Assembly (NCBI GenBank): GCA_050953885.1
Contig: JBMNNJ010000001.1
Span: 271,437-335,436 of the forward strand
DNA length: 64,000 bases
Source of the DNA: Patescibacteria group bacterium
Lineage (GTDB): Bacteria > Patescibacteriota > Microgenomatia > 0-14-0-10-38-17
Direction: 5' to 3'
In this document: positions 1 through 64,000 of the stretch, one piece after another
Position numbering within the stretch: the stretch's first letter is position 1
Layout of the letters: the number at the start of each line of letters is the position of its first letter
Translations under genes and position numbers: made by a program
Notes under the pieces: model-generated
The model's database searches: none
What the model was told of the DNA's origin: nothing
The model's input: the letters and a program-made list of their open reading frames with translations, nothing else

Positions 1-336
1 GGCTATGAAGTTGTTTTCACTCCCAAGAATTTAGAAAGGGTGGGGAAGATTTTGTTTATTAAAAAAGGCTGTCGGTTAAGCCTTCAATATCATGATCAGA
101 AAGAAGAAACGCTCTGTTTATTTCAGGGAAAAGCCAAAATCTGGCTGGAGGATGAAAAAGGCCAAATAAAACCCCTTTACATGAAGCCGCAAATGGGCTA
201 CACTGTTTTGAAGGGTCAAAAACACCGCCTGGAAGCCTTGGAGGATAGTTTTATTTTTGAGGTTTCCTCGCCGGAAAGAGGCACTACTTATCGGCTGGAA
301 GACGATTACCAAAGAGGAACGGAAAAAATAAAATAA
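1..336 (+). CDS. Cupin-domain protein, 5'-partial (mannose-6-phosphate isomerase type II / GDP-mannose pyrophosphorylase C-terminal cupin-like)
   Basis: The frame is open from base 1. The motif LSLQYHxxxxE...GYTVLKGQKHRLEAL matches the cupin_2 barrel of type II PMI enzymes. The gene continues upstream of the window. Confidence 0.55.
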   Translation, partial: GYEVVFTPKNLERVGKILFIKKGCRLSLQYHDQKEETLCLFQGKAKIWLEDEKGQIKPLYMKPQMGYTVLKGQKHRLEALEDSFIFEVSSPERGTTYRLEDDYQRGTEKIK

Positions 337-558
337 AGAAATTAAAAAAGTAGAAATTCGCTCGCCATGCTCGCTGAAATTAAGAAATTAGAAATTAATT
401 TAAACCGTCATTCTGACGAAAGTCAGGATCTGCGTTTTTCAGACATCAATAACGATTCTGAATCAAGTTCAGAATGACGCTGATCGTGACTGCTATTCTG
501 ACGAATCCGCCAGCGGGCGGATGGACTTTTGAATTTTGAATTTTGAATTTTTTAAGCC

Positions 559-2850
559 GTGCCTTTAGAAAATCATTCTCCCTACGTTCTCTGGTTTAAC
601 GAAGTTGACAAAGAAGATATTCCCTTGGTGGGCGATAAGGGCGCTAACTTGGGCGAGATGACCAAAATTGGCGCCGCCGTGCCCGACGGTTTTATTGTCA
701 CCACCACCGCCTACTTTTACTTCTTAAAAGAAAACAACTTGGAGGAAAAAATCCGCGTTCTGCTGCGACAAGTTAATCCCTCCAAACCGGAAAGCTATCA
801 GGAAGTGGCGGAAAAAATCCAACGGTTAATTATCAACTCGCCCATGCCCAAAGATTTGGCCTTACAAATTATGAAGGCTTATCTTAAATTGGGCAAGGGT
901 ATTCAAGAACCGTTGGTGGCGGTACGCTCCTCGGCCACGGCTGGGGACTTGCAACGGACTTTTCTTAACATTAAGGGCGAGGCCAACGTGGTTAATAGCG
1001 TTCATCGTTGCTGGGCGTCACTTTTTGAAGGCCGGGGAATTTTTTATCGCGAAGAGCATGGCTTTGACCATCTTAAGGTGGGCATTGCCGTGCCGGTGCA
1101 AAAAATGGTTCAATCAGACGCCTCGGGAGTGATTTTCACCGCCGACCCCACCGGCCAACGGAAAAATGTTATTTTAATCGAAGCCGTCTGGGGGCTGGGC
1201 GAGCTAATTGTTCAGGGCGAGATTATCCCCGATCTTTACGTGGTTGATTTTAAAACGCTTAAAATTTTAGAAAAGGAAATTCATCCTCAAAGAATTCAAC
1301 TCATTAAAAAGGGCGAAAAAACGTTAAAAACTTTGGTTCCCAAAAGCAAAATTAAAAAACCAAAGCTTACTAACAGCGAGGTGAAAAAATTGGCCAAAAT
1401 GGCCAAAAAAATCCACGAACATTATTTCTTCCCGCAGGATTTAGAATGGGCCCGGGAAAAGGGCAAGTTTTATATTGTCCAAACAAGGCCGATCACAACG
1501 ATAAACAAATCTTCTAAAAAACAAACTTCCCACCTTATTAAGCCCCAAACCTCAAACCTCAAACCATTTTTAACCGGTATCCCCGCCAGCCCCGGGTTAG
1601 GCATTGGTCCGGTGGAAAAAGTTAAATCAGCCAAAGAAATTAATAAAGTAAAAAAGGGCGATATTCTGGTAACGCCGATGACTTCTCCTGATTTTGTGCC
1701 GGCGATGAAACTGGCGGCGGCGATTGTTACCGATCAGGGGGGAATTACCTCCCATGCGGCGATTGTCTCCCGGGAGTTGGGTATTCCTTGTGTGGTGGGC
1801 ACCAAAAATGCCACCCGCAAGCTAAAAGATAATCAGCTTATTATCGTTGATGGCCACGAAGGTAAGGTTTACCCCGCCAAAAAAACCGATTTGGAAGTTT
1901 TTGCCAAAGCAGAGACTGCCAAAACATTGGCGCTTGAGGAAGATAATGGTCCTAAAATTAAAACCGCCACCAAGCTTTATGTTAATTTGGGCGAGCCGGA
2001 TTTAGCCGAGGAAATTGCCCGCAAAAATGTTGACGGCGTCGGCCTTTTACGAGCCGAATTTATGTTTGCTCAAATTGGCACCCATCCCCGCCTTTTAATT
2101 GAGCAAAAGAGAGGAAAAGAGCTGGTAGAAAAACTGTCGGCAGGAATAGAAAAATTCTGCCAGGCTTTTTATCCCCGGCCGGTGGTTTATCGCACCAATG
2201 ATTTTAAAACCAATGAATATCGCCATCTTAAGGGCGGGGAGAAATTTGAGGAGGAAGAAGAAAATCCGCTTTTGGGTTTTCGCGGCGCCAACCGCTATCT
2301 TTCCGACGAGGCAGTTTTTAAACTTGAAGCAGAAGCGATTAAAACCGTTCGTAATAAAAAAGGTTTAAAAAATCTCTGGGTGATGCTTCCTTTTGTACGC
2401 ACTCCCGGGGAACTGCGGGAAACCAAAAAACTTTTGGCCAGTTTTGGCTTAATCCGCAGCCCAAGTTTTAAGCTTTGGCTGATGGTGGAAATTCCCAGCA
2501 ATGTTATTTTATTGGAAGATTTTATTAAGATGGGTATTGACGGCGTTTCCGTAGGCACCAACGACCTAACGATGCTCCTTTTGGGTATTGACCGTGACAA
2601 CCCCCACGTCGCTCATCTTTATGATGAAGAAGACCCGACGGTTTTATGGGCTTTGGAAAAAATCATCAAAACCTGCCAAAAAAATAAAATTACTTCCTCT
2701 ATTTGCGGCCAAGCGCCATCCGACAGCCTTTCTTTAGTAAAAAAGCTTGTCCGTTGGGGAATTACCAGCATCTCCGTTAACCCCGACGCTATTGGTAAAG
2801 TGCGCCAGACCATTGCCGAAGCGGAGAAAGAGGTCGTGGGGAAGAAATAA
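559..2850 (+). CDS. ppsA: Phosphoenolpyruvate synthase (pyruvate, water dikinase)
   Basis: GTG start. The N-terminus VLWFNEV...GDKGANLGEM matches the PPDK_N ATP-grasp domain. The mobile phospho-His domain GGITSHAAIVSRELGIPCVVG is present. The C-terminal PEP-utilising TIM barrel is present. At 763 aa the length fits PpsA rather than PPDK. Confidence 0.85.
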   Translation: MPLENHSPYVLWFNEVDKEDIPLVGDKGANLGEMTKIGAAVPDGFIVTTTAYFYFLKENNLEEKIRVLLRQVNPSKPESYQEVAEKIQRLIINSPMPKDLALQIMKAYLKLGKGIQEPLVAVRSSATAGDLQRTFLNIKGEANVVNSVHRCWASLFEGRGIFYREEHGFDHLKVGIAVPVQKMVQSDASGVIFTADPTGQRKNVILIEAVWGLGELIVQGEIIPDLYVVDFKTLKILEKEIHPQRIQLIKKGEKTLKTLVPKSKIKKPKLTNSEVKKLAKMAKKIHEHYFFPQDLEWAREKGKFYIVQTRPITTINKSSKKQTSHLIKPQTSNLKPFLTGIPASPGLGIGPVEKVKSAKEINKVKKGDILVTPMTSPDFVPAMKLAAAIVTDQGGITSHAAIVSRELGIPCVVGTKNATRKLKDNQLIIVDGHEGKVYPAKKTDLEVFAKAETAKTLALEEDNGPKIKTATKLYVNLGEPDLAEEIARKNVDGVGLLRAEFMFAQIGTHPRLLIEQKRGKELVEKLSAGIEKFCQAFYPRPVVYRTNDFKTNEYRHLKGGEKFEEEEENPLLGFRGANRYLSDEAVFKLEAEAIKTVRNKKGLKNLWVMLPFVRTPGELRETKKLLASFGLIRSPSFKLWLMVEIPSNVILLEDFIKMGIDGVSVGTNDLTMLLLGIDRDNPHVAHLYDEEDPTVLWALEKIIKTCQKNKITSSICGQAPSDSLSLVKKLVRWGITSISVNPDAIGKVRQTIAEAEKEVVGKK

Positions 2851-2851
2851 A

Positions 2852-3033
2852 ATTCAAAGACAATAAATAAACTCAATAAACTCAAATGTTAAATCGCAAA
2901 ACTCAAAACTACAACTCAAAACTTAAATCTAAAAAAAACAACTTTAAGCCTCAAAAAGTTTTAACATTTGCCATGTAGACCTGCCTGCCGGCAGGCAGGT
3001 TTGCCATTTGCGTTTTGAGATTTGAGTTTTAAC
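2852..3033 (-). repeat. MITE-like intergenic repeat, copy 1 (reverse orientation; carries extra perfect palindrome ACCTGCCTGCCGGCAGGCAGGT at 2979-3000)
   Basis: Shared core CTACATGGCAAATGTTAAAACTTTTTAAAACTTAAAGTTG (here as its reverse complement). Shared flanks AAACTCAAAxCTCAAA... with copies at 6955-7135, 12781-12935, 46651-46800 and 63095-63255. Confidence 0.8.
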
Positions 3034-3220
3034 TTATCCGCCAGCTGGCGGATCAAAATGCAAAATCAGTAATCCGTAATAGGTAACTCGTAATACGTAA
3101 TTATCAAAGACAGGATTATTCTTTTAATTACGAGTTACTAACCTTTTATATTTTACTTTTTAATTTTAACTTGTACTTTTGAATTTTGAATTTTGACTTT
3201 CTTTAGCAATTTATCTTTTT

Positions 3221-4492
3221 ATGTCTAAAATTAAAAAAGTGGAAGCTCGGGAAATTTTAGATTCCCGCGGCAATCCTACCTTGGAAACCACCATTATTTT
3301 GGATAATAATATCTGGGCAAAAGCCTCGGTTCCCTCAGGGGCTTCTACCGGCGCCAACGAGGCACTTGAACTGCGGGATAACGACCCCAAACGCTATTTG
3401 GGTAAGGGGGTGCTTAAAGCTGTTTATAACGTAGAAAATGAAATTGGCCCAAAAATTATCGGCCTTGATCCTTATGAGCAGGAAAAAATTGACAAGGTAA
3501 TGATTGAAGCCGACGGCACGAAAAACAAGAAGAATTTAGGCGCCAACAGCATTCTTTCCTGCTCCATTGCCGTTTTGAAAGCCGCCGCCCAAAACGAAAA
3601 TCAGCACCTCTTTGAATATTGCCGCCGAAAAGCCCAGGAGGCCGGCCTAAAGCTTCCCGAAGAAGAGAAAATTCCCATCCCGGTTTTAAACTTAATTAAC
3701 GGCGGCAAGCATGGGGCCGGCAACTTGGAATTTCAGGAGTTTCACATCATTCCTTGGGGAATTAAAGAATACCACGAACAACTGCGGGCGGCTACCGAGG
3801 TTTACCACCAAGTTGAGGCAATTCTTGAAGAAAATCAGGCGATCCATTCGGTGGGTGATGAAGGCGGTTTTGCCCCCAATTTATTTACCAATCTGGACGC
3901 CATTGAGGTGGTTGTGCGCGCCATTAATAAAGCCGGCTATCTTCTCCATAAAGATATTTATTTAGGCCTTGACGTGGCCGCTGATTTTTTTTATAAAAAT
4001 AACCGCTACAAAATTCGCGACCGCAGCGCTCCGATGGAGGCCAGCGCTCTTATTGATTACTACCGCGACTTAAGAAACCAATACCCCCTGCTTCTTTTGG
4101 AAGACCCCCTTTATGAAGAAGATTTTAAAGGATGGGCCCAGCTGGCGGCCAGTTTTGCTAACGATCAGACTATTTTAGTCGGCGACGATCTTTTGTGCAC
4201 CAATATCGAACGGGTGGAAAAAGCGATCAGCGAAAAAAGCTGCAACGCAGTTTTAGTTAAACCCAATCAAGTAGGCACCATCAGCGAAACTTTTGAAGTA
4301 ATAAAGCGCAGTCGCGAAGCTGACTGGCAGGTAGTGGTTTCCCATCGTTCGGGGGAGACTAACGATACTTTTATCGCCGATTTTGCCGTGGGCGTGGGGG
4401 CTGATTTTGCCAAATTAGGCGCCCCGGCGCGGGGAGAGCGGGTGGCCAAATACAACCGGCTTTTGGAAATTGAGGAGATAATAACTCGCTAA
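3221..4492 (+). CDS. eno: Enolase
   Basis: The N-terminus MSKIKKVEAREILDSRGNPTLETTI and SVPSGASTGANEALELRD are canonical enolase signatures. Confidence 0.95.
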   Translation: MSKIKKVEAREILDSRGNPTLETTIILDNNIWAKASVPSGASTGANEALELRDNDPKRYLGKGVLKAVYNVENEIGPKIIGLDPYEQEKIDKVMIEADGTKNKKNLGANSILSCSIAVLKAAAQNENQHLFEYCRRKAQEAGLKLPEEEKIPIPVLNLINGGKHGAGNLEFQEFHIIPWGIKEYHEQLRAATEVYHQVEAILEENQAIHSVGDEGGFAPNLFTNLDAIEVVVRAINKAGYLLHKDIYLGLDVAADFFYKNNRYKIRDRSAPMEASALIDYYRDLRNQYPLLLLEDPLYEEDFKGWAQLAASFANDQTILVGDDLLCTNIERVEKAISEKSCNAVLVKPNQVGTISETFEVIKRSREADWQVVVSHRSGETNDTFIADFAVGVGADFAKLGAPARGERVAKYNRLLEIEEIITR

Positions 4493-4590
4493 TTCAAAAT
4501 TTAAAAGTTAAAATTCAAAATTGCAAGTCAAAAGTTAAAAGTTTTTTACTTTACTTTTGAATTTTGAATTTTGACTTTTGACTTTTTATC

Positions 4591-6210
4591 ATGCCTTCTC
4601 CCGTTGTTCTTATCATCATGGATGGCTGGGGGCTTTCCCGTCATGAAGAAGGGAATGCGGTTTTGCAAGCCAAAACTCCCAACATTAATAAGCTTTGGGC
4701 TTCTTTTCCCCATACCCAATTAATCGCCTCCGGCGAACCGGTGGGTTTGCCCCAAGGCGAGCCGGGTAATTCGGAAACCGGCCATCTAAATTTAGGCGCC
4801 GGCCGGATTGTTTTTCAGGATTTGGTCCGTATCAATACCAGCATCGCCGACGGCTCATTTTTTAAAAATCCTGCCTTTAAGGAAGCGGCAGAATTTGTTC
4901 GCCAAAACAAAAGCGCCTTGCACATCTTGGGAATGATTGGCGCCGGCGGCACCCATTCCAGCCTTAACCATCTTTTCGCCCTTTTAAACTTTGCCAAGAC
5001 GGAAAAAATTAACCCGGTTTATCTTCATCTTTTTACCGACGGCCGCGATTCTCCTCCCACCGCCGCCCTAAGCATTCTTCCTAAAATTAGGGAGAAAATG
5101 GCGGAAGCAGGAGTGGGCGAAATTGCCACCATTATGGGCCGATTTTGGGCGATGGACCGGGACAACCGCTGGGATCGCACCCAAAAGGCCTACGAAGCCT
5201 TGGTTTTAGGAAAAGGAAAAACCGCCCCCAGCGCGGAAAAAGCAATCGAGCAATCATACCTCGAAAGTAAAACCGATGAATTTATTGAGCCAACGGTAAT
5301 CTTAAAGGGAAAAAAGCCGGTCGCCACTATTAATGATAACGACGCGGTGATCTTTTTTAACTTTCGCATTGACCGGCCGCGGCAATTAACCAAGGCTTTT
5401 GTTTTGCCCGACTTTGAAGAATACCGGCCTAAAAAAGCCTCTTTTGACCCCTACGCAGAACGCTACGGCCAAAAGCTTTACGCACCTATTGAACGAGAAA
5501 AAACTTTCAAACGGGAAAAAGTTTTAAAAAATCTTTATTTTGTCACCATGACCGAATATGAAAAAGGTCTGCCGACCAAAGTGGCTTTTCCCCCTCGCTT
5601 TATTGTTTTCCCCTTGGCCCAAGTTTTAGCGCAAAAAGAAAAGCGTCAGTTTCACCTTGCGGAAACGGAAAAAGAACGCTTCGTCACTTATTACTTTGAC
5701 GGATTTCGGGAAAGGCCCTTTAATTTGGAAAGATGGTATGAAGTTGCTTCGCCGCCGGTAAAAACTTACGACCAAAAACCGGCCATGTCGGCCTACGAGG
5801 TTACCAACGAAGCCCTAAAACAAATTAACCAAAATCATCTTGATTTTATCTTGATTAATTTTGCCAATCCCGACATGGTGGGGCACACCGGCGTTTTGGA
5901 GGCGGGCATCCGTGCCTGCGAGGTAGTTGATGAATGCGTAGGCAAAATTGTCAACCGCATTTTTGTCAACGGCGGCACCGCGGTGATTACCGCCGATCAT
6001 GGCAATGTGGAGGAGATGATTAATCTTGCCACCGGCGAAATTGACACCCAGCATTCTGTTAACCCCGTTCCTTTCATTATCGCCGGCCGGCAATTTTTAG
6101 GCCAACCACACACCCTCCTTCAGGGCATCTTAGCCGATGTGGCGCCCACCGTTTTAAAACTTATGGGGATCACCCCGCCCACGGTGATGACCGGCCGCAG
6201 TTTAATTTAG
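4591..6210 (+). CDS. gpmI: 2,3-bisphosphoglycerate-independent phosphoglycerate mutase
   Basis: The start VLIIMDGWG and the metalloenzyme/iPGM domain motifs ADHGN and GHTG identify iPGM. The length is 539 aa. Confidence 0.9.
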   Translation: MPSPVVLIIMDGWGLSRHEEGNAVLQAKTPNINKLWASFPHTQLIASGEPVGLPQGEPGNSETGHLNLGAGRIVFQDLVRINTSIADGSFFKNPAFKEAAEFVRQNKSALHILGMIGAGGTHSSLNHLFALLNFAKTEKINPVYLHLFTDGRDSPPTAALSILPKIREKMAEAGVGEIATIMGRFWAMDRDNRWDRTQKAYEALVLGKGKTAPSAEKAIEQSYLESKTDEFIEPTVILKGKKPVATINDNDAVIFFNFRIDRPRQLTKAFVLPDFEEYRPKKASFDPYAERYGQKLYAPIEREKTFKREKVLKNLYFVTMTEYEKGLPTKVAFPPRFIVFPLAQVLAQKEKRQFHLAETEKERFVTYYFDGFRERPFNLERWYEVASPPVKTYDQKPAMSAYEVTNEALKQINQNHLDFILINFANPDMVGHTGVLEAGIRACEVVDECVGKIVNRIFVNGGTAVITADHGNVEEMINLATGEIDTQHSVNPVPFIIAGRQFLGQPHTLLQGILADVAPTVLKLMGITPPTVMTGRSLI

Positions 6211-6906
6211 ACAGAAACAAACAACCACTTCTCCCTTTATTTTTCGGCCGCAAATTTTGGGAAAAACTTCTTCTAAGCTGCCACGAACTACTTCTTCGTG
6301 AACTTTAGTTAATTCCCGGGCAACGGCCACTTGAGGATTGCCCAAAATCTCCTTCATTAAGGAAAGCGTTTTTTCCAAACGATAGGGCGATTCGTAAAAA
6401 ATAAATGTTGACGAAAGGGAAGAAAGGGCAATTTTAGCGCTTTCTGCAAAAATCTTTCGCTTTTTGCCTTCTTTTTTAGGCAAAAACCCCAAAAAGAAAA
6501 ATTTATCCGGCGGCAAGCCGGAAAGAATTAAGGCGGTTATCGCCGCGCAGGGGCCGGGGATAGCCGTTATTTCTACCCCCTCCCTGATGGCTTCCCGCAC
6601 CAAAAAAAATCCCGGATCAGAAATAAGCGGGGTGCCGGCGCTGGAGACAAGAGCAATTTTTTGACCTTCCTTCAAACGTCTGATAATTTCCGGCGTTTTT
6701 CTTCTTTCGTTTTCTTCATAAAAAGCCAAAAGAGGCGGAAAGGGCTTTTTTTTGTCCCCAAAAGACTGAAGGAAATAACCGGTACGACGTGTATCTTCGC
6801 AAAGAATTAAATCCGCCTCAAGAAGCGTTTTTTGCGCCCGAGCGCTTAAATCTTCCCTATTGCCGATGGGGGTGGAAACAAGATATAATGGCACAGTAGA
6901 AATCAA
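6202..6906 (-). CDS. rsmI: 16S rRNA (cytidine1402-2'-O)-methyltransferase
   Basis: LYLVSTPIGNREDLSxRA...ILCEDTRRT is the tetrapyrrole-methylase fold of RsmI. Confidence 0.85.
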   Translation of the reverse strand: MISTVPLYLVSTPIGNREDLSARAQKTLLEADLILCEDTRRTGYFLQSFGDKKKPFPPLLAFYEENERRKTPEIIRRLKEGQKIALVSSAGTPLISDPGFFLVREAIREGVEITAIPGPCAAITALILSGLPPDKFFFLGFLPKKEGKKRKIFAESAKIALSSLSSTFIFYESPYRLEKTLSLMKEILGNPQVAVARELTKVHEEVVRGSLEEVFPKICGRKIKGEVVVCFCLN

Positions 6907-6954
6907 CTGCTAAAAGACGCGAATTAACGCAAATGAGAAACGAATGGACACGAA

Positions 6955-7135
6955 AAATAAACGCAAATATTAAATCGCAATCCGCCAGCTGGCGGATCAA
7001 AACGCAAATGGCAAAACTACATGGCAAATGTTAAAACTTTTTAAAACTTAAAGTTGTTTTTTTTAGTTTTGAGTTTTAACATGTAGTTTTGAGTTTTGCG
7101 ATTTGAGATTTGCGATTATTTTTATTATATCGTGT
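6955..7135 (+). repeat. MITE-like intergenic repeat, copy 2
   Basis: See copy 1. It sits in the rsmI/DedA divergent intergenic region, next to ATCCGCCAGCTGGCGGAT at 6980-6997. Confidence 0.8.
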
Positions 7136-7794
7136 TTTCTTTTATTGACCAAATCCTTAACTGGCTGATTGGCGCTATCGGTGATCAGGGGCCGCTGGCA
7201 ATTTTTTTGGGCGGTTTAATTGAGCAGGTCATTATCCCCCTCCCGTCACCTTTAATTGCCATGGCCGGCGGTTTCTTGCTTATTCCCCAAGAGCTTGCCT
7301 TCCTTCAGGTTTGCCAAGAAGTTTTTTTAAAAATCACCCTGCCTTATACCTTAGCCGCTATTTTGGGCTTGGGAATTGTTTATTTTATCGCCTATTTCGG
7401 GGGCAAACCTTTAATTGACAAATTCAGCCGCTGGCTGGGCTTTTCCTGGCAGGAGATTGAGAATTTACAAAAAAAATTTTCCGGCAGTCGTAAAGATGAG
7501 CTTTTAATTATTGCCTTGCGCGCCATTCCCGTTATTCCTATTTCCGTTATCTCCGGCGTTTGCGGCGTTATTCGTTTCTCTATTCCCCGATTTTATCTTG
7601 CCTCGTTTATCGGCATTTTAATCCGCAGTTTTATTTTGGGGCTTATCGGTTGGCAAACCGGCGAGGCTTATCAGGCCATTGCCTCCGGCTTAGACAAAGC
7701 GGAAAGTATCATAACTATCGCTATTTTTGCCATCATTATTGCCCTTCTTTTTTGGGGCTATAAGAAAAGAGAACGGTTTTTGAAGAAAAAATGA
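7096..7794 (+). CDS. DedA/TVP38 (VTT domain) family membrane protein
   Basis: Multi-TM protein. The motif GGLIEQVIIPLPSPLIAMAGGFL matches the DedA signature. Confidence 0.65.
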   Translation: MRFEICDYFYYIVFSFIDQILNWLIGAIGDQGPLAIFLGGLIEQVIIPLPSPLIAMAGGFLLIPQELAFLQVCQEVFLKITLPYTLAAILGLGIVYFIAYFGGKPLIDKFSRWLGFSWQEIENLQKKFSGSRKDELLIIALRAIPVIPISVISGVCGVIRFSIPRFYLASFIGILIRSFILGLIGWQTGEAYQAIASGLDKAESIITIAIFAIIIALLFWGYKKRERFLKKK

Positions 7795-8108
7795 TAAAAA
7801 GACAAGAGCGCTAAGTGTATCATGAAAAATTCAAAGTCCAAAAGGCAAAATCATGCTTGAAATGCGTGAAATGCGTGAAACGCTTGAGACGTCAACCAAA
7901 CATCACCCGCTTCAAACTTTAAACATTTCAAGCCTCAAACTTTAAGGCAGATCCTGATTTTCATCAGGATGACACTTTCGTCAGAGCCTGTCCTGAATTT
8001 AATTCAGGAATGACGGTTGCGTCAAAATGACGGTTTAAATTAATTTCTAATTTCTTAATTTCAGCGAACAGAAGCAAGCGAATTTCTCTTAATTTCCGTC
8101 TTGCGCTT

Positions 8109-8738
8109 TCATTCTCCCTCAAACCGGCGGATAACCCCGGTTACCCTTCCTTTAATTTGCACATTACGGACAAAAATTGGTTTATAAGCGCGATTGGCCG
8201 GTTCAAGCTTTACCCGTGTTTTTTGCCTAAAAAAGCGCTTAATTGTCGCCATGCCATCGTCCAAAACCGCCACCACAATGTCGCCATCACGGGCTTCATT
8301 CTGCTCCTCCACCACCACAAAATCGCCGTCTAAAATTCCCTCATCAATCATCGAATTGCCTTTCACCTGAAGCACAAAAGTTCGTTTCCGGCCGGAGGCA
8401 AAAGAAGCGGGAATACTGGTGGTGGCATTGGGGTCAGGATAGGCCTCAATGGGGGCGCCGGCGGCAACAAAGCCTAAAATCGGCACTTCTACTTGATTAT
8501 CAAAAGGCACGCTCATTAAATCTTTATCCAAAATTTCAATTCCCCGCACCTTGCCCTGATAACGCCGCAAAACTCCTTTTTCCTCCAAGCGCCCTAAATG
8601 TTCATGGACGGTGGCCAGCGAGGAAACACCAATAGCTTCGGCAATCTGTTGCAGGGTAGGGGAGTGGCCAAACTTTTGGATATACTGGTTAATAAAATCC
8701 AAAATCTGGCGCTGACGTTTATATAAAGTTACCGGCAT
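8109..8738 (-). CDS. lexA: LexA repressor
   Basis: N-terminal wHTH (LTKRQRQILDFI...PTLQQIAEAIG). C-terminal S24 peptidase with the AG cleavage site (VAAGAP) and the Ser/Lys catalytic region (GNSM...). The start was chosen at the internal ATG 8736-8738; the ORF track extends to a TTG at 8774. Confidence 0.85.
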   Translation of the reverse strand: MPVTLYKRQRQILDFINQYIQKFGHSPTLQQIAEAIGVSSLATVHEHLGRLEEKGVLRRYQGKVRGIEILDKDLMSVPFDNQVEVPILGFVAAGAPIEAYPDPNATTSIPASFASGRKRTFVLQVKGNSMIDEGILDGDFVVVEEQNEARDGDIVVAVLDDGMATIKRFFRQKTRVKLEPANRAYKPIFVRNVQIKGRVTGVIRRFEGE

Positions 8739-8967
8739 TAAAATCATGCTACCAAAGAAAACCCAAAAAGTCAAGAGAAAAAACCGGCGAATTGCTTATT
8801 TTTCTACCCAAAAAATATCTAAATATCTAATCGTTTATTAAAACTTTCCCCGCTTTCAAAAACTAAATTGCTATGTAGTAATTTAGTCGGGCGGGCAATT
8901 TGTTAAGCAAATATTTTAAGGAAAAAGCTGTTAAAATCAATTAAGAAAACGGCTTCGTCTTGTTTGG

Positions 8968-9513
8968 TTGATTTTTAATTATTTATTAAAGATGGTCTCG
9001 GAAATAATCGTCATCAAAGGCATAAGAGTAAAAATAAGCTGGTTTCCCCGCGGGAAGAAAATCCCCCCTCGAGTAACTCAAGTAAGCGGGTATTGCTTTA
9101 ATAAAAAAGGGGAGGTTTTAATCGTCAAAAATAAAAATGGTCATTGGAATTTCCCCGGCGGTCATCCGGAAAAAAAAGAAACGCCAGTCGAAACTTTGAA
9201 AAGAGAAATTTGGGAAGAAGCGAAAGTTGAAATTAAAGAAGAGTGTTTGATTGGCTATCAGAAAATTGAGTGCCTGCAAAAACCTTATCTTAAAGAAGGG
9301 AAAACCCATCACCAATTACGATATATTTGCTTGGTTAAAAAAATCAGTAAATTCACCGCTGACTTTGAAACCAGAGAACGAAAATTCGTCAAGCAAGATC
9401 ATTTAGATAAATTTATCCCTTGGGTAAAAGGAAAAACTGCCCAAGCGCAAGTTAATCTCCTAAATAATTTTTACAAACAAAATTTCACCTTAAAAAAGCA
9501 TCGTTCCCTATAG
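8968..9513 (+). CDS. NUDIX hydrolase
   Basis: NUDIX box GHPEKKETPVETLKREIWEEAKV (GX5EX7REUXEEXGU). Confidence 0.7.
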   Translation: MIFNYLLKMVSEIIVIKGIRVKISWFPRGKKIPPRVTQVSGYCFNKKGEVLIVKNKNGHWNFPGGHPEKKETPVETLKREIWEEAKVEIKEECLIGYQKIECLQKPYLKEGKTHHQLRYICLVKKISKFTADFETRERKFVKQDHLDKFIPWVKGKTAQAQVNLLNNFYKQNFTLKKHRSL

Positions 9514-9649
9514 CTTAGGCGAAGAAAAAGAACACGCCGCGATGTTAACCAGCTCTCCAAGAGAAAATGAGTCCGCCCCCAACAAAAGGCAACACTTGAC
9601 GATAAACTTTACAAAAAGCTTTACAATTCTTTAGTTTGGTTCTATACTA

Positions 9650-10684
9650 ATGATAATGTTTAAACCTAAGTTTGAATTAACGCCAAAACTGCTTGGCAAT
9701 ATAACTAAAATAGAAAGATTATACGGCCAAATAGAGGGCCTAAAAATTCCTCAAAAATTAGAGCTTAATTTACATCGGGATAACCTCATCCAATCTTCTT
9801 ATGCTTCCAATAGTATTGAGGGGAATCCCTTGTCTTTGCGAGAAGTAACCAACCTGCTTCTGGGGGAAAGAGTTCCGGTTAACCGGGAAGAAAAAGAAGT
9901 GAAGAACTATTTTGACATTTTGCAAAATTTAAAAAATTATACCAAGAAAGAACTTGATTTACCTCTAATTATGGCTGTTCATCAACAGCTAATGAAAGGC
10001 GTAAAAGACGAAATTGCCGGCAAAATTAGAAACAAAAGAGTGGTCGTAGGAAAATATGCCCATAACGGAAAAGAGGGGGGCTTTTCCTTAGAAGTTAAAC
10101 ATGAGCCTCCTTTTCACCAGTCAAGGCAAATCATTAAAGCACTAGAAGAATTAATATCTTGGCTTAACCGTAATAAACAATTACCGGTAGTAATACAAGC
10201 AGGCATTTTTCACCACCATTTTGTTTATCTTCATCCTTTTATTGATGGTAATGGCCGAACGGCCCGCCTTTTAACGGCCTTAATTTTCCTGAAAAATAAT
10301 TACCAAATTAATAAATATTTTGTTTTAGACGATTATTATGATATTGACAAAATTTTGTATTCCGACAAGTTGCATCGCGCCGATTTGGGCGATAAAACCG
10401 AATGGCTGGAATACTTTTCCGACGGTGTTTTATATTCTCTCCAAGGAGCTTTAGTAAAAATAGAAGAAGCATTATTTAAATTAAGAGTCGAAGAAAAACC
10501 CACCCCAAAAGAAAAAGAGGTTTTGGTTCTTGTTCAAGAAAGAGAAGAAATAACCTCCCAAGAATTGGCGACAATTTTAAAAATTTCCCGCCAACAAGCT
10601 CACAATTTACTTAGTTCTTTGGTAAAAAAAGACTTCTTGAGAAAAAGAGGAACAACAAAAGGAAGTTATTATCTTTTAAAGTAG
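9650..10684 (+). CDS. Fic family protein (AMPylator-type) with C-terminal wHTH
   Basis: Fic motif HPFIDGNGRTARLL (HPFx[DE]GNGR). The C-terminal segment is winged-helix-like. Confidence 0.85.
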   Translation: MIMFKPKFELTPKLLGNITKIERLYGQIEGLKIPQKLELNLHRDNLIQSSYASNSIEGNPLSLREVTNLLLGERVPVNREEKEVKNYFDILQNLKNYTKKELDLPLIMAVHQQLMKGVKDEIAGKIRNKRVVVGKYAHNGKEGGFSLEVKHEPPFHQSRQIIKALEELISWLNRNKQLPVVIQAGIFHHHFVYLHPFIDGNGRTARLLTALIFLKNNYQINKYFVLDDYYDIDKILYSDKLHRADLGDKTEWLEYFSDGVLYSLQGALVKIEEALFKLRVEEKPTPKEKEVLVLVQEREEITSQELATILKISRQQAHNLLSSLVKKDFLRKRGTTKGSYYLLK

Positions 10685-10750
10685 AAAGAAACTCTCCTTC
10701 CTCTTTAATAGCATGATTCATTGATAATTAATTTAGGTAAGAAAAATAAT

Positions 10751-11509
10751 ATGGCAGCAATGATTAAAAACGATAAACAAATTGAGGGCATTCGCCGCTC
10801 CTGCCAGCTGGCCTCAGAAACTCTTGACTATCTAACTCCCTTTGTTAAAGAGGGGGTGAGCACTGAGGAAATTAACCGGCTAACCCATCGTTTCATTACT
10901 GACCACCAAGCCAAACCGGCCCCCCTAGGATACCAAGGTTTTCCTAAAAGCGTTTGTACTTCCATTAATGAAGTTGTTTGCCACGGGATTCCTTCCGAAA
11001 AAGAAATTCTAAAAAATGGCGATATCTTAAACATCGACGTTACCACCATCTTAGATGGCTATTACGGCGACACGTCGCGGATGTTTTTAATCGGTAAAAT
11101 TAGGAAAGAAGCCCAACTTTTGGTAGAACGAACTTATGAGGCGATGATGCGGGCGATTAAAAACTTAGGGCCGGGGAAATATCTTAATGATTGTGTGGGG
11201 CGGCCGATTGAAGAATATCTTCGCCCTTTTGGTTATGCCTCGGTGCGCGAACTTTGTGGCCATGGGGTGGGAATAGAATTCCACGAATCGCCTTCGGTTT
11301 TTTTCTTTGATACCGGTCAAAGAGGGCCACTGTTGAAACCGGGAATGATTTTTACCGTTGAACCAATGGTTAACGCTTCAACTTTCTGGAAGGTTAAAAT
11401 CGATCCCGATGACGGCTGGACGGTACGCACCGTTGACGGCGCTTTATCGGCCCAATGGGAACACACGGTTTTAATCACCGCCAAGGGGCACGAGATATTA
11501 ACTAAATAA
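10751..11509 (+). CDS. map: Methionine aminopeptidase type I
   Basis: Pita-bread fold motifs are present (VCHGIP, DGYYGD, GHGVGIEFHE). The start is set at ATG 10751; the ORF track shows an upstream extension. Confidence 0.9.
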   Translation: MAAMIKNDKQIEGIRRSCQLASETLDYLTPFVKEGVSTEEINRLTHRFITDHQAKPAPLGYQGFPKSVCTSINEVVCHGIPSEKEILKNGDILNIDVTTILDGYYGDTSRMFLIGKIRKEAQLLVERTYEAMMRAIKNLGPGKYLNDCVGRPIEEYLRPFGYASVRELCGHGVGIEFHESPSVFFFDTGQRGPLLKPGMIFTVEPMVNASTFWKVKIDPDDGWTVRTVDGALSAQWEHTVLITAKGHEILTK

Positions 11510-11744
11510 ATTCAAAAGTCAAAATTCAAAATTCAAAATTAGAAAACTAAATTGCTAAATTGTTAAAAACGTCATCCTGAACTTGATTCAGGATCGTCTT
11601 AAGAAACGGATTCTGACTTTCGTCAGAATGACGACCACGATCATCGTCATCCCTGAATTAAATTCAGGGCAGGCTCTAAACTTGATTCAGGATCAATTAA
11701 AAATACCCCTCTGGTAAAAGTTAGTATGGATTTTTTAGGATATT

Positions 11745-12170
11745 TTATAAATAGATCTTGCATATTTTATCCGCTTTTTTAATCGTCTCCCTAAGCCAAT
11801 CGGGATATTTTCCATTGCCGACTATCTCTTCCATGCTTTTCCACTCAAAACTCTTGTGCTCCTCGCTTAGCCTAACTTCTTCTTGTTTCGTAACACATAA
11901 AAAATCAATTCCCACCAGTTGTAAACCCCTATCAGCTTTAATAAATGTCCAGGCATTAAAAACTTGTTCAACTTTCACATTAAGACCGGTTTCTTCTTTA
12001 GATTCCCGCCTCACCGCTTCTCCAAGCTTTTCTCCAAATTTAATTCTTCCCCCGGGCATATCAAAGGTGTCGGGATTAATATCCTCGACATCACTTTTTT
12101 TCAAAACCAAATATTTTTTCGAGCGAGTGTTAAAGATAATCGCCTTGGTGGCAACTCCGAATTCTGGCAT
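11745..12170 (-). CDS. NUDIX hydrolase
   Basis: NUDIX box PGGRIKFGEKLGEAVRRESKEETGL. Confidence 0.75.
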   Translation of the reverse strand: MPEFGVATKAIIFNTRSKKYLVLKKSDVEDINPDTFDMPGGRIKFGEKLGEAVRRESKEETGLNVKVEQVFNAWTFIKADRGLQLVGIDFLCVTKQEEVRLSEEHKSFEWKSMEEIVGNGKYPDWLRETIKKADKICKIYL

Positions 12171-12359
12171 AGGGTTACTTTATAAAATATACTAATTTTA
12201 ACCAAATATGACAAATTTTTAGGCGATCGCCTAAAAATTTGTCATATCATATTATAAATAATAAACTCGTGGCTAAAAAATAAATGTCATCATAAACCTG
12301 TCATGCTATAAAAAGATCCGTCTCGGGCAGGGTTCTGGATTAGTATTATCCTACTAAAC

Positions 12360-12700
12360 AAGAAAAATTCTATTCGTCAGCTGGCGGATAAAATTATTCC
12401 TGTAACCGCCCCGTAACCGTTATTCCTGAATTAAATTCAGGACAGGCTCTGACGAAAATCAGGATCTGCCGTTTTCTGACAATAACACAGATTCCGGATC
12501 AAGTCCGGAATGACGGCACGGCTGTCGTCATTCCTGAATTAAATTCAGGACAGGCTCTGACGAAAGTCAGGGTCTAACTGATTCTGAATCAAGTTCAGAA
12601 TGACGCTAATCGTGGCCGTCACCCTGACGAAAGTCAGAACCTGTAACCGCCCCGTCCGTCATTCTGACGAAAGTCAGGATCGGCTTTAAAGCTTGATGCT
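12360..12700. repeat. Array of short tetraloop hairpin units (TCTGACGAAAGTCAGGA; CCTGAATTAAATTCAGG; CTGAATCAAGTTCAG)
   Basis: At least 9 hairpin units are concatenated here. The same units recur at about 395-500, 7925-8035, 11555-11700, 25465-25530, 35320-35350 and 35690-35720. Confidence 0.8.
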
Positions 12701-12780
12701 TGAAGCGCTTGAGGCTTGAATCGTTTGAATCGTTTAACGTTTTTACGTTTCAAACGTCTCATGCATTTCACATTGGGATA

Positions 12781-12935
12781 CGCGAATGGACACGAAAAAT
12801 AAACTCAAAACTCAAATGGCAAATGGCAAATCTACATGGCAAATGTTAAAACTTTTTAAAACTTAAAGTTGTTTTTTTAGTTTTGAGTTTTAACATGTAG
12901 TTTTGCGTTTTGAGATTTGAGATTTGAGTTTATCT
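12781..12935 (+). repeat. MITE-like intergenic repeat, copy 3
   Basis: See copy 1. Confidence 0.8.
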
Positions 12936-13034
12936 TTTGTTTTTGAATTTTGCCTTTTGAATTATTTTTGCGCCAGTCATTTGCTCATTCGTGTCCATTC
13001 GCGTATCCGTAGCAATATCGCAATTTAACAATAA

Positions 13035-15041
13035 TTATTTCGCTTCTATCTCCCTTATCTTTTCCCGTAATTTGATCGCCATCTCAAAATCCAAGGCATC
13101 GGCGGCTTTTTTCATTTCTCGCCGTAAATCGGCGGCTAATTTCCGCCGTTCGTTTGGCAATAGCGATTTTACTTCTCGCAACCGGCGGTTTAGGGCTTCT
13201 TCTTTTTTCTCCTCTTCTTCACCCACAATCAATTTTGATCGCACCGGTTTTTTGATCGAGTGGGGGGTAATCCCATGACGACGGTTATAATCTTCTTGAA
13301 TCGCCCGCCGGCGGTTCACCTCCGCCACCGCCCCCTTAATTGAACCGGTCAGCGTATCGGCGTAAAGAATCACCCGGCCTTCTTCATGACGCGCCGCCCG
13401 ACCCATAATTTGGATTAAGGAGGTTTTACTGCGCAGAAATCCTTCTTTATCGGCGTCCAAAATCGCCACCAAGGAAACCTCCGGCAAGTCAAGACCTTCC
13501 CGCAAAAGATTAATCCCCACCAAAACGTCCACTTCTCCCAAACGTAAATTATCCAAAACATCGCTTCGCTTTAAGGTCTCAATTTCCGAATGAAGATAGG
13601 CCACGCGCAAGTTTTCCTTTTTTAAAAAATCCGTTAAATCCTCGGCCAGCCTTTTGGTGAGAGTTAAAACCAAAACCCGCTGGTTTTTTGCCACTCTTTT
13701 TTTAATCTCGCCAATTAAATCCTGAACTTGATTGGCGGTGGGGCGAATAATTACTTCCGGGTCCAAAAGGCCGGTGGGGCGAATCAATTGTTCCACCACC
13801 TGACCACCATCTTTTGCCCTTGATAATTCCCAATCGGCTGGAGTGGCGCTCACATAGATTGTTTGCGGGGTGCGCCTTAAAAACTCTTCAAAACGAAGAG
13901 GCCGGTTGTCAAAAGCCGCGGGCAAGCGAAAACCAAAATCCACTAAGGTTTTTTTGCGCTCATAATCGCCCCGATACATCCCCCGAATTTGGGGAACACT
14001 CATATGCGATTCGTCAATAAAAAAAAGCCAATCCTGACCATAGGCCTCTTTGAAATAATCAAGGAGAGTATAGGGCGGTTCGCCCGGGGCGCGATTGTCA
14101 AAATAACGGGAATAATTTTCAATGCCGTTAACATAACCGACACGCTTAATCATTTCCAAATCATAGTTAACTCTTTCGGCAATTCTTTGCGCCTCAATAA
14201 AACGCTTTTTTTCTTTAAAAAATTTTACCCGCTCCTCCAAATCCTTCCTAATTTGGCGAAAAATTTCCTCGTCGTTTTTGCCCGCCAAATAATGGCGCGC
14301 GGGAGGAATCTTTACCTCTTCATTGTATTGAAGAGATAAGTCTTTAATTCTTTTCCCCGTTAGCGGGTCAATACATTCTATTGTATCAATGACTTCATTA
14401 GGCTGTATTAGGCGGATTAAGTAGTCGCCGGAGGAGGGGAAAATATCAAGATTTTCTCCCCGCACCCGAAAGCCGGCCCGGCGAAGCTCGTAATCCTGCC
14501 TTTGGTAACCAATTTCCACCAGCTGGCGCAAAATCTCCTCGCGGGGTAGCTGGTCGCCCTTTCTTAAGGTAAGAATATGGCGACGAAAAACTTGGGGAGA
14601 ACCAAGGTTGTAAAGACAAGAAACCGAAGCCACCACTAAAACATCGCTTCTGGTTAAAATATTATTGGTTGCCTCAAGGCGCAGTTTGTCGATTAGCTCG
14701 TTGATTTCCGTTTCCTTGGCAATATAAGTGTTGGTGGTCGGCACATAAGCCTCCGGCTGGTAATAATCGTAATAGGAAACAAAGTAGGAAACGGCATTTT
14801 TGGGGAAAAAATCGCGAAACTCCTGATAAAGCTGGCCGGCTAAAGTTTTATTATGGGAAATAACCAGCGTTGGCCGGCCAACCGCCTCAACCACCGAAGC
14901 CATGGTAAAGGTTTTACCCGAACCGGTGGTGCCCAAAAGCACTTGCTCTTTCATTCCTCCCCTAACTCCCTCAATCAACTTTTTAATTGCTTCGGGCTGG
15001 TCGCCGGTGGGGGAGAAAGGAGCCTGAAGTTTAAATTTCAT
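13035..15041 (-). CDS. uvrB: Excinuclease ABC subunit B
   Basis: N-terminus FKLQAPFSPTGDQPEAI, helicase motifs, and the C-terminal UVR domain (ALDFEMAIKLREKIREIE). Confidence 0.95.
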   Translation of the reverse strand: MKFKLQAPFSPTGDQPEAIKKLIEGVRGGMKEQVLLGTTGSGKTFTMASVVEAVGRPTLVISHNKTLAGQLYQEFRDFFPKNAVSYFVSYYDYYQPEAYVPTTNTYIAKETEINELIDKLRLEATNNILTRSDVLVVASVSCLYNLGSPQVFRRHILTLRKGDQLPREEILRQLVEIGYQRQDYELRRAGFRVRGENLDIFPSSGDYLIRLIQPNEVIDTIECIDPLTGKRIKDLSLQYNEEVKIPPARHYLAGKNDEEIFRQIRKDLEERVKFFKEKKRFIEAQRIAERVNYDLEMIKRVGYVNGIENYSRYFDNRAPGEPPYTLLDYFKEAYGQDWLFFIDESHMSVPQIRGMYRGDYERKKTLVDFGFRLPAAFDNRPLRFEEFLRRTPQTIYVSATPADWELSRAKDGGQVVEQLIRPTGLLDPEVIIRPTANQVQDLIGEIKKRVAKNQRVLVLTLTKRLAEDLTDFLKKENLRVAYLHSEIETLKRSDVLDNLRLGEVDVLVGINLLREGLDLPEVSLVAILDADKEGFLRSKTSLIQIMGRAARHEEGRVILYADTLTGSIKGAVAEVNRRRAIQEDYNRRHGITPHSIKKPVRSKLIVGEEEEKKEEALNRRLREVKSLLPNERRKLAADLRREMKKAADALDFEMAIKLREKIREIEAK

Positions 15042-15305
15042 TTTGATTCTAATTATATCATTTTCTATTATAAATCAGATTTTTTCCTTCTTCAATATAT
15101 TATATCCTATAACTATTGATTACTACTATCATTTATGATAGAATTCGGCCAATTCATTAAAAAGTTAAGATTAGCCTTAACTCTTGTTTAATGAATGAGC
15201 ACTTTGAAAGAGAGGGCCGAAGAATCTCCTTTTAGCTTTTCGTCCCCGCTAAGGGGCAAAAAATTTTGCCTTTTGGCGGGGCCGAGAAAAGAAAGGAGAA
15301 AAAAA

Positions 15306-15851
15306 ATGAATAGCCGAAGAATCGTTGGAACAATTGGAATAGTGGGAACAGTCTTGGCAGTATTGTTATTGCCTTTTTGGAGCCAGAACGATGAAGTTCA
15401 AGCTCAAGGTCAGTATCATGTCTTTTTGCCAGCTGTTCTTAATGCCGCTTCGCCAAAACAGCCAACGGTACCTCTACCGGAACCGTCTCCCACTCCTCTT
15501 CCTCTTCCTGAAAAAAGGGAATTTAATCTTTCCCTTAACTTAAGGGAACAGGAGGGGGTGACCATCCTCAACGACCGCCCTGATTGGGACGGAAAGGCTA
15601 ACAGCATTGTTAGCCTCATCGTCGTCGACGGGACGGCGGAATTTCTCTTCCAGCGTTGGGGACCTCCCGGCAAATGGGACACTATTGAAGCAGAAAAGAC
15701 GGTTAGCCTAGAGGGAACCGTTAATCTTGCTGAGTATGAGCAAGGTGTCTGGAACGATACCTTGCAAAAGGTGACCATCGCGGAAGGCGACATTGTCGTC
15801 TTGTCTGAAGAAAGCGATGGCAGCGGCATTACCATCATTCTCGTCGGATAA
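15306..15851 (+). CDS. Hypothetical secreted or membrane-anchored protein with Pro-rich linker
   Basis: ATG 15306 is preceded by GAAAGGAGAAAAAAA (Shine-Dalgarno). An N-terminal TM/signal segment is present. The PLPEPSPTPLPLPEK linker follows. I recognise no family. Confidence 0.4.
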   Translation: MNSRRIVGTIGIVGTVLAVLLLPFWSQNDEVQAQGQYHVFLPAVLNAASPKQPTVPLPEPSPTPLPLPEKREFNLSLNLREQEGVTILNDRPDWDGKANSIVSLIVVDGTAEFLFQRWGPPGKWDTIEAEKTVSLEGTVNLAEYEQGVWNDTLQKVTIAEGDIVVLSEESDGSGITIILVG

Positions 15852-15977
15852 CTATCCACTCGGCCCTGGGGAGGTCAAGTGTCCAAGAAATTGGAAAATG
15901 ATCACAATGGCGTGATCAACTTTATTTTCCTTTTTCTTGGCCTTGTCCTCCCTCTCTCTCGTGTTAAAATAAAGCCA

Positions 15978-16325
15978 ATGAAAAGCCACGGCCGCCATTT
16001 TTTAATTGATTTTTACGATTGTTCGCCCGTTCTTCTTAATGATGGCAAGAAAATAGAAAGCTTGCTTAAAAAAGCTGCCAAAATTGCCGGCAGTCAAATT
16101 GTAGGCAGCCGCGTTTACACCCTTGTTCCCCATGGGCTAACGGCGGTGGTGGTAATTAAAGAATCACATCTCATCTTAAGCTCCTGGCCCGAATATGGCT
16201 GGGCCACCGTTGACTTTTTTACCTGCGGCCAAAAAGCCCAACCCCAAAAAGCGATTGACTTTTTAATTCGCGAATTTGGGCCGAGAAAAGTAAATGTTGT
16301 GGAGGTTAAAAGGGGCTTCTTTTAA
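15978..16325 (+). CDS. speH: S-adenosylmethionine decarboxylase proenzyme (SpeH-type)
   Basis: HGRHFLIDFYDC and the self-processing ES site (KESHLILSSWPEYG) of class 1 AdoMetDC. The start is at internal ATG 15978. Confidence 0.8.
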   Translation: MKSHGRHFLIDFYDCSPVLLNDGKKIESLLKKAAKIAGSQIVGSRVYTLVPHGLTAVVVIKESHLILSSWPEYGWATVDFFTCGQKAQPQKAIDFLIREFGPRKVNVVEVKRGFF

Positions 16326-16662
16326 AAAACCTTTGACTAAGTTTTGAAAACAGCGGCTTGGCAAAAGACAGCACTTATTACTACGCTTTAAGGGCCATAC
16401 TTGGCCGGCAACTTTTCCGATTTGGTCACCGACGCGCCCGGAAAAGTGATTGCCGGTGAAGTTTACTATTATTACAACAGCGGTAACCGCCACCCCCGCT
16501 CCCGCCGGCGCGGAGGGAACTATTTTTTTTAGGTGAAGAGGAAAAGAGGAAGAAGCGGTCGGCACTACCAAAAAAGAAGCAGAGGAGAGCAAAGAAGGAA
16601 CCATTTCCGCCGAAGGAAAAGCTACCGCTCCCTCGTTTACTCTTGGATGAAAGGCTTGCCGG

Positions 16663-16941
16663 TCAGTCTGTTTTATACTCTTTTTTTACTCTTTCGGCGA
16701 GAAAAATTTTCATCAAAGACTGATAAGGAATATCTTTCTCGTGAGCAAGTTTTTTAAGAGCACTAAGCAAACTCTCCGGTAAACGGATTGTCACGGACTT
16801 GGTCGATGGCCTTAGCTCCGATAAGTCGAGATTGACAGGCTGGAAAATCTCTAAATAATCGGTAAAATCATGAGTTTCCCAAAACTTTCTCTCTTCCTCT
16901 TCGGTTCTAAATTCCGATAGGGTTTTTTTATTTTTTTTCAT
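16663..16941 (-). CDS. brnA: BrnA-like antitoxin (CopG/RHH family)
   Basis: It lies just downstream of, and overlaps, the brnT-like gene. The C-terminal segment SVTIRLPESLLSALKKLAHEKDIPYQSLMKIFLAERV matches BrnA. Confidence 0.6.
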   Translation of the reverse strand: MKKNKKTLSEFRTEEEERKFWETHDFTDYLEIFQPVNLDLSELRPSTKSVTIRLPESLLSALKKLAHEKDIPYQSLMKIFLAERVKKEYKTD

Positions 16942-17227
16942 AAAGATTTCTTTCTCTTTTACTCATATCACGAGCCGAAATGATTCTTACTTTTTCCCCT
17001 CTTAGGGTAAAAACAAGAAATAATTTTCTCCCCTCGTTAGTTTTTCCTAAGCCGACAAATCTTTTCTCTTTTTGGGAATGGTGAAAATCATAAAACAGCT
17101 TTAAATTCTTATCAAAAAATACTTCTTCGCTTTCTCTAAAACTAACGCGATGCTTTTCCCCATTTTTATATTTATTTACCTCATCCCAATCGAAACCTAA
17201 AATCTTTCTTCCCTTCTTGCCCCTCAT
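16928..17227 (-). CDS. brnT: BrnT-like toxin (DUF497 ribonuclease)
   Basis: FDWDEVNKYKNGEKHRVSFRESEEVFFD...RIISARDMSKRERNLY matches the DUF497/BrnT consensus. Confidence 0.7.
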   Translation of the reverse strand: MRGKKGRKILGFDWDEVNKYKNGEKHRVSFRESEEVFFDKNLKLFYDFHHSQKEKRFVGLGKTNEGRKLFLVFTLRGEKVRIISARDMSKRERNLYEKK

Positions 17228-17416
17228 TTTGTAAATGATTATACAATACTAAGAAAATTCTTATCAAGCCTGCTTTTGCCAAGATGTTTGTTCAAATATT
17301 CCCCTCTGTCTTCTTTTTAAAATTCTATAGCCTATATTCATTGAGGCTCTTTAACTAACGAAAATATTACGGATTATTCCATTTCTTTTCTCTTTAGGCT
17401 ATAATAAAAGATTGCC

Positions 17417-20323
17417 ATGGAAGAAATTATTATTCGCGGCGCGCGCCAGCATAATCTCAAAAATATTGATGTTGCCATTCCCAAAAACAAGCTGGTGGTT
17501 TTAACCGGCCTTTCCGGCTCCGGTAAATCATCACTTGCCTTTGACACCCTTTATGCCGAAGGCCAACGCCGCTATGTGGAATCGCTTTCCACCTACGCCC
17601 GCCAGTTTTTGGGAATCATGAACAAGCCGGATGTGGACGCCATTGAAGGCTTATCGCCGGCCATTGCCATTGACCAAAAAAGCGTCTCCCAAAATCCTCG
17701 TTCCACCGTGGGCACGGTAACCGAAATTTATGATTACCTGCGCCTGCTTTTCGCCCGCATCGGTCATCCCCACTGCCCAAAATGCGGCCGGGAAATAAGC
17801 CGCCAGTCGCCGGAGGAAATTTTAAATCTTGCCAAAGCTTTAATTCGGGAAAAAGTGGGCCAGAAAGGGGTGGCCCGGCTTTTCATCCTTTCGCCTTTAG
17901 TTTCCGGCAAAAAAGGCGAGCTTGCCGGTCTTTTTGAAAACCTTATTAAAAAAGGCTTCAGCTTTATTCGCCTTGACCGCCAATTTTTCCGCCTTGACGA
18001 GGATTTTACGATTTTAAAAAACAACCGCCACACCATTGAGGCGGTGGTGGATCGCCTTTCTTTTGAAAAAAAAGACCTGAAAAACGAAAAAAGCCCCCAG
18101 TGGCAGCGTTTGGCCGAAGCGATTAACAGCGCTCTCACTCTTTCCAATGGCGAGGTAATTTTAATGGAGGCCAATGACGCAAGCTTTGAAATGCCCGACC
18201 GGCCCAAAGAAACCATTGACCATCTTTTCTCCGAGCTTTTTGCCTGTCCGGTTTGCGGCCTTTCCCTGCCCGAGGTGGAACCGCGCACCTTTTCTTTCAA
18301 TTCTCCCTTTGGCGCCTGCCCCACCTGCAACGGTCTTGGTGCCCTTTTGCGATTTGATCCCAAATTGGTTTTGAATCTTAACTTATCCGTTTCCGAAGGG
18401 GGCATTATGCCCTTGGGGAAAATTTACTATCAGGACAACTGGTATGCGCGCATTTTTAAAAAATTTGCCGAAGAAGAAAAAATTGACCTGCGCCGGCCTT
18501 TAAAAGAACTGCCAAAAGAAGATCTTAAGAAAATTCTTGAAGGCACAGGTGAAAAAATTTACCGCGTTTCCGGCACTAATCGTTTTGGGGAAGAAACCAC
18601 CATCCGGGAAAAATTCCCGGGCATTCTCGCAGAACTTAAGCGCCGCTACGAAGAAACCGATTCCGACTTTATCCGTCAGGCCTTGGAAAAATTCATGAAC
18701 TACCAACTTTGCCCCACTTGTCACGGCACCCGGCTTAAAGCTGAAGCCTTAGCGGTAACCATTTTAGGGAAAAATATCTATCAGGCAAGCCAGCTTAATG
18801 TTGAGCAATTGCTTTCCTGGCTTGATAATTTTCCCGTTTCCTCCCGCGAGCAAATTATTGCCGCCCCCATTTTGAAAGAAATCAAAAGCCGCCTTACTTT
18901 TCTTAAAGCCGTCGGCCTTGATTATTTAACGCAAAACCGCCTCTCCGGAAGCCTTGCCGGCGGTGAAGCCCAACGAATTCGGCTTGCCTCCCAAATCGGC
19001 ACCGGTTTAACCGGCGTTTTGTATGTTTTAGACGAACCCACCATTGGCCTTCACCCCCGCGACGGCCAAAGGCTAATTGACACCCTCAAAAACCTGCGCG
19101 ATTTGGGCAACTCGGTGGTGGTGGTGGAGCATGACCGCCAAACCATCGAAAGCGCCGATTATGTTCTCGACTTTGGCCCGGGAGCAGGGAAAAATGGCGG
19201 CCGGGTGATTGCCCAAGGAACACCAATGGAGATTAAAAATAATCCCCAGTCGGTCACCGGCCCCTACCTTGCCAACAAAAAGAAAATTAAAATTCTTGAA
19301 AACGCAAGTGCCGGCCAGAATAGGGGAGCGATCAAACTTCAGAGCTGTTCGCAATATAATCTTAAAAATATTGACGTTTCCTTTCCTTTGGGAAAATTTA
19401 TCGGCGTTACCGGCGTTTCCGGCTCGGGAAAATCAACACTGGTAACGGAAACGCTTTATCCGGCTCTTGCCAAGTCCTTGGGATACGCCTTAAAAAGAGA
19501 GCCGGGACAATTTACCAACCTTGAGGGCGCGGATAAAATCCGCCGTGTTTATTTAATTGACCAGTCGCCCATTGGCCGCACTCCCCGCTCCAATCCGGCC
19601 ACCTATATCAGTGTTTTCACCGACATCCGCCAGCTCTTCGCCTCGCTGCCGGAGGCAAAAATCCGCGGCCTAAAACCCGGCCATTTTTCTTTTAATGTTC
19701 GCGGCGGCCGCTGTGAAGCCTGCCAAGGCTTTGGAGAAATAAAAATCGAGATGCAATTCTTATCGGATATTTTTGTTAAATGCGAAGTTTGCGGGGGTCA
19801 GCGTTACAACAGCGACACCCTGGAAATCCGCTATAAGGAAAAAAACATCGCCGAAGTTTTATCCCTGACGGTGGAAGAGGCGCTTTCTTTTTTCCAAAAT
19901 ATCCCCCCCATTGCCCATAAACTACAAACCTTGATGGATGTTGGCTTGGGTTATCTTCAGCTTGGTCAGCCGGCGCCCAATCTTTCCGGCGGCGAGGCGC
20001 AAAGAATTAAAATTGCCCATGAGCTGGTTAAAAAAGGGTCAGGCCAAACCTTTTACATTTTAGATGAGCCCACCACCGGCTTGCATTTTGCCGACTTGGA
20101 AAAATTAATTAAAGTTTTGCGCCAGCTGGTTAACGAAGGAAACACGGTGGTGGTTATTGAACACAATTTAGATCTAATTAAAAATTGCGACTGGGTTATT
20201 GACTTGGGACCCGAGGGGGGAGAGCGGGGCGGGGAAATTATTGCCCAGGGCTCACCGGCGGAAATTGCCCAAAACCCCCGCTCCTATACTGGAAAATATC
20301 TTAAAGAATTGCTAAACTTCTAA
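17417..20323 (+). CDS. uvrA: Excinuclease ABC subunit A
   Basis: Two ABC ATPase modules ([28 protein letters not shown]; [11 protein letters not shown]). Zinc-finger cysteines CPKCGR, CPVCG, CEAC are present. The length is 968 aa. Confidence 0.95.
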
Positions 20324-20569
20324 AGGACGCGAATTAACACGAATTAAAAACGAATGGGCACGAATGAGCGAATAATTGGTGCAAAAATAATTCAAAATTC
20401 AAAAGTCAAAATTCAAAATTTCAAGTTAAAAGTTTTTTGCTCTACTTTTGAATTTTAAATTTTGAATTTTGATTTAGGCTTTAATCTTTGATATTTGCGT
20501 TTTGAGATTTGAGTTTTTTTTACCTATTGCGCATTACGAAAATTTCTTAATCTCTTAGTATCTTAACTT

Positions 20570-22396
20570 ATGCCTTTTCTTTTTCTCTTTCTTCTTCTTT
20601 TCTCTTTCTTTACTTCGCCTGTCCGGGCTGCCGGTGAATTTGGCCTTTCCCAAACCATTACCTATCAATTTGACCAAAACGGCAACGCCCAAGTTTTTCA
20701 GGAAATCGCCCTCGAGAATAAACTGGCCAACATTCACGCCACCCAATACCAAATAACCATCAGCGGCGGAGCGGTGCAAAACATTAAGGCCACAGAAGGT
20801 GATCAAAATCTTCGGACCGAAATTAAAGAGCCCCAGCGAAATCTCACCCAGGTAACCGTTTTTTTTGACCAGCCGGTGGCGGGCTTGGGGAAAAAACGCC
20901 AGTTTAGCCTGCAGTATTTCCTGCCGGATTACGCCAAAAAAGAGGGGCAAACCTGGCGGGTGCTAATTCCTAAAATCAACAAGATGGAAGAGCTGGAAGA
21001 GCTAATCATTAACATTAGCGCCCCAAAAAATTGGGGGCCAGCCTCTTTCGTTTCTCCCAAAAACTACACTCAAAAAGAAGAAGGAGAAAGACAAATCGTC
21101 ACTTTTTCTAAAAACCAGTTAGGCGAAAAAGAGGTGATGCTTATCTTCGGCCAGACCCAAGCCTTTCGTTTTTCTCTGAATTATTATCTTGAAAACACGA
21201 GTGCGGAGGAAAAAATTCAAGCCTTAGCCCTCCCTCCCGATACCTCTTACCAGAAAATATTTCTCACCAAAATCGACCCCGAACCCTTGGATGTTGAAGT
21301 AGACGATGATGGCAACTGGCTGGCAAGCTATCGTTTGCCTCCCAATTCAGCAATAAGAGTAAAAGCAGAAGGTTTAGCCCAAATAAGCGGTCAGCCTCTT
21401 TCTCCCCCCTTGCCACCAAAAGACTTAAGCCAATATTTACAGGCAAAAAAATATTGGGAGAAAGATGCCCCTCCCTTTCAGGACTTGGCCGAAAAACTTA
21501 AAACCCCCGAAGAAATTTATCAGTTTGTCCTTGCTACCCTTGACTACAACCTTGAAAAAGTTAAAAATCGCCAAGTGCAACGGCAGGGCGCTCTTAACGC
21601 TTTTAATAATCCCGATCAAGCAATTTGCACCGAATTTACCGATTTGTTCATCGCCCTTGCCCGGGCCGCCGGCATTCCCAGCCGCGAGCTTAACGGCTAT
21701 GCTTATTCCACCAACCCGGAACTTTTGCCCCTCACTCTTGATGCCGATGTTCTTCATGCCTGGCCGGAGTATTGGGATGAAAAACGGCAAACTTGGATTC
21801 AGGTTGACCCCACCTGGGAAGACACCAGCGGCATTGATTATTTTAATAAACTTGATATGTCGCATCTGGTTTTTGTTATCCACGGCTTGGATAGCGTTTC
21901 GCCGCCACCGGCCGGAGCATATCAAGATCCCGCTTTGGGAAAACAAAAAAATGTGGAGGTAGAATTTTCCCTCGCCCCCCAGGCAGAGCTTCTTCCCTTG
22001 GCAATTGATTTTAATCTTCCCCAAAAAGTTTCTTTTGGCCAAAAAGCAAGCGGAGAAATTACGGTGAGAAACATTAATCCCGTTGCTTTTTATAATCAGG
22101 AGGTTAAAATCACCAGCGAGGGCCTTCCTTTGGAGCCTTTCGGGAAAACCTTAGCTGCTTTCCCGCCCTACGCCAATGAGGTTTTTGCCGTTAATTTCAC
22201 CAACCAGAATTTATTTAAAGAAAGCGTGGGCAGAATTTTGGTTCAGGTCGGCAATCAGGAGCCGGTAGCGGCCACGATTATCCTCACCTCGCCTTTGGCA
22301 AATCCCCTTTTTCTCAATCTGCTTATCGGCTTGGCGGGGATAGTGGTGGTGGGGATAATCATTTATTTGGTAAAGAGTTTTAAAAAAAGAAGATAA
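20570..22396 (+). CDS. Transglutaminase-like (cysteine protease fold) domain protein, signal peptide plus C-terminal TM anchor
   Basis: Transglutaminase core CTEFTDLFIALARAAGIPSRELNGY ... HAWPEYWD ... WIQVDPT (Cys-His-Asp). An N-terminal signal peptide and a C-terminal hydrophobic helix are present. Confidence 0.75.
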   Translation: MPFLFLFLLLFSFFTSPVRAAGEFGLSQTITYQFDQNGNAQVFQEIALENKLANIHATQYQITISGGAVQNIKATEGDQNLRTEIKEPQRNLTQVTVFFDQPVAGLGKKRQFSLQYFLPDYAKKEGQTWRVLIPKINKMEELEELIINISAPKNWGPASFVSPKNYTQKEEGERQIVTFSKNQLGEKEVMLIFGQTQAFRFSLNYYLENTSAEEKIQALALPPDTSYQKIFLTKIDPEPLDVEVDDDGNWLASYRLPPNSAIRVKAEGLAQISGQPLSPPLPPKDLSQYLQAKKYWEKDAPPFQDLAEKLKTPEEIYQFVLATLDYNLEKVKNRQVQRQGALNAFNNPDQAICTEFTDLFIALARAAGIPSRELNGYAYSTNPELLPLTLDADVLHAWPEYWDEKRQTWIQVDPTWEDTSGIDYFNKLDMSHLVFVIHGLDSVSPPPAGAYQDPALGKQKNVEVEFSLAPQAELLPLAIDFNLPQKVSFGQKASGEITVRNINPVAFYNQEVKITSEGLPLEPFGKTLAAFPPYANEVFAVNFTNQNLFKESVGRILVQVGNQEPVAATIILTSPLANPLFLNLLIGLAGIVVVGIIIYLVKSFKKRR

Positions 22397-22459
22397 AAAC
22401 GGGATCCAGTTATGGCGGGGCGAATTTCTAATTTCATCGCCGTTTAACAATTTTTCTTT

Positions 22460-23755
22460 ATGCAACCAAAAATTTTTTCGCTGTCTTCCCATCCTCTAAA
22501 AAAAATCCCCTCAAAACCCGGGGTTTATCTTTTTTTAAACCAAGAGGGAAAACCTCTTTATGTCGGTAAGGCGGCTAATCTTAAAAATCGCCTTGGCGCT
22601 TATTTGGGGGAAAAAACGCTCTTGGACAAAAAAACCCGCCTGCTGGTTTTGGAAGCCAAAAAGCTTAAGATTATTATTCTCCCCTCCGAATTCGAAGCCT
22701 TGCTTTTGGAGGCTAATTTAATTAAACAATTTCAGCCCCCTTATAACACCAAGCTCAAAGACGACAAGCGCTATCTTTACATTAAAATCACCCGCGAAAA
22801 GTATCCGCAGGTGGGGGTGGCGCGCCGCCAAACCCCCCATGCCGAGCTTTTTGGCCCTTATCCTTCGGCCAAAACAGTCCGGTTTCTTTTGCGGGAAATC
22901 CGTCGCATTTTTCCCTATCGCTCCTGCCGAATTTTACCTAAAAAACCATGCCTTTATTACCAGATTAATCTTTGCCCCGCCCCGTGCGTTAATCAGGATA
23001 AAAAGTCAACCCTTGCTTATCGCCGACAAATTAGCCAAATTAAAAAACTGCTCGAAGGCAAAAGCGGGCGTTTAATTAAAGAATATGACCAAAAAATGCG
23101 CCGGGAAGCAAAAAAAGAAAATTTTGAAAAAGCCGCCCAATTTAAAGAAATTAAAGAAAAATTAATCTGGTTAACAGAGAAAAGAACGGCACCGGAAATA
23201 TGGCTGGAGGAAATTTTCCCCGAAGAAACCGCCTCCCAACGCCTCCAGGCGCTTTACGAAATTTTAAAAAATTATTATCCCAAGTTGAGCCCGCCCTTAA
23301 AACGAATTGAGGCCTATGACATTGCCAACCTCGCCGGCGGTGAAGCCACCGGCTCAATGGTGGTTTTCAAAAACGGTCAGCCCGACCCTGCCTCTTATCG
23401 TCAATTTAAAATCAAAACTAAAGATAAGCCCGATGACCCGGCAATGATGAAAGAGGTTATCAGCCGCCGACTTAATAATCCCCAATGGCCCCGCCCTGAT
23501 TTTATTTTGGTTGACGGCGGCAAGGGGCAGGTGAGCGCCGCTCTTAAAGCCTTAGAAGAAAAGAAACAAAATATCCCCGTGGCGGGTTTGGCCAAAAGAG
23601 AAGAGGAAATTGTTATTAAAGAAAAAGACCATTACCGGATTTTAAAAATCGACCCCGACTCGCCGGCCTTATTGCTTCTGCGCCAAACCCGCGACGAAGC
23701 GCATCGCTTCGCCCAACGCTACCATCATTGGCTGCGGACCAAAAAGCTGGTATAA
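22460..23755 (+). CDS. uvrC: Excinuclease ABC subunit C (short form lacking C-terminal HhH)
   Basis: GIY-YIG nuclease at the N-terminus (GVYLFLNQEGKPLYVGKAANLKNRL). A UVR motif is present. An RNase H-like endonuclease domain (ILVDGGKGQV) is present. The protein is 431 aa and ends without the HhH pair. Confidence 0.85.
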   Translation: MQPKIFSLSSHPLKKIPSKPGVYLFLNQEGKPLYVGKAANLKNRLGAYLGEKTLLDKKTRLLVLEAKKLKIIILPSEFEALLLEANLIKQFQPPYNTKLKDDKRYLYIKITREKYPQVGVARRQTPHAELFGPYPSAKTVRFLLREIRRIFPYRSCRILPKKPCLYYQINLCPAPCVNQDKKSTLAYRRQISQIKKLLEGKSGRLIKEYDQKMRREAKKENFEKAAQFKEIKEKLIWLTEKRTAPEIWLEEIFPEETASQRLQALYEILKNYYPKLSPPLKRIEAYDIANLAGGEATGSMVVFKNGQPDPASYRQFKIKTKDKPDDPAMMKEVISRRLNNPQWPRPDFILVDGGKGQVSAALKALEEKKQNIPVAGLAKREEEIVIKEKDHYRILKIDPDSPALLLLRQTRDEAHRFAQRYHHWLRTKKLV

Positions 23756-23808
23756 TAAAGATGCAAGAGGAATACTTTACATCCCTTAATATCTTAGTAT
23801 CTTATCTT

Positions 23809-24015
23809 ATGCCTTTCCTTCCCATCGCCCAAATTATCATCAGCATCGTCTTGGTCGCCTTGGTTCTTTTGACCAGCAAAGAAGGAGGGCTGGGAGAGCA
23901 GGGAAGCTCTTTACCGCAAAGCAAAAGCGGTCCGGAAAAAATCGTCTTTTATCTTACCGTCTTCTTGGTGATCGCCTTTGTGGTTCTTTCTTTAGCCCAG
24001 CTTTATCAAGGTTGA
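23809..24015 (+). CDS. secG: Preprotein translocase subunit SecG
   Basis: A 68-aa, two-TM protein. The central KEGGLGEQGS motif is typical of SecG. The start is at internal ATG 23809, which avoids overlap with uvrC. Confidence 0.6.
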   Translation: MPFLPIAQIIISIVLVALVLLTSKEGGLGEQGSSLPQSKSGPEKIVFYLTVFLVIAFVVLSLAQLYQG

Positions 24016-24041
24016 AAAGCGTTTCTTCTTAATCCTTAATA

Positions 24042-25379
24042 ATGTTTAAAGCAAAAGTTCGTTTTTATTGGCGTCTTGTCCAAACTTTTTTGGGCCGTCA
24101 TTTCAAGGCCATCATCGGCGGTTTAATTCTGGCCGTTCTTTTAGTTTTCTCCTTCTTAAGGCTTTCTTCACAACCGCCGGTCTGGCGTTTTGCGGTGGTA
24201 GGCCAATATCAGCCCCAAAGCTTGCCCTCTTTTATCAGCGAATTAATAAGCTTTGGATTGGTTAAGGCCGACAATCAGGGTAATTTTTCCCCGGGGATCG
24301 CTTCTTCCTGGGAAGCTCAAGAAGAAGGGAAAAATTATCGTTTTTATCTTGCGGAAAATCTTTTTTGGCATGATGGCCAAAAAGTAAAGGCCAAAGATAT
24401 TAAATATCAATTTCAAGACTTAAAACTTAATGCCCTTGACGACAAAACCTTGGAGATTGTCTTGGAAGAAAAATACGCCTCGCTTTTGGATCTTCTTGCC
24501 CAACCGGTTTTTAAAACCAATTTAATTGGGGTAGGGGAGTACCGGGTTAAAAAATGGCAAAGCCAGGGAGAAGCGATCAGGCAATTAAATCTTGAGGCCA
24601 AAGACAAGAATAAGCCGCAAATTATTTTTAAGTTTTATCCCAACGAAGAAAGCGCTCGCCACGCTTTCAAAATGGGAGAGGTAGACATTATTTGGGGCCT
24701 GCAAAATCCCGATAATCTTGTTTACTTCCCCAACGTTACCATCGAAAGCCAGATTAATAACGAACAATATACCGCCGTCTTTTTAAACCTCCAAAAAGAG
24801 ACGTTGGCGGAAAAATCAGTTCGCCAAGCGCTTGCCTACGCCACCCCCAAGCCACAAGGGAAAAATCGGGCTAAAGGACCATATAACCCCAACTCCTGGG
24901 TTTATAACGACTTTGTTAAAACTTATGATTTTGACCTGGAGCATGCCAAAGAACTTTTAGGAGAAAGTAAAATTAGCCTGCAATTAGCCACTTTTCCCAA
25001 TTATCTGACGCTGGCAGAAAAAATTAAAGAAAACTGGGAGGCTCTTGGCGTGGCCACCGAAATCCGGGTAGTTAATTTTATTCCCGACGATTATGACGCC
25101 CTGCTTTTAACCCAGGCAATTCCCAAAAACCCCGATCAATATTGGTTTTGGCATTCCTCGCAAACTCAAACTAACATTACCCATCTTAACAATCCCCGCC
25201 TTGACCAGCTTTTGGAAGAAGGCCGCCTTACTACCGACAAGGAAAAACGGCGGCAAATTTACGCTGATTTCCAGCGCTTTCTTTTGGAAGAATCACCGGC
25301 AATTTTTATTGAATATCCCACCTATCATTATGTTTTCCGCCACGGCTTTGAAAATGCCACCCTGCCGGGGTATAATTAA
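24042..25379 (+). CDS. ABC transporter substrate-binding protein, family 5 (peptide/nickel type)
   Basis: N-terminal anchor. SBP_bac_5-like segments are present (FGLVKADNQGNFSPGIASSWE, LFWHDGQKVKAKDI). Confidence 0.6.
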   Translation: MFKAKVRFYWRLVQTFLGRHFKAIIGGLILAVLLVFSFLRLSSQPPVWRFAVVGQYQPQSLPSFISELISFGLVKADNQGNFSPGIASSWEAQEEGKNYRFYLAENLFWHDGQKVKAKDIKYQFQDLKLNALDDKTLEIVLEEKYASLLDLLAQPVFKTNLIGVGEYRVKKWQSQGEAIRQLNLEAKDKNKPQIIFKFYPNEESARHAFKMGEVDIIWGLQNPDNLVYFPNVTIESQINNEQYTAVFLNLQKETLAEKSVRQALAYATPKPQGKNRAKGPYNPNSWVYNDFVKTYDFDLEHAKELLGESKISLQLATFPNYLTLAEKIKENWEALGVATEIRVVNFIPDDYDALLLTQAIPKNPDQYWFWHSSQTQTNITHLNNPRLDQLLEEGRLTTDKEKRRQIYADFQRFLLEESPAIFIEYPTYHYVFRHGFENATLPGYN

Positions 25380-25591
25380 GATAAAACACGAATAGACGCG
25401 AATAAGAAACGAATAAACACGAATGAGCGAATGATTGGCAAGACAAGCTCGCGATAACGGTCACTATCATCCTGAACTTGATTCAGGATCAAAACAGATT
25501 CTGACTTTCGTCAGAATGACAGATTCCTTACCTATTACGTGTTACGCATTACGCATTAATATCTTAATATCTTAGTATCTTTTGAAAACAG

Positions 25592-25678
25592 GCCGAAGTG
25601 GCGGAATTGGCAGACGCGTACGGTTCAGGACCGTATGGGGTTAAACCTGTGTGGGTTCAAATCCCACCTTCGGCACCA
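25592..25678 (+). tRNA. tRNA-Leu(CAG)
   Basis: Manual fold. Acceptor GCCGAAG/CTTCGGC. Anticodon loop TTCAGGA. Long variable arm. CCA is encoded. Confidence 0.85.
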
Positions 25679-25697
25679 AAACAGTAAAATAAATTAA

Positions 25698-25784
25698 GCG
25701 GACGTGTTGGAATCGGCAGACAAGCAAGCTTGAGGAGCTTGTGGGCGCAAGCCCGTGGAGGTTCAAATCCTCTCGTCCGCACCA
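25698..25784 (+). tRNA. tRNA-Leu(GAG)
   Basis: Acceptor GCGGACG/CGTCCGC. Anticodon loop TTGAGGA. Long variable arm. CCA is encoded. Confidence 0.85.
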
Positions 25785-25799
25785 GATCATTTTTTAACT

Positions 25800-25876
25800 G
25801 GATCCGTAGCTCAGTTGGCTAGAGCGCCCGGCTTACATCCGGAAGGTCACAGGTTCAAATCCTGTCGGATCCACCA
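25800..25876 (+). tRNA. tRNA-Val(TAC)
   Basis: Acceptor GGATCCG/CGGATCC. Anticodon loop CTTACAT. CCA is encoded. Confidence 0.8.
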
Positions 25877-25902
25877 GTCCATGATAAAATAAAATAAATT
25901 AA

Positions 25903-25975
25903 GCCAGAGTAGCCAAGGTGGTCACGGCGCGTGTCTGAAAAACATGAGATCTCGGTTCGACTCCGAGCTCTGGCA
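25903..25975 (+). tRNA. tRNA-Phe(GAA)
   Basis: Acceptor GCCAGAG/CTCTGGC. Anticodon loop CTGAAAA. T-arm CTCGG-TTCGACT-CCGAG. No encoded CCA. The D-arm is atypical. Confidence 0.65.
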
Positions 25976-26238
25976 CAGATTAAATTGTATGTTGTATTGA
26001 ATATAAAAAGCTGACATTGCCGTATTGTTTAAACTGACAAATCCGCCAGCTGGCGGAAAAAATTAAAACCTAAATCAAAGCGGGAATTTGTAGGGGTCGA
26101 CCCATGTGTCGACCCGATTAATGGTTTTAAATAGGCAAGCGCGGATTCTTTGAAGGGCGGACACATAGGTCCGCCCCTACAATTCGCGTCGATTCGTGTT
26201 TTAACAGTTTAGCAATGTCTCTTAATATCTTAGCCTAG

Positions 26239-26326
26239 GCCGCGGTGTTGGAATCGGCAGACAAGCAAGACTTAAAATCTTGTGCTCCAAAAGAGCGTGA
26301 GGGTTCGAACCCCTCCCGCGGCACCA
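26239..26326 (+). tRNA. tRNA-Leu(TAA)
   Basis: Acceptor GCCGCGG/CCGCGGC. Anticodon loop CTTAAAA. Long variable arm. CCA is encoded. Confidence 0.85.
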
Positions 26327-26336
26327 GAAGCCAATC

Positions 26337-26408
26337 GCGAGGGTAGTTCAGTGGTAGAACGTCTCGTTGCCAACGAGAAGGCCGCGGGTTCAAGTCCCGT
26401 CCCTCGCT
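26337..26408 (+). tRNA. tRNA-Gly(GCC)
   Basis: Acceptor GCGAGGG/CCCTCGC. Anticodon loop TTGCCAA. Discriminator U. Confidence 0.85.
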
Positions 26409-26425
26409 CATTTTTCCGCTTTTTT

Positions 26426-26496
26426 TGCCCGGTCGTCTAACGGTAGGACAACAGACTTTGGATCTGTCTATCCAGGTTCGAATCCTGGCTGGGCAA
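26426..26496 (+). tRNA. tRNA-Gln(TTG)
   Basis: U1-A72 acceptor TGCCCGG/CTGGGCA. Anticodon loop CTTTGGA. T-arm CCAGG-TTCGAAT-CCTGG. Confidence 0.8.
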
Positions 26497-26520
26497 CTAG
26501 CACGGGCACCCAGGATAACC

Positions 26521-26651
26521 GAGAGAAATACATCTTCTAAGTGTCCCAGGTTCACGCCTGGCATATTTTTACTCTTTGGTAATAAAATACGACTAATATA
26601 CTCCAGGTGTCAAGTTAAGACACTTTCCAGGTGTACACACAGGTGTACAAC
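26521..26651 (+). repeat. About-130-bp direct repeat, copy A (CAGGTG-rich; left boundary of islet, immediately 3' of tRNA-Gln)
   Basis: Aligns over about 130 bp with 29629-29763 and 30864-30982, all in the same orientation. Shared blocks include CCAGGTGTCCCAGGTTCACACCTGG and CCAGGTGTCAAGTTAAGACAC. Confidence 0.85.
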
Positions 26652-26765
26652 ATTTTCATACAATTGCAAAAATTGAAGCGGGGGGCAACGCCTAGCCCTA
26701 CAATTGAAACGGTTAAAAAAATCGCTGACGCATTAGGTATTAGTATTGATAATTTATTCAAATAA
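26619..26765 (+). pseudogene. 5'-truncated XRE-family HTH regulator remnant
   Basis: The reading frame ...LQKLKRGATPSPTIETVKKIADALGISIDNLFK* matches the C-terminal half of an XRE HTH domain (E.G.R.PSLETL.KIA.ALGVS.D.LF). There is no start codon. The frame runs back into repeat A and hits a TAA. No reading frame of the repeat encodes an N-terminal HTH half. Confidence 0.45.
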
Positions 26766-26771
26766 CTAAAT

Positions 26772-29549
26772 ATGAATTTACTTCAGACACTTTGTTCATA
26801 TTGGTATGAATGTATAAAAAATGAAGATGTCTTAGAAAAAGATATTCCTATTAACGTGCGCTCAAAAGCAATTTTATACCCTTTTGATGATGACCCTTTT
26901 GTATTCAAAAAGAAAGATGTCTCCGTTAAGATTGAAAATGAAAAATTAAATACCTTCGCAACTACAAAAACCGAAGGATTAGAGTTTTATTATGGGTATC
27001 CACTTCTTTATTATCGAGACGATAAGACTGATAGACAATTAGTCGCTCCTTTATTTATTATCAAGGTTAAATTTAATCGCGACGGTAGAGATTTGTTTCT
27101 GTCTAAAGACGAGCAATATCCGGTTTGCGGAATTCAAGCTCTAAGCAAATTAGGATTAAGAACAGAAGAAACAGCCAATATAAACCAATCCATAGAAAAA
27201 TTATTTGTTGGTAACCCTAAAATAGATGAACAGCAACTTTGCAATGAGGCGCTAAAAATTATCGAGAAAGAGGCAGGAATTTCAATTATCGAGGAAATAA
27301 ATCCACTAAAACTATCCAACTCAAAAAAACTTACGAGAGAAATGTCGGCGGGCTTGTATAACAAAAGTTTAATTTTTGCCGGAGAAACTACAGTTTTTAA
27401 TATTCACCTGATAAAAGATTTGTTAGAGCTTAAAAGCAGAACTGATCTGGAGAAAACATCTCTATCGTTCTTTTCTGCTCCTCGTTCTGCCGATGTTCAA
27501 AATGAAGTAATACCGATACTTCCTTTTCCCTCAAACGAATATCAAATAACGGCAATTCAAGATATTTTTAGGCATTCGTTAAGCGTAATAACTGGCCCCC
27601 CAGGAACGGGAAAAAGTCAATTTATATCAAACCTGATTGTCAATCTTTTTCTAGCCGGCAAAACGGTTTTGTTTGTCAGCCATACGGGAGAAGCCGTTGA
27701 TGTTGTGAACTCAAGGATAAGTGAACAATTTCGAAATCTGATGTTACGAACTGGGAAAAAAGAACTTCGTCAAGATTTGAAAGGTAGGTTTAATGAGATA
27801 ATCGCAGATTCTTCAAAAAGAAATAATAAAAATATCTCTGCAGATTATATTTATTCTCTTTGGAAAACAATTCTGGAATACAGAGACAGCTTACTGAAAA
27901 AAGATGAAGCCGAAAAAGATTTTCAACAGAAGTTTTTTTACCAAAAGGAATTAAAAAATGTTCTTCAAATTCAAGATTCTATTGTAAAAAAACTAAAAAT
28001 ATACTTTCAGCTTTTTATCCTTAATTTTAAATTACAAAGAATAAAATCAAGATTGTTAAAATTACCCAGCCGTGTAAATTTTGAATCTAAAATAAGAGAA
28101 TTAGAAAAAGAATATTATCTTTCCTGTCAAGATTTTGTTCGAAATGTTTACTTAGAAAAAATGCTTGGTAATGGCAGCAAGATTAGTCTGGTTAATGCTT
28201 TTCTTAATCAGGTCAATAGTCATCGATTCAACGATGAAGATATAAGTGAGTCATCATTTATTAACGCTTTGCAGGTTCTTAAAATTTGGTCATCTACCCT
28301 AAAATCACTTAGGGGTACTTTTCCACTTAAAGCTAATATTTTCGACTACGTTATTTTTGACGAGGCTTCTCAAATTGATTTGCCGTCTACGGCCCCTGCC
28401 TTATATAGGGCCAAAAAAGCGATTATTGTGGGCGACCCAATGCAATTAACCCATATTGCGGGCATTACAAAGGATGTCGATTATGGATTAGCAAAAATAC
28501 ACGGCCTAACGGAAATGGGAGATATTTATCCTTCAAAAACAAGATATTGCGATGTTTCTTTATATAAAGCGGCTGAAAATTATTTGCCCCATTCATCAAT
28601 ATTTTTAACCAATCACTACCGCCCCGAAGACCAAATTATTTCCCTTTGTAACCAAGTGTTTTATGGAAATCGCTTAAAAATATTAAGCACGCTGGACTAT
28701 GGTAAGTTTCCTTCCGGATTACCCTTAGGCGTACAGTGGGAAGATATAAGAGGGGAAGTATATAAGCACCCTTCGGGAAGTCGCATCAATCAACGGGAAG
28801 TAGATGAGGTTAACAGAATTTTTCAAAAAGTGATAAAGGAAATTTCCGGGACTGATTTGACTGTTGGCGTGGTTACGCCTTACTCAAAGCAAAGGCAAGC
28901 AATATATGAAAAAATATCATCTATAACACCGGTAGAGGTTTTGGAAAAACACGATGTGAAAATACTGACAGCTCATCAATTTCAAGGTTCTGAAAAAGAT
29001 ATTGTCATTTTTTCGTTAGTGTTGACCTCTAAGGGAAATGGAAACAGCGACACATGGTATAACATTTACCGGCAAATATTAAATGTCGCCCTTTCTCGGG
29101 CAAGGTATCTTTTATACATCATTGGTGATAAGGATTTTTGTGAAAACAGGAAGGGTATTTTAGGCAAGATAAAAAGTGTTTATGAAAAAATCAAAGACGA
29201 AGAGAAATTAGAAGAGTATGACCTCCACGCAAAATTTGATACCCCAACCGAGAAGATATTTTTTGAACAATTACAGAAAGTCAAGTTAGATAAGTTTGGT
29301 TATAAATTGATACCAAAGTTAGTGGTAAAAAGATACACGCTAGATTTTGCAATCGTTGGTAAGAAAAAAATTAATGTTGAGATAGACGGCATACAACACG
29401 AAATAATCAAAGGTATGCCAGTTTTAGAAGATGTTGAACGAGATGAATTTCTGAAAAATGAAAATTGGGAAATTTTACGATTTCCTAATTACATGGTATT
29501 ATCTGAAATGCCAAAAGTCATTGATGAATTGTTGACTAAATTAAAATAG
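26772..29549 (+). CDS. SF1 (Upf1/DNA2-like) helicase fused to C-terminal DUF559 (Vsr-fold PD-(D/E)xK-like) endonuclease domain; N-terminal about 250 aa of unknown function
   Basis: Walker A ITGPPGTGKSQF. Motif II VIFDEASQ. VGDPMQL (AAA_12-type). NHYRP. QFQGSEKDIVIF. LNVALSRARYLLYIIG. The C-terminal 110 aa, YTLDFAIVGKKKINVEIDGIQHE...DVERDEFLKNENWEILRF, match the DUF559 consensus. Confidence 0.85.
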   Translation: MNLLQTLCSYWYECIKNEDVLEKDIPINVRSKAILYPFDDDPFVFKKKDVSVKIENEKLNTFATTKTEGLEFYYGYPLLYYRDDKTDRQLVAPLFIIKVKFNRDGRDLFLSKDEQYPVCGIQALSKLGLRTEETANINQSIEKLFVGNPKIDEQQLCNEALKIIEKEAGISIIEEINPLKLSNSKKLTREMSAGLYNKSLIFAGETTVFNIHLIKDLLELKSRTDLEKTSLSFFSAPRSADVQNEVIPILPFPSNEYQITAIQDIFRHSLSVITGPPGTGKSQFISNLIVNLFLAGKTVLFVSHTGEAVDVVNSRISEQFRNLMLRTGKKELRQDLKGRFNEIIADSSKRNNKNISADYIYSLWKTILEYRDSLLKKDEAEKDFQQKFFYQKELKNVLQIQDSIVKKLKIYFQLFILNFKLQRIKSRLLKLPSRVNFESKIRELEKEYYLSCQDFVRNVYLEKMLGNGSKISLVNAFLNQVNSHRFNDEDISESSFINALQVLKIWSSTLKSLRGTFPLKANIFDYVIFDEASQIDLPSTAPALYRAKKAIIVGDPMQLTHIAGITKDVDYGLAKIHGLTEMGDIYPSKTRYCDVSLYKAAENYLPHSSIFLTNHYRPEDQIISLCNQVFYGNRLKILSTLDYGKFPSGLPLGVQWEDIRGEVYKHPSGSRINQREVDEVNRIFQKVIKEISGTDLTVGVVTPYSKQRQAIYEKISSITPVEVLEKHDVKILTAHQFQGSEKDIVIFSLVLTSKGNGNSDTWYNIYRQILNVALSRARYLLYIIGDKDFCENRKGILGKIKSVYEKIKDEEKLEEYDLHAKFDTPTEKIFFEQLQKVKLDKFGYKLIPKLVVKRYTLDFAIVGKKKINVEIDGIQHEIIKGMPVLEDVERDEFLKNENWEILRFPNYMVLSEMPKVIDELLTKLK

Positions 29550-29628
29550 GTGGCGTAGCAATCAATCGGGATTTTGTTTAAAAAAGGTTCGCACTTCGTT
29601 CAGTAATTGTGGCTGATTCAGATTTTGT

Positions 29629-29763
29629 GAAGAAATACACCTTCTAGGTGTCCCGGGTTCACACCTGGCATATTTTTACTCTTTGGGCAATAAAACACGA
29701 CTAAAACATACTCCAGGTGTCAAGTTAAGACACTTGCCAGGTGTACAATACCAGGTGTACAAC
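29629..29763 (+). repeat. About-130-bp direct repeat, copy B (internal to islet)
   Basis: See copy A. A TGTATAAT -10-like element follows at about 29781-29788. Confidence 0.85.
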
Positions 29764-29860
29764 ACAATATAATTCAGGTGTATAATATTGTTGTACCCAA
29801 AACTTTGAGTAATTCGAATATATCGAATTATTAAACTGCATTATAAAAGGAGGTGAAAAA

Positions 29861-30196
29861 ATGTTTAAAAATCTTTTAGATTATTCATATAAAAGAAGTT
29901 TTAAAGAAGCAATTGGTTTTTATATTTCTTACCTCGTTTTGACTTTAATATTGGCAGTATTATTAACGAGTGTTTTAGGGCCAACTAGCGGTCAAGAAAA
30001 TTTTGATTTTGGTTATAGAGTTTGGAATCTTGTTGCTATTATAGTAACAGTTACCCTTTCTTTCCTTATTTTAAAAAAGAAAGAATTTTTAGGAAATTTT
30101 TTCTATTTTATATTGGCTCTTTTATCAGGAGTCTTATCATATTTTGGTGGCGGCTTGTTGGGCTTGATCCCCGTAGCTTTTCTTTCTACAAGATAA
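29861..30196 (+). CDS. Small integral membrane protein (3 predicted TM helices), hypothetical
   Basis: A canonical strong Shine-Dalgarno AAAGGAGGTG sits 7 nt before the ATG, which is rare in this window. The 111-aa protein is hydrophobic. Confidence 0.5.
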   Translation: MFKNLLDYSYKRSFKEAIGFYISYLVLTLILAVLLTSVLGPTSGQENFDFGYRVWNLVAIIVTVTLSFLILKKKEFLGNFFYFILALLSGVLSYFGGGLLGLIPVAFLSTR

Positions 30197-30233
30197 GCAA
30201 AACTTAAACAGCCTTGGGGAGAAAAATAAAAAA

Positions 30234-30671
30234 TTAATAAGATAAGGACTTGCCGTTGCGGGTGAGAAATTCAAAAAGCATTTTTGGGGTGAAAATTTTC
30301 TTAGGCTTGATAAAAGCGGCCACTTTTTGAGTCAAAAAATGTTTTTTGTCTAAAGTAATTAAAAACTCGCATGGAGCCATCTTTGCCTCAGTAAGAATGA
30401 CAGCATCCTTTTTAACAATTACTTTCCTAGCTTTCTGAATCAGTTTTTGATCTAGCTTTTGGTCGATAATTTCAAGTTTACTCACCAAAAGAAAAAATCT
30501 TTTTAAGTGATAGTTCTCTAATTTTTTACGGATATTCCTTTCGACTTCTGTTAAAACTAATTTTGAAGCAACCAACTTAATTTGTCTCAAGGTAAAAAGT
30601 TTTGATGAGCCACCCGTAGGAGAATTAACGGCCATAAACAAAACGCTTGAATCTAAAAATGCCCTTTTCAT
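30234..30671 (-). CDS. PIN-domain ribonuclease (VapC-like toxin)
   Basis: N-terminal AFLDSSVL (the first PIN acidic residue). Later ILTEAKMAPCEFLITLDKKHF carries the conserved D. The 145-aa protein lies 2 nt downstream of the antitoxin-like ORF. Confidence 0.7.
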   Translation of the reverse strand: MKRAFLDSSVLFMAVNSPTGGSSKLFTLRQIKLVASKLVLTEVERNIRKKLENYHLKRFFLLVSKLEIIDQKLDQKLIQKARKVIVKKDAVILTEAKMAPCEFLITLDKKHFLTQKVAAFIKPKKIFTPKMLFEFLTRNGKSLSY

Positions 30672-30673
30672 CC

Positions 30674-30874
30674 TTAAAGTTTATCTTCTTTTTCCCGCTC
30701 ATTAATTTCCTTCTCAGTAAATTCTCGAGTGAAAGGCAAAAGTTGAGGATCAATAAAAGCCTTTTGATAAATCCTGGCGACTTCCTTTTCGAGTTTAGCC
30801 AAATACTCAACATCCACCAAAACAGCTTCAGGTTTGCCGTTGCGAGTAAAGAAATTGACGGTTGAGAAATACAC
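30674..30874 (-). CDS. Phd/YefM-like antitoxin, apparently N-terminally truncated (GTG start at edge of repeat C)
   Basis: TRNGKPEAVLVDVEYLAKLEKE matches the RGKPVAVLVS.EEYE core of Phd/YefM. Only about 10 residues precede it instead of about 30. The upstream frame runs into repeat C and stops. Confidence 0.5.
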   Translation of the reverse strand: MYFSTVNFFTRNGKPEAVLVDVEYLAKLEKEVARIYQKAFIDPQLLPFTREFTEKEINEREKEDKL

Positions 30875-30982
30875 CTTCCAGGTGTCCCAGGTTCACACCT
30901 GGCATATTTTTCCTCTTTGGTGATAAAACACGACTAAAATATACTCCAGGTGTCAAGCTAAGATACTTTCCAGGTGTACAAA
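30864..30982 (+). repeat. About-130-bp direct repeat, copy C (right boundary of islet)
   Basis: See copy A. Confidence 0.85.
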
Positions 30983-31016
30983 TCCACTGAGAATAAAAAA
31001 ATTAATTGCGATCTTA

Positions 31017-31769
31017 CTAAATCTCTATCCCTATCGGACAATGATCCGAACCTTTAATTTGGTTTAAAATAAAGGCGTTTTTCAACTTGATCGCCAACTT
31101 TTGGGTAACAAAAACATAATCAATCCGCCAGCCCAAATTACGCGCCCGGGCGTTGGCATAATAGGGCCACCAAGTATAAGCATCCTTTTTTTTCGGATAA
31201 AATTTTCTAAAACTATCAATAAAACCGTTGCCGACTAGCTGGTTAATTCTGGCCCGCTCTTCGGGGGTAAACATAATGTTATTTTTATTTTCTTTTGGCC
31301 GGGCTAAATCAATTTCCTCATGGGCAATATTAAAATCACCCGTCAGGATAACTTTCTTTTCTTTAAGCTTTTGAAGATAATTTAAAAGATAGTCATAGAC
31401 CGCCAATTTATAGGCTAATTTTTCTTTTTGGCGGCCGCCATGAGGAAGATAAAGGTTAATCAGGCTAAACTGGGGATAGTCCAGTTTTAAAAATCTCCCC
31501 TCGTCGTCAAATTCTTTAAACCCTACCTTTTCCTCCCATGATAAAGGCTTTTGCCGGGAATAAACGGCCGTGCCGGCATATCCTTTTTTCTTCGCCGAGT
31601 TAAAATAAGAATAATAGCCTTTGAGGGAAACCAGCTCGGGGTCCAGTTGCTCTTTTGAGGCTTTTATTTCCTGAAGGCAGAGAATATCGACCCCCATTTG
31701 GTCAATTTTTAGGGCGCCTTTTTGGTAAACCGAGCGCAAGCCGTTAACATTCCAGGAAATGATTTTCAT
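31017..31769 (-). CDS. xth: Exodeoxyribonuclease III (AP endonuclease, EEP family)
   Basis: MKIISWNVNGLRS, the LQEIK motif, and the C-terminal SDHCPI motif. Confidence 0.9.
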   Translation of the reverse strand: MKIISWNVNGLRSVYQKGALKIDQMGVDILCLQEIKASKEQLDPELVSLKGYYSYFNSAKKKGYAGTAVYSRQKPLSWEEKVGFKEFDDEGRFLKLDYPQFSLINLYLPHGGRQKEKLAYKLAVYDYLLNYLQKLKEKKVILTGDFNIAHEEIDLARPKENKNNIMFTPEERARINQLVGNGFIDSFRKFYPKKKDAYTWWPYYANARARNLGWRIDYVFVTQKLAIKLKNAFILNQIKGSDHCPIGIEI

Positions 31770-32035
31770 TATTCTTTATCTTACCATTATTTCCAAAACA
31801 GCCAAAACAAGCAAGGCTTGCTCGCCATCTCGTTTCTTAAAATCAAAATTTTACCTATAAATTAATTAGGGAAAAAGCCGCAAAATCTCTTTATTTTTCT
31901 CCCGAAACGCTCTAAAGCATTCCAAGATTATTTAAAAATACGGAAATTATCGCCAATTAAATACTACATAGTATTTTAAATAAAAAATTCCTAAGATTAT
32001 GGGCATGATTATTCTTAAAATTAACTAATTTAAAA

Positions 32036-32377
32036 ATGACTTTTAAAAATAAAGTTTACAAACTCGTTAAGAAAATTCCCCGCGGCAAAGTGGCCACTTA
32101 TGGCCAAATCGCCAAGCTGGCCGGCAAACCGGGGGCGGCTCGGGCGGTGGGGGTTTTGTTGAAAAATAACCCCTACATTGGCGTTCCCTGCCATCGGGTG
32201 GTTGGCGCCAAGAGAGAATTAGTTGGCTATTCAAGAGGAGAGGGAATTAAGAGCAAAAAACAAATTCTTAAAAACGAGGGGGTCTTTTTTAAAGGGGGTA
32301 GGGTAGACTTAGAAAAATCGGGCTGGAAACCAAAAAAAATGGAGGAGCGAACTTTCCGCCCGAGGAAAAACAGGTAG
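32036..32377 (+). CDS. MGMT-family protein (Ogt C-terminal DNA-binding/alkyl-acceptor domain only, active-site PCHRV retained)
   Basis: ATYGQIAKLAGKPGAARAVG...PCHRVV is the O6-alkylguanine alkyltransferase HTH and active-site cysteine. Confidence 0.75.
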   Translation: MTFKNKVYKLVKKIPRGKVATYGQIAKLAGKPGAARAVGVLLKNNPYIGVPCHRVVGAKRELVGYSRGEGIKSKKQILKNEGVFFKGGRVDLEKSGWKPKKMEERTFRPRKNR

Positions 32378-32458
32378 TTCGCGCCAAAAAGGAAAGCAGA
32401 GAGTAAAACCGGAAAGTTCAAACACTCACGCTGAAAATATGTTAAAATTGAGGTTGTT

Positions 32459-32535
32459 CGGGGATTAGCGCAGTTGGCTAGCGCGCGTGCTTTGGGAGCA
32501 TGAGGTCGCCGGTTCGAGTCCGGCATCCCCGACCA
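32459..32535 (+). tRNA. tRNA-Pro(TGG)
   Basis: Acceptor CGGGGAT/ATCCCCG. Anticodon loop TTTGGGA. CCA is encoded. Confidence 0.8.
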
Positions 32536-32538
32536 AAA

Positions 32539-32609
32539 GCGGGATTAGTTGATCGGCTCAACGTCAGCTTTCCAAGCTGAAGAGACGGGTTCGACCCCCG
32601 TATCCCGCT
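32539..32609 (+). tRNA. tRNA-Trp(CCA)
   Basis: Acceptor GCGGGAT/ATCCCGC. Anticodon loop TTCCAAG. The D-arm is atypical. The 3' end overlaps the stop codon of the downstream minus-strand gene by 1 nt. Confidence 0.65.
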
Positions 32610-33937
32610 CATTTTTCTTCTAAAACCTGCGCGACCGCTTCAATCAGGGGAGGGTAGGGGAGATAACGATAAAGTTGGTCTTGCCAGTCGGCTTGGCTAA
32701 TGTCCACCACCGGTTCCACTCCATTGCTTTCAATCGGCTGGCCATCATCGCGAAGCGTAAGGCTGTGAACCAAAAATACCGAATATTTTTCTTTTTCGTC
32801 AATCTGTGTTTCTAAAGGAAAAACCTTCTCAATTGTTCCCCAACCGCGCGTTTTTTCTCCTACCAAAATCCCCACATTATATTTTTTTAAAGCCGCCGCC
32901 ATAATTTCCGCCGATGACTGGGTTTGGCCATCAACCAAAATAACCACTTTCTTATAGCGCACTAAAGACGGCAGCCAGCCTACCCGTGTTTGATAATCAA
33001 TCGTTTGCCCCTGATGAAGAAATTGATAAGCATAATTATTCTGCCCGATAAAAGGCCCCAAGAGGTAAGGAAGAACATCCACCGACCCGCCGATATTCCC
33101 CCGTAAATCCAAAATCAGGCTATCAAGCACCTCTCCCTGATCCACTTTTTTGGTAACCCGTTCCAGCTCGGCAAAAGTGGTGGGAGAAATTTTTTCAATC
33201 TGGATATAAAAAACTTCCGGCGTTAAAAGCCGATAGGAAAGAGTCGGCTCCACCCCATAAGTGTCATAAAGCTGACGGCTTTCCTCGTCCCTCAAAACCT
33301 CAAAAGCGTTTTGAATTTGAGCTAATTTTTGGGCGGCTTCCGCTGACGCCTCCACTTGAGGAGAAAGTTGGGCCACTTTCTCCTGATAGACTTTTTTTAT
33401 CTCCTCGGAAGAGGCGTCTTTTTCTACCTCTAAAACCGCATACTGATCCACACTTGGATCGCGATTTTCCACCTTGTCTCTTAATTCCGTTTCTTCTTTT
33501 TGGCTATAAAGACGGCTACGGCCAAAGGGCTCCAAATTGGCCAAAACAATATCTGCCGTTTGTGTTGCCAATTGCTTTTTCTTTTCCTCATCGTCAATCT
33601 GCTCAATAATTTTGCCCATCATTTCCAAAAGCGCCTCTTTATTTTTCTCTTTTAAAGCTTGGGGCTGACCGGTTAATTTTTCCGTGGCCAAAATAAAAAG
33701 AGAGGTAAGCTCTTCGTCGCTTAAGGCCTTCCAGTAATTTTCCTTAATTTTTCCGTAAATTTCGTCAATAAAGGAAACATAAACATTTTGCGTTGCCGAA
33801 TTAACGGCCGGGGAAGGGGATAACCGACCATAATTTTTGAAAATTAAAAAAGCCCCGCAAGAAGCTCCCAGCAAAAAAATTAAGGAAAAAAGGAGTGCTC
33901 GCCAAATTTTCTGGTTTTTCTCCGTCTTGATTTTCAT
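32609..33937 (-). CDS. S41 family C-terminal processing peptidase, membrane anchored, with internal J-like (DnaJ N-terminal-like) domain
   Basis: The C-terminal half has S41 motifs (LILDLRGNIGG, catalytic Ser/Lys region). Residues about 153-217, DQYAVLEVEKDASSEEIKKVYQEKVAQLSPQ...AFEVLRDEESRQLYDTYG, align to the J domain but lack HPD. Confidence 0.75.
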   Translation of the reverse strand: MKIKTEKNQKIWRALLFSLIFLLGASCGAFLIFKNYGRLSPSPAVNSATQNVYVSFIDEIYGKIKENYWKALSDEELTSLFILATEKLTGQPQALKEKNKEALLEMMGKIIEQIDDEEKKKQLATQTADIVLANLEPFGRSRLYSQKEETELRDKVENRDPSVDQYAVLEVEKDASSEEIKKVYQEKVAQLSPQVEASAEAAQKLAQIQNAFEVLRDEESRQLYDTYGVEPTLSYRLLTPEVFYIQIEKISPTTFAELERVTKKVDQGEVLDSLILDLRGNIGGSVDVLPYLLGPFIGQNNYAYQFLHQGQTIDYQTRVGWLPSLVRYKKVVILVDGQTQSSAEIMAAALKKYNVGILVGEKTRGWGTIEKVFPLETQIDEKEKYSVFLVHSLTLRDDGQPIESNGVEPVVDISQADWQDQLYRYLPYPPLIEAVAQVLEEK

Positions 33938-34000
33938 TTCGGCTTTTGTATAATCAAGTATACGGTTTTAAAAAGCAATCTTCAAGGGCTAAAATAAAAA

Positions 34001-35047
34001 ATGACTAAAAGCAAAGTTTACCAAATTCGGTGGCAGGATTACCAAAAAAATCCTCAAATTCTCACCACTATTTTAAACTCCTACCAAAATTATTGGCAGG
34101 AAGAAATTGCCATAAAAACTCATTTTGGCGAACCGGGCAATAAGAACGCCCTGCGGGGAGAATTAATCAAACCGATAGCCAATTGGTTTGTAAAAAATAA
34201 CCTTCAAGCCTTTTTAACCGATGCCAACACTCTTTATCTTGGCAAACGAGCCAATGCCCAAGACCATCTTAAAACCGCAAAAGATCATGGCTTTGCCGAT
34301 CTTGGTTTGCCTATTATCATTGCCGATGGTGAGCGGGGGGAAAAAGAAAAAGAAATTAAATTGAAAGATCTTAAAAACCAATATCAAAACTTGCCCATAA
34401 AAATCGGCGCCAAAATTGCCGAAGCTAAAAGCATTTTTTGCTTAAGCCACTTTAAAGGCCACCCTCTTTTTGGTTTTGGCGGCGCTTTAAAAAATTTAGG
34501 TATGGGTTCGGCCAGCCCAAACGGAAAAAGAATTCTCCATGCCAGCGTTCGCGGCGAAGTTGACAGGGCAAAATGCCTCCTTTGCGGCACCTGTATCAGA
34601 TTTTGCCCTGCCCAGGCAATTAAAATTGAAAATAACCAGATTGTTTTTGACGATCAAAAATGCATTGGCTGCGGTGAATGTATTACTGTTTGCCCCCAAA
34701 AAGCGATTGGAGCCGGCGGGGGAGAAAGCAGAATTTGCCAAGAAAAAACCGCTGTTTACGCCTTAGGGGTGGTAAAAAATAAGCCGCTCCTTTGTTTAAG
34801 CCTTCTTATTAATATTAATCCTCTTTGTGATTGCGCCGGACAAACGGCCAAAAAACTAATTAACGATTTAGGAATTCTGATTTCTCAAGACCCGGTGGCC
34901 ATTGATCAGGCCAGCCTTGACTGGGCCAATCAAGCGGCCGGTAAAGACCTTTTTGCCGAAGTTCATGGCATTGACTATACCCCCATTCTTAAAATGGGTG
35001 AAGAAATCGGCTTAGGAAGACGCGATTATGAAATAAAAAAAGTTTGA
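34001..35047 (+). CDS. DUF362 domain protein with tandem 4Fe-4S ferredoxin motifs
   Basis: Two CxxCxxCxxxCP motifs are present (CLLCGTCIRFCP, CIGCGECITVCP) within a DUF362-like fold. Confidence 0.7.
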   Translation: MTKSKVYQIRWQDYQKNPQILTTILNSYQNYWQEEIAIKTHFGEPGNKNALRGELIKPIANWFVKNNLQAFLTDANTLYLGKRANAQDHLKTAKDHGFADLGLPIIIADGERGEKEKEIKLKDLKNQYQNLPIKIGAKIAEAKSIFCLSHFKGHPLFGFGGALKNLGMGSASPNGKRILHASVRGEVDRAKCLLCGTCIRFCPAQAIKIENNQIVFDDQKCIGCGECITVCPQKAIGAGGGESRICQEKTAVYALGVVKNKPLLCLSLLININPLCDCAGQTAKKLINDLGILISQDPVAIDQASLDWANQAAGKDLFAEVHGIDYTPILKMGEEIGLGRRDYEIKKV

Positions 35048-35141
35048 TCTTCTTATTTGTATTTATCCCCTTTGTTTGGTAAAATTAGGCTGGCGTTGGG
35101 GCTAAGTGGCGGTTTTTTTTGCTCTTTGAAATTTATTTTTG

Positions 35142-35215
35142 GTCCCCGTAGCTTAGTTGGACAGAGCAACTCCCTTCTAAGGAGTAGGTTGTGAGTTCGA
35201 ATCTCACCGGGGACA
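35142..35215 (+). tRNA. tRNA-Arg(TCT)
   Basis: Acceptor GTCCCCG/CGGGGAC. Anticodon loop CTTCTAA. Confidence 0.8.
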
Positions 35216-35461
35216 CAAATTAGTCATTTGGCTAAATCGTATTTAGTATTAAGTATTAAGTCTGACTAGGATATAATTCGTCATGATGAATTCAATTCAG
35301 CATCTTTATGTAATGTTTTAGATTCTGACTTTCGTCAGAATGACGTTTCCGACAAATTAACGGTTTAACAATATAGTGTATTGTATTTTTACCCCTATCA
35401 TATATAATACAAGAGACAAAATACTAATTTTCATTTTTAACTTTTAAATTTTAACTGTTTT

Positions 35462-35516
35462 GCACCCGTAGCTCAGTTGGCAGATCCGCCAACTGGCGGA
35501 CTTTTAAGCAGTGAGC
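35462..35516 (+). pseudogene. Degenerate tRNA-Lys(TTT) fragment (5' half only; palindrome CCGCCAACTGGCGG replaces 5' anticodon stem; no T-arm)
   Basis: GCACCCGTAGCTCAGTTGGCAGA + TCCGCCAACTGGCGGA + CTTTTAAGCAGTG copies the 5' part of the tRNA-Lys 100 bp downstream. The T-arm and the 3' acceptor are missing. Confidence 0.6.
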
Positions 35517-35561
35517 ATTATAAAATAAACAGTAATTCATTAATTAAATAAGCGATTATTC

Positions 35562-35634
35562 GCGCCCGTAGCTCAGCTGGCAGAGCACCTGCCTTTTAAG
35601 CAGTGGGTCGGGAGTCCGAGTCTCCCCGGGCGCA
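35562..35634 (+). tRNA. tRNA-Lys(TTT)
   Basis: Acceptor GCGCCCG/CGGGCGC. Anticodon loop CTTTTAA. T-arm GGGAG-TCCGAGT-CTCCC. Confidence 0.85.
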
Positions 35635-35825
35635 CTAATCAACTGTATTTTGTATTCAGTATTAAGTATTCTGTATCAAAAAGATTCTGACTTTCGTCAG
35701 AATGACGTTTCCGACAAATTAACGGTTTAACAATATAGTGTATTGTATTTTTACCCCTATCATACGCAATACAAGATACCAGAGACAAAATACTAATTTT
35801 GATTTTTACTTTTAACTTTCTCTTC

Positions 35826-35901
35826 GCACCCATAGCTCAGTTGGCAGAGCATCCGCCTCTTAAGCGGCAGGTCGAGAGTTCGAATCTCTCTGGGTGCACC
35901 A
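35826..35901 (+). tRNA. tRNA-Lys(CTT)
   Basis: Acceptor GCACCCA/TGGGTGC. Anticodon loop CTCTTAA. CCA is encoded. Confidence 0.85.
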
Positions 35902-36026
35902 AAAGTTAGTAACTCGTAACCGGTAACTCGTAATTATTAAATAATCTACCGCAAGAGGGAAAAATCACCCTCCCTTTAAATAATTGAGTATTACAAGTTA
36001 CGGATTACAAGTTACCAACAATTTAA

Positions 36027-36113
36027 GGAGAGGTGCGAGAGCGGTTTAATCGGCACGCCTGGAGAGCGTGTGTGGCCGTAAGGTTACCGAGGGTTCGAAT
36101 CCCTCCCTCTCCG
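36027..36113 (+). tRNA. tRNA-Ser(GGA)
   Basis: Acceptor GGAGAGG/CCTCTCC. Anticodon loop CTGGAGA. Long variable arm. Discriminator G. Confidence 0.85.
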
Positions 36114-36132
36114 CTAATTTTAAAAAACAACG

Positions 36133-36219
36133 GGAGAGGTGCCAGAGTGGTTAAATGGGCCGGTCTTGAAAACCGGAGTATCCGCAAGGGTACCGCGAGT
36201 TCGAATCTCGCCCTCTCCG
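36133..36219 (+). tRNA. tRNA-Ser(TGA)
   Basis: Acceptor GGAGAGG/CCTCTCC. Anticodon loop CTTGAAA. Long variable arm. Confidence 0.85.
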
Positions 36220-36283
36220 CCCATTCTTCTTAGAATAAATTTCTGTTAGAAAGAACCAAAAATGATATAATTTACAAAGTTAC

Positions 36284-36357
36284 GGTGGCTATAGCTCAAT
36301 GGTTAGAGCGCTTGCCTGTGGAGCAAGATGTTGCCGGTTCGAGCCCGGTTAGCCACC
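36284..36357 (+). tRNA. tRNA-His(GTG) with encoded G-1
   Basis: An extra 5' G precedes the acceptor GTGGCTA/TAGCCAC. Discriminator C. Anticodon loop CTGTGGA. Confidence 0.8.
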
Positions 36358-36425
36358 CATTAATATTATTATTAAATAATTTTCCCTCTTGCTAAAAAAA
36401 ATTGTTTGTGCTAATTTATTAAAAT

Positions 36426-37448
36426 ATGATTGCCAAACCAAAAAACAAAACCAAGGTGGGGAAAAAATCGCCAAAAATCCCTAAAGAAATTTCGTTCTCA
36501 CCAAAACTTCTTACCAAAATTCTTTTAGGAGTGATAATTTTCCTTTTGCCTTTTGGTCTCTTGACTCTTCTTAAAGAAATTAAGGTAGGCTCCTATTCTT
36601 TTGCTTTCCAAACCGGCTATGTTAACTCTCAAGAGGCCGGGGAAATTGCCCAAAAATTTATCGGCGAAAAAATTATCGGCGGCGAAGTTAAGGTGGCAAA
36701 AGTGACCGATGAAGGCAGCCTTTATAGCTTTGACTTAGAAATTCCCAATCAAGGTAATTTTACCTCCTACATTACTAAAGACGGTCGCTTCATCTTCCCT
36801 GGCGGTTATGATTTAAAACAATTTACCCAAAATGAGGAAAACACCGCCGCGGCAAGCCAGGGCGCGGAAATTCCTAAAAGCGATCAGCCCACTGCCCAAC
36901 TTTTCCTGATGAGTTTTTGCCCGTATGGTAATCAAGCCGAAGAAATAATGATGCCGGTAGCGGAGTTACTTAAAAACTCGATAAATATTGAGCCCCATTA
37001 TATTGTTTCCAAGGTAGGAGATGAATACCAATCTCTCCACGGCGAACAGGAGTTAAATCAGGATGTGCGCGAGCTCTGTGTTTATAAATATCAGCCGGAA
37101 AAATTCTGGGCCTTCTTAAAACAAATTAATCAGGATTGCACCGCCGAAAACGCCGACACTTGCTGGAAAGGATCAGCCAGTAAAATAGGCATTAATATTA
37201 ACCAAATAAGCAACTGCGAAAAAAACGAAAAAAATGCTCTTCTTGATGCCGAAATTGCTTTAACAGAAAAATATGGGGTAGGGGGCTCGCCAACCCTGCT
37301 TATTAATGAAACCACTTATCAAGGAAGCCGTTCCGAAGAGGCCTACAAACAAGCTATTTGCGGCGCTTTTAACCAAGCTCCCCAAGAGTGCAACACGGTT
37401 TTAGGAGAAACAACCGATCAAACTACTGCCGGCGGGGGTTGCCAATGA
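36426..37448 (+). CDS. Membrane-anchored DsbA-like thioredoxin-fold protein with single-cysteine CPYG motif
   Basis: N-terminal TM helix. The C-terminal domain has FLMSFCPYGNQAE (CxxC degenerated to CPYG) and VGGSPTLLINETTYQG (the DsbA cis-Pro region). Confidence 0.5.
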   Translation: MIAKPKNKTKVGKKSPKIPKEISFSPKLLTKILLGVIIFLLPFGLLTLLKEIKVGSYSFAFQTGYVNSQEAGEIAQKFIGEKIIGGEVKVAKVTDEGSLYSFDLEIPNQGNFTSYITKDGRFIFPGGYDLKQFTQNEENTAAASQGAEIPKSDQPTAQLFLMSFCPYGNQAEEIMMPVAELLKNSINIEPHYIVSKVGDEYQSLHGEQELNQDVRELCVYKYQPEKFWAFLKQINQDCTAENADTCWKGSASKIGININQISNCEKNEKNALLDAEIALTEKYGVGGSPTLLINETTYQGSRSEEAYKQAICGAFNQAPQECNTVLGETTDQTTAGGGCQ

Positions 37449-37876
37449 AATCTACTTCTTGTCAAATCGCAGAAGAAAAAGTCTTTTTAATCAGGCTTGA
37501 CCGCGGTGAAGAAATTGTTACCTCGCTTTTGAAATTTATTCAGGAAAAAAAACTAAAAGGCGGCTTTTTATTTGGCATTGGCGCGGTTGATAAAGCTAAA
37601 TTAGCTCATTATTCTGTCTCCAAGAAAAGATATACCGAAAAAGAATTTCTTCTCCCTCTTGAGCTTACCAGCCTTCAGGGAGACTTAGCCTTCCTGAAGG
37701 GGAAGCCACTTCTTCACCTTCACGCTACTTTTGCTAAAAAAGATTTTTCTCTTCTCGGCGGCCATCTTGTTGAGGCAAGAATTTCCGGTACCGGAGAAAT
37801 CATCTTTTTCCCTTTTACCAAAAAACAGGCAAAGGCCTTCGATCAAGAAACAGGTCTTAATATCTTTAAAATTTAA
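37445..37876 (+). CDS. PPC/DUF296 domain protein
   Basis: 143 aa. LIRLDRGEEIVTSLLKFIQEKKLKGGFLFGIGAV...LHLHATF resembles the PPC (DUF296) fold. The start is at ATG 37445, a 4-nt overlap with the upstream stop. Confidence 0.5.
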   Translation: MKSTSCQIAEEKVFLIRLDRGEEIVTSLLKFIQEKKLKGGFLFGIGAVDKAKLAHYSVSKKRYTEKEFLLPLELTSLQGDLAFLKGKPLLHLHATFAKKDFSLLGGHLVEARISGTGEIIFFPFTKKQAKAFDQETGLNIFKI

Positions 37877-38963
37877 AGGAAATAATATCTTCGTCTTTTA
37901 GACGATAATCTAAACTAACCTTTTGGCCAGGGTATTTTACCGCTTTTCCCCAAACCAGGGCTCCCCTAAATTCTCTTTCTTTTTGGGGAAAAATTTTTTG
38001 GGCTAATTTTTCCACCGAAAGATTGCCGCGAAAGACAAAAGGCTCGTTATAATCTATAGCGCCATCTTTCCCCTTAAGATAAACTCTTTTTAGATCCAAT
38101 TTTTCAAAAATTGCCCGGCCTAATTCTTTCAAGCCTTGTTTTTTTTGACCGCTGACAAAAATCACTTCCGGCATTTTCTTGCTTATTTTTCCCTGATCAC
38201 TCAAAGAAAGCAAATCGCTTTTACCAATCACCGTTACTTGCGGCAGATAAACCCTGTTGCCCAACAAGCTGTCAATAAAATCTTTTTCTTCTAAAGGCTC
38301 TTTAATAATAATCTCGGCGTTTTTAATTCCCAGCTCCTCGGCAATGGCTTTAACGGTTGTTTGGCTTATTTCTTTAAGCTGATGACTATTTTTAATAATC
38401 ACCCCCCCTTTGCTTTTGCGGTTAATCTCTACTTGAGGGGGTTGCCGATCAAGCCGCACGCCGACTTTTTCCAACTCATCAATAATTTCTTCTCTTTGTT
38501 CTAATTTAAAAGGGTCGAGGAGAATAATCACCAGATCAGCGCTTCTGACCACCGAAAGCACCTGCCGACCCCCGCCTTTCCCAAAAGAGGCGCCGGAAAT
38601 TAATCCCGGTAAATCAAAAATTTGGATTTTGGCCCCCATAAAATCAAACATCCCGGGAACAACACTGGTGGTCGTAAAGGGGTAGGGGGCCACCTTTGAA
38701 CTGGCCTTGCTTAAAGCATTCAAAAGCGTCGACTTGCCCACCGAAGGAAAACCCACTAAAGCCACCGTGGCGTCACCGCTCTTGGGCAAAGCATAACCAC
38801 CACCCCCTCCCGAACCGCCTTTTTTTTGAAGAAGCTGATCTTCAAGGCGTGCCAACTTTGCCCGCAAACGGCCAATATGATGCTCCGTGCCTTTATGATA
38901 AGGGGTGCTAATAATTTCCTGACGAAGCTTATTAATCTCGTCGTTTATTTCCTGATATCCCAT
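37866..38963 (-). CDS. DRG-family (developmentally regulated GTP-binding protein) Obg-like GTPase with C-terminal TGS domain
   Basis: Collinear with eukaryotic DRG1 (HHxGxLxAxLAxL, poly-Gly, VGFPSVGKSTLL, YxFTT, GAKIQxxDLPG, GRQV, GNRVY, ALVWG, EDEDVI). A C-terminal TGS domain is present. Confidence 0.8.
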   Translation of the reverse strand: MGYQEINDEINKLRQEIISTPYHKGTEHHIGRLRAKLARLEDQLLQKKGGSGGGGGYALPKSGDATVALVGFPSVGKSTLLNALSKASSKVAPYPFTTTSVVPGMFDFMGAKIQIFDLPGLISGASFGKGGGRQVLSVVRSADLVIILLDPFKLEQREEIIDELEKVGVRLDRQPPQVEINRKSKGGVIIKNSHQLKEISQTTVKAIAEELGIKNAEIIIKEPLEEKDFIDSLLGNRVYLPQVTVIGKSDLLSLSDQGKISKKMPEVIFVSGQKKQGLKELGRAIFEKLDLKRVYLKGKDGAIDYNEPFVFRGNLSVEKLAQKIFPQKEREFRGALVWGKAVKYPGQKVSLDYRLKDEDIISFKF

Positions 38964-39216
38964 AAGCTGGTATAATTAAATAACACCCAAGAAAAAAATA
39001 ACCCTCGATGTTTGACGCGCTTGAGACGCTTGAGACCTGAAGCGTTTAAATTGCTTAAAGTTTAGGGCAGGTGACATTTTATTGCGTTTCACGCATTTCA
39101 AGCGCTTCAACGTCTCATACATAATCTTGCCCGCAACCGGGGCGGATCGATATTTGAGTTTTGATTTAACCCTTCCGATTTTGAATTTTGAGTTTTGAAT
39201 TTTTTTAACAACTTAT

Positions 39217-40614
39217 ATGAAAAGAATCCTTTTTGTTTTTGTCTCTATTTTATCATTAATCTTTTTGGCCGCTCCGGCTTGGGCCCAAGAAACAAACAAG
39301 TTTGGCATCCATATTCTTGATCCGGGTGAATTACAACAAGCCACCGAGTTGGTTAATTCCAGCGGCGGCGATTGGGGCTTTATAACCATTGTTATCCGCG
39401 ATGATGACCGCGATTTTGAAAAATGGCAAAATTTTTTTGATCAATGCCGCCAGCTTCATCTTATTCCCTTGGTACGCTTAGCCACTCATAACGAAAATGA
39501 AAATTGGGTGGCACCTAAAAAAGAAGAAATCAGCTCTTGGGTAAATTTTTTGGGCAATCTTAACTGGCCAACCAAAAACCGCTATATTATTGTCTTCAAT
39601 GAGCCAAACCACGCTAAGGAATGGGGAGGAAAAATTGACCCTCCCCATTATGCCCAGATCCTTGACGAGTTTATTTCCCAGCTTAAAAAAGCTAATCCTG
39701 ATTTTCAGGTGTTGCCAGCAGGCTTTGATTTGGCTGCTCCTAACTCAAAAACTACCAAAGATGCCCTAGCTTTTTGGCAGGAAATGAATAAAGAAGTGCC
39801 GGGAATTTTTGAAAAAATTGATGGCTGGGCTTCCCATTCCTACCCAAACCACGGTTTTTTGGGAAAACCGCAAGATTCGGGGCGCACCAGTATCCGTGGT
39901 TACCAATGGGAACTAACCGTTCTTAAAAGCCAATTTGGAGTCAAAAAAGACCTTCCTGTTTTTATCACCGAAACAGGCTGGCCGCATCAAAAAACTCAAA
40001 ACTCAAATGTGAAAACTAAAAACTTTTACCGTCCAGAATTAGTTGCCGAGTATATCGAGGCCGCTTACAAAAACGTCTGGCTAGCGGATAAAAGAGTGGT
40101 TGCCGTTACTCCTTTCACTCTCAACTACCAAGCCGAGCCACTGGATGTTTTTTCCTGGTTTGATAGCCAAAACCAGCCTTACCCCCAATACGAAAGAGTA
40201 AAAAATTTACCCAAAAACGCCTGGTGGCCCCAGCAGGAAGAAAAATGGGAAATTTTAAGCATTAAATTTCCTCAATTTATGCCTATCAATTCTAGTTATG
40301 AGGGAAAAATTGTTCTCAAAAATACCGGTCAGTCAATTTGGGGTGAAAAAGAAGCTTTTGTTTTAAAATCCAATTCTCCTTTCTCTACCGATCTTTCTTT
40401 AGATAAAAAAATTCTCCCTGGCCAAAGTGCAGAGCTGTCTTTCACAATTTTAAGCGGAGATGAACCCGCCATCATTAACCCTTCCTGGCAGGGAATTGAA
40501 GAAACAATTAAAATCAATGTTTTTAACCCCGCCCAGATTAAAAGTTATCAAGATCATTTTTGGCAAAAAATGCTTTCTTTAGTGCGCATCTGGTGGTATG
40601 ATAAAAAGCAATGA
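39217..40614 (+). CDS. Secreted hypothetical protein, possible TIM-barrel glycoside-hydrolase-like
   Basis: Signal peptide (AAPAWA|QE). An NEP/E-containing beta-strand pattern (IIVFNEPNH) is reminiscent of GH clan A. Weak. Confidence 0.35.
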   Translation: MKRILFVFVSILSLIFLAAPAWAQETNKFGIHILDPGELQQATELVNSSGGDWGFITIVIRDDDRDFEKWQNFFDQCRQLHLIPLVRLATHNENENWVAPKKEEISSWVNFLGNLNWPTKNRYIIVFNEPNHAKEWGGKIDPPHYAQILDEFISQLKKANPDFQVLPAGFDLAAPNSKTTKDALAFWQEMNKEVPGIFEKIDGWASHSYPNHGFLGKPQDSGRTSIRGYQWELTVLKSQFGVKKDLPVFITETGWPHQKTQNSNVKTKNFYRPELVAEYIEAAYKNVWLADKRVVAVTPFTLNYQAEPLDVFSWFDSQNQPYPQYERVKNLPKNAWWPQQEEKWEILSIKFPQFMPINSSYEGKIVLKNTGQSIWGEKEAFVLKSNSPFSTDLSLDKKILPGQSAELSFTILSGDEPAIINPSWQGIEETIKINVFNPAQIKSYQDHFWQKMLSLVRIWWYDKKQ

Positions 40615-42698
40615 AAAAAACTAACCGCTTAAAATTTCTTTTCGAGCCAAGATCAATCGCCGTTATTGGCGCTTCGCGCTCACCCAAAAAAATTGGCCAT
40701 CTCATCTTTAAAAATATTATTGATAATGGCTTTAGGGGTAGGATTTTCCCAATCAACCCCAAGGCAGAAAAAATCTTAAACCGCCCTGCTTATTCCTCAA
40801 TTGTCAATATTCCTCAACTGGTTGACTTGGCAATTATTGTTATCCCCGCGCCGGCAGTTGCTCCTGTTTTGGAACAAGCCGCCAAAAGAGGAGTTGGAGC
40901 GGCGATTATTATCAGCGCCGGCTTTGGGGAAAGCGGCTCGGAAGGGCAAAAGAGAGAGGAGGAAATTAAAAAAATCACCCAAAAATACCCCATTCGTGTT
41001 TTAGGGCCTAATTGTTTGGGAATTATCAACCCCCATCATCAACTTAACGCCTCCTGGGGAGCCGCTTTCCCCGAAAAAGGAAGCTTGGTTTTCTTTTCTC
41101 AATCAGGAGCCCTAAGCGCCCCGGTCCTAGAATTTTGCCAAAAAAATAACCTTGGCCTTAACTGCTTTATTAGTCTGGGCAATAAAGTGGATATCAGTGA
41201 AACGGATGTTTTAGAATTTTTCGGCAAAGAAAAAAGAGCCCAAATTTTAGCCGGTTATCTTGAATCTTTTAAAAATGGGAAAGAGCTTGTTTCTCTTGCC
41301 CGAAAAATAACCGCCCAAAAACCGGTTATCATTCTTAAGGGCGGTATGAGCAAAGAAGGCGCCCAAACCGCCTCTTCCCATACCGCGGCTCTTTCCACCC
41401 CCAAAAAAATAACCCAGGGAATTTTTAGGCAAGGAGGAATTATCCCTGCCCAAAATTTAACCGAGTTTCTTAACTTTCTTCTTCTTTTCGGTCATCTTCA
41501 AGAAAAAAGAGGCGGTGAAAAACTAGCCATCATTACCAATGCCGGCGGCGCAAGCGTTTTAGCCGTTGACGCCCTATCTGACTCTTTTTTAAAACTTGCT
41601 TCATTTTCTTCCCCAACGGTTGAAAAATTAAAACAAGTTTTACCTCCTTTAGTAGCCATTAAAAATCCCTTAGATATTTTAGGCGATGCCGATGAAGAAA
41701 GATACCAACAAGTGCTGACTGTTTGCCAAAACGACCCTCAACTTGACTCTCTTCTTCTTATTCTTACTAAACAAAGCGGCACCAACCCGGAAAAAATCGC
41801 CCAAGCCTGCGCTTCCCAAGCCTCAAAAACTAAAAAACCGGTTATCTTTAATTTCTTAGGTGAGGAAAGCGTTTCTTTGGCGCAAAAAATCATTAGCCAA
41901 AAAAAATTAGTTAATTTCTCCTCACCTGAACAAGCCATTAACAGCTTAGCTACTTTTTCTTTCTACCAAGAAAAGATTCAAAATCAAAAAAAAGCAGCTT
42001 TGGTAAAAATAAAAATAGACCAAAGCGCCAAAGAAAAAGTAAATAATATTATCAAAAACGCCTTTAAGGAGGGAAGAAAACAGCTTAACGAAGCCGAAGG
42101 ATTGGAAATTTTAAGAGCCTATAATATAAGAACTCCTAAGTTTATTACTTGGAGCAAAAAAACACCACCAAAAGACATCGCCAAAACGCTCGGTTTTCCT
42201 CTTTTTGTTAAAATCCTGAAGCCTATCATTATTCATAAAACTGACCAAAAAGCGGTTATAAAAGTAAATAATAACCAAGAGCTAAAGAAAGCCCTTAAAC
42301 AAATGAGCCAAAAATTTTCTAAACCAGAATTTATTCTCGAAGAGGCAATTAAAGAAGGGGTAGAGTTAATTTTAGGAGTAAAATACGACCCTTCTTTTGG
42401 CCATCTTTTAATGACCGGCGCCGGAGGAATTTATACCGAAGTTTTAAAAGATAATTCTTTCCGCGCTCTTCCCCTTGCTAAAAACGACGCCCAAGAAATG
42501 CTTGAGGAGCTTGCTATTTACCCTCTTCTCCGAGGAGCACGTGGTAAAGAAGCAGTTAATCTTAGCAAAATAAAGCAAACCCTTCTCGCTCTTTCCCAAT
42601 TAGCAACTGACTTCCCCCAAATTAAAGAGTTAGACCTTAACCCCCTTGTCTGTTCTCCCAAATCAGCTGTTGCCGCCGACATTAAAATTCTTCTTTAA
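40611..42698 (+). CDS. Acetate--CoA ligase (ADP-forming), fused alpha/beta subunits
   Basis: CoA-binding Rossmann fold (SIAVIGASRSPKKIGH), a succinyl-CoA-synthetase-like ligase-CoA domain, and a C-terminal ATP-grasp. The length is 695 aa. Confidence 0.85.
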   Translation: MKKTNRLKFLFEPRSIAVIGASRSPKKIGHLIFKNIIDNGFRGRIFPINPKAEKILNRPAYSSIVNIPQLVDLAIIVIPAPAVAPVLEQAAKRGVGAAIIISAGFGESGSEGQKREEEIKKITQKYPIRVLGPNCLGIINPHHQLNASWGAAFPEKGSLVFFSQSGALSAPVLEFCQKNNLGLNCFISLGNKVDISETDVLEFFGKEKRAQILAGYLESFKNGKELVSLARKITAQKPVIILKGGMSKEGAQTASSHTAALSTPKKITQGIFRQGGIIPAQNLTEFLNFLLLFGHLQEKRGGEKLAIITNAGGASVLAVDALSDSFLKLASFSSPTVEKLKQVLPPLVAIKNPLDILGDADEERYQQVLTVCQNDPQLDSLLLILTKQSGTNPEKIAQACASQASKTKKPVIFNFLGEESVSLAQKIISQKKLVNFSSPEQAINSLATFSFYQEKIQNQKKAALVKIKIDQSAKEKVNNIIKNAFKEGRKQLNEAEGLEILRAYNIRTPKFITWSKKTPPKDIAKTLGFPLFVKILKPIIIHKTDQKAVIKVNNNQELKKALKQMSQKFSKPEFILEEAIKEGVELILGVKYDPSFGHLLMTGAGGIYTEVLKDNSFRALPLAKNDAQEMLEELAIYPLLRGARGKEAVNLSKIKQTLLALSQLATDFPQIKELDLNPLVCSPKSAVAADIKILL

Positions 42699-42715
42699 TG
42701 ATATAATTAAAGAAA

Positions 42716-42788
42716 GCTCCCGTAGCTCAACGGATAGAGCGACTGTCTTCGGAACAGTAGGTTGGAGGTTCAAGTCCTCTCGGGGGCA
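42716..42788 (+). tRNA. tRNA-Arg(TCG)
   Basis: Acceptor GCTCCCG/CGGGGGC. Anticodon loop CTTCGGA. Confidence 0.8.
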
Positions 42789-42796
42789 CAAAAACT

Positions 42797-44032
42797 TTAT
42801 AAATATCTTTTCCCCTGGAGCTTCTTGGGCAGTAATGACTTATTTTTAGGATATTTTTCGTATCCCCGGCCATAGCCTAATTCTTTCATTAGTTTTGTTG
42901 GCGCGTTGCGCAATTCCAAAGGGATAGGCAAATTGCCATATTTCCTCACGTCCTCCAAGGCTTTCATATAAGCATTATAAGCGGAGCGATCTTTTTTGGC
43001 CAAAGACAGGTAAACCGCCCCATGGGCTAAGTTTTCCTGGCATTCCGGGTAACCGATCGTCTGGCAGGCCTGAAAAACAGCATTAGCCACCACCAAGGCC
43101 GTGGGTTGGGCCAAACCAATATCCTCGGAAGCAAAAACAACCATGCGCCGGGCGATAAATAAAGGATCCTCGCCGGCCTCAACCATCCGCGCTAAATAAT
43201 ACAAAGCCGCATCAGGATCCGAGGCGCGCATCGACTTAATAAAAGCCGAAATCGTATTGTAATGCTCCTCGCCAACCCGATCATAGAATAAAGAACTCTT
43301 TTGTGCCGCCTCTTCAATATATTGAAGAGGAATAATATTATTTAATGAACTACTATTTTTTGCTTTATCATATAATGTATAGGCAATTTCTAAAATATTC
43401 AGCGCTTGACGGGCATCGCCATACGCCGCTTCTAAAAGAAAATCACGGGTTTTTTCCTCAAGCTTTACCCCTAACTCTTTTAAACCCCGGTCAACAATCG
43501 TCGCTAATTCTTCCCGACTTAGAGGATTTAAAACTAAAACCCGACAGCGGGAAAGAAGGGGAGAAATAACCTCAAAAGAGGGATTTTCCGTGGTAGCTCC
43601 AATTAAGGTAATTGTCCCGTCTTCAACAAAAGGAAGAAAAGCGTCTTGTTGAGCTTTATTAAAACGATGAATTTCGTCAATAAAGAGAATGGTGCGCTTA
43701 GTCCTCTTTTCTTTTTTAAAAGAAAGCTGTTGGCTTGCTTTGATGTTTTCTCTCGCTTTCTCAATAACTTTTCGCACGTCGGCCACTTTTGCCGAAACAG
43801 CGGAATACTCAATAAAATTAGCATCGGTTGCTTCCGCAATTAAACGAGCCAAAGTAGTTTTACCGCAGCCCGGAGGACCCCAAAGAATTAAAGAAAAAAG
43901 CTGGTCCGCCTCAATCATTTGGCGTAAAATTTTTCCTTCTCCCACTAAATGTTCTTGACCTACAAATTCATTTAGATTTTTCGGTCTAATCCGTTCCGCC
44001 AAAGGAGGAAAACCGGCGGCTATTTTATCCAT
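42797..44032 (-). CDS. rarA: Replication-associated recombination protein A (AAA+ ATPase, MgsA/WRNIP1 family)
   Basis: ERIRPKNLNEFVGQEHL...LILWGPPGCGKTTLARLIA, then the MgsA C-terminal domains. Confidence 0.9.
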   Translation of the reverse strand: MDKIAAGFPPLAERIRPKNLNEFVGQEHLVGEGKILRQMIEADQLFSLILWGPPGCGKTTLARLIAEATDANFIEYSAVSAKVADVRKVIEKARENIKASQQLSFKKEKRTKRTILFIDEIHRFNKAQQDAFLPFVEDGTITLIGATTENPSFEVISPLLSRCRVLVLNPLSREELATIVDRGLKELGVKLEEKTRDFLLEAAYGDARQALNILEIAYTLYDKAKNSSSLNNIIPLQYIEEAAQKSSLFYDRVGEEHYNTISAFIKSMRASDPDAALYYLARMVEAGEDPLFIARRMVVFASEDIGLAQPTALVVANAVFQACQTIGYPECQENLAHGAVYLSLAKKDRSAYNAYMKALEDVRKYGNLPIPLELRNAPTKLMKELGYGRGYEKYPKNKSLLPKKLQGKRYL

Positions 44033-44236
44033 ACTTATATTTTACTACGATCATTCCATCATCCCTCTTGACAAAACTATAAGGTTATGATAGTATACAA
44101 AATAGATCCTGGGGTTGCCTTAGTTTAAGGTTGACTCTGGGATTTTTTTATGGGATAAAATAAAGCCGTTTTTACCCCTTTGGCCTTTCTGCTAATCTTC
44201 TAAGAGGTATGCTAAAATGATAAAAATCTTATCTTG

Positions 44237-44318
44237 GCCGAAGTGGCGGAATCGGCAGACGCGCACGGTTTAGGACCGTGTGGGGCAACCCGTGGAGGTT
44301 CAACTCCTCTCTTCGGCA
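44237..44318 (+). tRNA. tRNA-Leu(TAG)
   Basis: Acceptor GCCGAAG/CTTCGGC. Anticodon loop TTTAGGA. Long variable arm. Confidence 0.85.
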
Positions 44319-44341
44319 CTTGTTTATTTTCTCACCCAAAA

Positions 44342-45298
44342 ATGGTAAACTTTCGTTCAATGGTTATTTTCAACAACAAACAAAAAGGAATGCTCCTCCT
44401 GCTACTGGCGCTCTTTTTAAGCTTTCTGACAAAACCGGCGGAAGCGCTTTCTCCTGCTGCTAATCTTAGCCAAATAGAAGAGGCCACCGCTTCTCTTGAG
44501 GCAAGCAAAACCGCCGAAGCAAGCGAGGCAGCCGAAAAAGCCAAGGCGGCCGCAAAATTAACGGAAACTACTGAAGAAGTAAAAGGGCGGCTTGAGTCAA
44601 TTCTTGATAAACAGAAATTAGGACCGCTTACAGTTGCCAACTTTATAAAATACGCTATCCGCCAAGCCGCCGAAATGGGGATTCCCCTAAACACCATTGT
44701 TTTAGTTTTCCTCGTCCCTGTGGCGGCCACTCTGATTGCCTTTTTCCGCTATGTGGTTGGTTTTTCCGGCTTTGGTATCTTCACCCCGGTAATGATTTCG
44801 GTGGCTTTCATCGCCACGGGACTTGGCCAAGGCCTTATTTTATTTTTGGTAATTCTTTTTGTCGCAATTTTATTCCGCTTCCTCACCCGTCGCTTAAGGA
44901 TTCATTTCTTGGCGCGGATGTCTCTTTTGCTTCTCTTTATCTCTTGGGGTGTCTTTGGCTTATTCTACTTTGGTCCTAAAGCAGGTTTTGATCAAGTAGC
45001 CGATATTTCTATCTTCCCCATTTTAATCATGATTCTTTTGGTAGAAAACTTTATGGAAATTCTTATTGGTAAAAGCCGTCGTGAGGCCTTCCAGATGACA
45101 TGGCAAACTCTGCTGGTGGCCATTGTTGGTTATTACCTTTTCAACTGGAGTTGGCTTCAGGAACAGGTTTTGCTTCATCCGGAACCAATTTTTTTGTTGG
45201 TCATTCTTTCTAACCTTTTTTTAGGCCGTTACACAAAACTACGCCTGTCAGAATATCCCCGCTTTTGGCCGATCATCAAAAGTAAAAAACCATCATGA
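44342..45298 (+). CDS. 7TM membrane protein of the 7TM_transglut-type (here without transglutaminase domain), signal peptide plus 7 TM
   Basis: The start was moved to ATG 44342, because the ORF-track N-terminus overlaps tRNA-Leu. It has a signal-like leader, an Ala/Glu-rich linker, then 7 hydrophobic helices. The gene context is that of the ATP-grasp/retropepsin systems. Confidence 0.55.
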
Positions 45299-46581
45299 GC
45301 CGTTGGAACGATGTCTTGGGCAAAAACGCCCGTAACAACCGCTACCTTCGCTTAAATACTAAAAAGGGGCGACAAATTGCCGACTCTAAACTTAAAACTA
45401 AAAAAATTTTGCGCCGTTATCAACTGCCTGTCCCGGACCTGATTAAAACTTTTTCTAAACCCGCCACTATTACCAACTTTTCCTGGGAAAATTTACCGGA
45501 AAGTTTTGTTTTAAAACCGTCTCAAGGCTTCGGGGGAGGGGGCATTTTGGTTATTAGAAGAAAAGGGCGCTGGGCAGGAGAATGGGAATTAATGAATGGA
45601 AAAACCGTTGACATCGCCGCCTTACGCTTTCATGCTTTGGAAATTCTTGGGGGCCGCTTCAGCCTTCATAGTTCCCCTGACCAAGCTTTTATTGAAGAAC
45701 GGGTTAAGATTGTCAAAGCTTTTAGTAAATATGCCTATCAGGGCACACCCGATATTCGCGTTATCGTTTTTAACCATGTTCCGGTGATGGCCATGCTGCG
45801 GCTTCCCACCGCCGAATCTGAAGGCAAGGCCAATCTTCATCAGGGAGCGATTGGCGTCGGCATTGATCTAGCTACCGGCATTACCACCCAAGGAGTTTAT
45901 CGCAACCGGCCAATAAAATATGTCCCGGGCACAAAAAGAAAACTTAACGGTCTGAAAATTCCTTATTGGGAGGAAATTCTTCTTTACGCGGTCCGCACCC
46001 AAGAGCAGATTCCTTCTTTGGGTTATTTGGGGATTGATTTTGTTATTTCCAAAAGCAAGGGGCCGCTTATTTTAGAGCTTAATGCCCGCCCGGGTCTTTC
46101 TATCCAAATTTGCAACCAGACCGGTCTTTTAAAAAGATTGGAAAGGGTAGAACGCTTAGAAATTAGAAACGCCGAGCACGGCGTCAGGGTGGCCAAAGCT
46201 CTCTTTGGCGAGAAATTTACCGAAAAAGTAAGCAGCAAGGAAATAACTCCTGTTTTGGGAATTATTGAAGAAGTGGAAATTAAAAATAAAGAAGGGAAAA
46301 AGGTTAAGGTTTTAGCCAAAATTGATACCGGTGCCAGTCGCAGCTCCATTGATGAAGAGCTGGCGAAAAATTTAGGCTTATTGGAAAAAAACAAGATTGT
46401 TTCCTCCAAGAAATATAAAAGCAGCCTTGGCGCCCACCAGGAAAGGCCGTTAATACCCCTCACCTTTTTCCTGCGAGGACGAAAAATTGAAACGCTAGTA
46501 AATGTTTCCAACCGAAGCCACCTGCAAACTAAATTCTTGGTAGGCGCGCCCGACTTGCGGGGATTTTTGATCAAGCCGTGA
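45295..46581 (+). CDS. ATP-grasp enzyme (sugar-transfer-associated/RimK-related type) fused to C-terminal retropepsin-like aspartyl protease domain
   Basis: ATP-grasp core (FVLKPSQGFGGGGILVI; IDFVISKSKGPLILELNARPG). The C-terminal 130 aa carry KIDTGASRSSID, the D-T/S-G-A retropepsin signature of the RimB/Zn_protease family. Confidence 0.7.
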   Translation: MSRWNDVLGKNARNNRYLRLNTKKGRQIADSKLKTKKILRRYQLPVPDLIKTFSKPATITNFSWENLPESFVLKPSQGFGGGGILVIRRKGRWAGEWELMNGKTVDIAALRFHALEILGGRFSLHSSPDQAFIEERVKIVKAFSKYAYQGTPDIRVIVFNHVPVMAMLRLPTAESEGKANLHQGAIGVGIDLATGITTQGVYRNRPIKYVPGTKRKLNGLKIPYWEEILLYAVRTQEQIPSLGYLGIDFVISKSKGPLILELNARPGLSIQICNQTGLLKRLERVERLEIRNAEHGVRVAKALFGEKFTEKVSSKEITPVLGIIEEVEIKNKEGKKVKVLAKIDTGASRSSIDEELAKNLGLLEKNKIVSSKKYKSSLGAHQERPLIPLTFFLRGRKIETLVNVSNRSHLQTKFLVGAPDLRGFLIKP

Positions 46582-46650
46582 GAGACGAGAAAAATGCAAA
46601 TAACTTGTAATGCGTAATAAGCAAACGCAAAAAACAAAGCCTAAATAAAA

Positions 46651-46800
46651 ATTCAAAGACAATAAATAAACTCAAATCTCAAATGTCAAAACTCAAAACT
46701 ACAACTCAAAACTCAAATCTAAAAAACAACTTTAAGTTTTAAAAAGTTTTAACATTTGCCATGTAGTTTTGCCATTTGACATTTGCGTTTTGAGTTTATT
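46651..46800 (-). repeat. MITE-like intergenic repeat, copy 4 (reverse orientation)
   Basis: See copy 1. It begins with the same ATTCAAAGACAATAAATAAACTCAA terminus as copy 1. Confidence 0.8.
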
Positions 46801-46848
46801 TTTCGTGTCTATTCGTTTTTAATTCGTGTCAATTCGTGTTTTCAAAAT

Positions 46849-47739
46849 ATGAAAAAAACCATCGCTATTTTTAGTAGCAATCCCCATGCCTACGCGCCGC
46901 ACCGGTTTGCCGAAGAGGCAAGAAAAAAAGGTTTTTCTGCCGCTACTTTTGGCTACCAAGAGGTTGATCTTTATTTTACCTCAAAAGGAGAAAGAAAAAT
47001 CTTCTTGAAAGAAAAAAAAATAACAGAACCGTTTTTGGGGGCAATTTTTCGCTCCTCAAGAAACCCTCACCATATTTTTACCCCCCAGCGCGATTGTCTT
47101 CTAAATTTTTTTCTTCAACAAAAAACCATCGTCTTAAATCAAACTATTTATCAAAAGTGGCCCATCTTGGACAAAATTACCGAACATCTTGTTCTTTCTC
47201 AAAATAAGCTCCCCCTCGCCGCCTCTTGGATTTTTGGTTCTTCCCCAAAACTTAAAGAAAAAATAAAATTGCCGGCGGTTTTAAAATTTTATTTAGGCAG
47301 CCATGGCTCGCGAGTATTTAAGGTAAGAAATTCTCACGAGCTTAAAAAAATTTTAGCTTATTTCCCCGCTGAAAACCTCCTTGTTCAGGAAATCCTGCCC
47401 GAAGGCGAAGATTTACGGGTAATTGTTCTTGGCGGAAAAGCCTTAGGGGCAATGAAAAAAAAGGCCGCGCCGGGAAAATTTGTTACCAACTATTCTGCCG
47501 GCGGTAGCGTCAGTCCCTATAGTCTTAACAGCGATCAGTCAGCCAAGGTTTTAGCCGAAAAAACCGCCAAAATTTTTAAAGCTGATTTTTGCGGCGTTGA
47601 TTTAATGAAAGACACCCAGGGAGAATGGCGAGTTTTGGAGGTAAACACCGACTGCCAATTTGAAGGTTTTGAAAAAGCCACCGGCATCAACGTTGCCCAA
47701 AAAGTTATTGAGTTTTTGATTAAGCAAAAAACGTGGTAA
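46849..47739 (+). CDS. rimK: RimK-family alpha-L-glutamate ligase (ATP-grasp)
   Basis: RimK pre-ATP-grasp and ATP-grasp motifs (LRVIVLGGKALGAMKKKA; FCGVDLM; LEVN). The start is at ATG 46849. Confidence 0.8.
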   Translation: MKKTIAIFSSNPHAYAPHRFAEEARKKGFSAATFGYQEVDLYFTSKGERKIFLKEKKITEPFLGAIFRSSRNPHHIFTPQRDCLLNFFLQQKTIVLNQTIYQKWPILDKITEHLVLSQNKLPLAASWIFGSSPKLKEKIKLPAVLKFYLGSHGSRVFKVRNSHELKKILAYFPAENLLVQEILPEGEDLRVIVLGGKALGAMKKKAAPGKFVTNYSAGGSVSPYSLNSDQSAKVLAEKTAKIFKADFCGVDLMKDTQGEWRVLEVNTDCQFEGFEKATGINVAQKVIEFLIKQKTW

Positions 47740-47751
47740 AATGAAAGTCTG

Positions 47752-48792
47752 GTGAAGAAAAAACTCATTATTCTCTCCATTATTGCCTTTTCTCTTTTAG
47801 CGGCGGCGCTTGTTTTCCGCTCCCCAATTGGGGCCCAAGAAATTGCCACCGGGAGAGTAGAGCGGAAAAATTTAACCGAAAAATTAACCGTTTCCGGCGA
47901 GGTTAATGCCGAGGAAAAAGCCTCCTTGAAATTCCAAACCAGTGGCCTTTTATCGTGGGTAGGCGTTAAAGAAGGCGATTGGGTAAAAAAAGGTCAGGCA
48001 ATTGCTTCCCTGGATCAGCGGGAATTAAAAAAACGGCTGGAAAAAGAACTTAATGATTATATGACCGTCCGCTGGGATTTTGAGCAAACCCACGAGGACT
48101 ATAAAGACTACAAAGACCGCTATCTTTTAACCGACGAGATGAAACGAATTTTAGAAAAAGCTCAATTTGGCTTAAGCAATGCCGTTATTGACGTTGAGCT
48201 AGCGGATTTAGCGATAAAATACGCCACTATCACCACTCCCATTACGGGATTGGTCACCCATATTGACACCCCCTTGGCGGGAATAAATATCACCCCGGCC
48301 ACAGCCACTTTTGAAATTGTTAACCCGGACTCGGTTTATTTTGAAGCCCGCATCGATGAGCTGGAAATCGGCAAAATAAAAGAAGGGCAAACGGCAATTA
48401 TTACCTTAGACTCTTATCCGGAAAAAACTTTTGCAGGGGAAATTACCGCCATTGACTTTGCCGCCTCAACGGTTGGGGGCAGTAAAGTTTTCTTAACCAA
48501 AATCTCCCTCCCCGCAAATTCCGACCGGCAATTTCGTCTTGGCATGGGAGGAGATGCGGAAATTATCCTAAACGAAAAAGAAAATGTCTTGGTTGTTCCC
48601 GCCGAAGTTCTTGTTAGGCGAGAAAAAAATTTCGTTTGGGTGGTTGATAACGAAGGGAAAGCAAGGAGAAAAGAGATAGAGGTAGGGCTGGAGACCGATG
48701 AAGAAGTAGAAATCGTGGGCGGCCTCGAAGAAGGAACAGAAATTATCACTAAAGGAATAACCGGTCTTAAAGAAGGCCAAAAAATCCGTTAA
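47752..48792 (+). CDS. Efflux transporter periplasmic adaptor subunit (HlyD/MacA family)
   Basis: GTG start. N-terminal anchor, biotin-lipoyl-like hairpins, and a coiled coil, typical of membrane-fusion proteins. It precedes the MacB-like ABC pair. Confidence 0.8.
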   Translation: MKKKLIILSIIAFSLLAAALVFRSPIGAQEIATGRVERKNLTEKLTVSGEVNAEEKASLKFQTSGLLSWVGVKEGDWVKKGQAIASLDQRELKKRLEKELNDYMTVRWDFEQTHEDYKDYKDRYLLTDEMKRILEKAQFGLSNAVIDVELADLAIKYATITTPITGLVTHIDTPLAGINITPATATFEIVNPDSVYFEARIDELEIGKIKEGQTAIITLDSYPEKTFAGEITAIDFAASTVGGSKVFLTKISLPANSDRQFRLGMGGDAEIILNEKENVLVVPAEVLVRREKNFVWVVDNEGKARRKEIEVGLETDEEVEIVGGLEEGTEIITKGITGLKEGQKIR

Positions 48793-48804
48793 TTTTCCCC
48801 TTTT

Positions 48805-49497
48805 ATGGCTTCCCTTCTCAAATTGGAGCAGGTCTCCAAAATTTACCAGATGGACGGAGTAAAAGTAGAAGCGCTTAAAAATATTTCTTTTAAGGTTTGC
48901 AAAGGTGAATTTTTGGTTATTATGGGCCCCTCCGGCTCGGGAAAATCAACCTTAATGCACCTAATCGGCCTACTTGATCGACCAACAGCTGGCCAAATAT
49001 TCTTAAACGGCAAGCCGGTAAGCAAACTTTCTGAAAAAGAGCAGGCGCGTCTGCGTAATAAGGAAATTGGTTTTGTTTTTCAATTTTTTAATCTTCTGGA
49101 ACGCACCTCGGCCCTAGATAATGTTCGCTTACCACTTTTTTATGCTGGCGTAAAACCCCGGGAACAAGAAAAAAGAGCCAAAGAAGCGCTCGAACAAGTT
49201 GGTCTTGGCCATCGGCTAAACCATTATCCTTCCCAACTCTCCGGAGGAGAGCGCCAACGGGTGGCGATTGCCCGCGCTTTAGTTAACAATCCTTCTCTTA
49301 TCTTAGCCGATGAACCGACAGGAAATTTAGATTCGAAATCGGGAAAAGAAATTATGGAGATTATTGCCTCCCTTCACCGCGAGGGGAGAACAGTTATTTT
49401 GATCACCCATGACTCCTCTCTTAACCATTATGGACAAAGACTGATCGTTGTTAAAGACGGCCAAATTATCGAAGAAAAAAACTATGAAGCTGATTGA
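48805..49497 (+). CDS. ABC transporter ATP-binding protein (MacB/LolD-type)
   Basis: Walker [10 protein letters not shown]. Signature [15 protein letters not shown]. Walker B ILADEPT. Confidence 0.9.
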
Positions 49498-50737
49498 TTT
49501 TTTAAAATTAGCCATTAAAAGCCTTTTAGTCAATAAACTGCGGACTTTTTTAACCATGCTGGGCATTATTATCGGCGTTGGCTCGGTGATTATGCTCATG
49601 TCGGTAGGAGCGGGGGTACAAACTTTTGTCAACCAGCAATTTGAACTGATTGGCGCAAATAATATCTTTATTATCCCCGGCCAGATGGGAGAAATGGCAA
49701 TGATGGGTGCAGGAGGAGGCAGTGGCAGCTCATCAACCGGCCAAACCACTTCCCAAGGAGGCTCGCTAGCCACCATGAGCACTTCAAAACTCAAGGAAAA
49801 ACATGTTAAAGGAATAAAGCGATTAAGCAGTGATATTTTAGAAGCAACAGGGACCATCGAAGTGCCCGCGAAAGCCACTTATAAAAACGAGGCTATTTTT
49901 GCTTCTCTTTCGGGGATTGATGAAAATTTTTTCGCCGCCAGTAATTTAGCCGTCCAGGTAGGTCGACCGATTGAGGAAAAAGATATCTTAAACAAAAGAA
50001 AAGTGGCCGTTATTGGCCCGGAGGTAGGCGAAGAACTTTTCCCCGGCATTGACCCTTTAGGAAAAAAAATCATCGTCGCTAATGTTTCTTTTGAGGTGGT
50101 GGGAATAACGGAAAAAAGAGGTACCGGCGGCATCGGCGGTAATATTGACCGGGTGATTTATGTTCCCTTTCCGATCGTCCAGAGCTTGACGGAAAAAGAA
50201 GGCCTACAGGCAATTTTAGTTAAGGTCTCCGATCGGGAAAAAATTCCCCAAATAATCGCTTTAATTAAAGATTATCTTTCTTCCGAACTTGACGAAAACG
50301 AATTTTCAGTTATAGATCAGACCAAAATTTTGGAAACGGTTAACGCGATTTTAACCATCTTAACTTACGCCTTAACCGCCATCGCTGCCATTTCCCTCTT
50401 AGTCGGCGGCGTGGGGATTATGAATATTATGTTTGTTTCCGTGGTTGAACGCACTAAAGAAATTGGCATCAGAAAAGCGGTGGGCGCCACATCGGGGAAC
50501 ATCCGCTCTCAATTTTTAACCGAGGCGGTGATTTTAAGTCTTTTTGGAGGTATTTTAGGAGTTGGTTTTGGGGTTTTGGGGGCCCAAATTGCCAACCGCT
50601 GGCTTACCACTACCGTCACCCCTTCTTCTATTATCCTTTCCCTAGGCGTGTGCTCTCTTATTGGAATTATTTTCGGTGTTGCCCCCGCCGCCCGGGCCGC
50701 CAAACTTGATCCGGTTGAGGCGCTGCGGTACGAGTAA
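49484..50737 (+). CDS. ABC transporter permease (MacB/FtsX-like, MacB_PCD plus FtsX domains)
   Basis: N-terminal TM, a large periplasmic domain, and a C-terminal FtsX-type 3-TM bundle. It overlaps the ATPase gene by 14 nt. Confidence 0.85.
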   Translation: MKLIDFLKLAIKSLLVNKLRTFLTMLGIIIGVGSVIMLMSVGAGVQTFVNQQFELIGANNIFIIPGQMGEMAMMGAGGGSGSSSTGQTTSQGGSLATMSTSKLKEKHVKGIKRLSSDILEATGTIEVPAKATYKNEAIFASLSGIDENFFAASNLAVQVGRPIEEKDILNKRKVAVIGPEVGEELFPGIDPLGKKIIVANVSFEVVGITEKRGTGGIGGNIDRVIYVPFPIVQSLTEKEGLQAILVKVSDREKIPQIIALIKDYLSSELDENEFSVIDQTKILETVNAILTILTYALTAIAAISLLVGGVGIMNIMFVSVVERTKEIGIRKAVGATSGNIRSQFLTEAVILSLFGGILGVGFGVLGAQIANRWLTTTVTPSSIILSLGVCSLIGIIFGVAPAARAAKLDPVEALRYE

Positions 50738-50912
50738 AAATACACGAATTAGCACGAATGGGAAACGAAAGAACACGAATGAGCGAATGAAATGTTGTAG
50801 GGGCGTATTGCATACGCCCGCAACAATTTAACAGTTTAACAATATAACAATATAACAATTTGTTTACCATTTTTCTCTTGTTAAGATTGTCTCTTCGTGT
50901 TATCATAATCTT

Positions 50913-51200
50913 ATGAAAAATGAAGAAAGAGGCTATGAACTAACCGTTCTTTTTCCTCTCCAGCTTAAAGAAAAAGATAAAACCCAAGAAGCTCTCAAAA
51001 AGGAAATTGAAAAAGCAGGCATAATAGAAAAAGAAGAAGATTGGGGAGAAAAAAAATTAGCTTATCCGATTAAAAAGAATGAAAGAGGGCATTTTTATTT
51101 CTACGAGCTTCGGACAAGCCCTGAAAAAATTAAAACTCTTGACGGATGGCTAAAATTAAACGAAAATATTCTTCGTTATCTAATTGTTTTAAAAGTTTAA
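50913..51200 (+). CDS. rpsF: 30S ribosomal protein S6
   Basis: YELTVLF...GEKKLAYPIKK...GHFY matches the bS6 family. It belongs to the rpsF-ssb-rpsR cluster. Confidence 0.85.
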   Translation: MKNEERGYELTVLFPLQLKEKDKTQEALKKEIEKAGIIEKEEDWGEKKLAYPIKKNERGHFYFYELRTSPEKIKTLDGWLKLNENILRYLIVLKV

Positions 51201-51213
51201 GGGGGTGAAAAGA

Positions 51214-51708
51214 ATGGCCAGTCGCTCGTTAAACAAAGTCATGCTCATCGGCAATTTAACCCGTGACCCTGAATTGCGCTATACGCCGCAGGGAACGGCC
51301 GTTTGCACCCTTGGTTTGGCCACCAATTATTCTTGGACCACCGAACAGGGTGAAAAAAAAGAAAGCGTCGAATTTCATCGTTTAGTGGCTTGGAATAAAT
51401 TAGCCGAAATTTGTTCCCAATTGCTTTTTAAAGGGAGAAAAATATATGTGGAGGGGAGGCTGCAAACCCGACAATGGGAAGGTCAGGACGGCGCCAGCCG
51501 GCAAACCACAGAAATCGTTATCACTGACATGATTATCTTAGATTCCCGTCGGGAGCAGGAAGAAGGAGGAGAAACCACCGCCGGTGAAGAAAAAACGCCA
51601 ACGGTAATCCCGGAAGAAACTGCCCCAAAAGAAGACGCTAAAGAAAAAGAAAGCAAGGAAAAAAATCCGCCCGAGGAAGAAGTTAAAGCGGAGGATATTC
51701 CTTTCTAA
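51214..51708 (+). CDS. ssb: Single-stranded DNA-binding protein
   Basis: OB-fold NKVMLIGNLTRDPELRYTPQGTAV. The acidic tail ends in DIPF. ATG 51214 is preceded by AGGGGGTG. Confidence 0.9.
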   Translation: MASRSLNKVMLIGNLTRDPELRYTPQGTAVCTLGLATNYSWTTEQGEKKESVEFHRLVAWNKLAEICSQLLFKGRKIYVEGRLQTRQWEGQDGASRQTTEIVITDMIILDSRREQEEGGETTAGEEKTPTVIPEETAPKEDAKEKESKEKNPPEEEVKAEDIPF

Positions 51709-51935
51709 ACCTTACCAAAAAATAAAAAAGGGGGAAAATGTTGTTGGATTTGTAGGGGCGGGGTTTCCCCGCCCGAAATCAAACGGGTCGGAAAACCCGA
51801 CCCCTACAGGGAACAGACATACAAATTTATTACAACCTCCAGCAATGAAACAATGAAACAATGAAACGATACACATTCGTATCCATTCGTTTCTTTTAAC
51901 AATTTAGCAGTTTAACAATTCAACAATTTAACCAT

Positions 51936-52178
51936 ATGAAAAGAAAAATAAAACCGGTTAAGAAAAGAAAAAGCACCAAAAAATGCTTTTTTTGCCAGAA
52001 GAAGAAAGAACCCGATTATAAAAACTGGGAAGAGCTAAAACCATTCTTAAGTGAATGGGCGCGGATTTTGCCCCGCGAGGTAAGCGGCCTTTGCGCTAAA
52101 CACCAGCGCCGGCTAACTCGTGAAATTAAAAAAGCGCGCTTTTTGGCTTTACTTCCTTATGTGAGAAGAGTAGAGTAG
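51936..52178 (+). CDS. rpsR: 30S ribosomal protein S18
   Basis: CFFC...[36 protein letters not shown] matches bS18. Confidence 0.85.
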
Positions 52179-52183
52179 AGGAT

Positions 52184-52912
52184 ATGGAATTTTCTTTTCT
52201 CTTCCCCCTGCCAGCTAAAATCGAGCTTAACATTGGTCAAGGGGAAAAAATCAAAGAAGGCGATATTCTTGGCCACTACCTTTCCGAAAAAAAAATCAGC
52301 CTTAACTTAGCCCAAAAATTAGGTCTCCCCCCTAAAAAAGTCGGTCAAGCTTTAGCCATTAGTTTGGGAAACAGCATTAAACAAGGCGATCTTTTGGCAG
52401 AGAAAAAAAGCCTTTGGGGTCCCGGCGTTAAAATTTACTCCCCTGTCGGGGGCAAAGCTTTTTCTTTTGATCAAGAAAGGGGAATCTTAACTCTTGTTTC
52501 ACCGGCAAAAAAAGTGGCGGTGCGCGCCCCCATCAACGGAAAAATAGAGAAAGTTGAAAAGGAGGGATTGGTTATTAAAACCGAAGGAACAATTTTCCCT
52601 CTTTGCTGGGCAAAAGGAAAAATTGTTTTTGGTCCCTTAAAAAAATATACCGGTTCTTTGGCAAACTTAAGTATCGAAGACCGGGGAAAAATTCTTCTTT
52701 TTACAGAAATTATCAACCTAAGTTTAATTAAAAAAAGCGAAGCTTTAAAAATTAAAGGCTTGATAAGTGCTAAAAAAAGCGACGATTTTCCTACCTTTCT
52801 TACTCTTGCCCAACTTAAAAATCCGGATGATGAGAAAAAGATTGCCGCTTATGAAAATCAAAAAGCGGTTTTAGACCCGAAAAATAAAGTGTTGGCAATT
52901 GTTAATTCTTAA
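52184..52912 (+). CDS. Hypothetical protein
   Basis: The ORF is co-directional and tightly spaced with rpsR and ctpA. Repeated GD[IL]L motifs suggest lipoyl-like hybrid barrels. I recognise no family. Confidence 0.4.
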   Translation: MEFSFLFPLPAKIELNIGQGEKIKEGDILGHYLSEKKISLNLAQKLGLPPKKVGQALAISLGNSIKQGDLLAEKKSLWGPGVKIYSPVGGKAFSFDQERGILTLVSPAKKVAVRAPINGKIEKVEKEGLVIKTEGTIFPLCWAKGKIVFGPLKKYTGSLANLSIEDRGKILLFTEIINLSLIKKSEALKIKGLISAKKSDDFPTFLTLAQLKNPDDEKKIAAYENQKAVLDPKNKVLAIVNS

Positions 52913-52914
52913 AA

Positions 52915-54144
52915 ATGACGTCTAAAAAATTACGCCGCTTAATTATTGCGGTTACGATTTTAATTTTTGTTTTTTGGGCGGGCTGGCAGGCAAAAGAATT
53001 AAGTTTCAAAAAGACTATTTCCTCTCGCGCTTCTTCTTTTTCGCAAAAGTTAGCTACCTCTCCCTTGCTCTTGGAAACCCTTTCCTCCCTTGAACGTTCT
53101 TTTTTGGAAAAAGAAAAACTCCAAAATGAAGAAGAACTAATTTACGGCGCCATTGAAGGAACCGTGGCCGCCTTAGGCGATCCTTACACCGTTTTTTTAC
53201 CCCCCAAAGATAATCAGGGCTTTAAAGAAGATTTGGCGGGCAGTTTCAGCGGCGTGGGTATTCAGCTGGGTTATAAAGACAGTCAATTAGTGGTTATTGC
53301 CCCTTTAGAAGGCAGCCCTGCCTTAAAAAGCGGTATTCGCGCCGGCGATGTGATTATTCATATCAAGGATGATAAAAAAGGCATTGACCAAAGCGCCTTA
53401 GGTCTTTCCTCGGCGGAAGCGGTGGAATTAATTCGCGGCCCCAAGGGAACACCGGTTACTCTGACGGTTATTCACCAAGATGAAGAAAATCCCGTTGAAG
53501 TTACCATTATTCGCGAAGAAATCACTGTCCCCAGCGTAGAACTGGCAATGGCAGAAAAAGACGGGAAAAAAATCGCCCACCTGAAATTAACCCAATTCGG
53601 CGACCGCCTTGAAGAAGAATGGTCGCAGGCCATCAACAAAATTCTTACCATCAAAAACGCGCCCGAATTTGGCGGCGTGGTGCTTGACTTGCGCAATAAT
53701 CCCGGCGGTTATTTAGACGGCGCCGTTTACATTACCTCGGAATTTTTAAGCCAAGGAGTAGTTGTCCAACAGGAAGGGGAGGGGGGCAGGAAGCAATCCT
53801 TCACCGTTAACCGCCGCGGCCAACTAACTGATGTTTCCTTGGTTGTTTTGATTAATCAGGGAAGCGCTTCGGCCTCCGAAATTGTCGCCGGCGCCCTGCG
53901 AGAAAACAAAGGGATCCTTCTTATAGGGGAGACTTCTTTTGGCAAGGGAACAATACAGGAATCGCAGGAGTTAACGGGGGGGGCGGGTCTTCACATTACC
54001 GTTGCCCGTTGGCTTTTGCCTAATGGCGATTCTATTGATAAAGTCGGCTTAAAACCGGATATTGAAGTTAAAGACGAAGAAACCGAAGAAAATCAAGATC
54101 CGGTTTTGGAAAAAGCCTTAGAAGAATTAACCCAAAAAAGCTAA
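52915..54144 (+). CDS. ctpA: C-terminal processing peptidase (S41) with PDZ domain
   Basis: PDZ (GIQLGYKDSQLVVIAPLEGSPALKSGIRAGDVII). S41 catalytic region (VLINQGSASASEIVAGAL; GETSFGKG). Confidence 0.85.
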   Translation: MTSKKLRRLIIAVTILIFVFWAGWQAKELSFKKTISSRASSFSQKLATSPLLLETLSSLERSFLEKEKLQNEEELIYGAIEGTVAALGDPYTVFLPPKDNQGFKEDLAGSFSGVGIQLGYKDSQLVVIAPLEGSPALKSGIRAGDVIIHIKDDKKGIDQSALGLSSAEAVELIRGPKGTPVTLTVIHQDEENPVEVTIIREEITVPSVELAMAEKDGKKIAHLKLTQFGDRLEEEWSQAINKILTIKNAPEFGGVVLDLRNNPGGYLDGAVYITSEFLSQGVVVQQEGEGGRKQSFTVNRRGQLTDVSLVVLINQGSASASEIVAGALRENKGILLIGETSFGKGTIQESQELTGGAGLHITVARWLLPNGDSIDKVGLKPDIEVKDEETEENQDPVLEKALEELTQKS

Positions 54145-54146
54145 AA

Positions 54147-55427
54147 ATGGCCAAAAACGTTTCTCTTAACCCCCTGCGGGGGATGCGCGATTTTTATCCC
54201 CAAGATTTTGCCTTTCATTCCTGGCTTTATCAAAAGGCGCAAGAAACTCTGGCAACTTGGGGTTTTGAAGAATACGACGGCCCAATTTTGGAACCCTTAA
54301 GCCTCTACCGTGCCAAATCAGCGGAAGAAATTGTTAAAAAACAAGCTTATACCCTCAAACCCCCCGGCGGGAAGAAAACCTTGGTTTTGCGCCCGGAACT
54401 AACCCCTACCTTAGCCCGCATGGTGGCGGCGCGGGAAAACGAGTTGGTTTTCCCTCTTTTCTGGTGGTCCTTTGGCCCCTTTTTTCGCCATGAGGCTCCC
54501 CAAGCCGGCCGAGGCCGAGAATTTTACCAAATTAACGCTGATATTTTAGGCGAAAATTCTCCCAACGCCGACGCGCAAACAATTGCCGTTGCCTGCGAAC
54601 TTTTAAAAAATTTAGGTTTAACAAGCGATGAGGTGGTGGTTTTAGTAAACGACCGCCAATACTTGGAAGCCAAAATGGACTTAATCGGCATTAAGAAAAA
54701 CCTTTGGCAAGAAATTTTTCGCCTTATTGACAAAAAAGAAAAAATTGGCCAAGAAAATTATGAAAAAGGCTTAAAAGAACTTGGCCTTGGCTCTCTGGCG
54801 ATAAAAGATCTCGACCTTGCCTTAAAAGACCGCGATTTTGGCAAAGAAAGCGCCTCCCTAACGGAAATTTTTTCTACCCTTGGCGACTTAGGCTTTGCCT
54901 CTTGGGTTCAATTTGAACCCTCCATTGTCCGCGGTTTTGATTACTACACCAACACCGTTTTTGAAGCCTACCTTAAAAAAGGTTCCAAAAGAGCGCTTTT
55001 AGGCGGCGGCCGCTATCAAAACTTAGTCCGTCAAGTGGGGGGTAAAAAAGAAATTGGCGGGGTGGGCTTTGCCGCCGGCGATATGATCTTAGAATTAGCC
55101 CTTAAGGAAACTGGTCACTTCCCTCGTTTTGAAAACCTAGGCGCCACGGTTTTGGTCACCGTTTTCAACGAGGCTTGTTTTCGCGAGTCAATCGAATTAA
55201 CCCGCCTTTTACGAGAAAGGCAAATTAAAACCGAGCTTTATCTTAATCCTCATTCCTCTTTAAGCGACCAGCTTGCCTACGCCAGCAAAAAAGGCTTCCC
55301 TTTTGCCGCCATTTTGGGCGAAAAGGAAATTGCGCGCCAGAAAATCGCTCTTAAAGATCTTAAAACCGGCCAGCAGGAAGAATTAAACCTTGACGAGGCG
55401 GTTGAAAAAGTTTCAAGTAAAAAATAG
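54147..55427 (+). CDS. hisS: Histidine--tRNA ligase
   Basis: Class II aaRS motifs and the HisRS-specific RGMRDFYP start. A C-terminal anticodon-binding domain is present. Confidence 0.85.
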   Translation: MAKNVSLNPLRGMRDFYPQDFAFHSWLYQKAQETLATWGFEEYDGPILEPLSLYRAKSAEEIVKKQAYTLKPPGGKKTLVLRPELTPTLARMVAARENELVFPLFWWSFGPFFRHEAPQAGRGREFYQINADILGENSPNADAQTIAVACELLKNLGLTSDEVVVLVNDRQYLEAKMDLIGIKKNLWQEIFRLIDKKEKIGQENYEKGLKELGLGSLAIKDLDLALKDRDFGKESASLTEIFSTLGDLGFASWVQFEPSIVRGFDYYTNTVFEAYLKKGSKRALLGGGRYQNLVRQVGGKKEIGGVGFAAGDMILELALKETGHFPRFENLGATVLVTVFNEACFRESIELTRLLRERQIKTELYLNPHSSLSDQLAYASKKGFPFAAILGEKEIARQKIALKDLKTGQQEELNLDEAVEKVSSKK

Positions 55428-55560
55428 GAGTAGCGCGCACCAGTTATTCGCTCATTCGCACCCATTCGTCTCTCATTCGTGTTATTCGTGTCTATTCCTA
55501 ATTTCTTAATTCAGCAAGCGATAGCAAGCGAATTTCTTAATTTCTCTCCAGTCTTTCCCA

Positions 55561-56658
55561 ATGCGCCAAGCTAACGCACATCAAGCGTGTCAAACCGTAA
55601 CCAAATTTGATCGGATCGAAGAATTTTTAAGATTAAGAGGTGAGCCAAAATATAGATTTACCCAAATAACCGAAGGAATTTTTAAACAAAGATTAGACGA
55701 TTTTGAGAAGATTACGATGCTCCCCGAAATGTTAAGAAGAGAGCTGAAAGAAAGGTTTGGCTCGGTTTTAACTATTACCCCAATTAAAGAAGAAGAATCC
55801 CCTCATACAGCAAAGCTTCTTTTCAAGTTAAAAGATGGGGAACGAGTTGAAGCGGTGAAGATGGAATTTTGGAGGGAAAAGGAGTGGGAATCTTTGTGTA
55901 TTTCCTCACAGGTTGGCTGCAATTTAGGTTGCACTTTTTGCGCGACAGGAAAGATAGGATTAAAAAGAAATTTAACCCCAGATGAAATTATTGATCAGCC
56001 TCTTTATTTCCATCTGAAAGGCGATCGTGTCCATAGTATTTCGTTTATGGGAATGGGAGAACCGCTGGCCAATCCGGCAATGTTTGTCGCCATAAAGACC
56101 CTTACCAATAAAAAACTATTCGGATTTAGCCAAAGAAAACTAAATGTTTCCACCGTGGGGCTTCTCCCTGGAATAAAAAGATTAACCGAAGAGTTCCCCC
56201 AGATTAACATTGCTTTTTCTCTTCACACTCCTTTTGAAAATCAAAGAAGAAAGCTTATGCCTATTGCTGAACGCTACCCAACCGAGGAAGTGATGGCAGT
56301 CTTAGACAAACACGCCAAAAGGAATAAAAGAAAAGTTTTTCTATCCTATATGATGCTGAAGGGAATAAATGACAGTCCAGCGCACCTGGAAGCATTGAAA
56401 AATTTAGTTAAAAATAGAAGTGAAATTTCCTATCTTTACCATGTGAATTTAATAACTTATAACCCCGCGCCAGGAGTGGAAGGAGGGTTTCAATGCTCTG
56501 ATAAAGAAAGGATAGAATGGTTTAAAAAGGCACTAGAAAAAGCAGGGATAAATGTTACCATTAGACAGTCTTTTGGGGCAGAAATCCATGCTGCCTGTGG
56601 ACAGTTATACGCGAAATATAAAACCTTAGCTTTAAACGATAGGGATCGGATTCCCTGA
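55561..56658 (+). CDS. rlmN: 23S rRNA/tRNA adenine-C2 methyltransferase (radical SAM, RlmN/Cfr family)
   Basis: CISSQVGCNLGCTFCATG radical-SAM cluster, and the downstream GMGEPL motif. Confidence 0.85.
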   Translation: MRQANAHQACQTVTKFDRIEEFLRLRGEPKYRFTQITEGIFKQRLDDFEKITMLPEMLRRELKERFGSVLTITPIKEEESPHTAKLLFKLKDGERVEAVKMEFWREKEWESLCISSQVGCNLGCTFCATGKIGLKRNLTPDEIIDQPLYFHLKGDRVHSISFMGMGEPLANPAMFVAIKTLTNKKLFGFSQRKLNVSTVGLLPGIKRLTEEFPQINIAFSLHTPFENQRRKLMPIAERYPTEEVMAVLDKHAKRNKRKVFLSYMMLKGINDSPAHLEALKNLVKNRSEISYLYHVNLITYNPAPGVEGGFQCSDKERIEWFKKALEKAGINVTIRQSFGAEIHAACGQLYAKYKTLALNDRDRIP

Positions 56659-56812
56659 CCCATTTGATTTCGGGCGGGAAGACCTAAAACAACCCCCGGG
56701 GCAAGATTGATTAGCTTTTACCAAAAAAAAGGGAGAATATCACAAGTGCCCTTGACTTACACAAGAAAAGAATGTTTTTAATTAAAATGGTAAAATGATT
56801 CACGCTTTTAAA

Positions 56813-57433
56813 CCTATGAATTATTGCTATCTTGTAAGACACGGAGAAAAGAATAGCACTAAAGGCGATCCTTCTTTATCTGTTTTAGGCAAAAACCAAG
56901 CCCAATTAACCGCAAATTATTTAAAAAAATTTCCTATTACGAGGATTTATACTAGTCCTCTTAAAAGATGTTGGGAAACGGCGGAAATAATTGCCAAAAC
57001 TCTTAAATTATCATTTGATATTGAAGAAGATCTTCGGGAGAGAATTAACTGGGGTGATGATCCAAATTTATCTTTTGAGGAATTTTTGAAATTATGGGAA
57101 AAAACAAGTATCAATCGGGATTGGAAACCACAATTTGGAGATTCCTCAAAAAATGCAGGTAAAAGATTAGAACAAGTGATCAAAGAGTTTTCTAAAAATA
57201 ACGCGCATACTGTTTTCGTGACTAGTGGGGGGATTATTACCGATTTTTTAAGAAATGTCTTTTCGGAGAATTATTTAAGAAAATTTAAATCCGATTTCCC
57301 GGAGAAACGCGAAAAGTATATTAAGGAGTGTTCGATTACCGTAGTTAGAGAAACAAACAGCAATTTTGAGTTAATCAAACTCGCTTCAGACGATCACCTT
57401 TCTTTTCCAACAGAATCGCTTTTAAATAACTAA
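56813..57433 (+). CDS. Histidine phosphatase family protein (phosphoglycerate-mutase-like)
   Basis: The LVRHGE catalytic RHG motif sits at the N-terminus. The start is at ATG 56813. Confidence 0.75.
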   Translation, partial: PMNYCYLVRHGEKNSTKGDPSLSVLGKNQAQLTANYLKKFPITRIYTSPLKRCWETAEIIAKTLKLSFDIEEDLRERINWGDDPNLSFEEFLKLWEKTSINRDWKPQFGDSSKNAGKRLEQVIKEFSKNNAHTVFVTSGGIITDFLRNVFSENYLRKFKSDFPEKREKYIKECSITVVRETNSNFELIKLASDDHLSFPTESLLNN

Positions 57434-57905
57434 TTACACCTTAGCTAATTACACCTTAGAGGTGGTTACTATTTGCACCTCTGGTAAAAATAATTACACC
57501 TTAGAGGTGGGTTGTCCCGCCATAGCGGGATCCGCCTTTGGCGGTCCGCTCGGGACGGATCCCGCCACGGCGGGACTATTTGCACCTCTGGTAAAAATGT
57601 AATTACACCTTAGAGGTGGGTTTCTATTTGCACCTCTGGTAAAAATGAACTTCTTAAGGTCAAAAATTTTGCTTCTTCTATTGATGAGTATCTGGGAAAA
57701 AAGAAGGAATGCCGCAAAAGCACTTAGCTTATACAGGGGATAATCCTTATCGTTTTAAGATTATTTCTTCGTACTTAATTAAGAACAGACAAAAAAATTA
57801 ACGTCATCTATCCAAAAATTGAGGAAAAATTATTAATTGCCAAAGGATAATCAATAAAAAGAGTAGGGGAGGCGCTAAACTAACAGGCGCCAGCTTATCA
57901 AGCCC

Positions 57906-58643
57906 TTAAGTTAAAATTCCCAATTTCGTGAGTTTCTCTTCAATCATTCTTCTCGCGCGCCTAAAAAAATCAGCCGTCATTTTTTCCTCTATGTGATAGC
58001 GGCGATAAACCCAATCGGCATAATGATAGTTCATTCGGTCGATAATTACCCGGTCAACCTTGCCGGAGAACATTTCCGGCAAATACTCCGCCCCCGGTAA
58101 AAGAGGAGCAATCATCGCGTAAGTTCTTACCCCCGCCTGATGTAATTTTTCCAGCGCCTTAATTCTTTCTTCTATTGAGGGAGCAACTGGTTCAAACAAT
58201 CTTCTTATCTTCTCATCGGCGGTGGCGAGACTAAAACCAACCTTAAAACCCTTCCTTTTTTGAAAAATATCCAAATCCCTTAAAACCAAAGGCGATTTTG
58301 TCTGCACCACCACCGGCCAGTTATTCTCGGCTAAAATCTCCAAACAACGCCGCGTGAGCGCAAATTTTTCCTCCACCGGCTGGTAGGGATCGCAAACCCC
58401 GCTTAGCCAAACTTTTCCGGGCTTTTTCCTGCTAATTTCTTGCCTTAATAAATCGGGGGCGTTAACTTTAATATCCACAAACTGACCCCAAGCTTCCCGG
58501 TGGCCGGTAAATCTTTTCATATAACGGGCATAACAATAAGAACAGCCGAATTGACAGCCGACATAGGGATTAACAACATAAGGATAAACTTTGGAGGGGG
58601 AAAGAATTGTTTTGGGGTAAATTTCTTTAAAAATCATTATCAT
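57906..58643 (-). CDS. Radical SAM protein, spore-photoproduct-lyase-like (SplB/DNA photolyase family)
   Basis: CQFGCSYC (Cx3Cx2C) near the N-terminus. The family-typical length is about 245 aa. Confidence 0.7.
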   Translation of the reverse strand: MIMIFKEIYPKTILSPSKVYPYVVNPYVGCQFGCSYCYARYMKRFTGHREAWGQFVDIKVNAPDLLRQEISRKKPGKVWLSGVCDPYQPVEEKFALTRRCLEILAENNWPVVVQTKSPLVLRDLDIFQKRKGFKVGFSLATADEKIRRLFEPVAPSIEERIKALEKLHQAGVRTYAMIAPLLPGAEYLPEMFSGKVDRVIIDRMNYHYADWVYRRYHIEEKMTADFFRRARRMIEEKLTKLGILT

Positions 58644-58738
58644 CTAAAGACTAATCATTTTGCCTCAAACAGCATTAATATTATACCGCAAGAACAGTCA
58701 CTTCATTTTTCTCTTTTTTATGGTAAAATAAACATACT

Positions 58739-59041
58739 ATGAAAGCAAAAATTCATCCCCAGTACTATCCTCAGGCGAAAGTAACTTGCGCTTGCGGCAA
58801 CACCTTTACCACCGGTTCAACCCAACCGGAAATTAGGGTGGAAATTTGCGCTCAATGCCATCCCTTCTTTACCGGCGAGACCAAATATGTTGACAGCGGC
58901 GGCCGGGTAAAAAGATTTGAGGAATGGCGGCAAAAAGCCCAAGAAAATCCGCGCCAAAAGAAGGGGAAGAAAAAAATCACTTCACAAACGTCGCCTGCTT
59001 CGCTCAAAGAAATGCTGGAAAAAGCGGCAAAAAATGGCTAA
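58739..59041 (+). CDS. rpmE: 50S ribosomal protein L31 with Lys-rich C-terminal extension
   Basis: [10 protein letters not shown]...CxC...CxxCHPFFTG is the bL31 zinc ribbon. About 25 extra basic residues follow. Confidence 0.85.
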
Positions 59042-59705
59042 CGCGATTTTAGAGGTCAGACCAGGCCCCGGGGGAGAGGAGGCCAGGCTTTGGCAACAAG
59101 ATCTCCTGCGTATGTACGCCCGCTTTAGCGCCAAAAAAGGTTGGCAAGTAGAGGCTTTGGATGAAAACACTCTTCGCGTTCGGGGAGAAGGCGCTTTTGA
59201 AATCTTAAAAAACGAAGCCGGCGTTCACCGCGTTCAGCGAATCCCCAAAACCGAAAAAAGAGGCCGGCTGCATACTTCCACCGCTACCGTTGCCGTCTTG
59301 CCAGAAATCCCGGAAACAGAACTTCGCCTCTCTCCTGATGAAATTGAATTTGAAGCGTTTCGCGCTGGCGGCCATGGAGGGCAAAATGTTAACAAGGTCG
59401 CTACTGCGGTCCGTCTTCGTCACAAACCCACCGGCATCGTTGTTTCCTGCCAATCCCAACGATCGCAGGAACAAAATCGCCAACTGGCTCTAAATTTGCT
59501 CCGCGCCAAGCTTTGGCAACAAGAGGAGGAAAAAAAAGAAGTAAAAATTAACGCCCTGCGACGGCAGGCCATTGGCAGCGCCAAAAGAGCCGAGAAAATC
59601 AGAACTTATAACTTCCCCCAAAATCGGGTTACCGATCATCGCCGCGGCAAATCATGGAAGGTTTTAGACGAAGTGATTGACGGAAACTTGGAAAAAATTA
59701 TCTGA
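59034..59705 (+). CDS. prfA: Class I peptide chain release factor, RF1-type (PxT = PKT; GGQ) lacking N-terminal domain 1
   Basis: It starts at [13 protein letters not shown], the beginning of RF domain 2. The tripeptide motif is [13 protein letters not shown] is present. The protein is 224 aa. The ATG overlaps the rpmE stop by 8 nt. Confidence 0.8.
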
Positions 59706-59714
59706 CCCCAATGG

Positions 59715-60872
59715 TTACTCTGTTCTTTCTCGCAGGGTTACTTCTATTTCCTGGTTTTCTCCTTCCCGCCACAATAAAATTTTTACTTTCTCGCCCACCT
59801 TTTTCTTATTAATAATTTCTGCTAAACCTCCTTTGGCATCTTTTATTTTTTGGCCATCAATGGAAATCAGAATATCGCCTCTTTTAATTCCCGCCTTGTC
59901 AGCCGGCGAACCCGCCGCCACCTCCACCACATACGCCCCTTCGGGAATTTCGTTCAAAATTGCCGCTTCCCGAGAAATCATCGTATAATTAACCCCTAAA
60001 AATGGTCGGGAAAATTCACCTGTCTGGCGAAAATCGGCTAAGGCAGTCTTAACTGTATTAATGGGAAGAGCAAAGCCGATATTCTCCGCCCCCGAGGCCA
60101 CCGCCACATTTACTCCCACCACCTGTCCCGCCGAGTTGATTAACGGCCCGCCGGAGTTGCCGGGATTAATCGCCGCGTCAGTTTGAATAACATTATCCAG
60201 TTCTTCCACATAGCCTTCAAAAACAGAACCGGCGGTGATGCCCCGCCCCAGCCCGGAAATAACCCCGGTGGTCACCGTATGGCGAAACTCGCCTAAGGCC
60301 GTCCCAATCGCCACCACAAACTGCCCCACCTTAAGATTATCGGAATCGCCCAGCTCTACCGGCGTTAATCCTTGGGCATCAATTTTTAAAAACGCCAAGT
60401 CGTTAGCCGGATCGCGGTAAATATTTTGCACCGGGTAACTTTGATTGTCGGCGGTAATCACCTGATACTGGGCTTGGCTATCGGCCACCACATGCTTGTT
60501 GGTAACAATCAAACCTTGCGCGTCAACCACAAAACCGGTTCCCACATCCTGCTGGATTTCCTGCTCGCCGCCGGGGAAAACAAAGCCAAAAAAAGAAAAA
60601 AGATCCGAAGGCAGACCAAGGGATTGCTTTTTCTTCATCCCCACCGTGACCACCGAGGGGGAAGCTTTTTCGGCCACCTCAATCACCACCGATTCTTCCC
60701 GCACCACTTTTTGCTCCACTACCGTCGTCCCCGGCGAGGAAATGCCAGAGGGGGAAGAAAAACGATCCAAAAAACCAAAATGAAATTGGCGATCCAAAAA
60801 AGCGCCTCCTAAAACCAAACCGACCGCCAAAAGAACAATGGCAAAGTTAATCAGAAGGTTTTTGGGCTTCAT
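59715..60872 (-). CDS. htrA: HtrA/DegP family serine protease with PDZ domain
   Basis: Catalytic triad context (TNKHVV; GNSGGPL). C-terminal PDZ. N-terminal anchor. Confidence 0.9.
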   Translation of the reverse strand: MKPKNLLINFAIVLLAVGLVLGGAFLDRQFHFGFLDRFSSPSGISSPGTTVVEQKVVREESVVIEVAEKASPSVVTVGMKKKQSLGLPSDLFSFFGFVFPGGEQEIQQDVGTGFVVDAQGLIVTNKHVVADSQAQYQVITADNQSYPVQNIYRDPANDLAFLKIDAQGLTPVELGDSDNLKVGQFVVAIGTALGEFRHTVTTGVISGLGRGITAGSVFEGYVEELDNVIQTDAAINPGNSGGPLINSAGQVVGVNVAVASGAENIGFALPINTVKTALADFRQTGEFSRPFLGVNYTMISREAAILNEIPEGAYVVEVAAGSPADKAGIKRGDILISIDGQKIKDAKGGLAEIINKKKVGEKVKILLWREGENQEIEVTLRERTE

Positions 60873-61024
60873 TGACCTTATTAAACTAATGAGAAACGAA
60901 TAACCGAATTGCGAATAACATATTCGCTGTAAACTGTTGCGGGCGTATGCAATACGCCACCTACGGATTGCGATTCGCTAACATTCGCGTCTATTCGCTT
61001 TCTATTCGTGTCAATTCGCCTCTT

Positions 61025-61858
61025 TTAACAATTTAACAATCTACCAGTTAACCCTCTTCCTCTTCCGAAAGCACCTTCCGTGGGTTTGGAAAGAACCTCT
61101 TCACCATTTGTCCAAAGATAAATCAACACCGCCTCCATCCGCTGGCTCTCTTCTTTTTCTCCCACTAAAACCACCCTTACGCCTTTTTTCAAGTCGCTAA
61201 AGTTTCCTCTCACCGGCCCTTTTCCGGCCTCTTTTTTAATAACCCTTGCCTTTTCGGCATTTATCTCCCAAGTTTGGCCATCATTCCCTTCTAGGCTAAA
61301 AACCGCCTCTTCCTGGGAAACATCGCTTACCCGGCCAAAAAAAGACTGCCGGGCAATCTCTTGCGGCCTACTTTTAAGAATTCTCTTGGCCGCTAACTCT
61401 GGCGAAGAAAGCCGCTCTTGATATCCCATCGCCACCAAAAAATCGCCTTCCCTTAAGCTTTCCGGCGTTATTTTCTGGCGATTTTCATTTAAAAAAACCG
61501 TTTCCTCATCAAAAAAAATTCTCTTGCTTTCTTTATCCTTCAAAAGAACGATTACCCCCTCCTGGTTGTCAACCGAAACCACTTCGCCGCTCCAGCCTTT
61601 CTTAACCGGTGTTAAGGCTTCTTTCCCTTCTGCCTCCTCAATAAGCGCCTCTACCTCTTCCTGGATTTGTTCAACTTTTTGGTTATCCTCTTGGCTAAGA
61701 GGAACATCAACCGTTTCTCTTGCTTCCGCTAATGCCGCCGCCTCTTCTTGGACAATCTTCTCCAAATCGGCCGCAAAAACTCTCCTGCTCACCGCCATTA
61801 GCAAAAAAACCAACAAAAAGCCCTTGGTAAATAAAATTATTTTTTTTCTTTTTCCCAT
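61025..61858 (-). CDS. Hypothetical secreted protein
   Basis: Signal peptide (VFA|AD). An acidic coiled region followed by a beta-rich C-terminal domain. I recognise no family. Confidence 0.4.
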   Translation of the reverse strand: MGKRKKIILFTKGFLLVFLLMAVSRRVFAADLEKIVQEEAAALAEARETVDVPLSQEDNQKVEQIQEEVEALIEEAEGKEALTPVKKGWSGEVVSVDNQEGVIVLLKDKESKRIFFDEETVFLNENRQKITPESLREGDFLVAMGYQERLSSPELAAKRILKSRPQEIARQSFFGRVSDVSQEEAVFSLEGNDGQTWEINAEKARVIKKEAGKGPVRGNFSDLKKGVRVVLVGEKEESQRMEAVLIYLWTNGEEVLSKPTEGAFGRGRGLTGRLLNC

Positions 61859-61871
61859 AAAAAACCGCTTC

Positions 61872-62300
61872 TTAAATCTTAGCGGTAGAATAAACTAAAG
61901 TCAAGTTTTTTTCCGCCTGATTGCCTTCCTCATCATAAGCAGTGACTTTAATTTCATTTGCCCCACCTACAAGGGTGATTTCGGTTTCAAAATTACCCTC
62001 TTCATCTGCCTCCACAATATTCTCTCCTTCAGGATAAATCACCACCACCACGCTTTCTGGCGCCGTTTTCCCCTCCAAGGTAATCTTCTCCTCCTCAATA
62101 ATGCTTTCATCTTCAGGGCTAATAATTTCAAGAGAAAGGGAAGGAACAGGAGCAAGAGTAGGGGGCTGTTCTAACACTGGCGTTGGCGTAATATTTAAGC
62201 TTTCCTCTGTTGTCGCCTTATTTGTCCACCAAAGCCCCCCAATAACCAACAAGCCTAACACCACCCCGCCAACAATGGCTAAAATAACTTCTTTACGCAT
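61872..62300 (-). CDS. Hypothetical membrane-anchored protein with Ig-like C-terminal domain
   Basis: N-terminal TM. A Thr/Pro linker. The C-terminal KVTAYDEEGN resembles a bacterial Ig-like fold. Confidence 0.4.
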   Translation of the reverse strand: MRKEVILAIVGGVVLGLLVIGGLWWTNKATTEESLNITPTPVLEQPPTLAPVPSLSLEIISPEDESIIEEEKITLEGKTAPESVVVVIYPEGENIVEADEEGNFETEITLVGGANEIKVTAYDEEGNQAEKNLTLVYSTAKI

Positions 62301-62377
62301 ATTTTTAACAACTATATATACTATAGTCTATCCCCCACGGCATTGTCAATGGGAAAAATTTGTGGTAAAGTAGGGGT

Positions 62378-63034
62378 ATGGAAATCTGGTATTTAGGCCA
62401 TTCTTGCTTTCGCTTGCGCACCAAAAACGGGGTAATTATTACCGACCCTTATGACCCTCAAATTGGCCTCAAAATGCCAAAGGCAGAAGCGGAAGTCGTC
62501 ACCGTTAGCCACCACCATTTTGACCATAATCGGCCTGATTTGGTAGAAGGTAACCCCAAGGTATTAAAATGGCCGGGAGAATACGAAATTAAAGAGATTT
62601 TTATTACCGGCCTGCCTTCTTATCATGATAAAAAACAAGGGCAGGAAAGAGGAGAAAACGTTATTTTTCTTTTTGAAGCGGAAAAGATAAAAGTTTGTCA
62701 TTTAGGCGATTTAGGAGAAAAGCCAGCGGCAAAAGTTTTAGAAACCATTCATTCGCCGGACATTCTTTTCCTTCCTGTCGGCGGCAATTTTACTCTTTCT
62801 CCCCAAGAAGCAGCCGCTTTAGCAAAAGAGCTTGAACCAAAGATTATTATTCCGATGCACTACCAAGTTCCTCAATTAGCAAGCGACTTAAAAGAAAAAT
62901 TAGCACCTCTTTCTGAATTTGAAAAAGCCTGGGGGCAAAAAATAGAAACTCTTCCTAAACTAAATATCACCAAAGATGATCTTATCTTAAGTGAAGGAAT
63001 AAGGGCCGTGCCCTTAGAAGCGCGTAACTCGTAA
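62378..63034 (+). CDS. MBL-fold metal-dependent hydrolase (UPF0173-like)
   Basis: The HxHxDH variant SHHHFDHN, and the family size of about 220 aa. Confidence 0.8.
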   Translation: MEIWYLGHSCFRLRTKNGVIITDPYDPQIGLKMPKAEAEVVTVSHHHFDHNRPDLVEGNPKVLKWPGEYEIKEIFITGLPSYHDKKQGQERGENVIFLFEAEKIKVCHLGDLGEKPAAKVLETIHSPDILFLPVGGNFTLSPQEAAALAKELEPKIIIPMHYQVPQLASDLKEKLAPLSEFEKAWGQKIETLPKLNITKDDLILSEGIRAVPLEARNS

Positions 63035-63094
63035 TCCGTAACTCGTAACCGGTAAATAAACAAGCGCAAAAGCGCAATAATACGCGAATTGACA

Positions 63095-63255
63095 CGAAAA
63101 ATAAACTCAAATCTCAAAACGCAAATGTCAAATCTACATGGCAAATGTTAAAACTTTTTAAAGCTTAAAGTTGTTTTTAGTTTTTAGTTTTGAGTTGTAG
63201 TTTTGAGTTTTGCGATTTAACATTTGAGTTTATTTATTGTTTTTAAACTTTGATT
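63095..63255 (+). repeat. MITE-like intergenic repeat, copy 5
   Basis: See copy 1. It ends GAGTTTATTTATTGT, the reverse complement of the copy 1 and copy 4 start. Confidence 0.8.
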
Positions 63256-63304
63256 TAGGTTTTGTCCCGCTATGACGGGACATTTTGCCTTTTGACTTTT
63301 TATC

Positions 63305-64000
63305 ATGCCTACTCCTATCCGCATTCCTCCCCATTCCGATGAAGCCGAAGAATCGGTCTTGGGCGCCATTTTAATTGACAAGGACGCCATTGTGGCCATA
63401 GCGCCAAAGTTAAGACCGGAATTTTTTTATGACGAAAGCCGGGGGCTTATTTTTAAAGCCGCCCTTTCTCTTTATGAAAAAAGAAAACCGATTGATCTGG
63501 TCACTTTAAGCGAGGAAATAAAAAAGGATAAGGCTTTAACTAAAATAGGAGGGAAAACATACTTGGCCAGATTAACCAATTTGGTACCCACGGCCGCCAA
63601 TGTGGAAGAATATGCCCAAATTATTAAAGATAATTTTGTTAAAAGAAAACTTATCAGCCTGGCGGCGCAGATTTCTTCTTCGGCCTTTGAAGAAGGGGAG
63701 GCCACCGAAAAAATTTTAGACCAAGCCGAGGGAGAAATTTTTTCTCTTTCCCAGTCAAACCTCCAACGCAGCTTTATCCCCTTACGAGAGGTGCTATCCG
63801 AATCTTTTGACCGTCTGGATGAGCTTCATAAGAGAGCCGGTGGCCTGCGGGGAGTGCCTACCGGTTTCCCAGAGCTTGATAATCTTCTGGCGGGAATGCA
63901 GGCTTCCAACATGATCGTTTTGGCGGCCCGGCCGGGCATTGGCAAAACCGCCTTGGGTTTAAATTTTGCTCGCCACGCGGCGGTGGAAGAAAATTTAACC
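63305..64000 (+). CDS. dnaB: Replicative DNA helicase DnaB, 3'-partial (continues past window end)
   Basis: IPPHSxEAEESVLGAILID, then the N-terminal helical domain, then the Walker A region LAARPGIGKTA at the window edge. There is no stop codon before 64000. Confidence 0.9.
   Translation, partial: MPTPIRIPPHSDEAEESVLGAILIDKDAIVAIAPKLRPEFFYDESRGLIFKAALSLYEKRKPIDLVTLSEEIKKDKALTKIGGKTYLARLTNLVPTAANVEEYAQIIKDNFVKRKLISLAAQISSSAFEEGEATEKILDQAEGEIFSLSQSNLQRSFIPLREVLSESFDRLDELHKRAGGLRGVPTGFPELDNLLAGMQASNMIVLAARPGIGKTALGLNFARHAAVEENLT

Follow-up and report, generated by a model that had tools for sequence, protein, structure and literature searches.

A compact Hhe-like helicase-nuclease gene in a repeat-bounded cassette array of a Patescibacteria genome, a candidate for single-protein defence

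Hhe (HheA) is reportedly a single-protein anti-phage system, dating from work by Gao et al. in 2020. Its single polypeptide (NCBIfam NF042953; PADLOC PDLC02194) runs from an N-terminal accessory region through a Upf1-like SF1 helicase of the AAA_11/AAA_12 type to a C-terminal nuclease of the Vsr/DUF559 type. Hhe is active in defence, and the Vsr-domain mutant E1731A loses this activity (bioRxiv 10.1101/2022.06.16.496414). The same general logic, in which one protein pairs a helicase sensor or motor with a nuclease effector, is found in Nhi, Hna, HmaA and DdmD (PMC11232893). Here we compare these systems with a gene in a 64,000-nucleotide stretch of a Patescibacteria genome, referred to below as the window. 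A first-pass annotation had read this gene as a one-gene helicase-nuclease with intact Upf1-like SF1 motifs and a C-terminal DUF559/Vsr-like nuclease, and the layout of the protein bears this reading out:

26772..29549, + strand: helicase-nuclease gene, a single intact ORF with an ATG start, 925 aa (ORF list and translation)
26772..27521, + strand: N-terminal domain, residues 1-250, mixed alpha/beta, family-specific, without a known fold relative
27531..28448, + strand: helicase domain 1A (AAA_11), residues 254-559, Pfam E 1e-21, holding Walker A GPPGTGKS, DEASQ and GDPMQL
27840..28220, + strand: coiled coil of four helices inserted into domain 1A, residues 357-483 (model secondary structure, alignment gap pattern)
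28551..29132, + strand: helicase domain 2A (AAA_12), residues 594-787, Pfam E 7e-30, holding HYR, QGSEKD and LSRAR
29241..29543, + strand: DUF559/Vsr-fold (MTES_1575-like) endonuclease domain, residues 824-924, Pfam E 5e-12

The helicase is an Upf1/DNA2-type SF1B motor in which all ATPase and translocation motifs are intact. All six were read in the translation, three in domain 1A (GPPGTGKS at residues 275-282, DEASQ at 530-534 and GDPMQL at 554-559, invariant among 61 homologs) and three in domain 2A (HYR at 615-617, QGSEKD at 738-743 and LSRAR at 774-778). The nuclease has a Vsr fold with all core residues intact: DUF559 (PF04480) is matched above its cut-off of 20.6 bits, with a score of 46, while the MTES_1575 match (E 8e-7) lies under its own cut-off, and the core pattern D...E.DG..H...RD...W.(L)RF is present. 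Poor conservation of the DUF559 catalytic residues had been named in the annotation as a reason to abandon its reading; these residues are invariant in the homologs. An AlphaFold2 model of the 925-aa protein reached a mean pLDDT of 75. The most variable part of the protein is the coiled-coil insertion, which according to the alignment gap pattern is about 90 aa longer in a subgroup of about 1012 aa.

The N-terminal 250 residues, said in the annotation to match nothing recognisable, proved just as isolated in our searches. Nothing was matched in Pfam, NCBIfam or PADLOC, whether with the domain alone, the whole protein or 35 family members, and a fold comparison of the predicted structure gave no match. 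A second PD-(D/E)xK nuclease was ruled out, since the invariant residues in the beta-strands of this domain are aromatic, Gly or Pro and none is acidic. A divergent DUF4011 was likewise rejected at the sensitivity of hhalign: in the comparison with a 1937-aa DUF3320/ProA-like protein, the alignment was confined to the helicase-2A and nuclease part and left the N-terminal domain unaligned. We also looked for diversifying selection in this domain and saw no sign of it (dN/dS 0.05-0.19).

The domain order is not new, and the half of the protein that comprises helicase 2A and the Vsr domain is common to Hhe, ProA and PDC-S37. Positions ~1260-1770 of the Hhe model align with this half in a distant member of the family (L101). 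The window protein itself scores 76.8 bits against NF042953, far from the equivalog cut-off of 2000, and the PADLOC Hhe model matches with E 2.8e-15, most strongly over the Walker A region (residues 254-317). Of the Pfam families that the annotation had proposed to search, AAA_11, AAA_12 and DUF559 were matched and DUF4011 gave no match at E <= 1. Two of the features by which Hhe is recognised are present, namely the Upf1-like helicase (AAA_11 plus AAA_12) with intact ATPase motifs and, at the C-terminus, the Vsr/DUF559 (MTES_1575) nuclease, whose acidic residues are conserved. In the scan of 35 family members, DUF4011 was outside the 25 most-matched of 57 families, which leaves room for a match in a few members. 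In contrast to Hhe, which measures ~1600-1900 aa, the window protein has 925 aa, lacks both DUF4011 and DUF3320, carries an N-terminal region unrelated by sequence or hhalign, and belongs to a family in which some members have an XRE partner gene. Among models matching across helicase 2A and DUF559 together, the best were NCBIfam ProA (NF058533; residues 518-904, E 6e-43) and the PADLOC candidate PDC-S37 (residues 522-866, E 3e-37). These profiles are 1550-1900 positions long, however, and match by their C-terminal third alone; for ProA, positions 1298-1683 of 1903 were matched with 146.6 bits, below the cut-off of 1500. A literature search for ProA found no paper describing it.

Other systems resemble the window protein in fewer respects. 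The Mokosh proteins MkoC (7e-57) and MkoA (3.5e-51) provided the top-scoring helicase cores in PADLOC and, like the window protein, fall in the Upf1-like clade, but the match is confined to the helicase. Mokosh is defined by a nuclease of the PLD family, which is either the separate MkoB or fused in MkoC, whereas the window protein carries a Vsr-fold nuclease, and Pfam found no PLDc in it or its neighbours. Eukaryotic DNA2 threads DNA through its nuclease, an Fe-S PD-(D/E)xK domain at the N-terminus; in the window protein the nuclease is C-terminal and of the Vsr type, and identity to DNA2/Upf1 is ~20%. The annotation had drawn an analogy to Nhi, which turned out not to be the closest analogue. 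Nhi is recognised by an N-terminal HsdR-like nuclease and a DUF2075 SF1 helicase; here the N-terminal domain matches no nuclease, the nuclease of the protein sits at the other end, and the PADLOC scan of the window protein gave no Nhi model at E <= 1. Nor does the C-terminal position of the nuclease set the protein apart from known fusions, as had been thought, since the same order occurs in Hhe and after the Upf1-like helicase of many plasmid-borne DUF4011/DUF3320 proteins. Taken together, these comparisons suggest that the window protein is most likely an uncharacterised compact variant of the Hhe-like helicase-nuclease defence proteins.

The gene is no housekeeping gene but a horizontally transferred one. 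Relatives of full length are spread across many phyla: they come from MAGs of the Candidate Phyla Radiation (CPR) and of other bacteria, from a single cultured isolate of Bacteroidota and from one archaeal MAG. Identities of relatives range over 57-97%, and the distribution is patchy, with one or a few lineages per phylum. The GC content of the gene stays at 31-38% irrespective of host GC (flanks, 29-50%). The DNA of the window and of Thermoflavifilum is 86% identical (dS of the gene, 0.62), and this homology begins exactly at 26653 and is limited to 26653-29555, that is, the gene and an upstream XRE stub. Homology edges hug the ORF: the left one coincides with the ATG or with the XRE gene, and the right one lies within ~15 nt of the stop codon. 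The transferred unit measures ~2.8-3.2 kb, alone or with the small XRE repressor-type gene. The phylum-crossing distribution, the homology that ends at the gene edges and the host-foreign GC exclude a vertically inherited, syntenic housekeeping helicase, the other outcome that the annotation had singled out as damaging to its reading. A pseudogene or relic is ruled out by the intact motifs and a dN/dS of ~0.1; compared with six homologs, the gene shows values of 0.05-0.13, with strong purifying selection in all three domains. Close relatives were sought on sequenced plasmids, phages and IMG/VR contigs, where nothing beyond matches at helicase level or 30% identity turned up; those on E. coli and Ralstonia plasmids (H15, H1) were set aside as generic AAA/helicase relatives or unannotated. 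In the genomes examined, no transposase or integrase travels with the gene. Only some strains of Gribaldobacteria have a serine recombinase beside it.

Within the window, the gene forms one cassette in a repeat-bounded array that varies between strains and lies next to a tRNA cluster, and the islet with repeat boundaries that the annotation had postulated was recovered as three direct repeats of ~125 nt. The surroundings of the gene are as follows:

22460-23755, strand not given: uvrC, repair gene
26523..26652, + strand: repeat R1, left boundary of the helicase cassette
26653..26766, + strand: XRE/HTH_3 regulator remnant, C-terminal half without a start codon (our own reading of the sequence)
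29630..29764, + strand: repeat R2, which bounds the helicase cassette on the right and cassette 2 on the left
29749..30864, no strand assigned: cassette 2, with a 111-aa membrane ORF, a PIN-like toxin and a small upstream ORF (Pfam)
30864..30990, + strand: repeat R3, right boundary of cassette 2, before the xth gene
31017-31769, strand opposite to the helicase-nuclease: xth, repair gene
32036-32377, strand not given: Ogt-type DNA-binding protein, repair-related

R1 begins 26 nt past tRNA-Gln and contains a terminator-like hairpin, CCAGGTTCACGCCTGG, with a T-run, followed by CCAGGTGT repeats; a search of the R repeats against Rfam gave nothing at E <= 0.1. The same strain is represented by five metagenome contigs from other samples (L102-L106), 99.4-99.6% identical to the window, which are without cassette 2 and join position 29748 directly to 30865, R2 being the recombination joint with R3. 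In related strains, cassettes delimited by R repeats hold different cargo.

The truncated XRE gene directly upstream of the helicase-nuclease (26653-26766) had been overlooked in the annotation. The remnant is hit by an HMM of the intact XRE partners at positions 35-67 only (E 5e-12). Complete or near-complete XRE frames lie 2-22 nt upstream of the helicase-nuclease in L007, L010, L012, L071 and L074-79, and the copy in L001 is frameshifted near its 3' end; among the other loci examined, the XRE gene is the regulator partner in a minority.

Given the likeness to Hhe, ProA and PDC-S37 and the defence-island context of several relatives, we lean, if not strongly, toward a self-contained, horizontally mobile helicase-nuclease whose role would be single-protein defence against phages or other invading DNA, as has been proposed for Hhe. 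The motor would load on single-stranded nucleic acid of the invader, for example replication or recombination intermediates, and translocate 5'->3' using ATP; the N-terminal domain might sense or select the substrate, or gate the enzyme, and the DUF559 domain would then nick or cut DNA. Among members of the XRE-bearing clade, transcription would be under the control of the HTH protein, and in the window, where this regulator is cut away at R1, expression would depend on sequences of R1 or of the XRE remnant. In favour of the defence role are the architecture with its intact motifs, the homology of the helicase-2A and nuclease half to validated or named anti-phage proteins, and horizontal transfer to variable locations combined with purifying selection in every domain. 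Defence-type genes also adjoin several relatives: L073 has CTD9, MC5, AAA_23, HEPN_AbiU2, PLD and BsobI, L095 an OLD-family nuclease, L072 HSDR_N and HARE-HTH, and the distant member L101 is flanked by Shedu and a BPTD_3080 restriction endonuclease. Against it stand the failed curated cut-offs of Hhe and ProA, the lack of a close member on a sequenced plasmid or phage, and an N-terminal dN/dS that is less diversifying than expected of an arms-race domain. Moreover, about half of the contexts examined are housekeeping neighbourhoods without defence genes (e.g., L001, L002 and L093), and repair genes lie near in several genomes. The role in defence or mobile-element restriction that the annotation had proposed withstood both outcomes that could have overturned it, and the gene lies in a strain-variable array; the role itself is an inference from analogy and from the defence-island context of some relatives, others being placed among housekeeping genes.

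The nearby repair genes raise the alternative of an accessory enzyme of DNA repair or recombination. In this case a helicase-nuclease akin to DNA2 or Vsr would process mismatches, flaps or damaged ends, and small-genome organisms short of some repair functions would have acquired it horizontally. While uvrC, xth and the Ogt-type gene in the window, the overlap of the helicase-nuclease stop codon with the start of xseA-xseB in Gribaldobacteria, and an adenine glycosylase 1.2 kb downstream in L095 would fit such an enzyme, xth lies on the opposite strand and owes its proximity to the cassette insertion site and not to an operon, and the other cargo of the array is unrelated. The patchy distribution, near-identical DNA across phyla and foreign GC, as well as the anti-phage designation of Hhe and ProA, the relatives with a named role, likewise make a repair function unlikely. 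An RNA-directed role, with a Upf1- or Mokosh-like helicase acting on foreign or aberrant RNA and a DUF559 domain that does something other than cleave DNA, appears less plausible still. It would agree with the Mokosh proteins as the strongest PADLOC matches and with the RNA helicases Upf1, SETX/Sen1, IGHMBP2 and ZNFX1 among the closest solved helicases. Yet the Mokosh matches cover the helicase core only and the PLD nuclease is missing, the effector has a DNA-endonuclease fold with a fully conserved catalytic set, and the relatives of the motor do not settle its substrate, since Upf1-like motors act on DNA as well as RNA.

Alternatively, the gene might serve its own spread or maintenance without benefit to the host, either as the toxin of an addiction pair with the XRE protein as antitoxin or as a homing-like nuclease element. 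The tiny transferred unit with homology edges at the ORF, the nuclease fold common to the homing endonuclease I-Bth0305I, and the small upstream HTH gene reminiscent of a type II antitoxin layout all have a natural place in this scenario, as do the many metagenome contigs of only 3-4 kb, which result from assemblies breaking at the borders of the gene. These contigs show neither terminal inverted repeats nor circular overlaps, by which small circular replicons and transposons were ruled out, and the only recombinase seen is that of some Gribaldobacteria. Homing was rejected as well, since each genome examined has its own insertion site, the opposite of what homing entails. In a type II toxin-antitoxin system the antitoxin would always be present and intact beside an intact toxin, but most of the family lacks the XRE gene: of 47 loci, 27 have none upstream. 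The window and L009 have a truncated copy and Thermoflavifilum a frameshifted one, while the large gene stays intact and under selection. The XRE protein is thus dispensable across the family and not an essential antitoxin, so the toxin-antitoxin reading of this pair was rejected, and we regard a selfish element as improbable overall.

Returning to defence, it is tempting to speculate that the gene represents a new single-protein immune system, in which the 250-aa N-terminal domain would be a new infection-sensing fold. Such a system would work without host-specific partners in CPR, Bacteroidota and methanogen-related archaea, and would be delivered by a previously undescribed, integrase-less, accessory-gene-swapping cassette array of ~125-nt repeats next to a tRNA cluster; we consider this extended proposal possible, though rather doubtful. 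Independence from host partners, if true, would explain movement as a bare ~3-kb unit, and near-identical copies in unrelated phyla and an archaeon suggest that no host-specific cofactor is needed, in which case the gene would be easy to transplant and test. As a defence gene, it would rank among the smallest Hhe-type helicase-nucleases and give CPR bacteria one of their rare concrete candidates for defence. With 925 aa, three separable domains and a cultured host, Thermoflavifilum thermophilum, it is tractable for studying the mechanism of the class.

The repeat-delimited array, in turn, offers a direct view of accessory-gene exchange in a reduced CPR genome. Cassette 2 is a neighbour and not part of the helicase-nuclease unit. 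The annotation had taken its contents for a toxin-antitoxin pair, which the profile matches support weakly: the PIN match of the toxin lies just above the cut-off (E 3e-5), and the putative antitoxin has a PhdYeFM match below it (E 0.003).

The gene at window positions 26772 to 29549 (forward strand) is a single open reading frame of 925 codons with an ATG start, and its product is a compact, uncharacterized variant of the Hhe-type helicase-Vsr-nuclease proteins with a family-specific N-terminal domain. All six SF1 Upf1-like motifs that the first-pass annotation had described as intact were located in the translation, and Pfam recovered both helicase domains as well as the proposed C-terminal DUF559 nuclease:

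Residues 275-282, 530-534, 554-559, 615-617, 738-743 and 774-778: SF1 motifs, read in the translation
Residues 254-559: AAA_11 (Pfam, E 1e-21)
Residues 357-483: four-helix coiled-coil insertion in domain 1A (structure model)
Residues 594-787: AAA_12 (Pfam, E 7e-30)
Residues 824-924: DUF559 (Pfam, E 5e-12, over the gathering score), with a sub-threshold MTES_1575 match in the same stretch (E 8e-7)

The solved structures matched by a profile of 61 full-length homologs include Upf1, Sen1/SETX, DNA2, IGHMBP2, Aquarius and ZNFX1, and residues 826-924 matched the DUF559 protein 3hrl. When the conservation of the catalytic residues was checked across the 61 homologs, the DUF559 core (D858, E870, D872, G873, H876, D887, R890, D891 and W899) proved invariant, as did the helicase motifs, with R903 kept in at least 90%. 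The coiled-coil insertion is the region of greatest variability in the alignment, gaining about 90 residues in a subgroup of about 1012 aa. Homologs P0068, P0081, P0110 and P0118 (about 1012 to 1123 aa) have about 90 to 200 additional residues inserted within the coiled-coil between helicase motifs I and II (alignment columns 407-624); elsewhere they share about 60% identity with the window protein.

The first 250 or so residues had been called unrecognizable, and residues 1-250 indeed have no match in Pfam, NCBIfam or PADLOC. A phmmer search of this region against 1.84 billion cluster representatives returned only 57 clusters; the full-length or long members examined all run on into an AAA_11 helicase, and the rest are short fragments. 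Therefore, the N-terminal domain has no detectable relative beyond the helicase-nuclease family. Modeled separately (pLDDT 82, pTM 0.73), it is a mixed alpha/beta domain with a long N-terminal helix, a three-stranded meander (residues 70-112) and helices at residues 121-165 and 208-222. Its invariant residues (Y10, W11, C14, E18, D41, Y74-G75-x-P77, P93, C119-G120-x-Q122, E132, G194-x-YNKS, N210 and D216) form no recognizable catalytic signature. The domain might serve as a sensor, substrate selector or gate.

The domain grammar itself is already known, unlike the family as such, its N-terminal fold, the range of its hosts and the cassette vehicle in a CPR genome. Many proteins combine helicase-2A with DUF559/MTES_1575: at a coverage of at least 80%, the C-terminal 406 aa match 71 plasmid records, which carry DUF4011, DUF3320 or AAA annotation, and one example plasmid protein of 1937 aa combines AAA_11, AAA_12, MTES_1575 and DUF3320. 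Hhe, a validated system, contains a Vsr domain and loses its activity when this domain carries the E1731A mutation (bioRxiv 10.1101/2022.06.16.496414). The models for Hhe, ProA (“anti-phage protein ProA” at NCBI) and PADLOC's PDC-S37 align to the helicase-2A and nuclease half of the window protein or its relatives. However, the window protein scores 77 bits against a membership threshold of 2000 for Hhe and 147 bits against 1500 for ProA. It has neither DUF4011 nor DUF3320 and is half as long as those proteins, and by hhalign its N-terminal half is unrelated to that of the 1937-aa DUF3320 protein. The top scores came from Mokosh helicase models (E 1e-51 to 1e-57), but these cover only the helicase core, and the PLD nuclease that defines Mokosh is absent. 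A likeness to Nhi was not borne out, as no Nhi model in PADLOC matches the protein, and the C-terminal position of the nuclease, first considered unusual, is the same in Hhe.

Following a seven-tRNA cluster that includes tRNA-Gln, the gene lies in a repeat-bounded islet, as had been proposed, in which three direct repeats of about 125 nt bracket two cassettes:

26523-26652: repeat R1
26653-26766 (+): XRE/HTH_3 remnant, the 3' half without a start codon (HMM positions 35-67 only)
26772-29549 (+): helicase-nuclease gene
29630-29764: repeat R2
30864-30990: repeat R3

R2 and R3 are 74 to 90% identical to R1 over its first 78 nt, and every R repeat starts with a terminator-like hairpin and a T-run, followed by several CCAGGTGT sites; no Rfam family matched them. 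Cassette 1 comprises the XRE remnant and the helicase-nuclease gene, and cassette 2 a membrane ORF of 111 aa, a protein with a PIN domain (E 3e-5) and, upstream, a small ORF. Support for the toxin-antitoxin neighbor claimed earlier is weak: the PIN match lies just over its cut-off, and the small ORF matches Phd/YefM poorly. A metagenome scan for the R repeat found ten contigs. In related strains, R copies adjoin the same tRNA genes with different cargo between them, namely, radical-SAM/SPASM and GNAT genes; an IS1595 transposase, a DEDDh exonuclease and HTH fragments; or a NUDIX-nucleotidyltransferase. Independent samples yielded five contigs of the same strain, 99.4 to 99.6% identical to the window, that join 29748 directly to 30865, so that cassette 2 is missing and a single hybrid repeat is left at the R2/R3 joint. 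Therefore, the islet is a real, strain-variable, repeat-mediated cassette array, with the helicase-nuclease as accessory cargo. No integrase was seen at the array loci read.

Compared with window 25851-26652, two repeat-bearing contigs from related strains (L082 and L090) are 90 to 95% identical in the R repeats and 81 to 86% in the adjacent tRNA genes; the repeat may be more conserved than the tRNA genes or may have been exchanged between lineages. The first four tRNA genes lie between the arms of a 22-nt inverted repeat (25382-25403/26182-26203, 95% complementary), the stretch 26088-26182 holds a 28-nt G+C-rich hairpin, and the segment 26057-26182, which does not align to L009 (Paceibacterota), L083, L087 or L103, looks like an indel.

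The XRE remnant directly upstream is a partner that the first reading overlooked. It is severed precisely at the end of R1, and the Paceibacterota locus has the same remnant. In Thermoflavifilum, a 64-aa HTH_3/XRE gene stops 22 nt ahead of the helicase-nuclease, with a frameshift close to the 3' end of this copy (L001 9784-9997); in Gribaldobacteria the XRE gene (70 aa) stops 2 nt ahead, and at locus L071 the two genes overlap. Using an HMM built from the XRE partners, we detected XRE upstream at 20 of the 47 loci, comprising all members with at least 77% identity (L006 excepted) and the Gribaldobacteria lineage, and none upstream in the other lineages. Since the helicase-nuclease is intact and constrained without XRE, XRE is no obligatory antitoxin but a clade-specific regulator. 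Among the Gribaldobacteria strains (L074-L079), the region just ahead of the XRE-helicase pair varies, at about 2.3 kb from the XRE gene: some have a divergently oriented large serine recombinase of 516-529 aa, others a 115-aa ORF behind FtsX. The start of xseA overlaps the stop codon of the helicase-nuclease, and xseB is next.

A vertically inherited, syntenic housekeeping helicase, named at the outset as a refutation, is contradicted by cross-phylum relatives, homology limits at the gene edges and host-independent GC content. Of the candidates scored in a word-indexed search, 894 were relatives; the top 120 listed are nearly all full length and 57 to 100% identical. With taxon labels from one scan of species-representative genomes, full-length relatives occur in Paceibacterota (97%), a “Gammaproteobacteria” MAG contig (92%) and the Bacteroidota isolate Thermoflavifilum thermophilum DSM 14807 (89%), and further in Portnoy-, Nomura- and Roizmanbacteria, Nitrospinota, Nitrospirae, Planctomycetia, Syntrophaceae, Aminicenantales, Actinomycetota, Atribacterota, Spirochaetota and an archaeal Methanofastidiosum MAG; binning into MAGs cannot be relied on for 3-kb contigs, a doubt that does not touch the long contigs and the isolate. 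The Paceibacterota locus is syntenic with the window over the tRNA cluster and the helicase-nuclease gene (DNA identity, 90 to 97%), which places the window in a Paceibacterota (CPR) genome. Homology to Thermoflavifilum (86% over 2,905 nt) is limited to window 26653-29555, from inside the XRE remnant to 6 nt past the stop codon, and in other locus pairs the edges also lie close to the ATG (or XRE gene) and the stop codon. Between these CPR and Bacteroidota copies dS is only 0.62; dN/dS is 0.05 to 0.13 overall, with the three domains alike. The GC content of the gene is 31 to 38% across loci whose flanks range from 29% to 50% (33% against 50% in Thermoflavifilum; 34% against 43% for the rest of the window). 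The gene is thus not a housekeeping gene; its horizontal transfer is rampant, and it is highly mobile between phyla.

Inspected one by one, the loci of relatives suggest an association with defense genes. Defense-like neighbors are CTD9, MC5, AAA_23, HEPN_AbiU2, PLDc, BsobI and transposases at L073, HARE-HTH and HSDR_N proteins at L072, and an OLD-family ATPase-TOPRIM protein two genes upstream at L095. Plasmid p2 of Rhizobium leguminosarum encodes a distant family member of 1032 aa (NZ_CP071401.1, 323122-326220), which has only the annotation “AAA domain-containing protein.” Its surroundings are a defense island made up of a Shedu nuclease, a BPTD_3080 restriction endonuclease, an SMC-like ATPase and a DUF2357 protein; hhalign aligns it from residue ~65 of the window protein through the C terminus (E 3e-75), including a homologous N-terminal region with GYP, GLYNKS and DLxEL motifs. 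Housekeeping neighbors are found in Thermoflavifilum (heme biosynthesis, peptidase M13), at L002-5 (Sdh, Der) and at L093 (GatCAB, RluA), and the remaining contexts are uninformative. A defense function is the reading toward which we lean, by a little over an even chance. An accessory role in DNA repair is unlikely, a selfish or addiction role is improbable to the same degree, and action directed at RNA is less probable still.

Secondary blastn matches of L083, L087, L086, L089 and L091 revealed two more dispersed intergenic repeat families of about 100 to 200 nt in the window genome (46628-46845, 63136-63264, 2845-2976, 12834-12952, 6914-7121 and 20460-20564; also 11570-11693 and 25467-25521), of which the unit at 11570-11693 recurs in tandem in L086, L089 and L091. 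Finally, a UvrC homolog at 22460-23755 (+) is only 431 aa long, compared with the usual ~600 aa, and has GIY-YIG and RNase H-like endonuclease domains.

What the first reader, a model, noticed from the sequence alone, without database searches (positions are those of the whole stretch)
44342..47739. 7TM protein + ATP-grasp-retropepsin fusion + RimK ligase: a predicted peptide ligation/processing module
Three co-directional, overlapping or tightly spaced genes encode a signal-peptide 7TM protein, an ATP-grasp enzyme with a C-terminal D-T-G-A retropepsin-like domain, and a RimK-type glutamate ligase. Comparative genomics has predicted this association (ATP-grasp, 7TM/inactive-transglutaminase and retropepsin neighbourhoods; the RimABK-type modules) to build or trim peptide tags or a polyamino-acid at the membrane. 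It remains largely uncharacterised. Here the ATP-grasp and the protease are fused into one polypeptide, and the 7TM protein lacks a transglutaminase domain. A separate transglutaminase-like secreted protein sits 22 kb upstream at 20570-22396. The first gene's annotated start had to be moved because the ORF overlaps tRNA-Leu(TAG).
Basis: partly seen in the sequence, partly recalled or inferred. Interest (0 to 1): 0.6.

Follow-up and report, generated by a model that had tools for sequence, protein, structure and literature searches.

The report
Rlo-like ligase-protease membrane module
A tiny-genome candidate-phyla (CPR) bacterium carries a conserved gene set (a seven-helix membrane protein, a peptide-bond-forming enzyme fused to an HIV-protease-like cutter, and a second ligase) that is a rearranged relative of the recently described Pseudomonas Rlo/Rim poly-glutamate systems; it is real and moderately new, not revolutionary.

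Summary
Three + strand genes lie at 44342-47739. g1 is a signal-peptide protein with a 7TM_transglut domain (Pfam E 3.5e-30) and no transglutaminase domain. g2 is an RloC-type ATP-grasp (PF14397, 2e-67) fused to a C-terminal retropepsin domain. Its DTGA motif is invariant in 50 homologues, and the predicted fold matches only retropepsins, including RloA and RloA2. g3 is a RimK-family ligase.

The organism is a Candidatus Shapirobacteria (CPR/Patescibacteria) relative. The 7TM-plus-fusion pair is adjacent in all 27 related genome loci. One to three further ATP-grasp ligases follow in about 20 of the 24 loci with enough downstream sequence. Some loci add a MATCAP carboxypeptidase.

The closest characterised system is RloABC of Pseudomonas aeruginosa (2025). 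A RimB-RimK hybrid is also known, but with the opposite domain order and a different ligase subfamily.

In this module the protease is cytoplasmic and the inactive transglutaminase is absent. Ribosomal protein S6, encoded 3 kb downstream, has no acidic tail, so S6 glutamylation is unlikely.

Other metagenomic proteins fuse the same protease domain outside a 7TM, or all three parts in one chain. This argues that one substrate is handled on both faces of the membrane, probably a poly-alpha-glutamate-like peptide. I rate it a new variant of a known kind, with moderate interest.

The parts
44237..44319 (+). tRNA-Leu(tag), 23-41 nt upstream of g1. It explains why the long ORF start at 44234 is spurious. 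Possibly co-transcribed with the module from a promoter-like site at 44068-44096.
   Evidence: ARAGORN; Rfam tRNA 54 bits; same tRNA upstream of the module in relative L001; TTGACA-17-TAGTAT site.
44342..45298 (+). g1: RloB-like membrane protein without a transglutaminase domain. It has a signal peptide (aa 1-35), a variable Ala/Glu-rich extracytoplasmic linker, a 7TM_transglut domain (aa ~113-310, nt ~44678-45271), and a conserved basic cytoplasmic tail G-x-Y-x-x-L-R-L-S-E-Y-x-R-F.
   Evidence: Pfam PF14402 E 3.5e-30; NCBIfam RloB positions 294-507 of 508 only. Hydropathy and topology. Invariant residues R136, E235, L300, R301 and E304 in 30 homologues. Homologues of 215-335 aa carry only PF14402.
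45295..46581 (+). g2: RloC-type ATP-grasp ligase (aa 14-286, nt 45334-46152), then a helical segment and a low-confidence linker (aa 307-318), then a retropepsin-like aspartic protease domain (aa ~320-428, nt 46252-46578). The start overlaps the g1 stop (ATGA).
   Evidence: PF14397 2e-67; TIGR02291 276 bits against a cutoff of 314. AF2 model pLDDT 82.8. The ATP-grasp half matches ArgX, RimK and LysX. 120 of the 120 listed hits are 357-456 aa; 118 cover at least 98% of the query and one is marked partial. ATGA overlap.
46324..46335 (+). Catalytic D344-T-G-A347 motif of the retropepsin domain. K342, R384 and R407 correspond by spacing to the poly-Glu-contacting residues K46, R114 and R137 of RloA.
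   Evidence: Translation KIDTGASR. D344, T345, G346, A347, R384 and R407 are invariant in 50 homologues. Alignment to RloA structures 9g58/9g59. Residue roles from PMC12239564.
46659..46806 (.). Long imperfect inverted repeat (62-nt arms, 77% complementary) inside the 267-nt AT-rich g2-g3 spacer. It may be a terminator, attenuator or other regulatory hairpin. Its function is unknown and its sequence is not conserved in the closest relative.
   Evidence: the repeat finder; RNA fold -66 kcal/mol, z -6.7; no Rfam family; the spacer cannot be aligned to L001.
46849..47739 (+). g3: accessory RimK-family ATP-grasp ligase of 296 aa (pre-ATP-grasp plus ATP-grasp domains).
   Evidence: PF08443 2.4e-29; TIGR00768 131.6 bits against a cutoff of 143.4. 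Full-length match to P. aeruginosa RimK 7qyr, E 7e-20. RimK-like genes follow the fusion gene in about 20 of 24 related loci.

Best explanation
This is a Patescibacteria (CPR) variant of the Rlo system: a membrane-associated machine that makes and trims a short anionic peptide polymer, most likely poly/oligo-alpha-L-glutamate.

Shown:
- The three proteins are a 7TM_transglut membrane protein, an RloC-type ATP-grasp ligase fused to a retropepsin, and a RimK-family ligase.
- The first two genes overlap by ATGA and are always adjacent in relatives.

Inferred:
- The cytoplasmic ATP-grasp domain of g2 polymerises glutamate using ATP. g3 helps as a priming or second-specificity ligase.
- The fused retropepsin domain dimerises and cuts the growing acidic chain. 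This would control its length and release it, and perhaps stimulate synthesis, as RimB does for RimK.
- The ligase docks on the conserved cytoplasmic tail of the 7TM protein. The 7TM protein passes the product across the membrane or couples its production to the envelope.

Compared with Pseudomonas RloABC, the protease has moved from the periplasm to the cytoplasmic face, and the periplasmic inactive transglutaminase domain is replaced by a short linker.
For: Component identities rest.

- Protease domain: the domain profile hits the RloA structures 9g59 (4e-7) and 9g58 (1e-5). DTGA and both arginines equivalent to the poly-Glu-binding R114 and R137 of RloA are invariant. The domain has no cysteines, as reported for cytosolic RimB and unlike the disulfide-bonded periplasmic RloA.
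- ATP-grasp domain: the Mg/ATP motif E261-x-N263 is invariant.
- Linkage: the 7TM gene lies immediately upstream of the fusion in 27 of 27 loci. Extra ATP-grasp genes follow in about 20 of 24 loci.
- Rosetta-stone fusions: among the 150 best representatives of this protease domain, 18 are signal-anchor, retropepsin, 7TM. One is retropepsin, 7TM, ATP-grasp in a single chain; its parts match g2 and g1 at E 1e-18, 2e-15 and 5e-42. Some ~800-aa proteins are ATP-grasp, retropepsin, MATCAP.
- Literature: RloA and RimB cleave poly-Glu. RimB stimulates poly-alpha-L-Glu synthesis by RimK. Loss of rloB or rloC suppresses the loss of the RloA proteases.
- S6 has no acidic tail, which removes the classical RimK substrate.
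Against: - No enzymatic activity of RloC or of any 7TM_transglut protein has been reported, so glutamate as the monomer is extrapolated from RimK and from the protease's specificity.
- g2 scores below the NCBIfam trusted cutoff for TIGR02291 (276 against 314).
- A protease fused to the ligase could just as well edit a tagged protein as release a free polymer.
- The 7TM protein has no solved relative and I could not model it, so a transport role is only one option.
- g3 is separated by 267 nt with a strong hairpin and is far more diverged from the closest relative than g2 (69% against 92% identity). It may therefore be regulated or used separately.
- In some relatives the protease motif is degenerate (DLS in L025).
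Confidence: 0.45

Rival explanations
1. A reversible protein-tagging cycle. The ligases add amino acids (Glu or others) to the C-terminus or side chains of an unknown target protein, and the retropepsin (plus MATCAP in relatives) removes them. This would resemble tubulin tyrosination/glutamylation or RimK/RimB acting on S6.
For: A MATCAP-type carboxypeptidase gene follows the fusion in 4 loci and is fused to it in L025 and P0373. RimK/RimB work this way on RpsF. ATP-grasp relatives include TTL (weak PF03133 hit in a neighbouring ligase).
Against: No target is evident. S6 lacks an acidic tail. None of the 62 window ORFs has a run of 6 or more acidic residues or a C-terminal EE. The obligatory 7TM partner, and protease domains placed outside the membrane in related fusions, are hard to fit with a purely cytoplasmic tagging cycle.
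Confidence: 0.2
2. An envelope or cell-wall modification system. The ATP-grasp ligases add amino acids to a lipid-linked or peptidoglycan precursor (Ddl/Mur-like chemistry), and the 7TM protein is the flippase or scaffold.
For: rloA, rloB and rloC mutants show cell-shape and beta-lactam phenotypes. A PBP1A-like gene follows the module in 9 Moranbacteria-type loci. The accessory ligases give weak D-Ala-D-Ala ligase hits.
Against: The PBP adjacency is confined to one lineage and is absent from the window. The protease keeps the poly-Glu-binding arginines. The ligase families are RimK/RloC-type rather than Ddl/Mur-type by score.
Confidence: 0.12
3. g3 is an ordinary stand-alone RimK that modifies ribosomal protein S6 and merely sits next to an unrelated g1-g2 pair.
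For: A 267-nt spacer with a hairpin suggests a separate transcription unit. rpsF lies only 3.2 kb downstream. g3's best PDB sequence match is RimK.
Against: S6 is 95 aa and ends RYLIVLKV, with no Glu-Glu acceptor. RimK-like ligase genes follow the fusion gene in about 20 of 24 loci across Shapirobacteria-, Moranbacteria- and other CPR-type loci. g3 is below the TIGR00768 cutoff.
Confidence: 0.08
4. A graspetide/RiPP pathway. The ATP-grasp would macrocyclise a ribosomal precursor peptide, the protease would remove the leader, and the membrane protein would export the product.
For: The combination of ATP-grasp, protease and membrane protein superficially resembles RiPP clusters. g3 gives weak hits to graspetide maturases (26.8 bits).
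Against: Scores are far below family cutoffs (26.8 against 350). No conserved small ORF exists: the only sizeable intergenic region is not conserved even in the 92%-identical relative. The ligases belong to the RimK/RloC clades.
Confidence: 0.03

Closest known systems
RloABC of Pseudomonas aeruginosa (Lormand et al., mBio 2025, PMC12239564)
   Same: The same three building blocks are encoded together: a 7TM_transglut membrane protein (RloB), a TIGR02291/PF14397 ATP-grasp (RloC), and a PF05618 retropepsin with DTGA (RloA). The protease keeps the basic residues that bind poly-Glu.
   Different: In the window the protease is fused to the C-terminus of the cytoplasmic ligase. It has no signal peptide and no disulfide cysteines, so it is intracellular, whereas RloA is periplasmic. 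The 7TM protein lacks the periplasmic inactive transglutaminase domain. Gene order is B-(C~A) rather than A-B-C. An extra RimK-like ligase is attached. The host is a CPR bacterium, whereas the paper reports RloB as 96% proteobacterial.
RimK-RimB and the RimBK hybrid (Little et al., JBC 2025, PMC11957791)
   Same: A cytoplasmic alpha-L-glutamate ligase works with, and is in some species fused to, a retropepsin that cleaves poly-Glu and stimulates poly-alpha-L-Glu synthesis. g3 is a RimK-family protein.
   Different: RimBK has the protease N-terminal to a RimK-type ligase. The window protein has it C-terminal to an RloC-type ligase, so this is an independent fusion. There is no RimA. S6 lacks the acidic acceptor tail. 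A 7TM partner is obligatory.
ATP-grasp / 7TM-inactive-transglutaminase / aspartyl-peptidase neighbourhoods predicted by Iyer, Abhiman, Burroughs and Aravind, Mol Biosyst 2009 (recalled from memory; the paper could not be opened)
   Same: The same Pfam families (PF14397, PF14402, PF05618) derive from that analysis, which predicted a peptide synthesis and modification role.
   Different: That work predates CPR genomes. I could not check whether it mentions the ligase-protease fusion, the bare 7TM form or the MATCAP association.
TTL/TTLL ligases with MATCAP/vasohibin carboxypeptidases (the eukaryotic tubulin code)
   Same: ATP-grasp ligases are paired with MATCAP-family (PF08014) peptidases in related loci and in triple fusions.
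   Different: The window itself has no MATCAP gene. The system is bacterial and membrane-linked, and its target is unknown.

Membership tests
RloABC system | RloB-type 7TM domain (PF14402) | tested here: met
   E 3.5e-30, 105.8 bits against a cutoff of 25. Aligns to RloB model positions 294-507 of 508.
RloABC system | Periplasmic inactive transglutaminase domain N-terminal to the 7TM | tested here: not met
   Nothing matches RloB model positions 1-293, and the total of 75 bits is far below the cutoff of 900. The N-terminus is a signal peptide plus a low-complexity linker of about 80 aa. CPR homologues carry only PF14402.
RloABC system | RloC-type ATP-grasp (TIGR02291 / PF14397) | tested here: inconclusive
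   PF14397 227.8 bits against a cutoff of 31.4: met. TIGR02291 276.3 bits, below the cutoff of 314.2. It is far above the RimK-family model (45.8 bits). No direct comparison with the P. aeruginosa RloC sequence was possible.
RloABC system | Secreted, stand-alone RloA protease with signal peptide and disulfide | tested here: not met
   The domain is the C-terminal third of a 428-aa cytoplasmic ligase and contains no Cys.
RloABC system | Genes adjacent and co-directional | tested here: met
   ATGA overlap. The 7TM gene lies directly upstream in 27 of 27 loci.
RloABC system | Role in hypo-osmotic tolerance, with ligase or 7TM loss suppressing protease loss | not testable with these tools
   This needs genetics in an uncultivated CPR organism or a heterologous host.
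Retropepsin-like aspartic peptidases (clan AA, PF05618 group) | D-T/S-G-A active-site motif | tested here: met
   D344-T-G-A347, invariant in 50 homologues.
Retropepsin-like aspartic peptidases (clan AA, PF05618 group) | Retropepsin fold | tested here: met
   Domain model pLDDT 87.3. All 50 listed Foldseek PDB hits are retropepsins (E from 7.6e-6 to 4.2e-4, TM 0.50-0.66), including RloA 9g58 and RloA2 9g59.
Retropepsin-like aspartic peptidases (clan AA, PF05618 group) | Family HMM above the curated cutoff | tested here: inconclusive
   PF05618 27.3 bits against a cutoff of 27, which is borderline. The domain profile against PDB sequences gives 9g59 at 4e-7.
Retropepsin-like aspartic peptidases (clan AA, PF05618 group) | Homodimer forming the two-Asp active site | not tested
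   No multimer prediction was available. Tandem-domain relatives (P0257, P0241) suggest pairing.
RimK / RimABK ribosomal S6 glutamylation | RimK-family ligase | tested here: inconclusive
   g3: PF08443 102.7 bits: met. TIGR00768 131.6 bits, below the cutoff of 143.4. The S6-ligase equivalog scores 62 bits against 331.
RimK / RimABK ribosomal S6 glutamylation | S6 with a C-terminal Glu-Glu acceptor tail | tested here: not met
   rpsF at 50913-51200 (PF01250, 8e-21) ends ...RYLIVLKV.
RimBK hybrid | Protease domain N-terminal to a RimK-type ligase | tested here: not met
   The order is ligase then protease, and the ligase is PF14397/TIGR02291-type.
Graspetide (RiPP) ATP-grasp maturases | Family HMM match and an adjacent precursor peptide gene | tested here: not met
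   TIGR04187 26.8 bits against a cutoff of 350. There is no conserved small ORF, and the spacer is not conserved.

The most novel reading that the evidence does not exclude
7TM_transglut proteins are a previously unrecognised class of peptide-polymer translocases. A cytoplasmic RloC-type ligase docks on the conserved GxRLSEYxRF tail and feeds a poly-anionic peptide through the seven-helix bundle. The retropepsin can be placed on either face of the membrane: inside in CPR ligase-protease fusions, outside in Pseudomonas RloA and in Chloroflexota protease-7TM fusions. In either position it sets chain length. In CPR bacteria, which lack most biosynthesis, this would be a minimal, ribosome-independent way to decorate or osmotically buffer the envelope.
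Probability: 0.25. Interest if true: 0.7.

Novelty: new variant of a known kind. Interest (0 to 1): 0.45.

Why it matters
The Rlo system matters for stress tolerance, antibiotic resistance and biofilms in Pseudomonas, but its chemistry is unknown.

- **Functional unit.** The natural fusions found here link all three components physically: ligase-protease in CPR, protease-7TM in Chloroflexota, and all three parts in one chain. That is strong comparative evidence that they act as one unit on one substrate, and that the substrate meets the protease on either side of the membrane.
- **Distribution.** The 7TM-plus-ligase core is widespread outside Proteobacteria and works without the transglutaminase domain. 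This revises the published view that the system evolved from rim genes within Gammaproteobacteria.
- **Reagents.** The compact CPR proteins (a 428-aa ligase-protease, and bare 7TM proteins of about 215 aa in relatives) would be convenient for biochemistry and structure determination.

Tried and rejected
- Iyer et al. 2009, the source of the Pfam families, could not be opened. A full-text search for the Pfam and TIGRFAM identifiers found nothing.
- The 7TM profile has no sequence relative in the PDB.
- No PADLOC defence-family hit for any of the three proteins.
- No Rfam family in 43900-48000 other than the tRNA.
- The HlyD/ABC/MacB-FtsX genes start 12 nt after g3 and were considered as the exporter of the module. 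I rejected this because they are syntenic only in the closest relative L001.
- The transglutaminase-like protein at 20570-22396 was considered as a split-off RloB domain. I rejected this because it belongs to a different Pfam family with an apparently intact catalytic triad and lies 22 kb away.
- A search of the window ORFs for poly-acidic or C-terminal EE candidate substrates found nothing convincing.
- A single-sequence PDB search with g2 was uninformative until profiles were used.


Full report
**What is in the sequence**

The region holds three + strand ORFs.

The first mechanical ORF starts at TTG 44234, inside tRNA-Leu(tag) at 44237-44319. ATG 44342 is the first possible start, and homologue alignment favours ATG 44360.

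g1 stops at 45298 and g2 starts at 45295, giving an ATGA overlap.

g2 ends at 46581. The true start of g3 is ATG 46849, where similarity to the closest relative begins. The gap is thus 267 nt, AT-rich, and contains a 62-nt-arm inverted repeat. "Tightly spaced" applies only to g1 and g2.

**Component identities**

*g1.* It matches Pfam 7TM_transglut (E 3.5e-30) and only the C-terminal 7TM half of the NCBIfam RloB model. Hydropathy shows a cleavable signal peptide, an Ala/Glu-rich external linker of about 80 aa, seven helices and a basic cytoplasmic tail. Across 30 homologues the invariant residues include R136, E235 in helix 5, and the tail motif L300-R301-x-x-E304. CPR homologues are either about 300 aa (signal peptide plus linker) or about 215 aa (bare 7TM). 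None has a transglutaminase domain.

*g2.* It matches ATPgrasp_ST (E 2e-67) and TIGR02291 "alpha-L-glutamate ligase-like" (276 bits, just under the cutoff of 314). Over aa 320-428 it gives weak hits to PF05618, RloA1-3, RimB and clan AA models.
- The full-length AF2 model (pLDDT 82.8) has an ATP-grasp body closest to ArgX, RimK and LysX, a low-confidence linker at aa 307-318, and a beta-rich C-terminal domain.
- Modelled alone, that domain has pLDDT 87.3. All 50 of its listed Foldseek PDB matches are retropepsins: ApRick, Ddi1 RVP, foamy-virus, HTLV and HIV proteases, RloA 9g58, RloA2 9g59 and Lpg0085.
- A profile of the domain finds 9g59 and 9g58 by sequence (4e-7 and 1e-5). These are the RloA-family structures of Lormand et al..
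- D344-T-G-A347 is invariant in 50 homologues, as is the ligase Mg/ATP motif E261-x-N263.

*g3.* It is a RimK-family protein: PF08443 2.4e-29, and a full-length match to P. aeruginosa RimK 7qyr at 7e-20. It falls below the TIGR00768 cutoff.

**Organism and conservation**

The closest genome locus is from a Candidatus Shapirobacteria MAG. Its g2 protein is 92% identical, DNA identity is about 80%, and synteny is kept across 14 kb, including the upstream tRNA-Leu.

The fusion architecture is not an assembly artefact:
- The 120 best database proteins are 357-456 aa. 118 cover at least 98% of g2, and one is marked partial.
- 26 genome loci encode it full-length.
- In all 27 CPR-type loci a 7TM gene lies immediately upstream on the same strand.

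Downstream, about 20 of the 24 loci with enough sequence carry one to three more ATP-grasp ligase genes. These are two RimK subtypes and a more divergent type. Four loci insert a MATCAP (PF08014) carboxypeptidase, and one Peribacteria locus fuses ligase, a degenerate protease and MATCAP into a 793-aa protein.

The window's g3 belongs to the "RimK_B" subtype.

The efflux genes that start 12 nt after g3 are syntenic only in the closest relative and are not part of the module.

**Comparison with known systems**

The three domain families are those of the rloABC operon of P. aeruginosa. That operon encodes a secreted retropepsin (RloA), a 7TM protein with an inactive transglutaminase (RloB) and a cytoplasmic ATP-grasp (RloC). 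RloA cleaves runs of 8 or more Glu. The triple protease mutant is sensitive to hypo-osmotic conditions, and deleting rloB or rloC suppresses this.

The related cytoplasmic RimB cleaves poly-Glu and stimulates poly-alpha-L-Glu synthesis by RimK. A natural RimB-RimK hybrid, with the protease N-terminal, is active.

The window differs from both systems:
- The protease is C-terminal to an RloC-type ligase.
- The protease has no signal peptide and no cysteines, like cytosolic RimB and unlike periplasmic RloA.
- The 7TM protein has no transglutaminase domain.

Neither paper mentions this fusion or Patescibacteria. The Rlo paper reports RloB as 96% proteobacterial.

**Evidence bearing on mechanism**

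1. *Poly-Glu-contact residues.* The RloA residues that contact poly-Glu (K46, R114, R137) flank the catalytic D48. Through the alignment to RloA 9g58, whose spacing is identical (D to R = 66 and 89), they map to g2 K342, R384 and R407. The R384-R407 spacing of 23 equals that of R114-R137, and both arginines are invariant. This mapping is an inference from partial alignments.

2. *S6 is not a plausible substrate.* Ribosomal protein S6, encoded 3.2 kb downstream with ssb and rpsR, is a 95-aa core that ends RYLIVLKV. The classical RimK acceptor is therefore absent.

3. *Alternative fusions.* A profile of the protease domain was searched against 1.84 billion representative proteins. It found 1436 relatives, 435 of them at E <= 1e-10. 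Among the best 150:
   - 13 (plus 3 with a second, partial protease match) are ligase then protease.
   - 18 are signal anchor, protease, 7TM (from Herpetosiphonaceae and other Chloroflexota).
   - One has two tandem protease domains before the 7TM.
   - One 657-aa protein is protease, 7TM, ligase in a single chain.
   - Some ~800-aa proteins are ligase, protease, MATCAP.

   The 657-aa protein aligns to the g2 protease domain (43% identity, E 1e-18), the g1 7TM domain (E 2e-15) and the g2 ligase domain (E 5e-42). Its ligase starts about 18 residues after the 7TM tail motif.

   The same protease family is therefore placed outside the membrane in some lineages and inside in others, always tied to the same ligase and 7TM. 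The simplest reading is that one substrate is made by the ligase in the cytoplasm, handled by the 7TM protein, and present on both faces of the membrane.

**Verdict**

The best-supported mechanism is a membrane-docked poly/oligo-alpha-glutamate-type synthase with a built-in chain-cutting retropepsin and an accessory RimK-like ligase (confidence about 0.45).

The rivals are a protein C-terminal tagging cycle, envelope-precursor modification, an independent S6 ligase, and a RiPP pathway. The last two are largely excluded.

This is a new variant of a known kind. It is abundant in CPR metagenomes, annotated only generically, and useful as comparative evidence and as compact material for biochemistry.

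Noticed in passing
window 46582-46848: A 267-nt AT-rich spacer between g2 and g3 has a 62-nt-arm imperfect inverted repeat (46659-46720 / 46745-46806). The RNA fold is -66 kcal/mol (z -6.7) and there is no Rfam match. The sequence is not conserved in the closest relative, whose 414-nt spacer has its own small GC-rich hairpins.
   Followed up: partly
window 50913-52178: An rpsF-ssb-rpsR cluster lies 3.2 kb downstream of the RimK-like gene. S6 is a bare 95-aa core ending RYLIVLKV, without the acidic tail that RimK extends in E. coli and Pseudomonas.
   Followed up: yes
window 20570-22396: A signal-peptide protein has a Transglut_core domain with apparently intact Cys (ICTEF), His (HAWPEYW) and Asp (DPT), plus a C-terminal membrane anchor. 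It is probably an active secreted transglutaminase or protease-like enzyme and is unrelated to the module.
   Followed up: partly
window 25592-36358, 42716-42789, 44237-44319: There are 17 tRNA genes in 64 kb, mostly in three tight clusters. tRNA-Leu(tag) sits 23 nt upstream of the first possible g1 start, and a promoter-like TTGACA-17-TAGTAT site lies at 44068-44096. The tRNA and the module may share a transcript.
   Followed up: partly
P0121 (database protein, 354 aa) versus window 44234-45298: A public gene call for the 96%-identical homologue (P0121, 354 aa) has the same length as the window's long ORF that runs through the tRNA-Leu gene. This looks like a recurring start-site annotation error.
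   Followed up: no
L018, L020, L023, L026 (gene after the fusion); L025 5944-8325; P0373: MATCAP/DUF1704-type metallocarboxypeptidases (PF08014) are encoded next to the ligase-protease or fused to it. In L025 the protease motif has degenerated to DLS, and the 7TM protein carries an N-terminal PKD domain.
   Followed up: partly
L008, L010-L012, L015-L017, L019, L021: In Moranbacteria-type loci a PBP1A-like gene of about 850 aa (transglycosylase/transpeptidase, judged from its sequence only) follows the module. In most of them a conserved gene of about 165 aa (RuvC-like by inspection; no family scan was run) precedes the 7TM gene. This may be lineage synteny or a hint of a cell-wall link.
   Followed up: no
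P0304 (539 aa): A class I lysyl-tRNA synthetase carries a C-terminal copy of the same retropepsin-like domain (aa ~398-510). This is an unexpected architecture.
   Followed up: no
L003, L004, L007, L011-L013, L015-L017, L020, L021, L024, L027: Several MAG records titled 'uncultured Gammaproteobacteria', 'Bdellovibrionales' or 'Pseudomonadales' carry loci whose gene content and similarity match Patescibacteria relatives. The record taxonomy labels are probably unreliable.
   Followed up: no
window 47752-50737: HlyD-family adaptor, ABC ATPase and MacB/FtsX permease genes start 12 nt after the g3 stop. This arrangement is shared only with the closest relative L001.
   Followed up: yes
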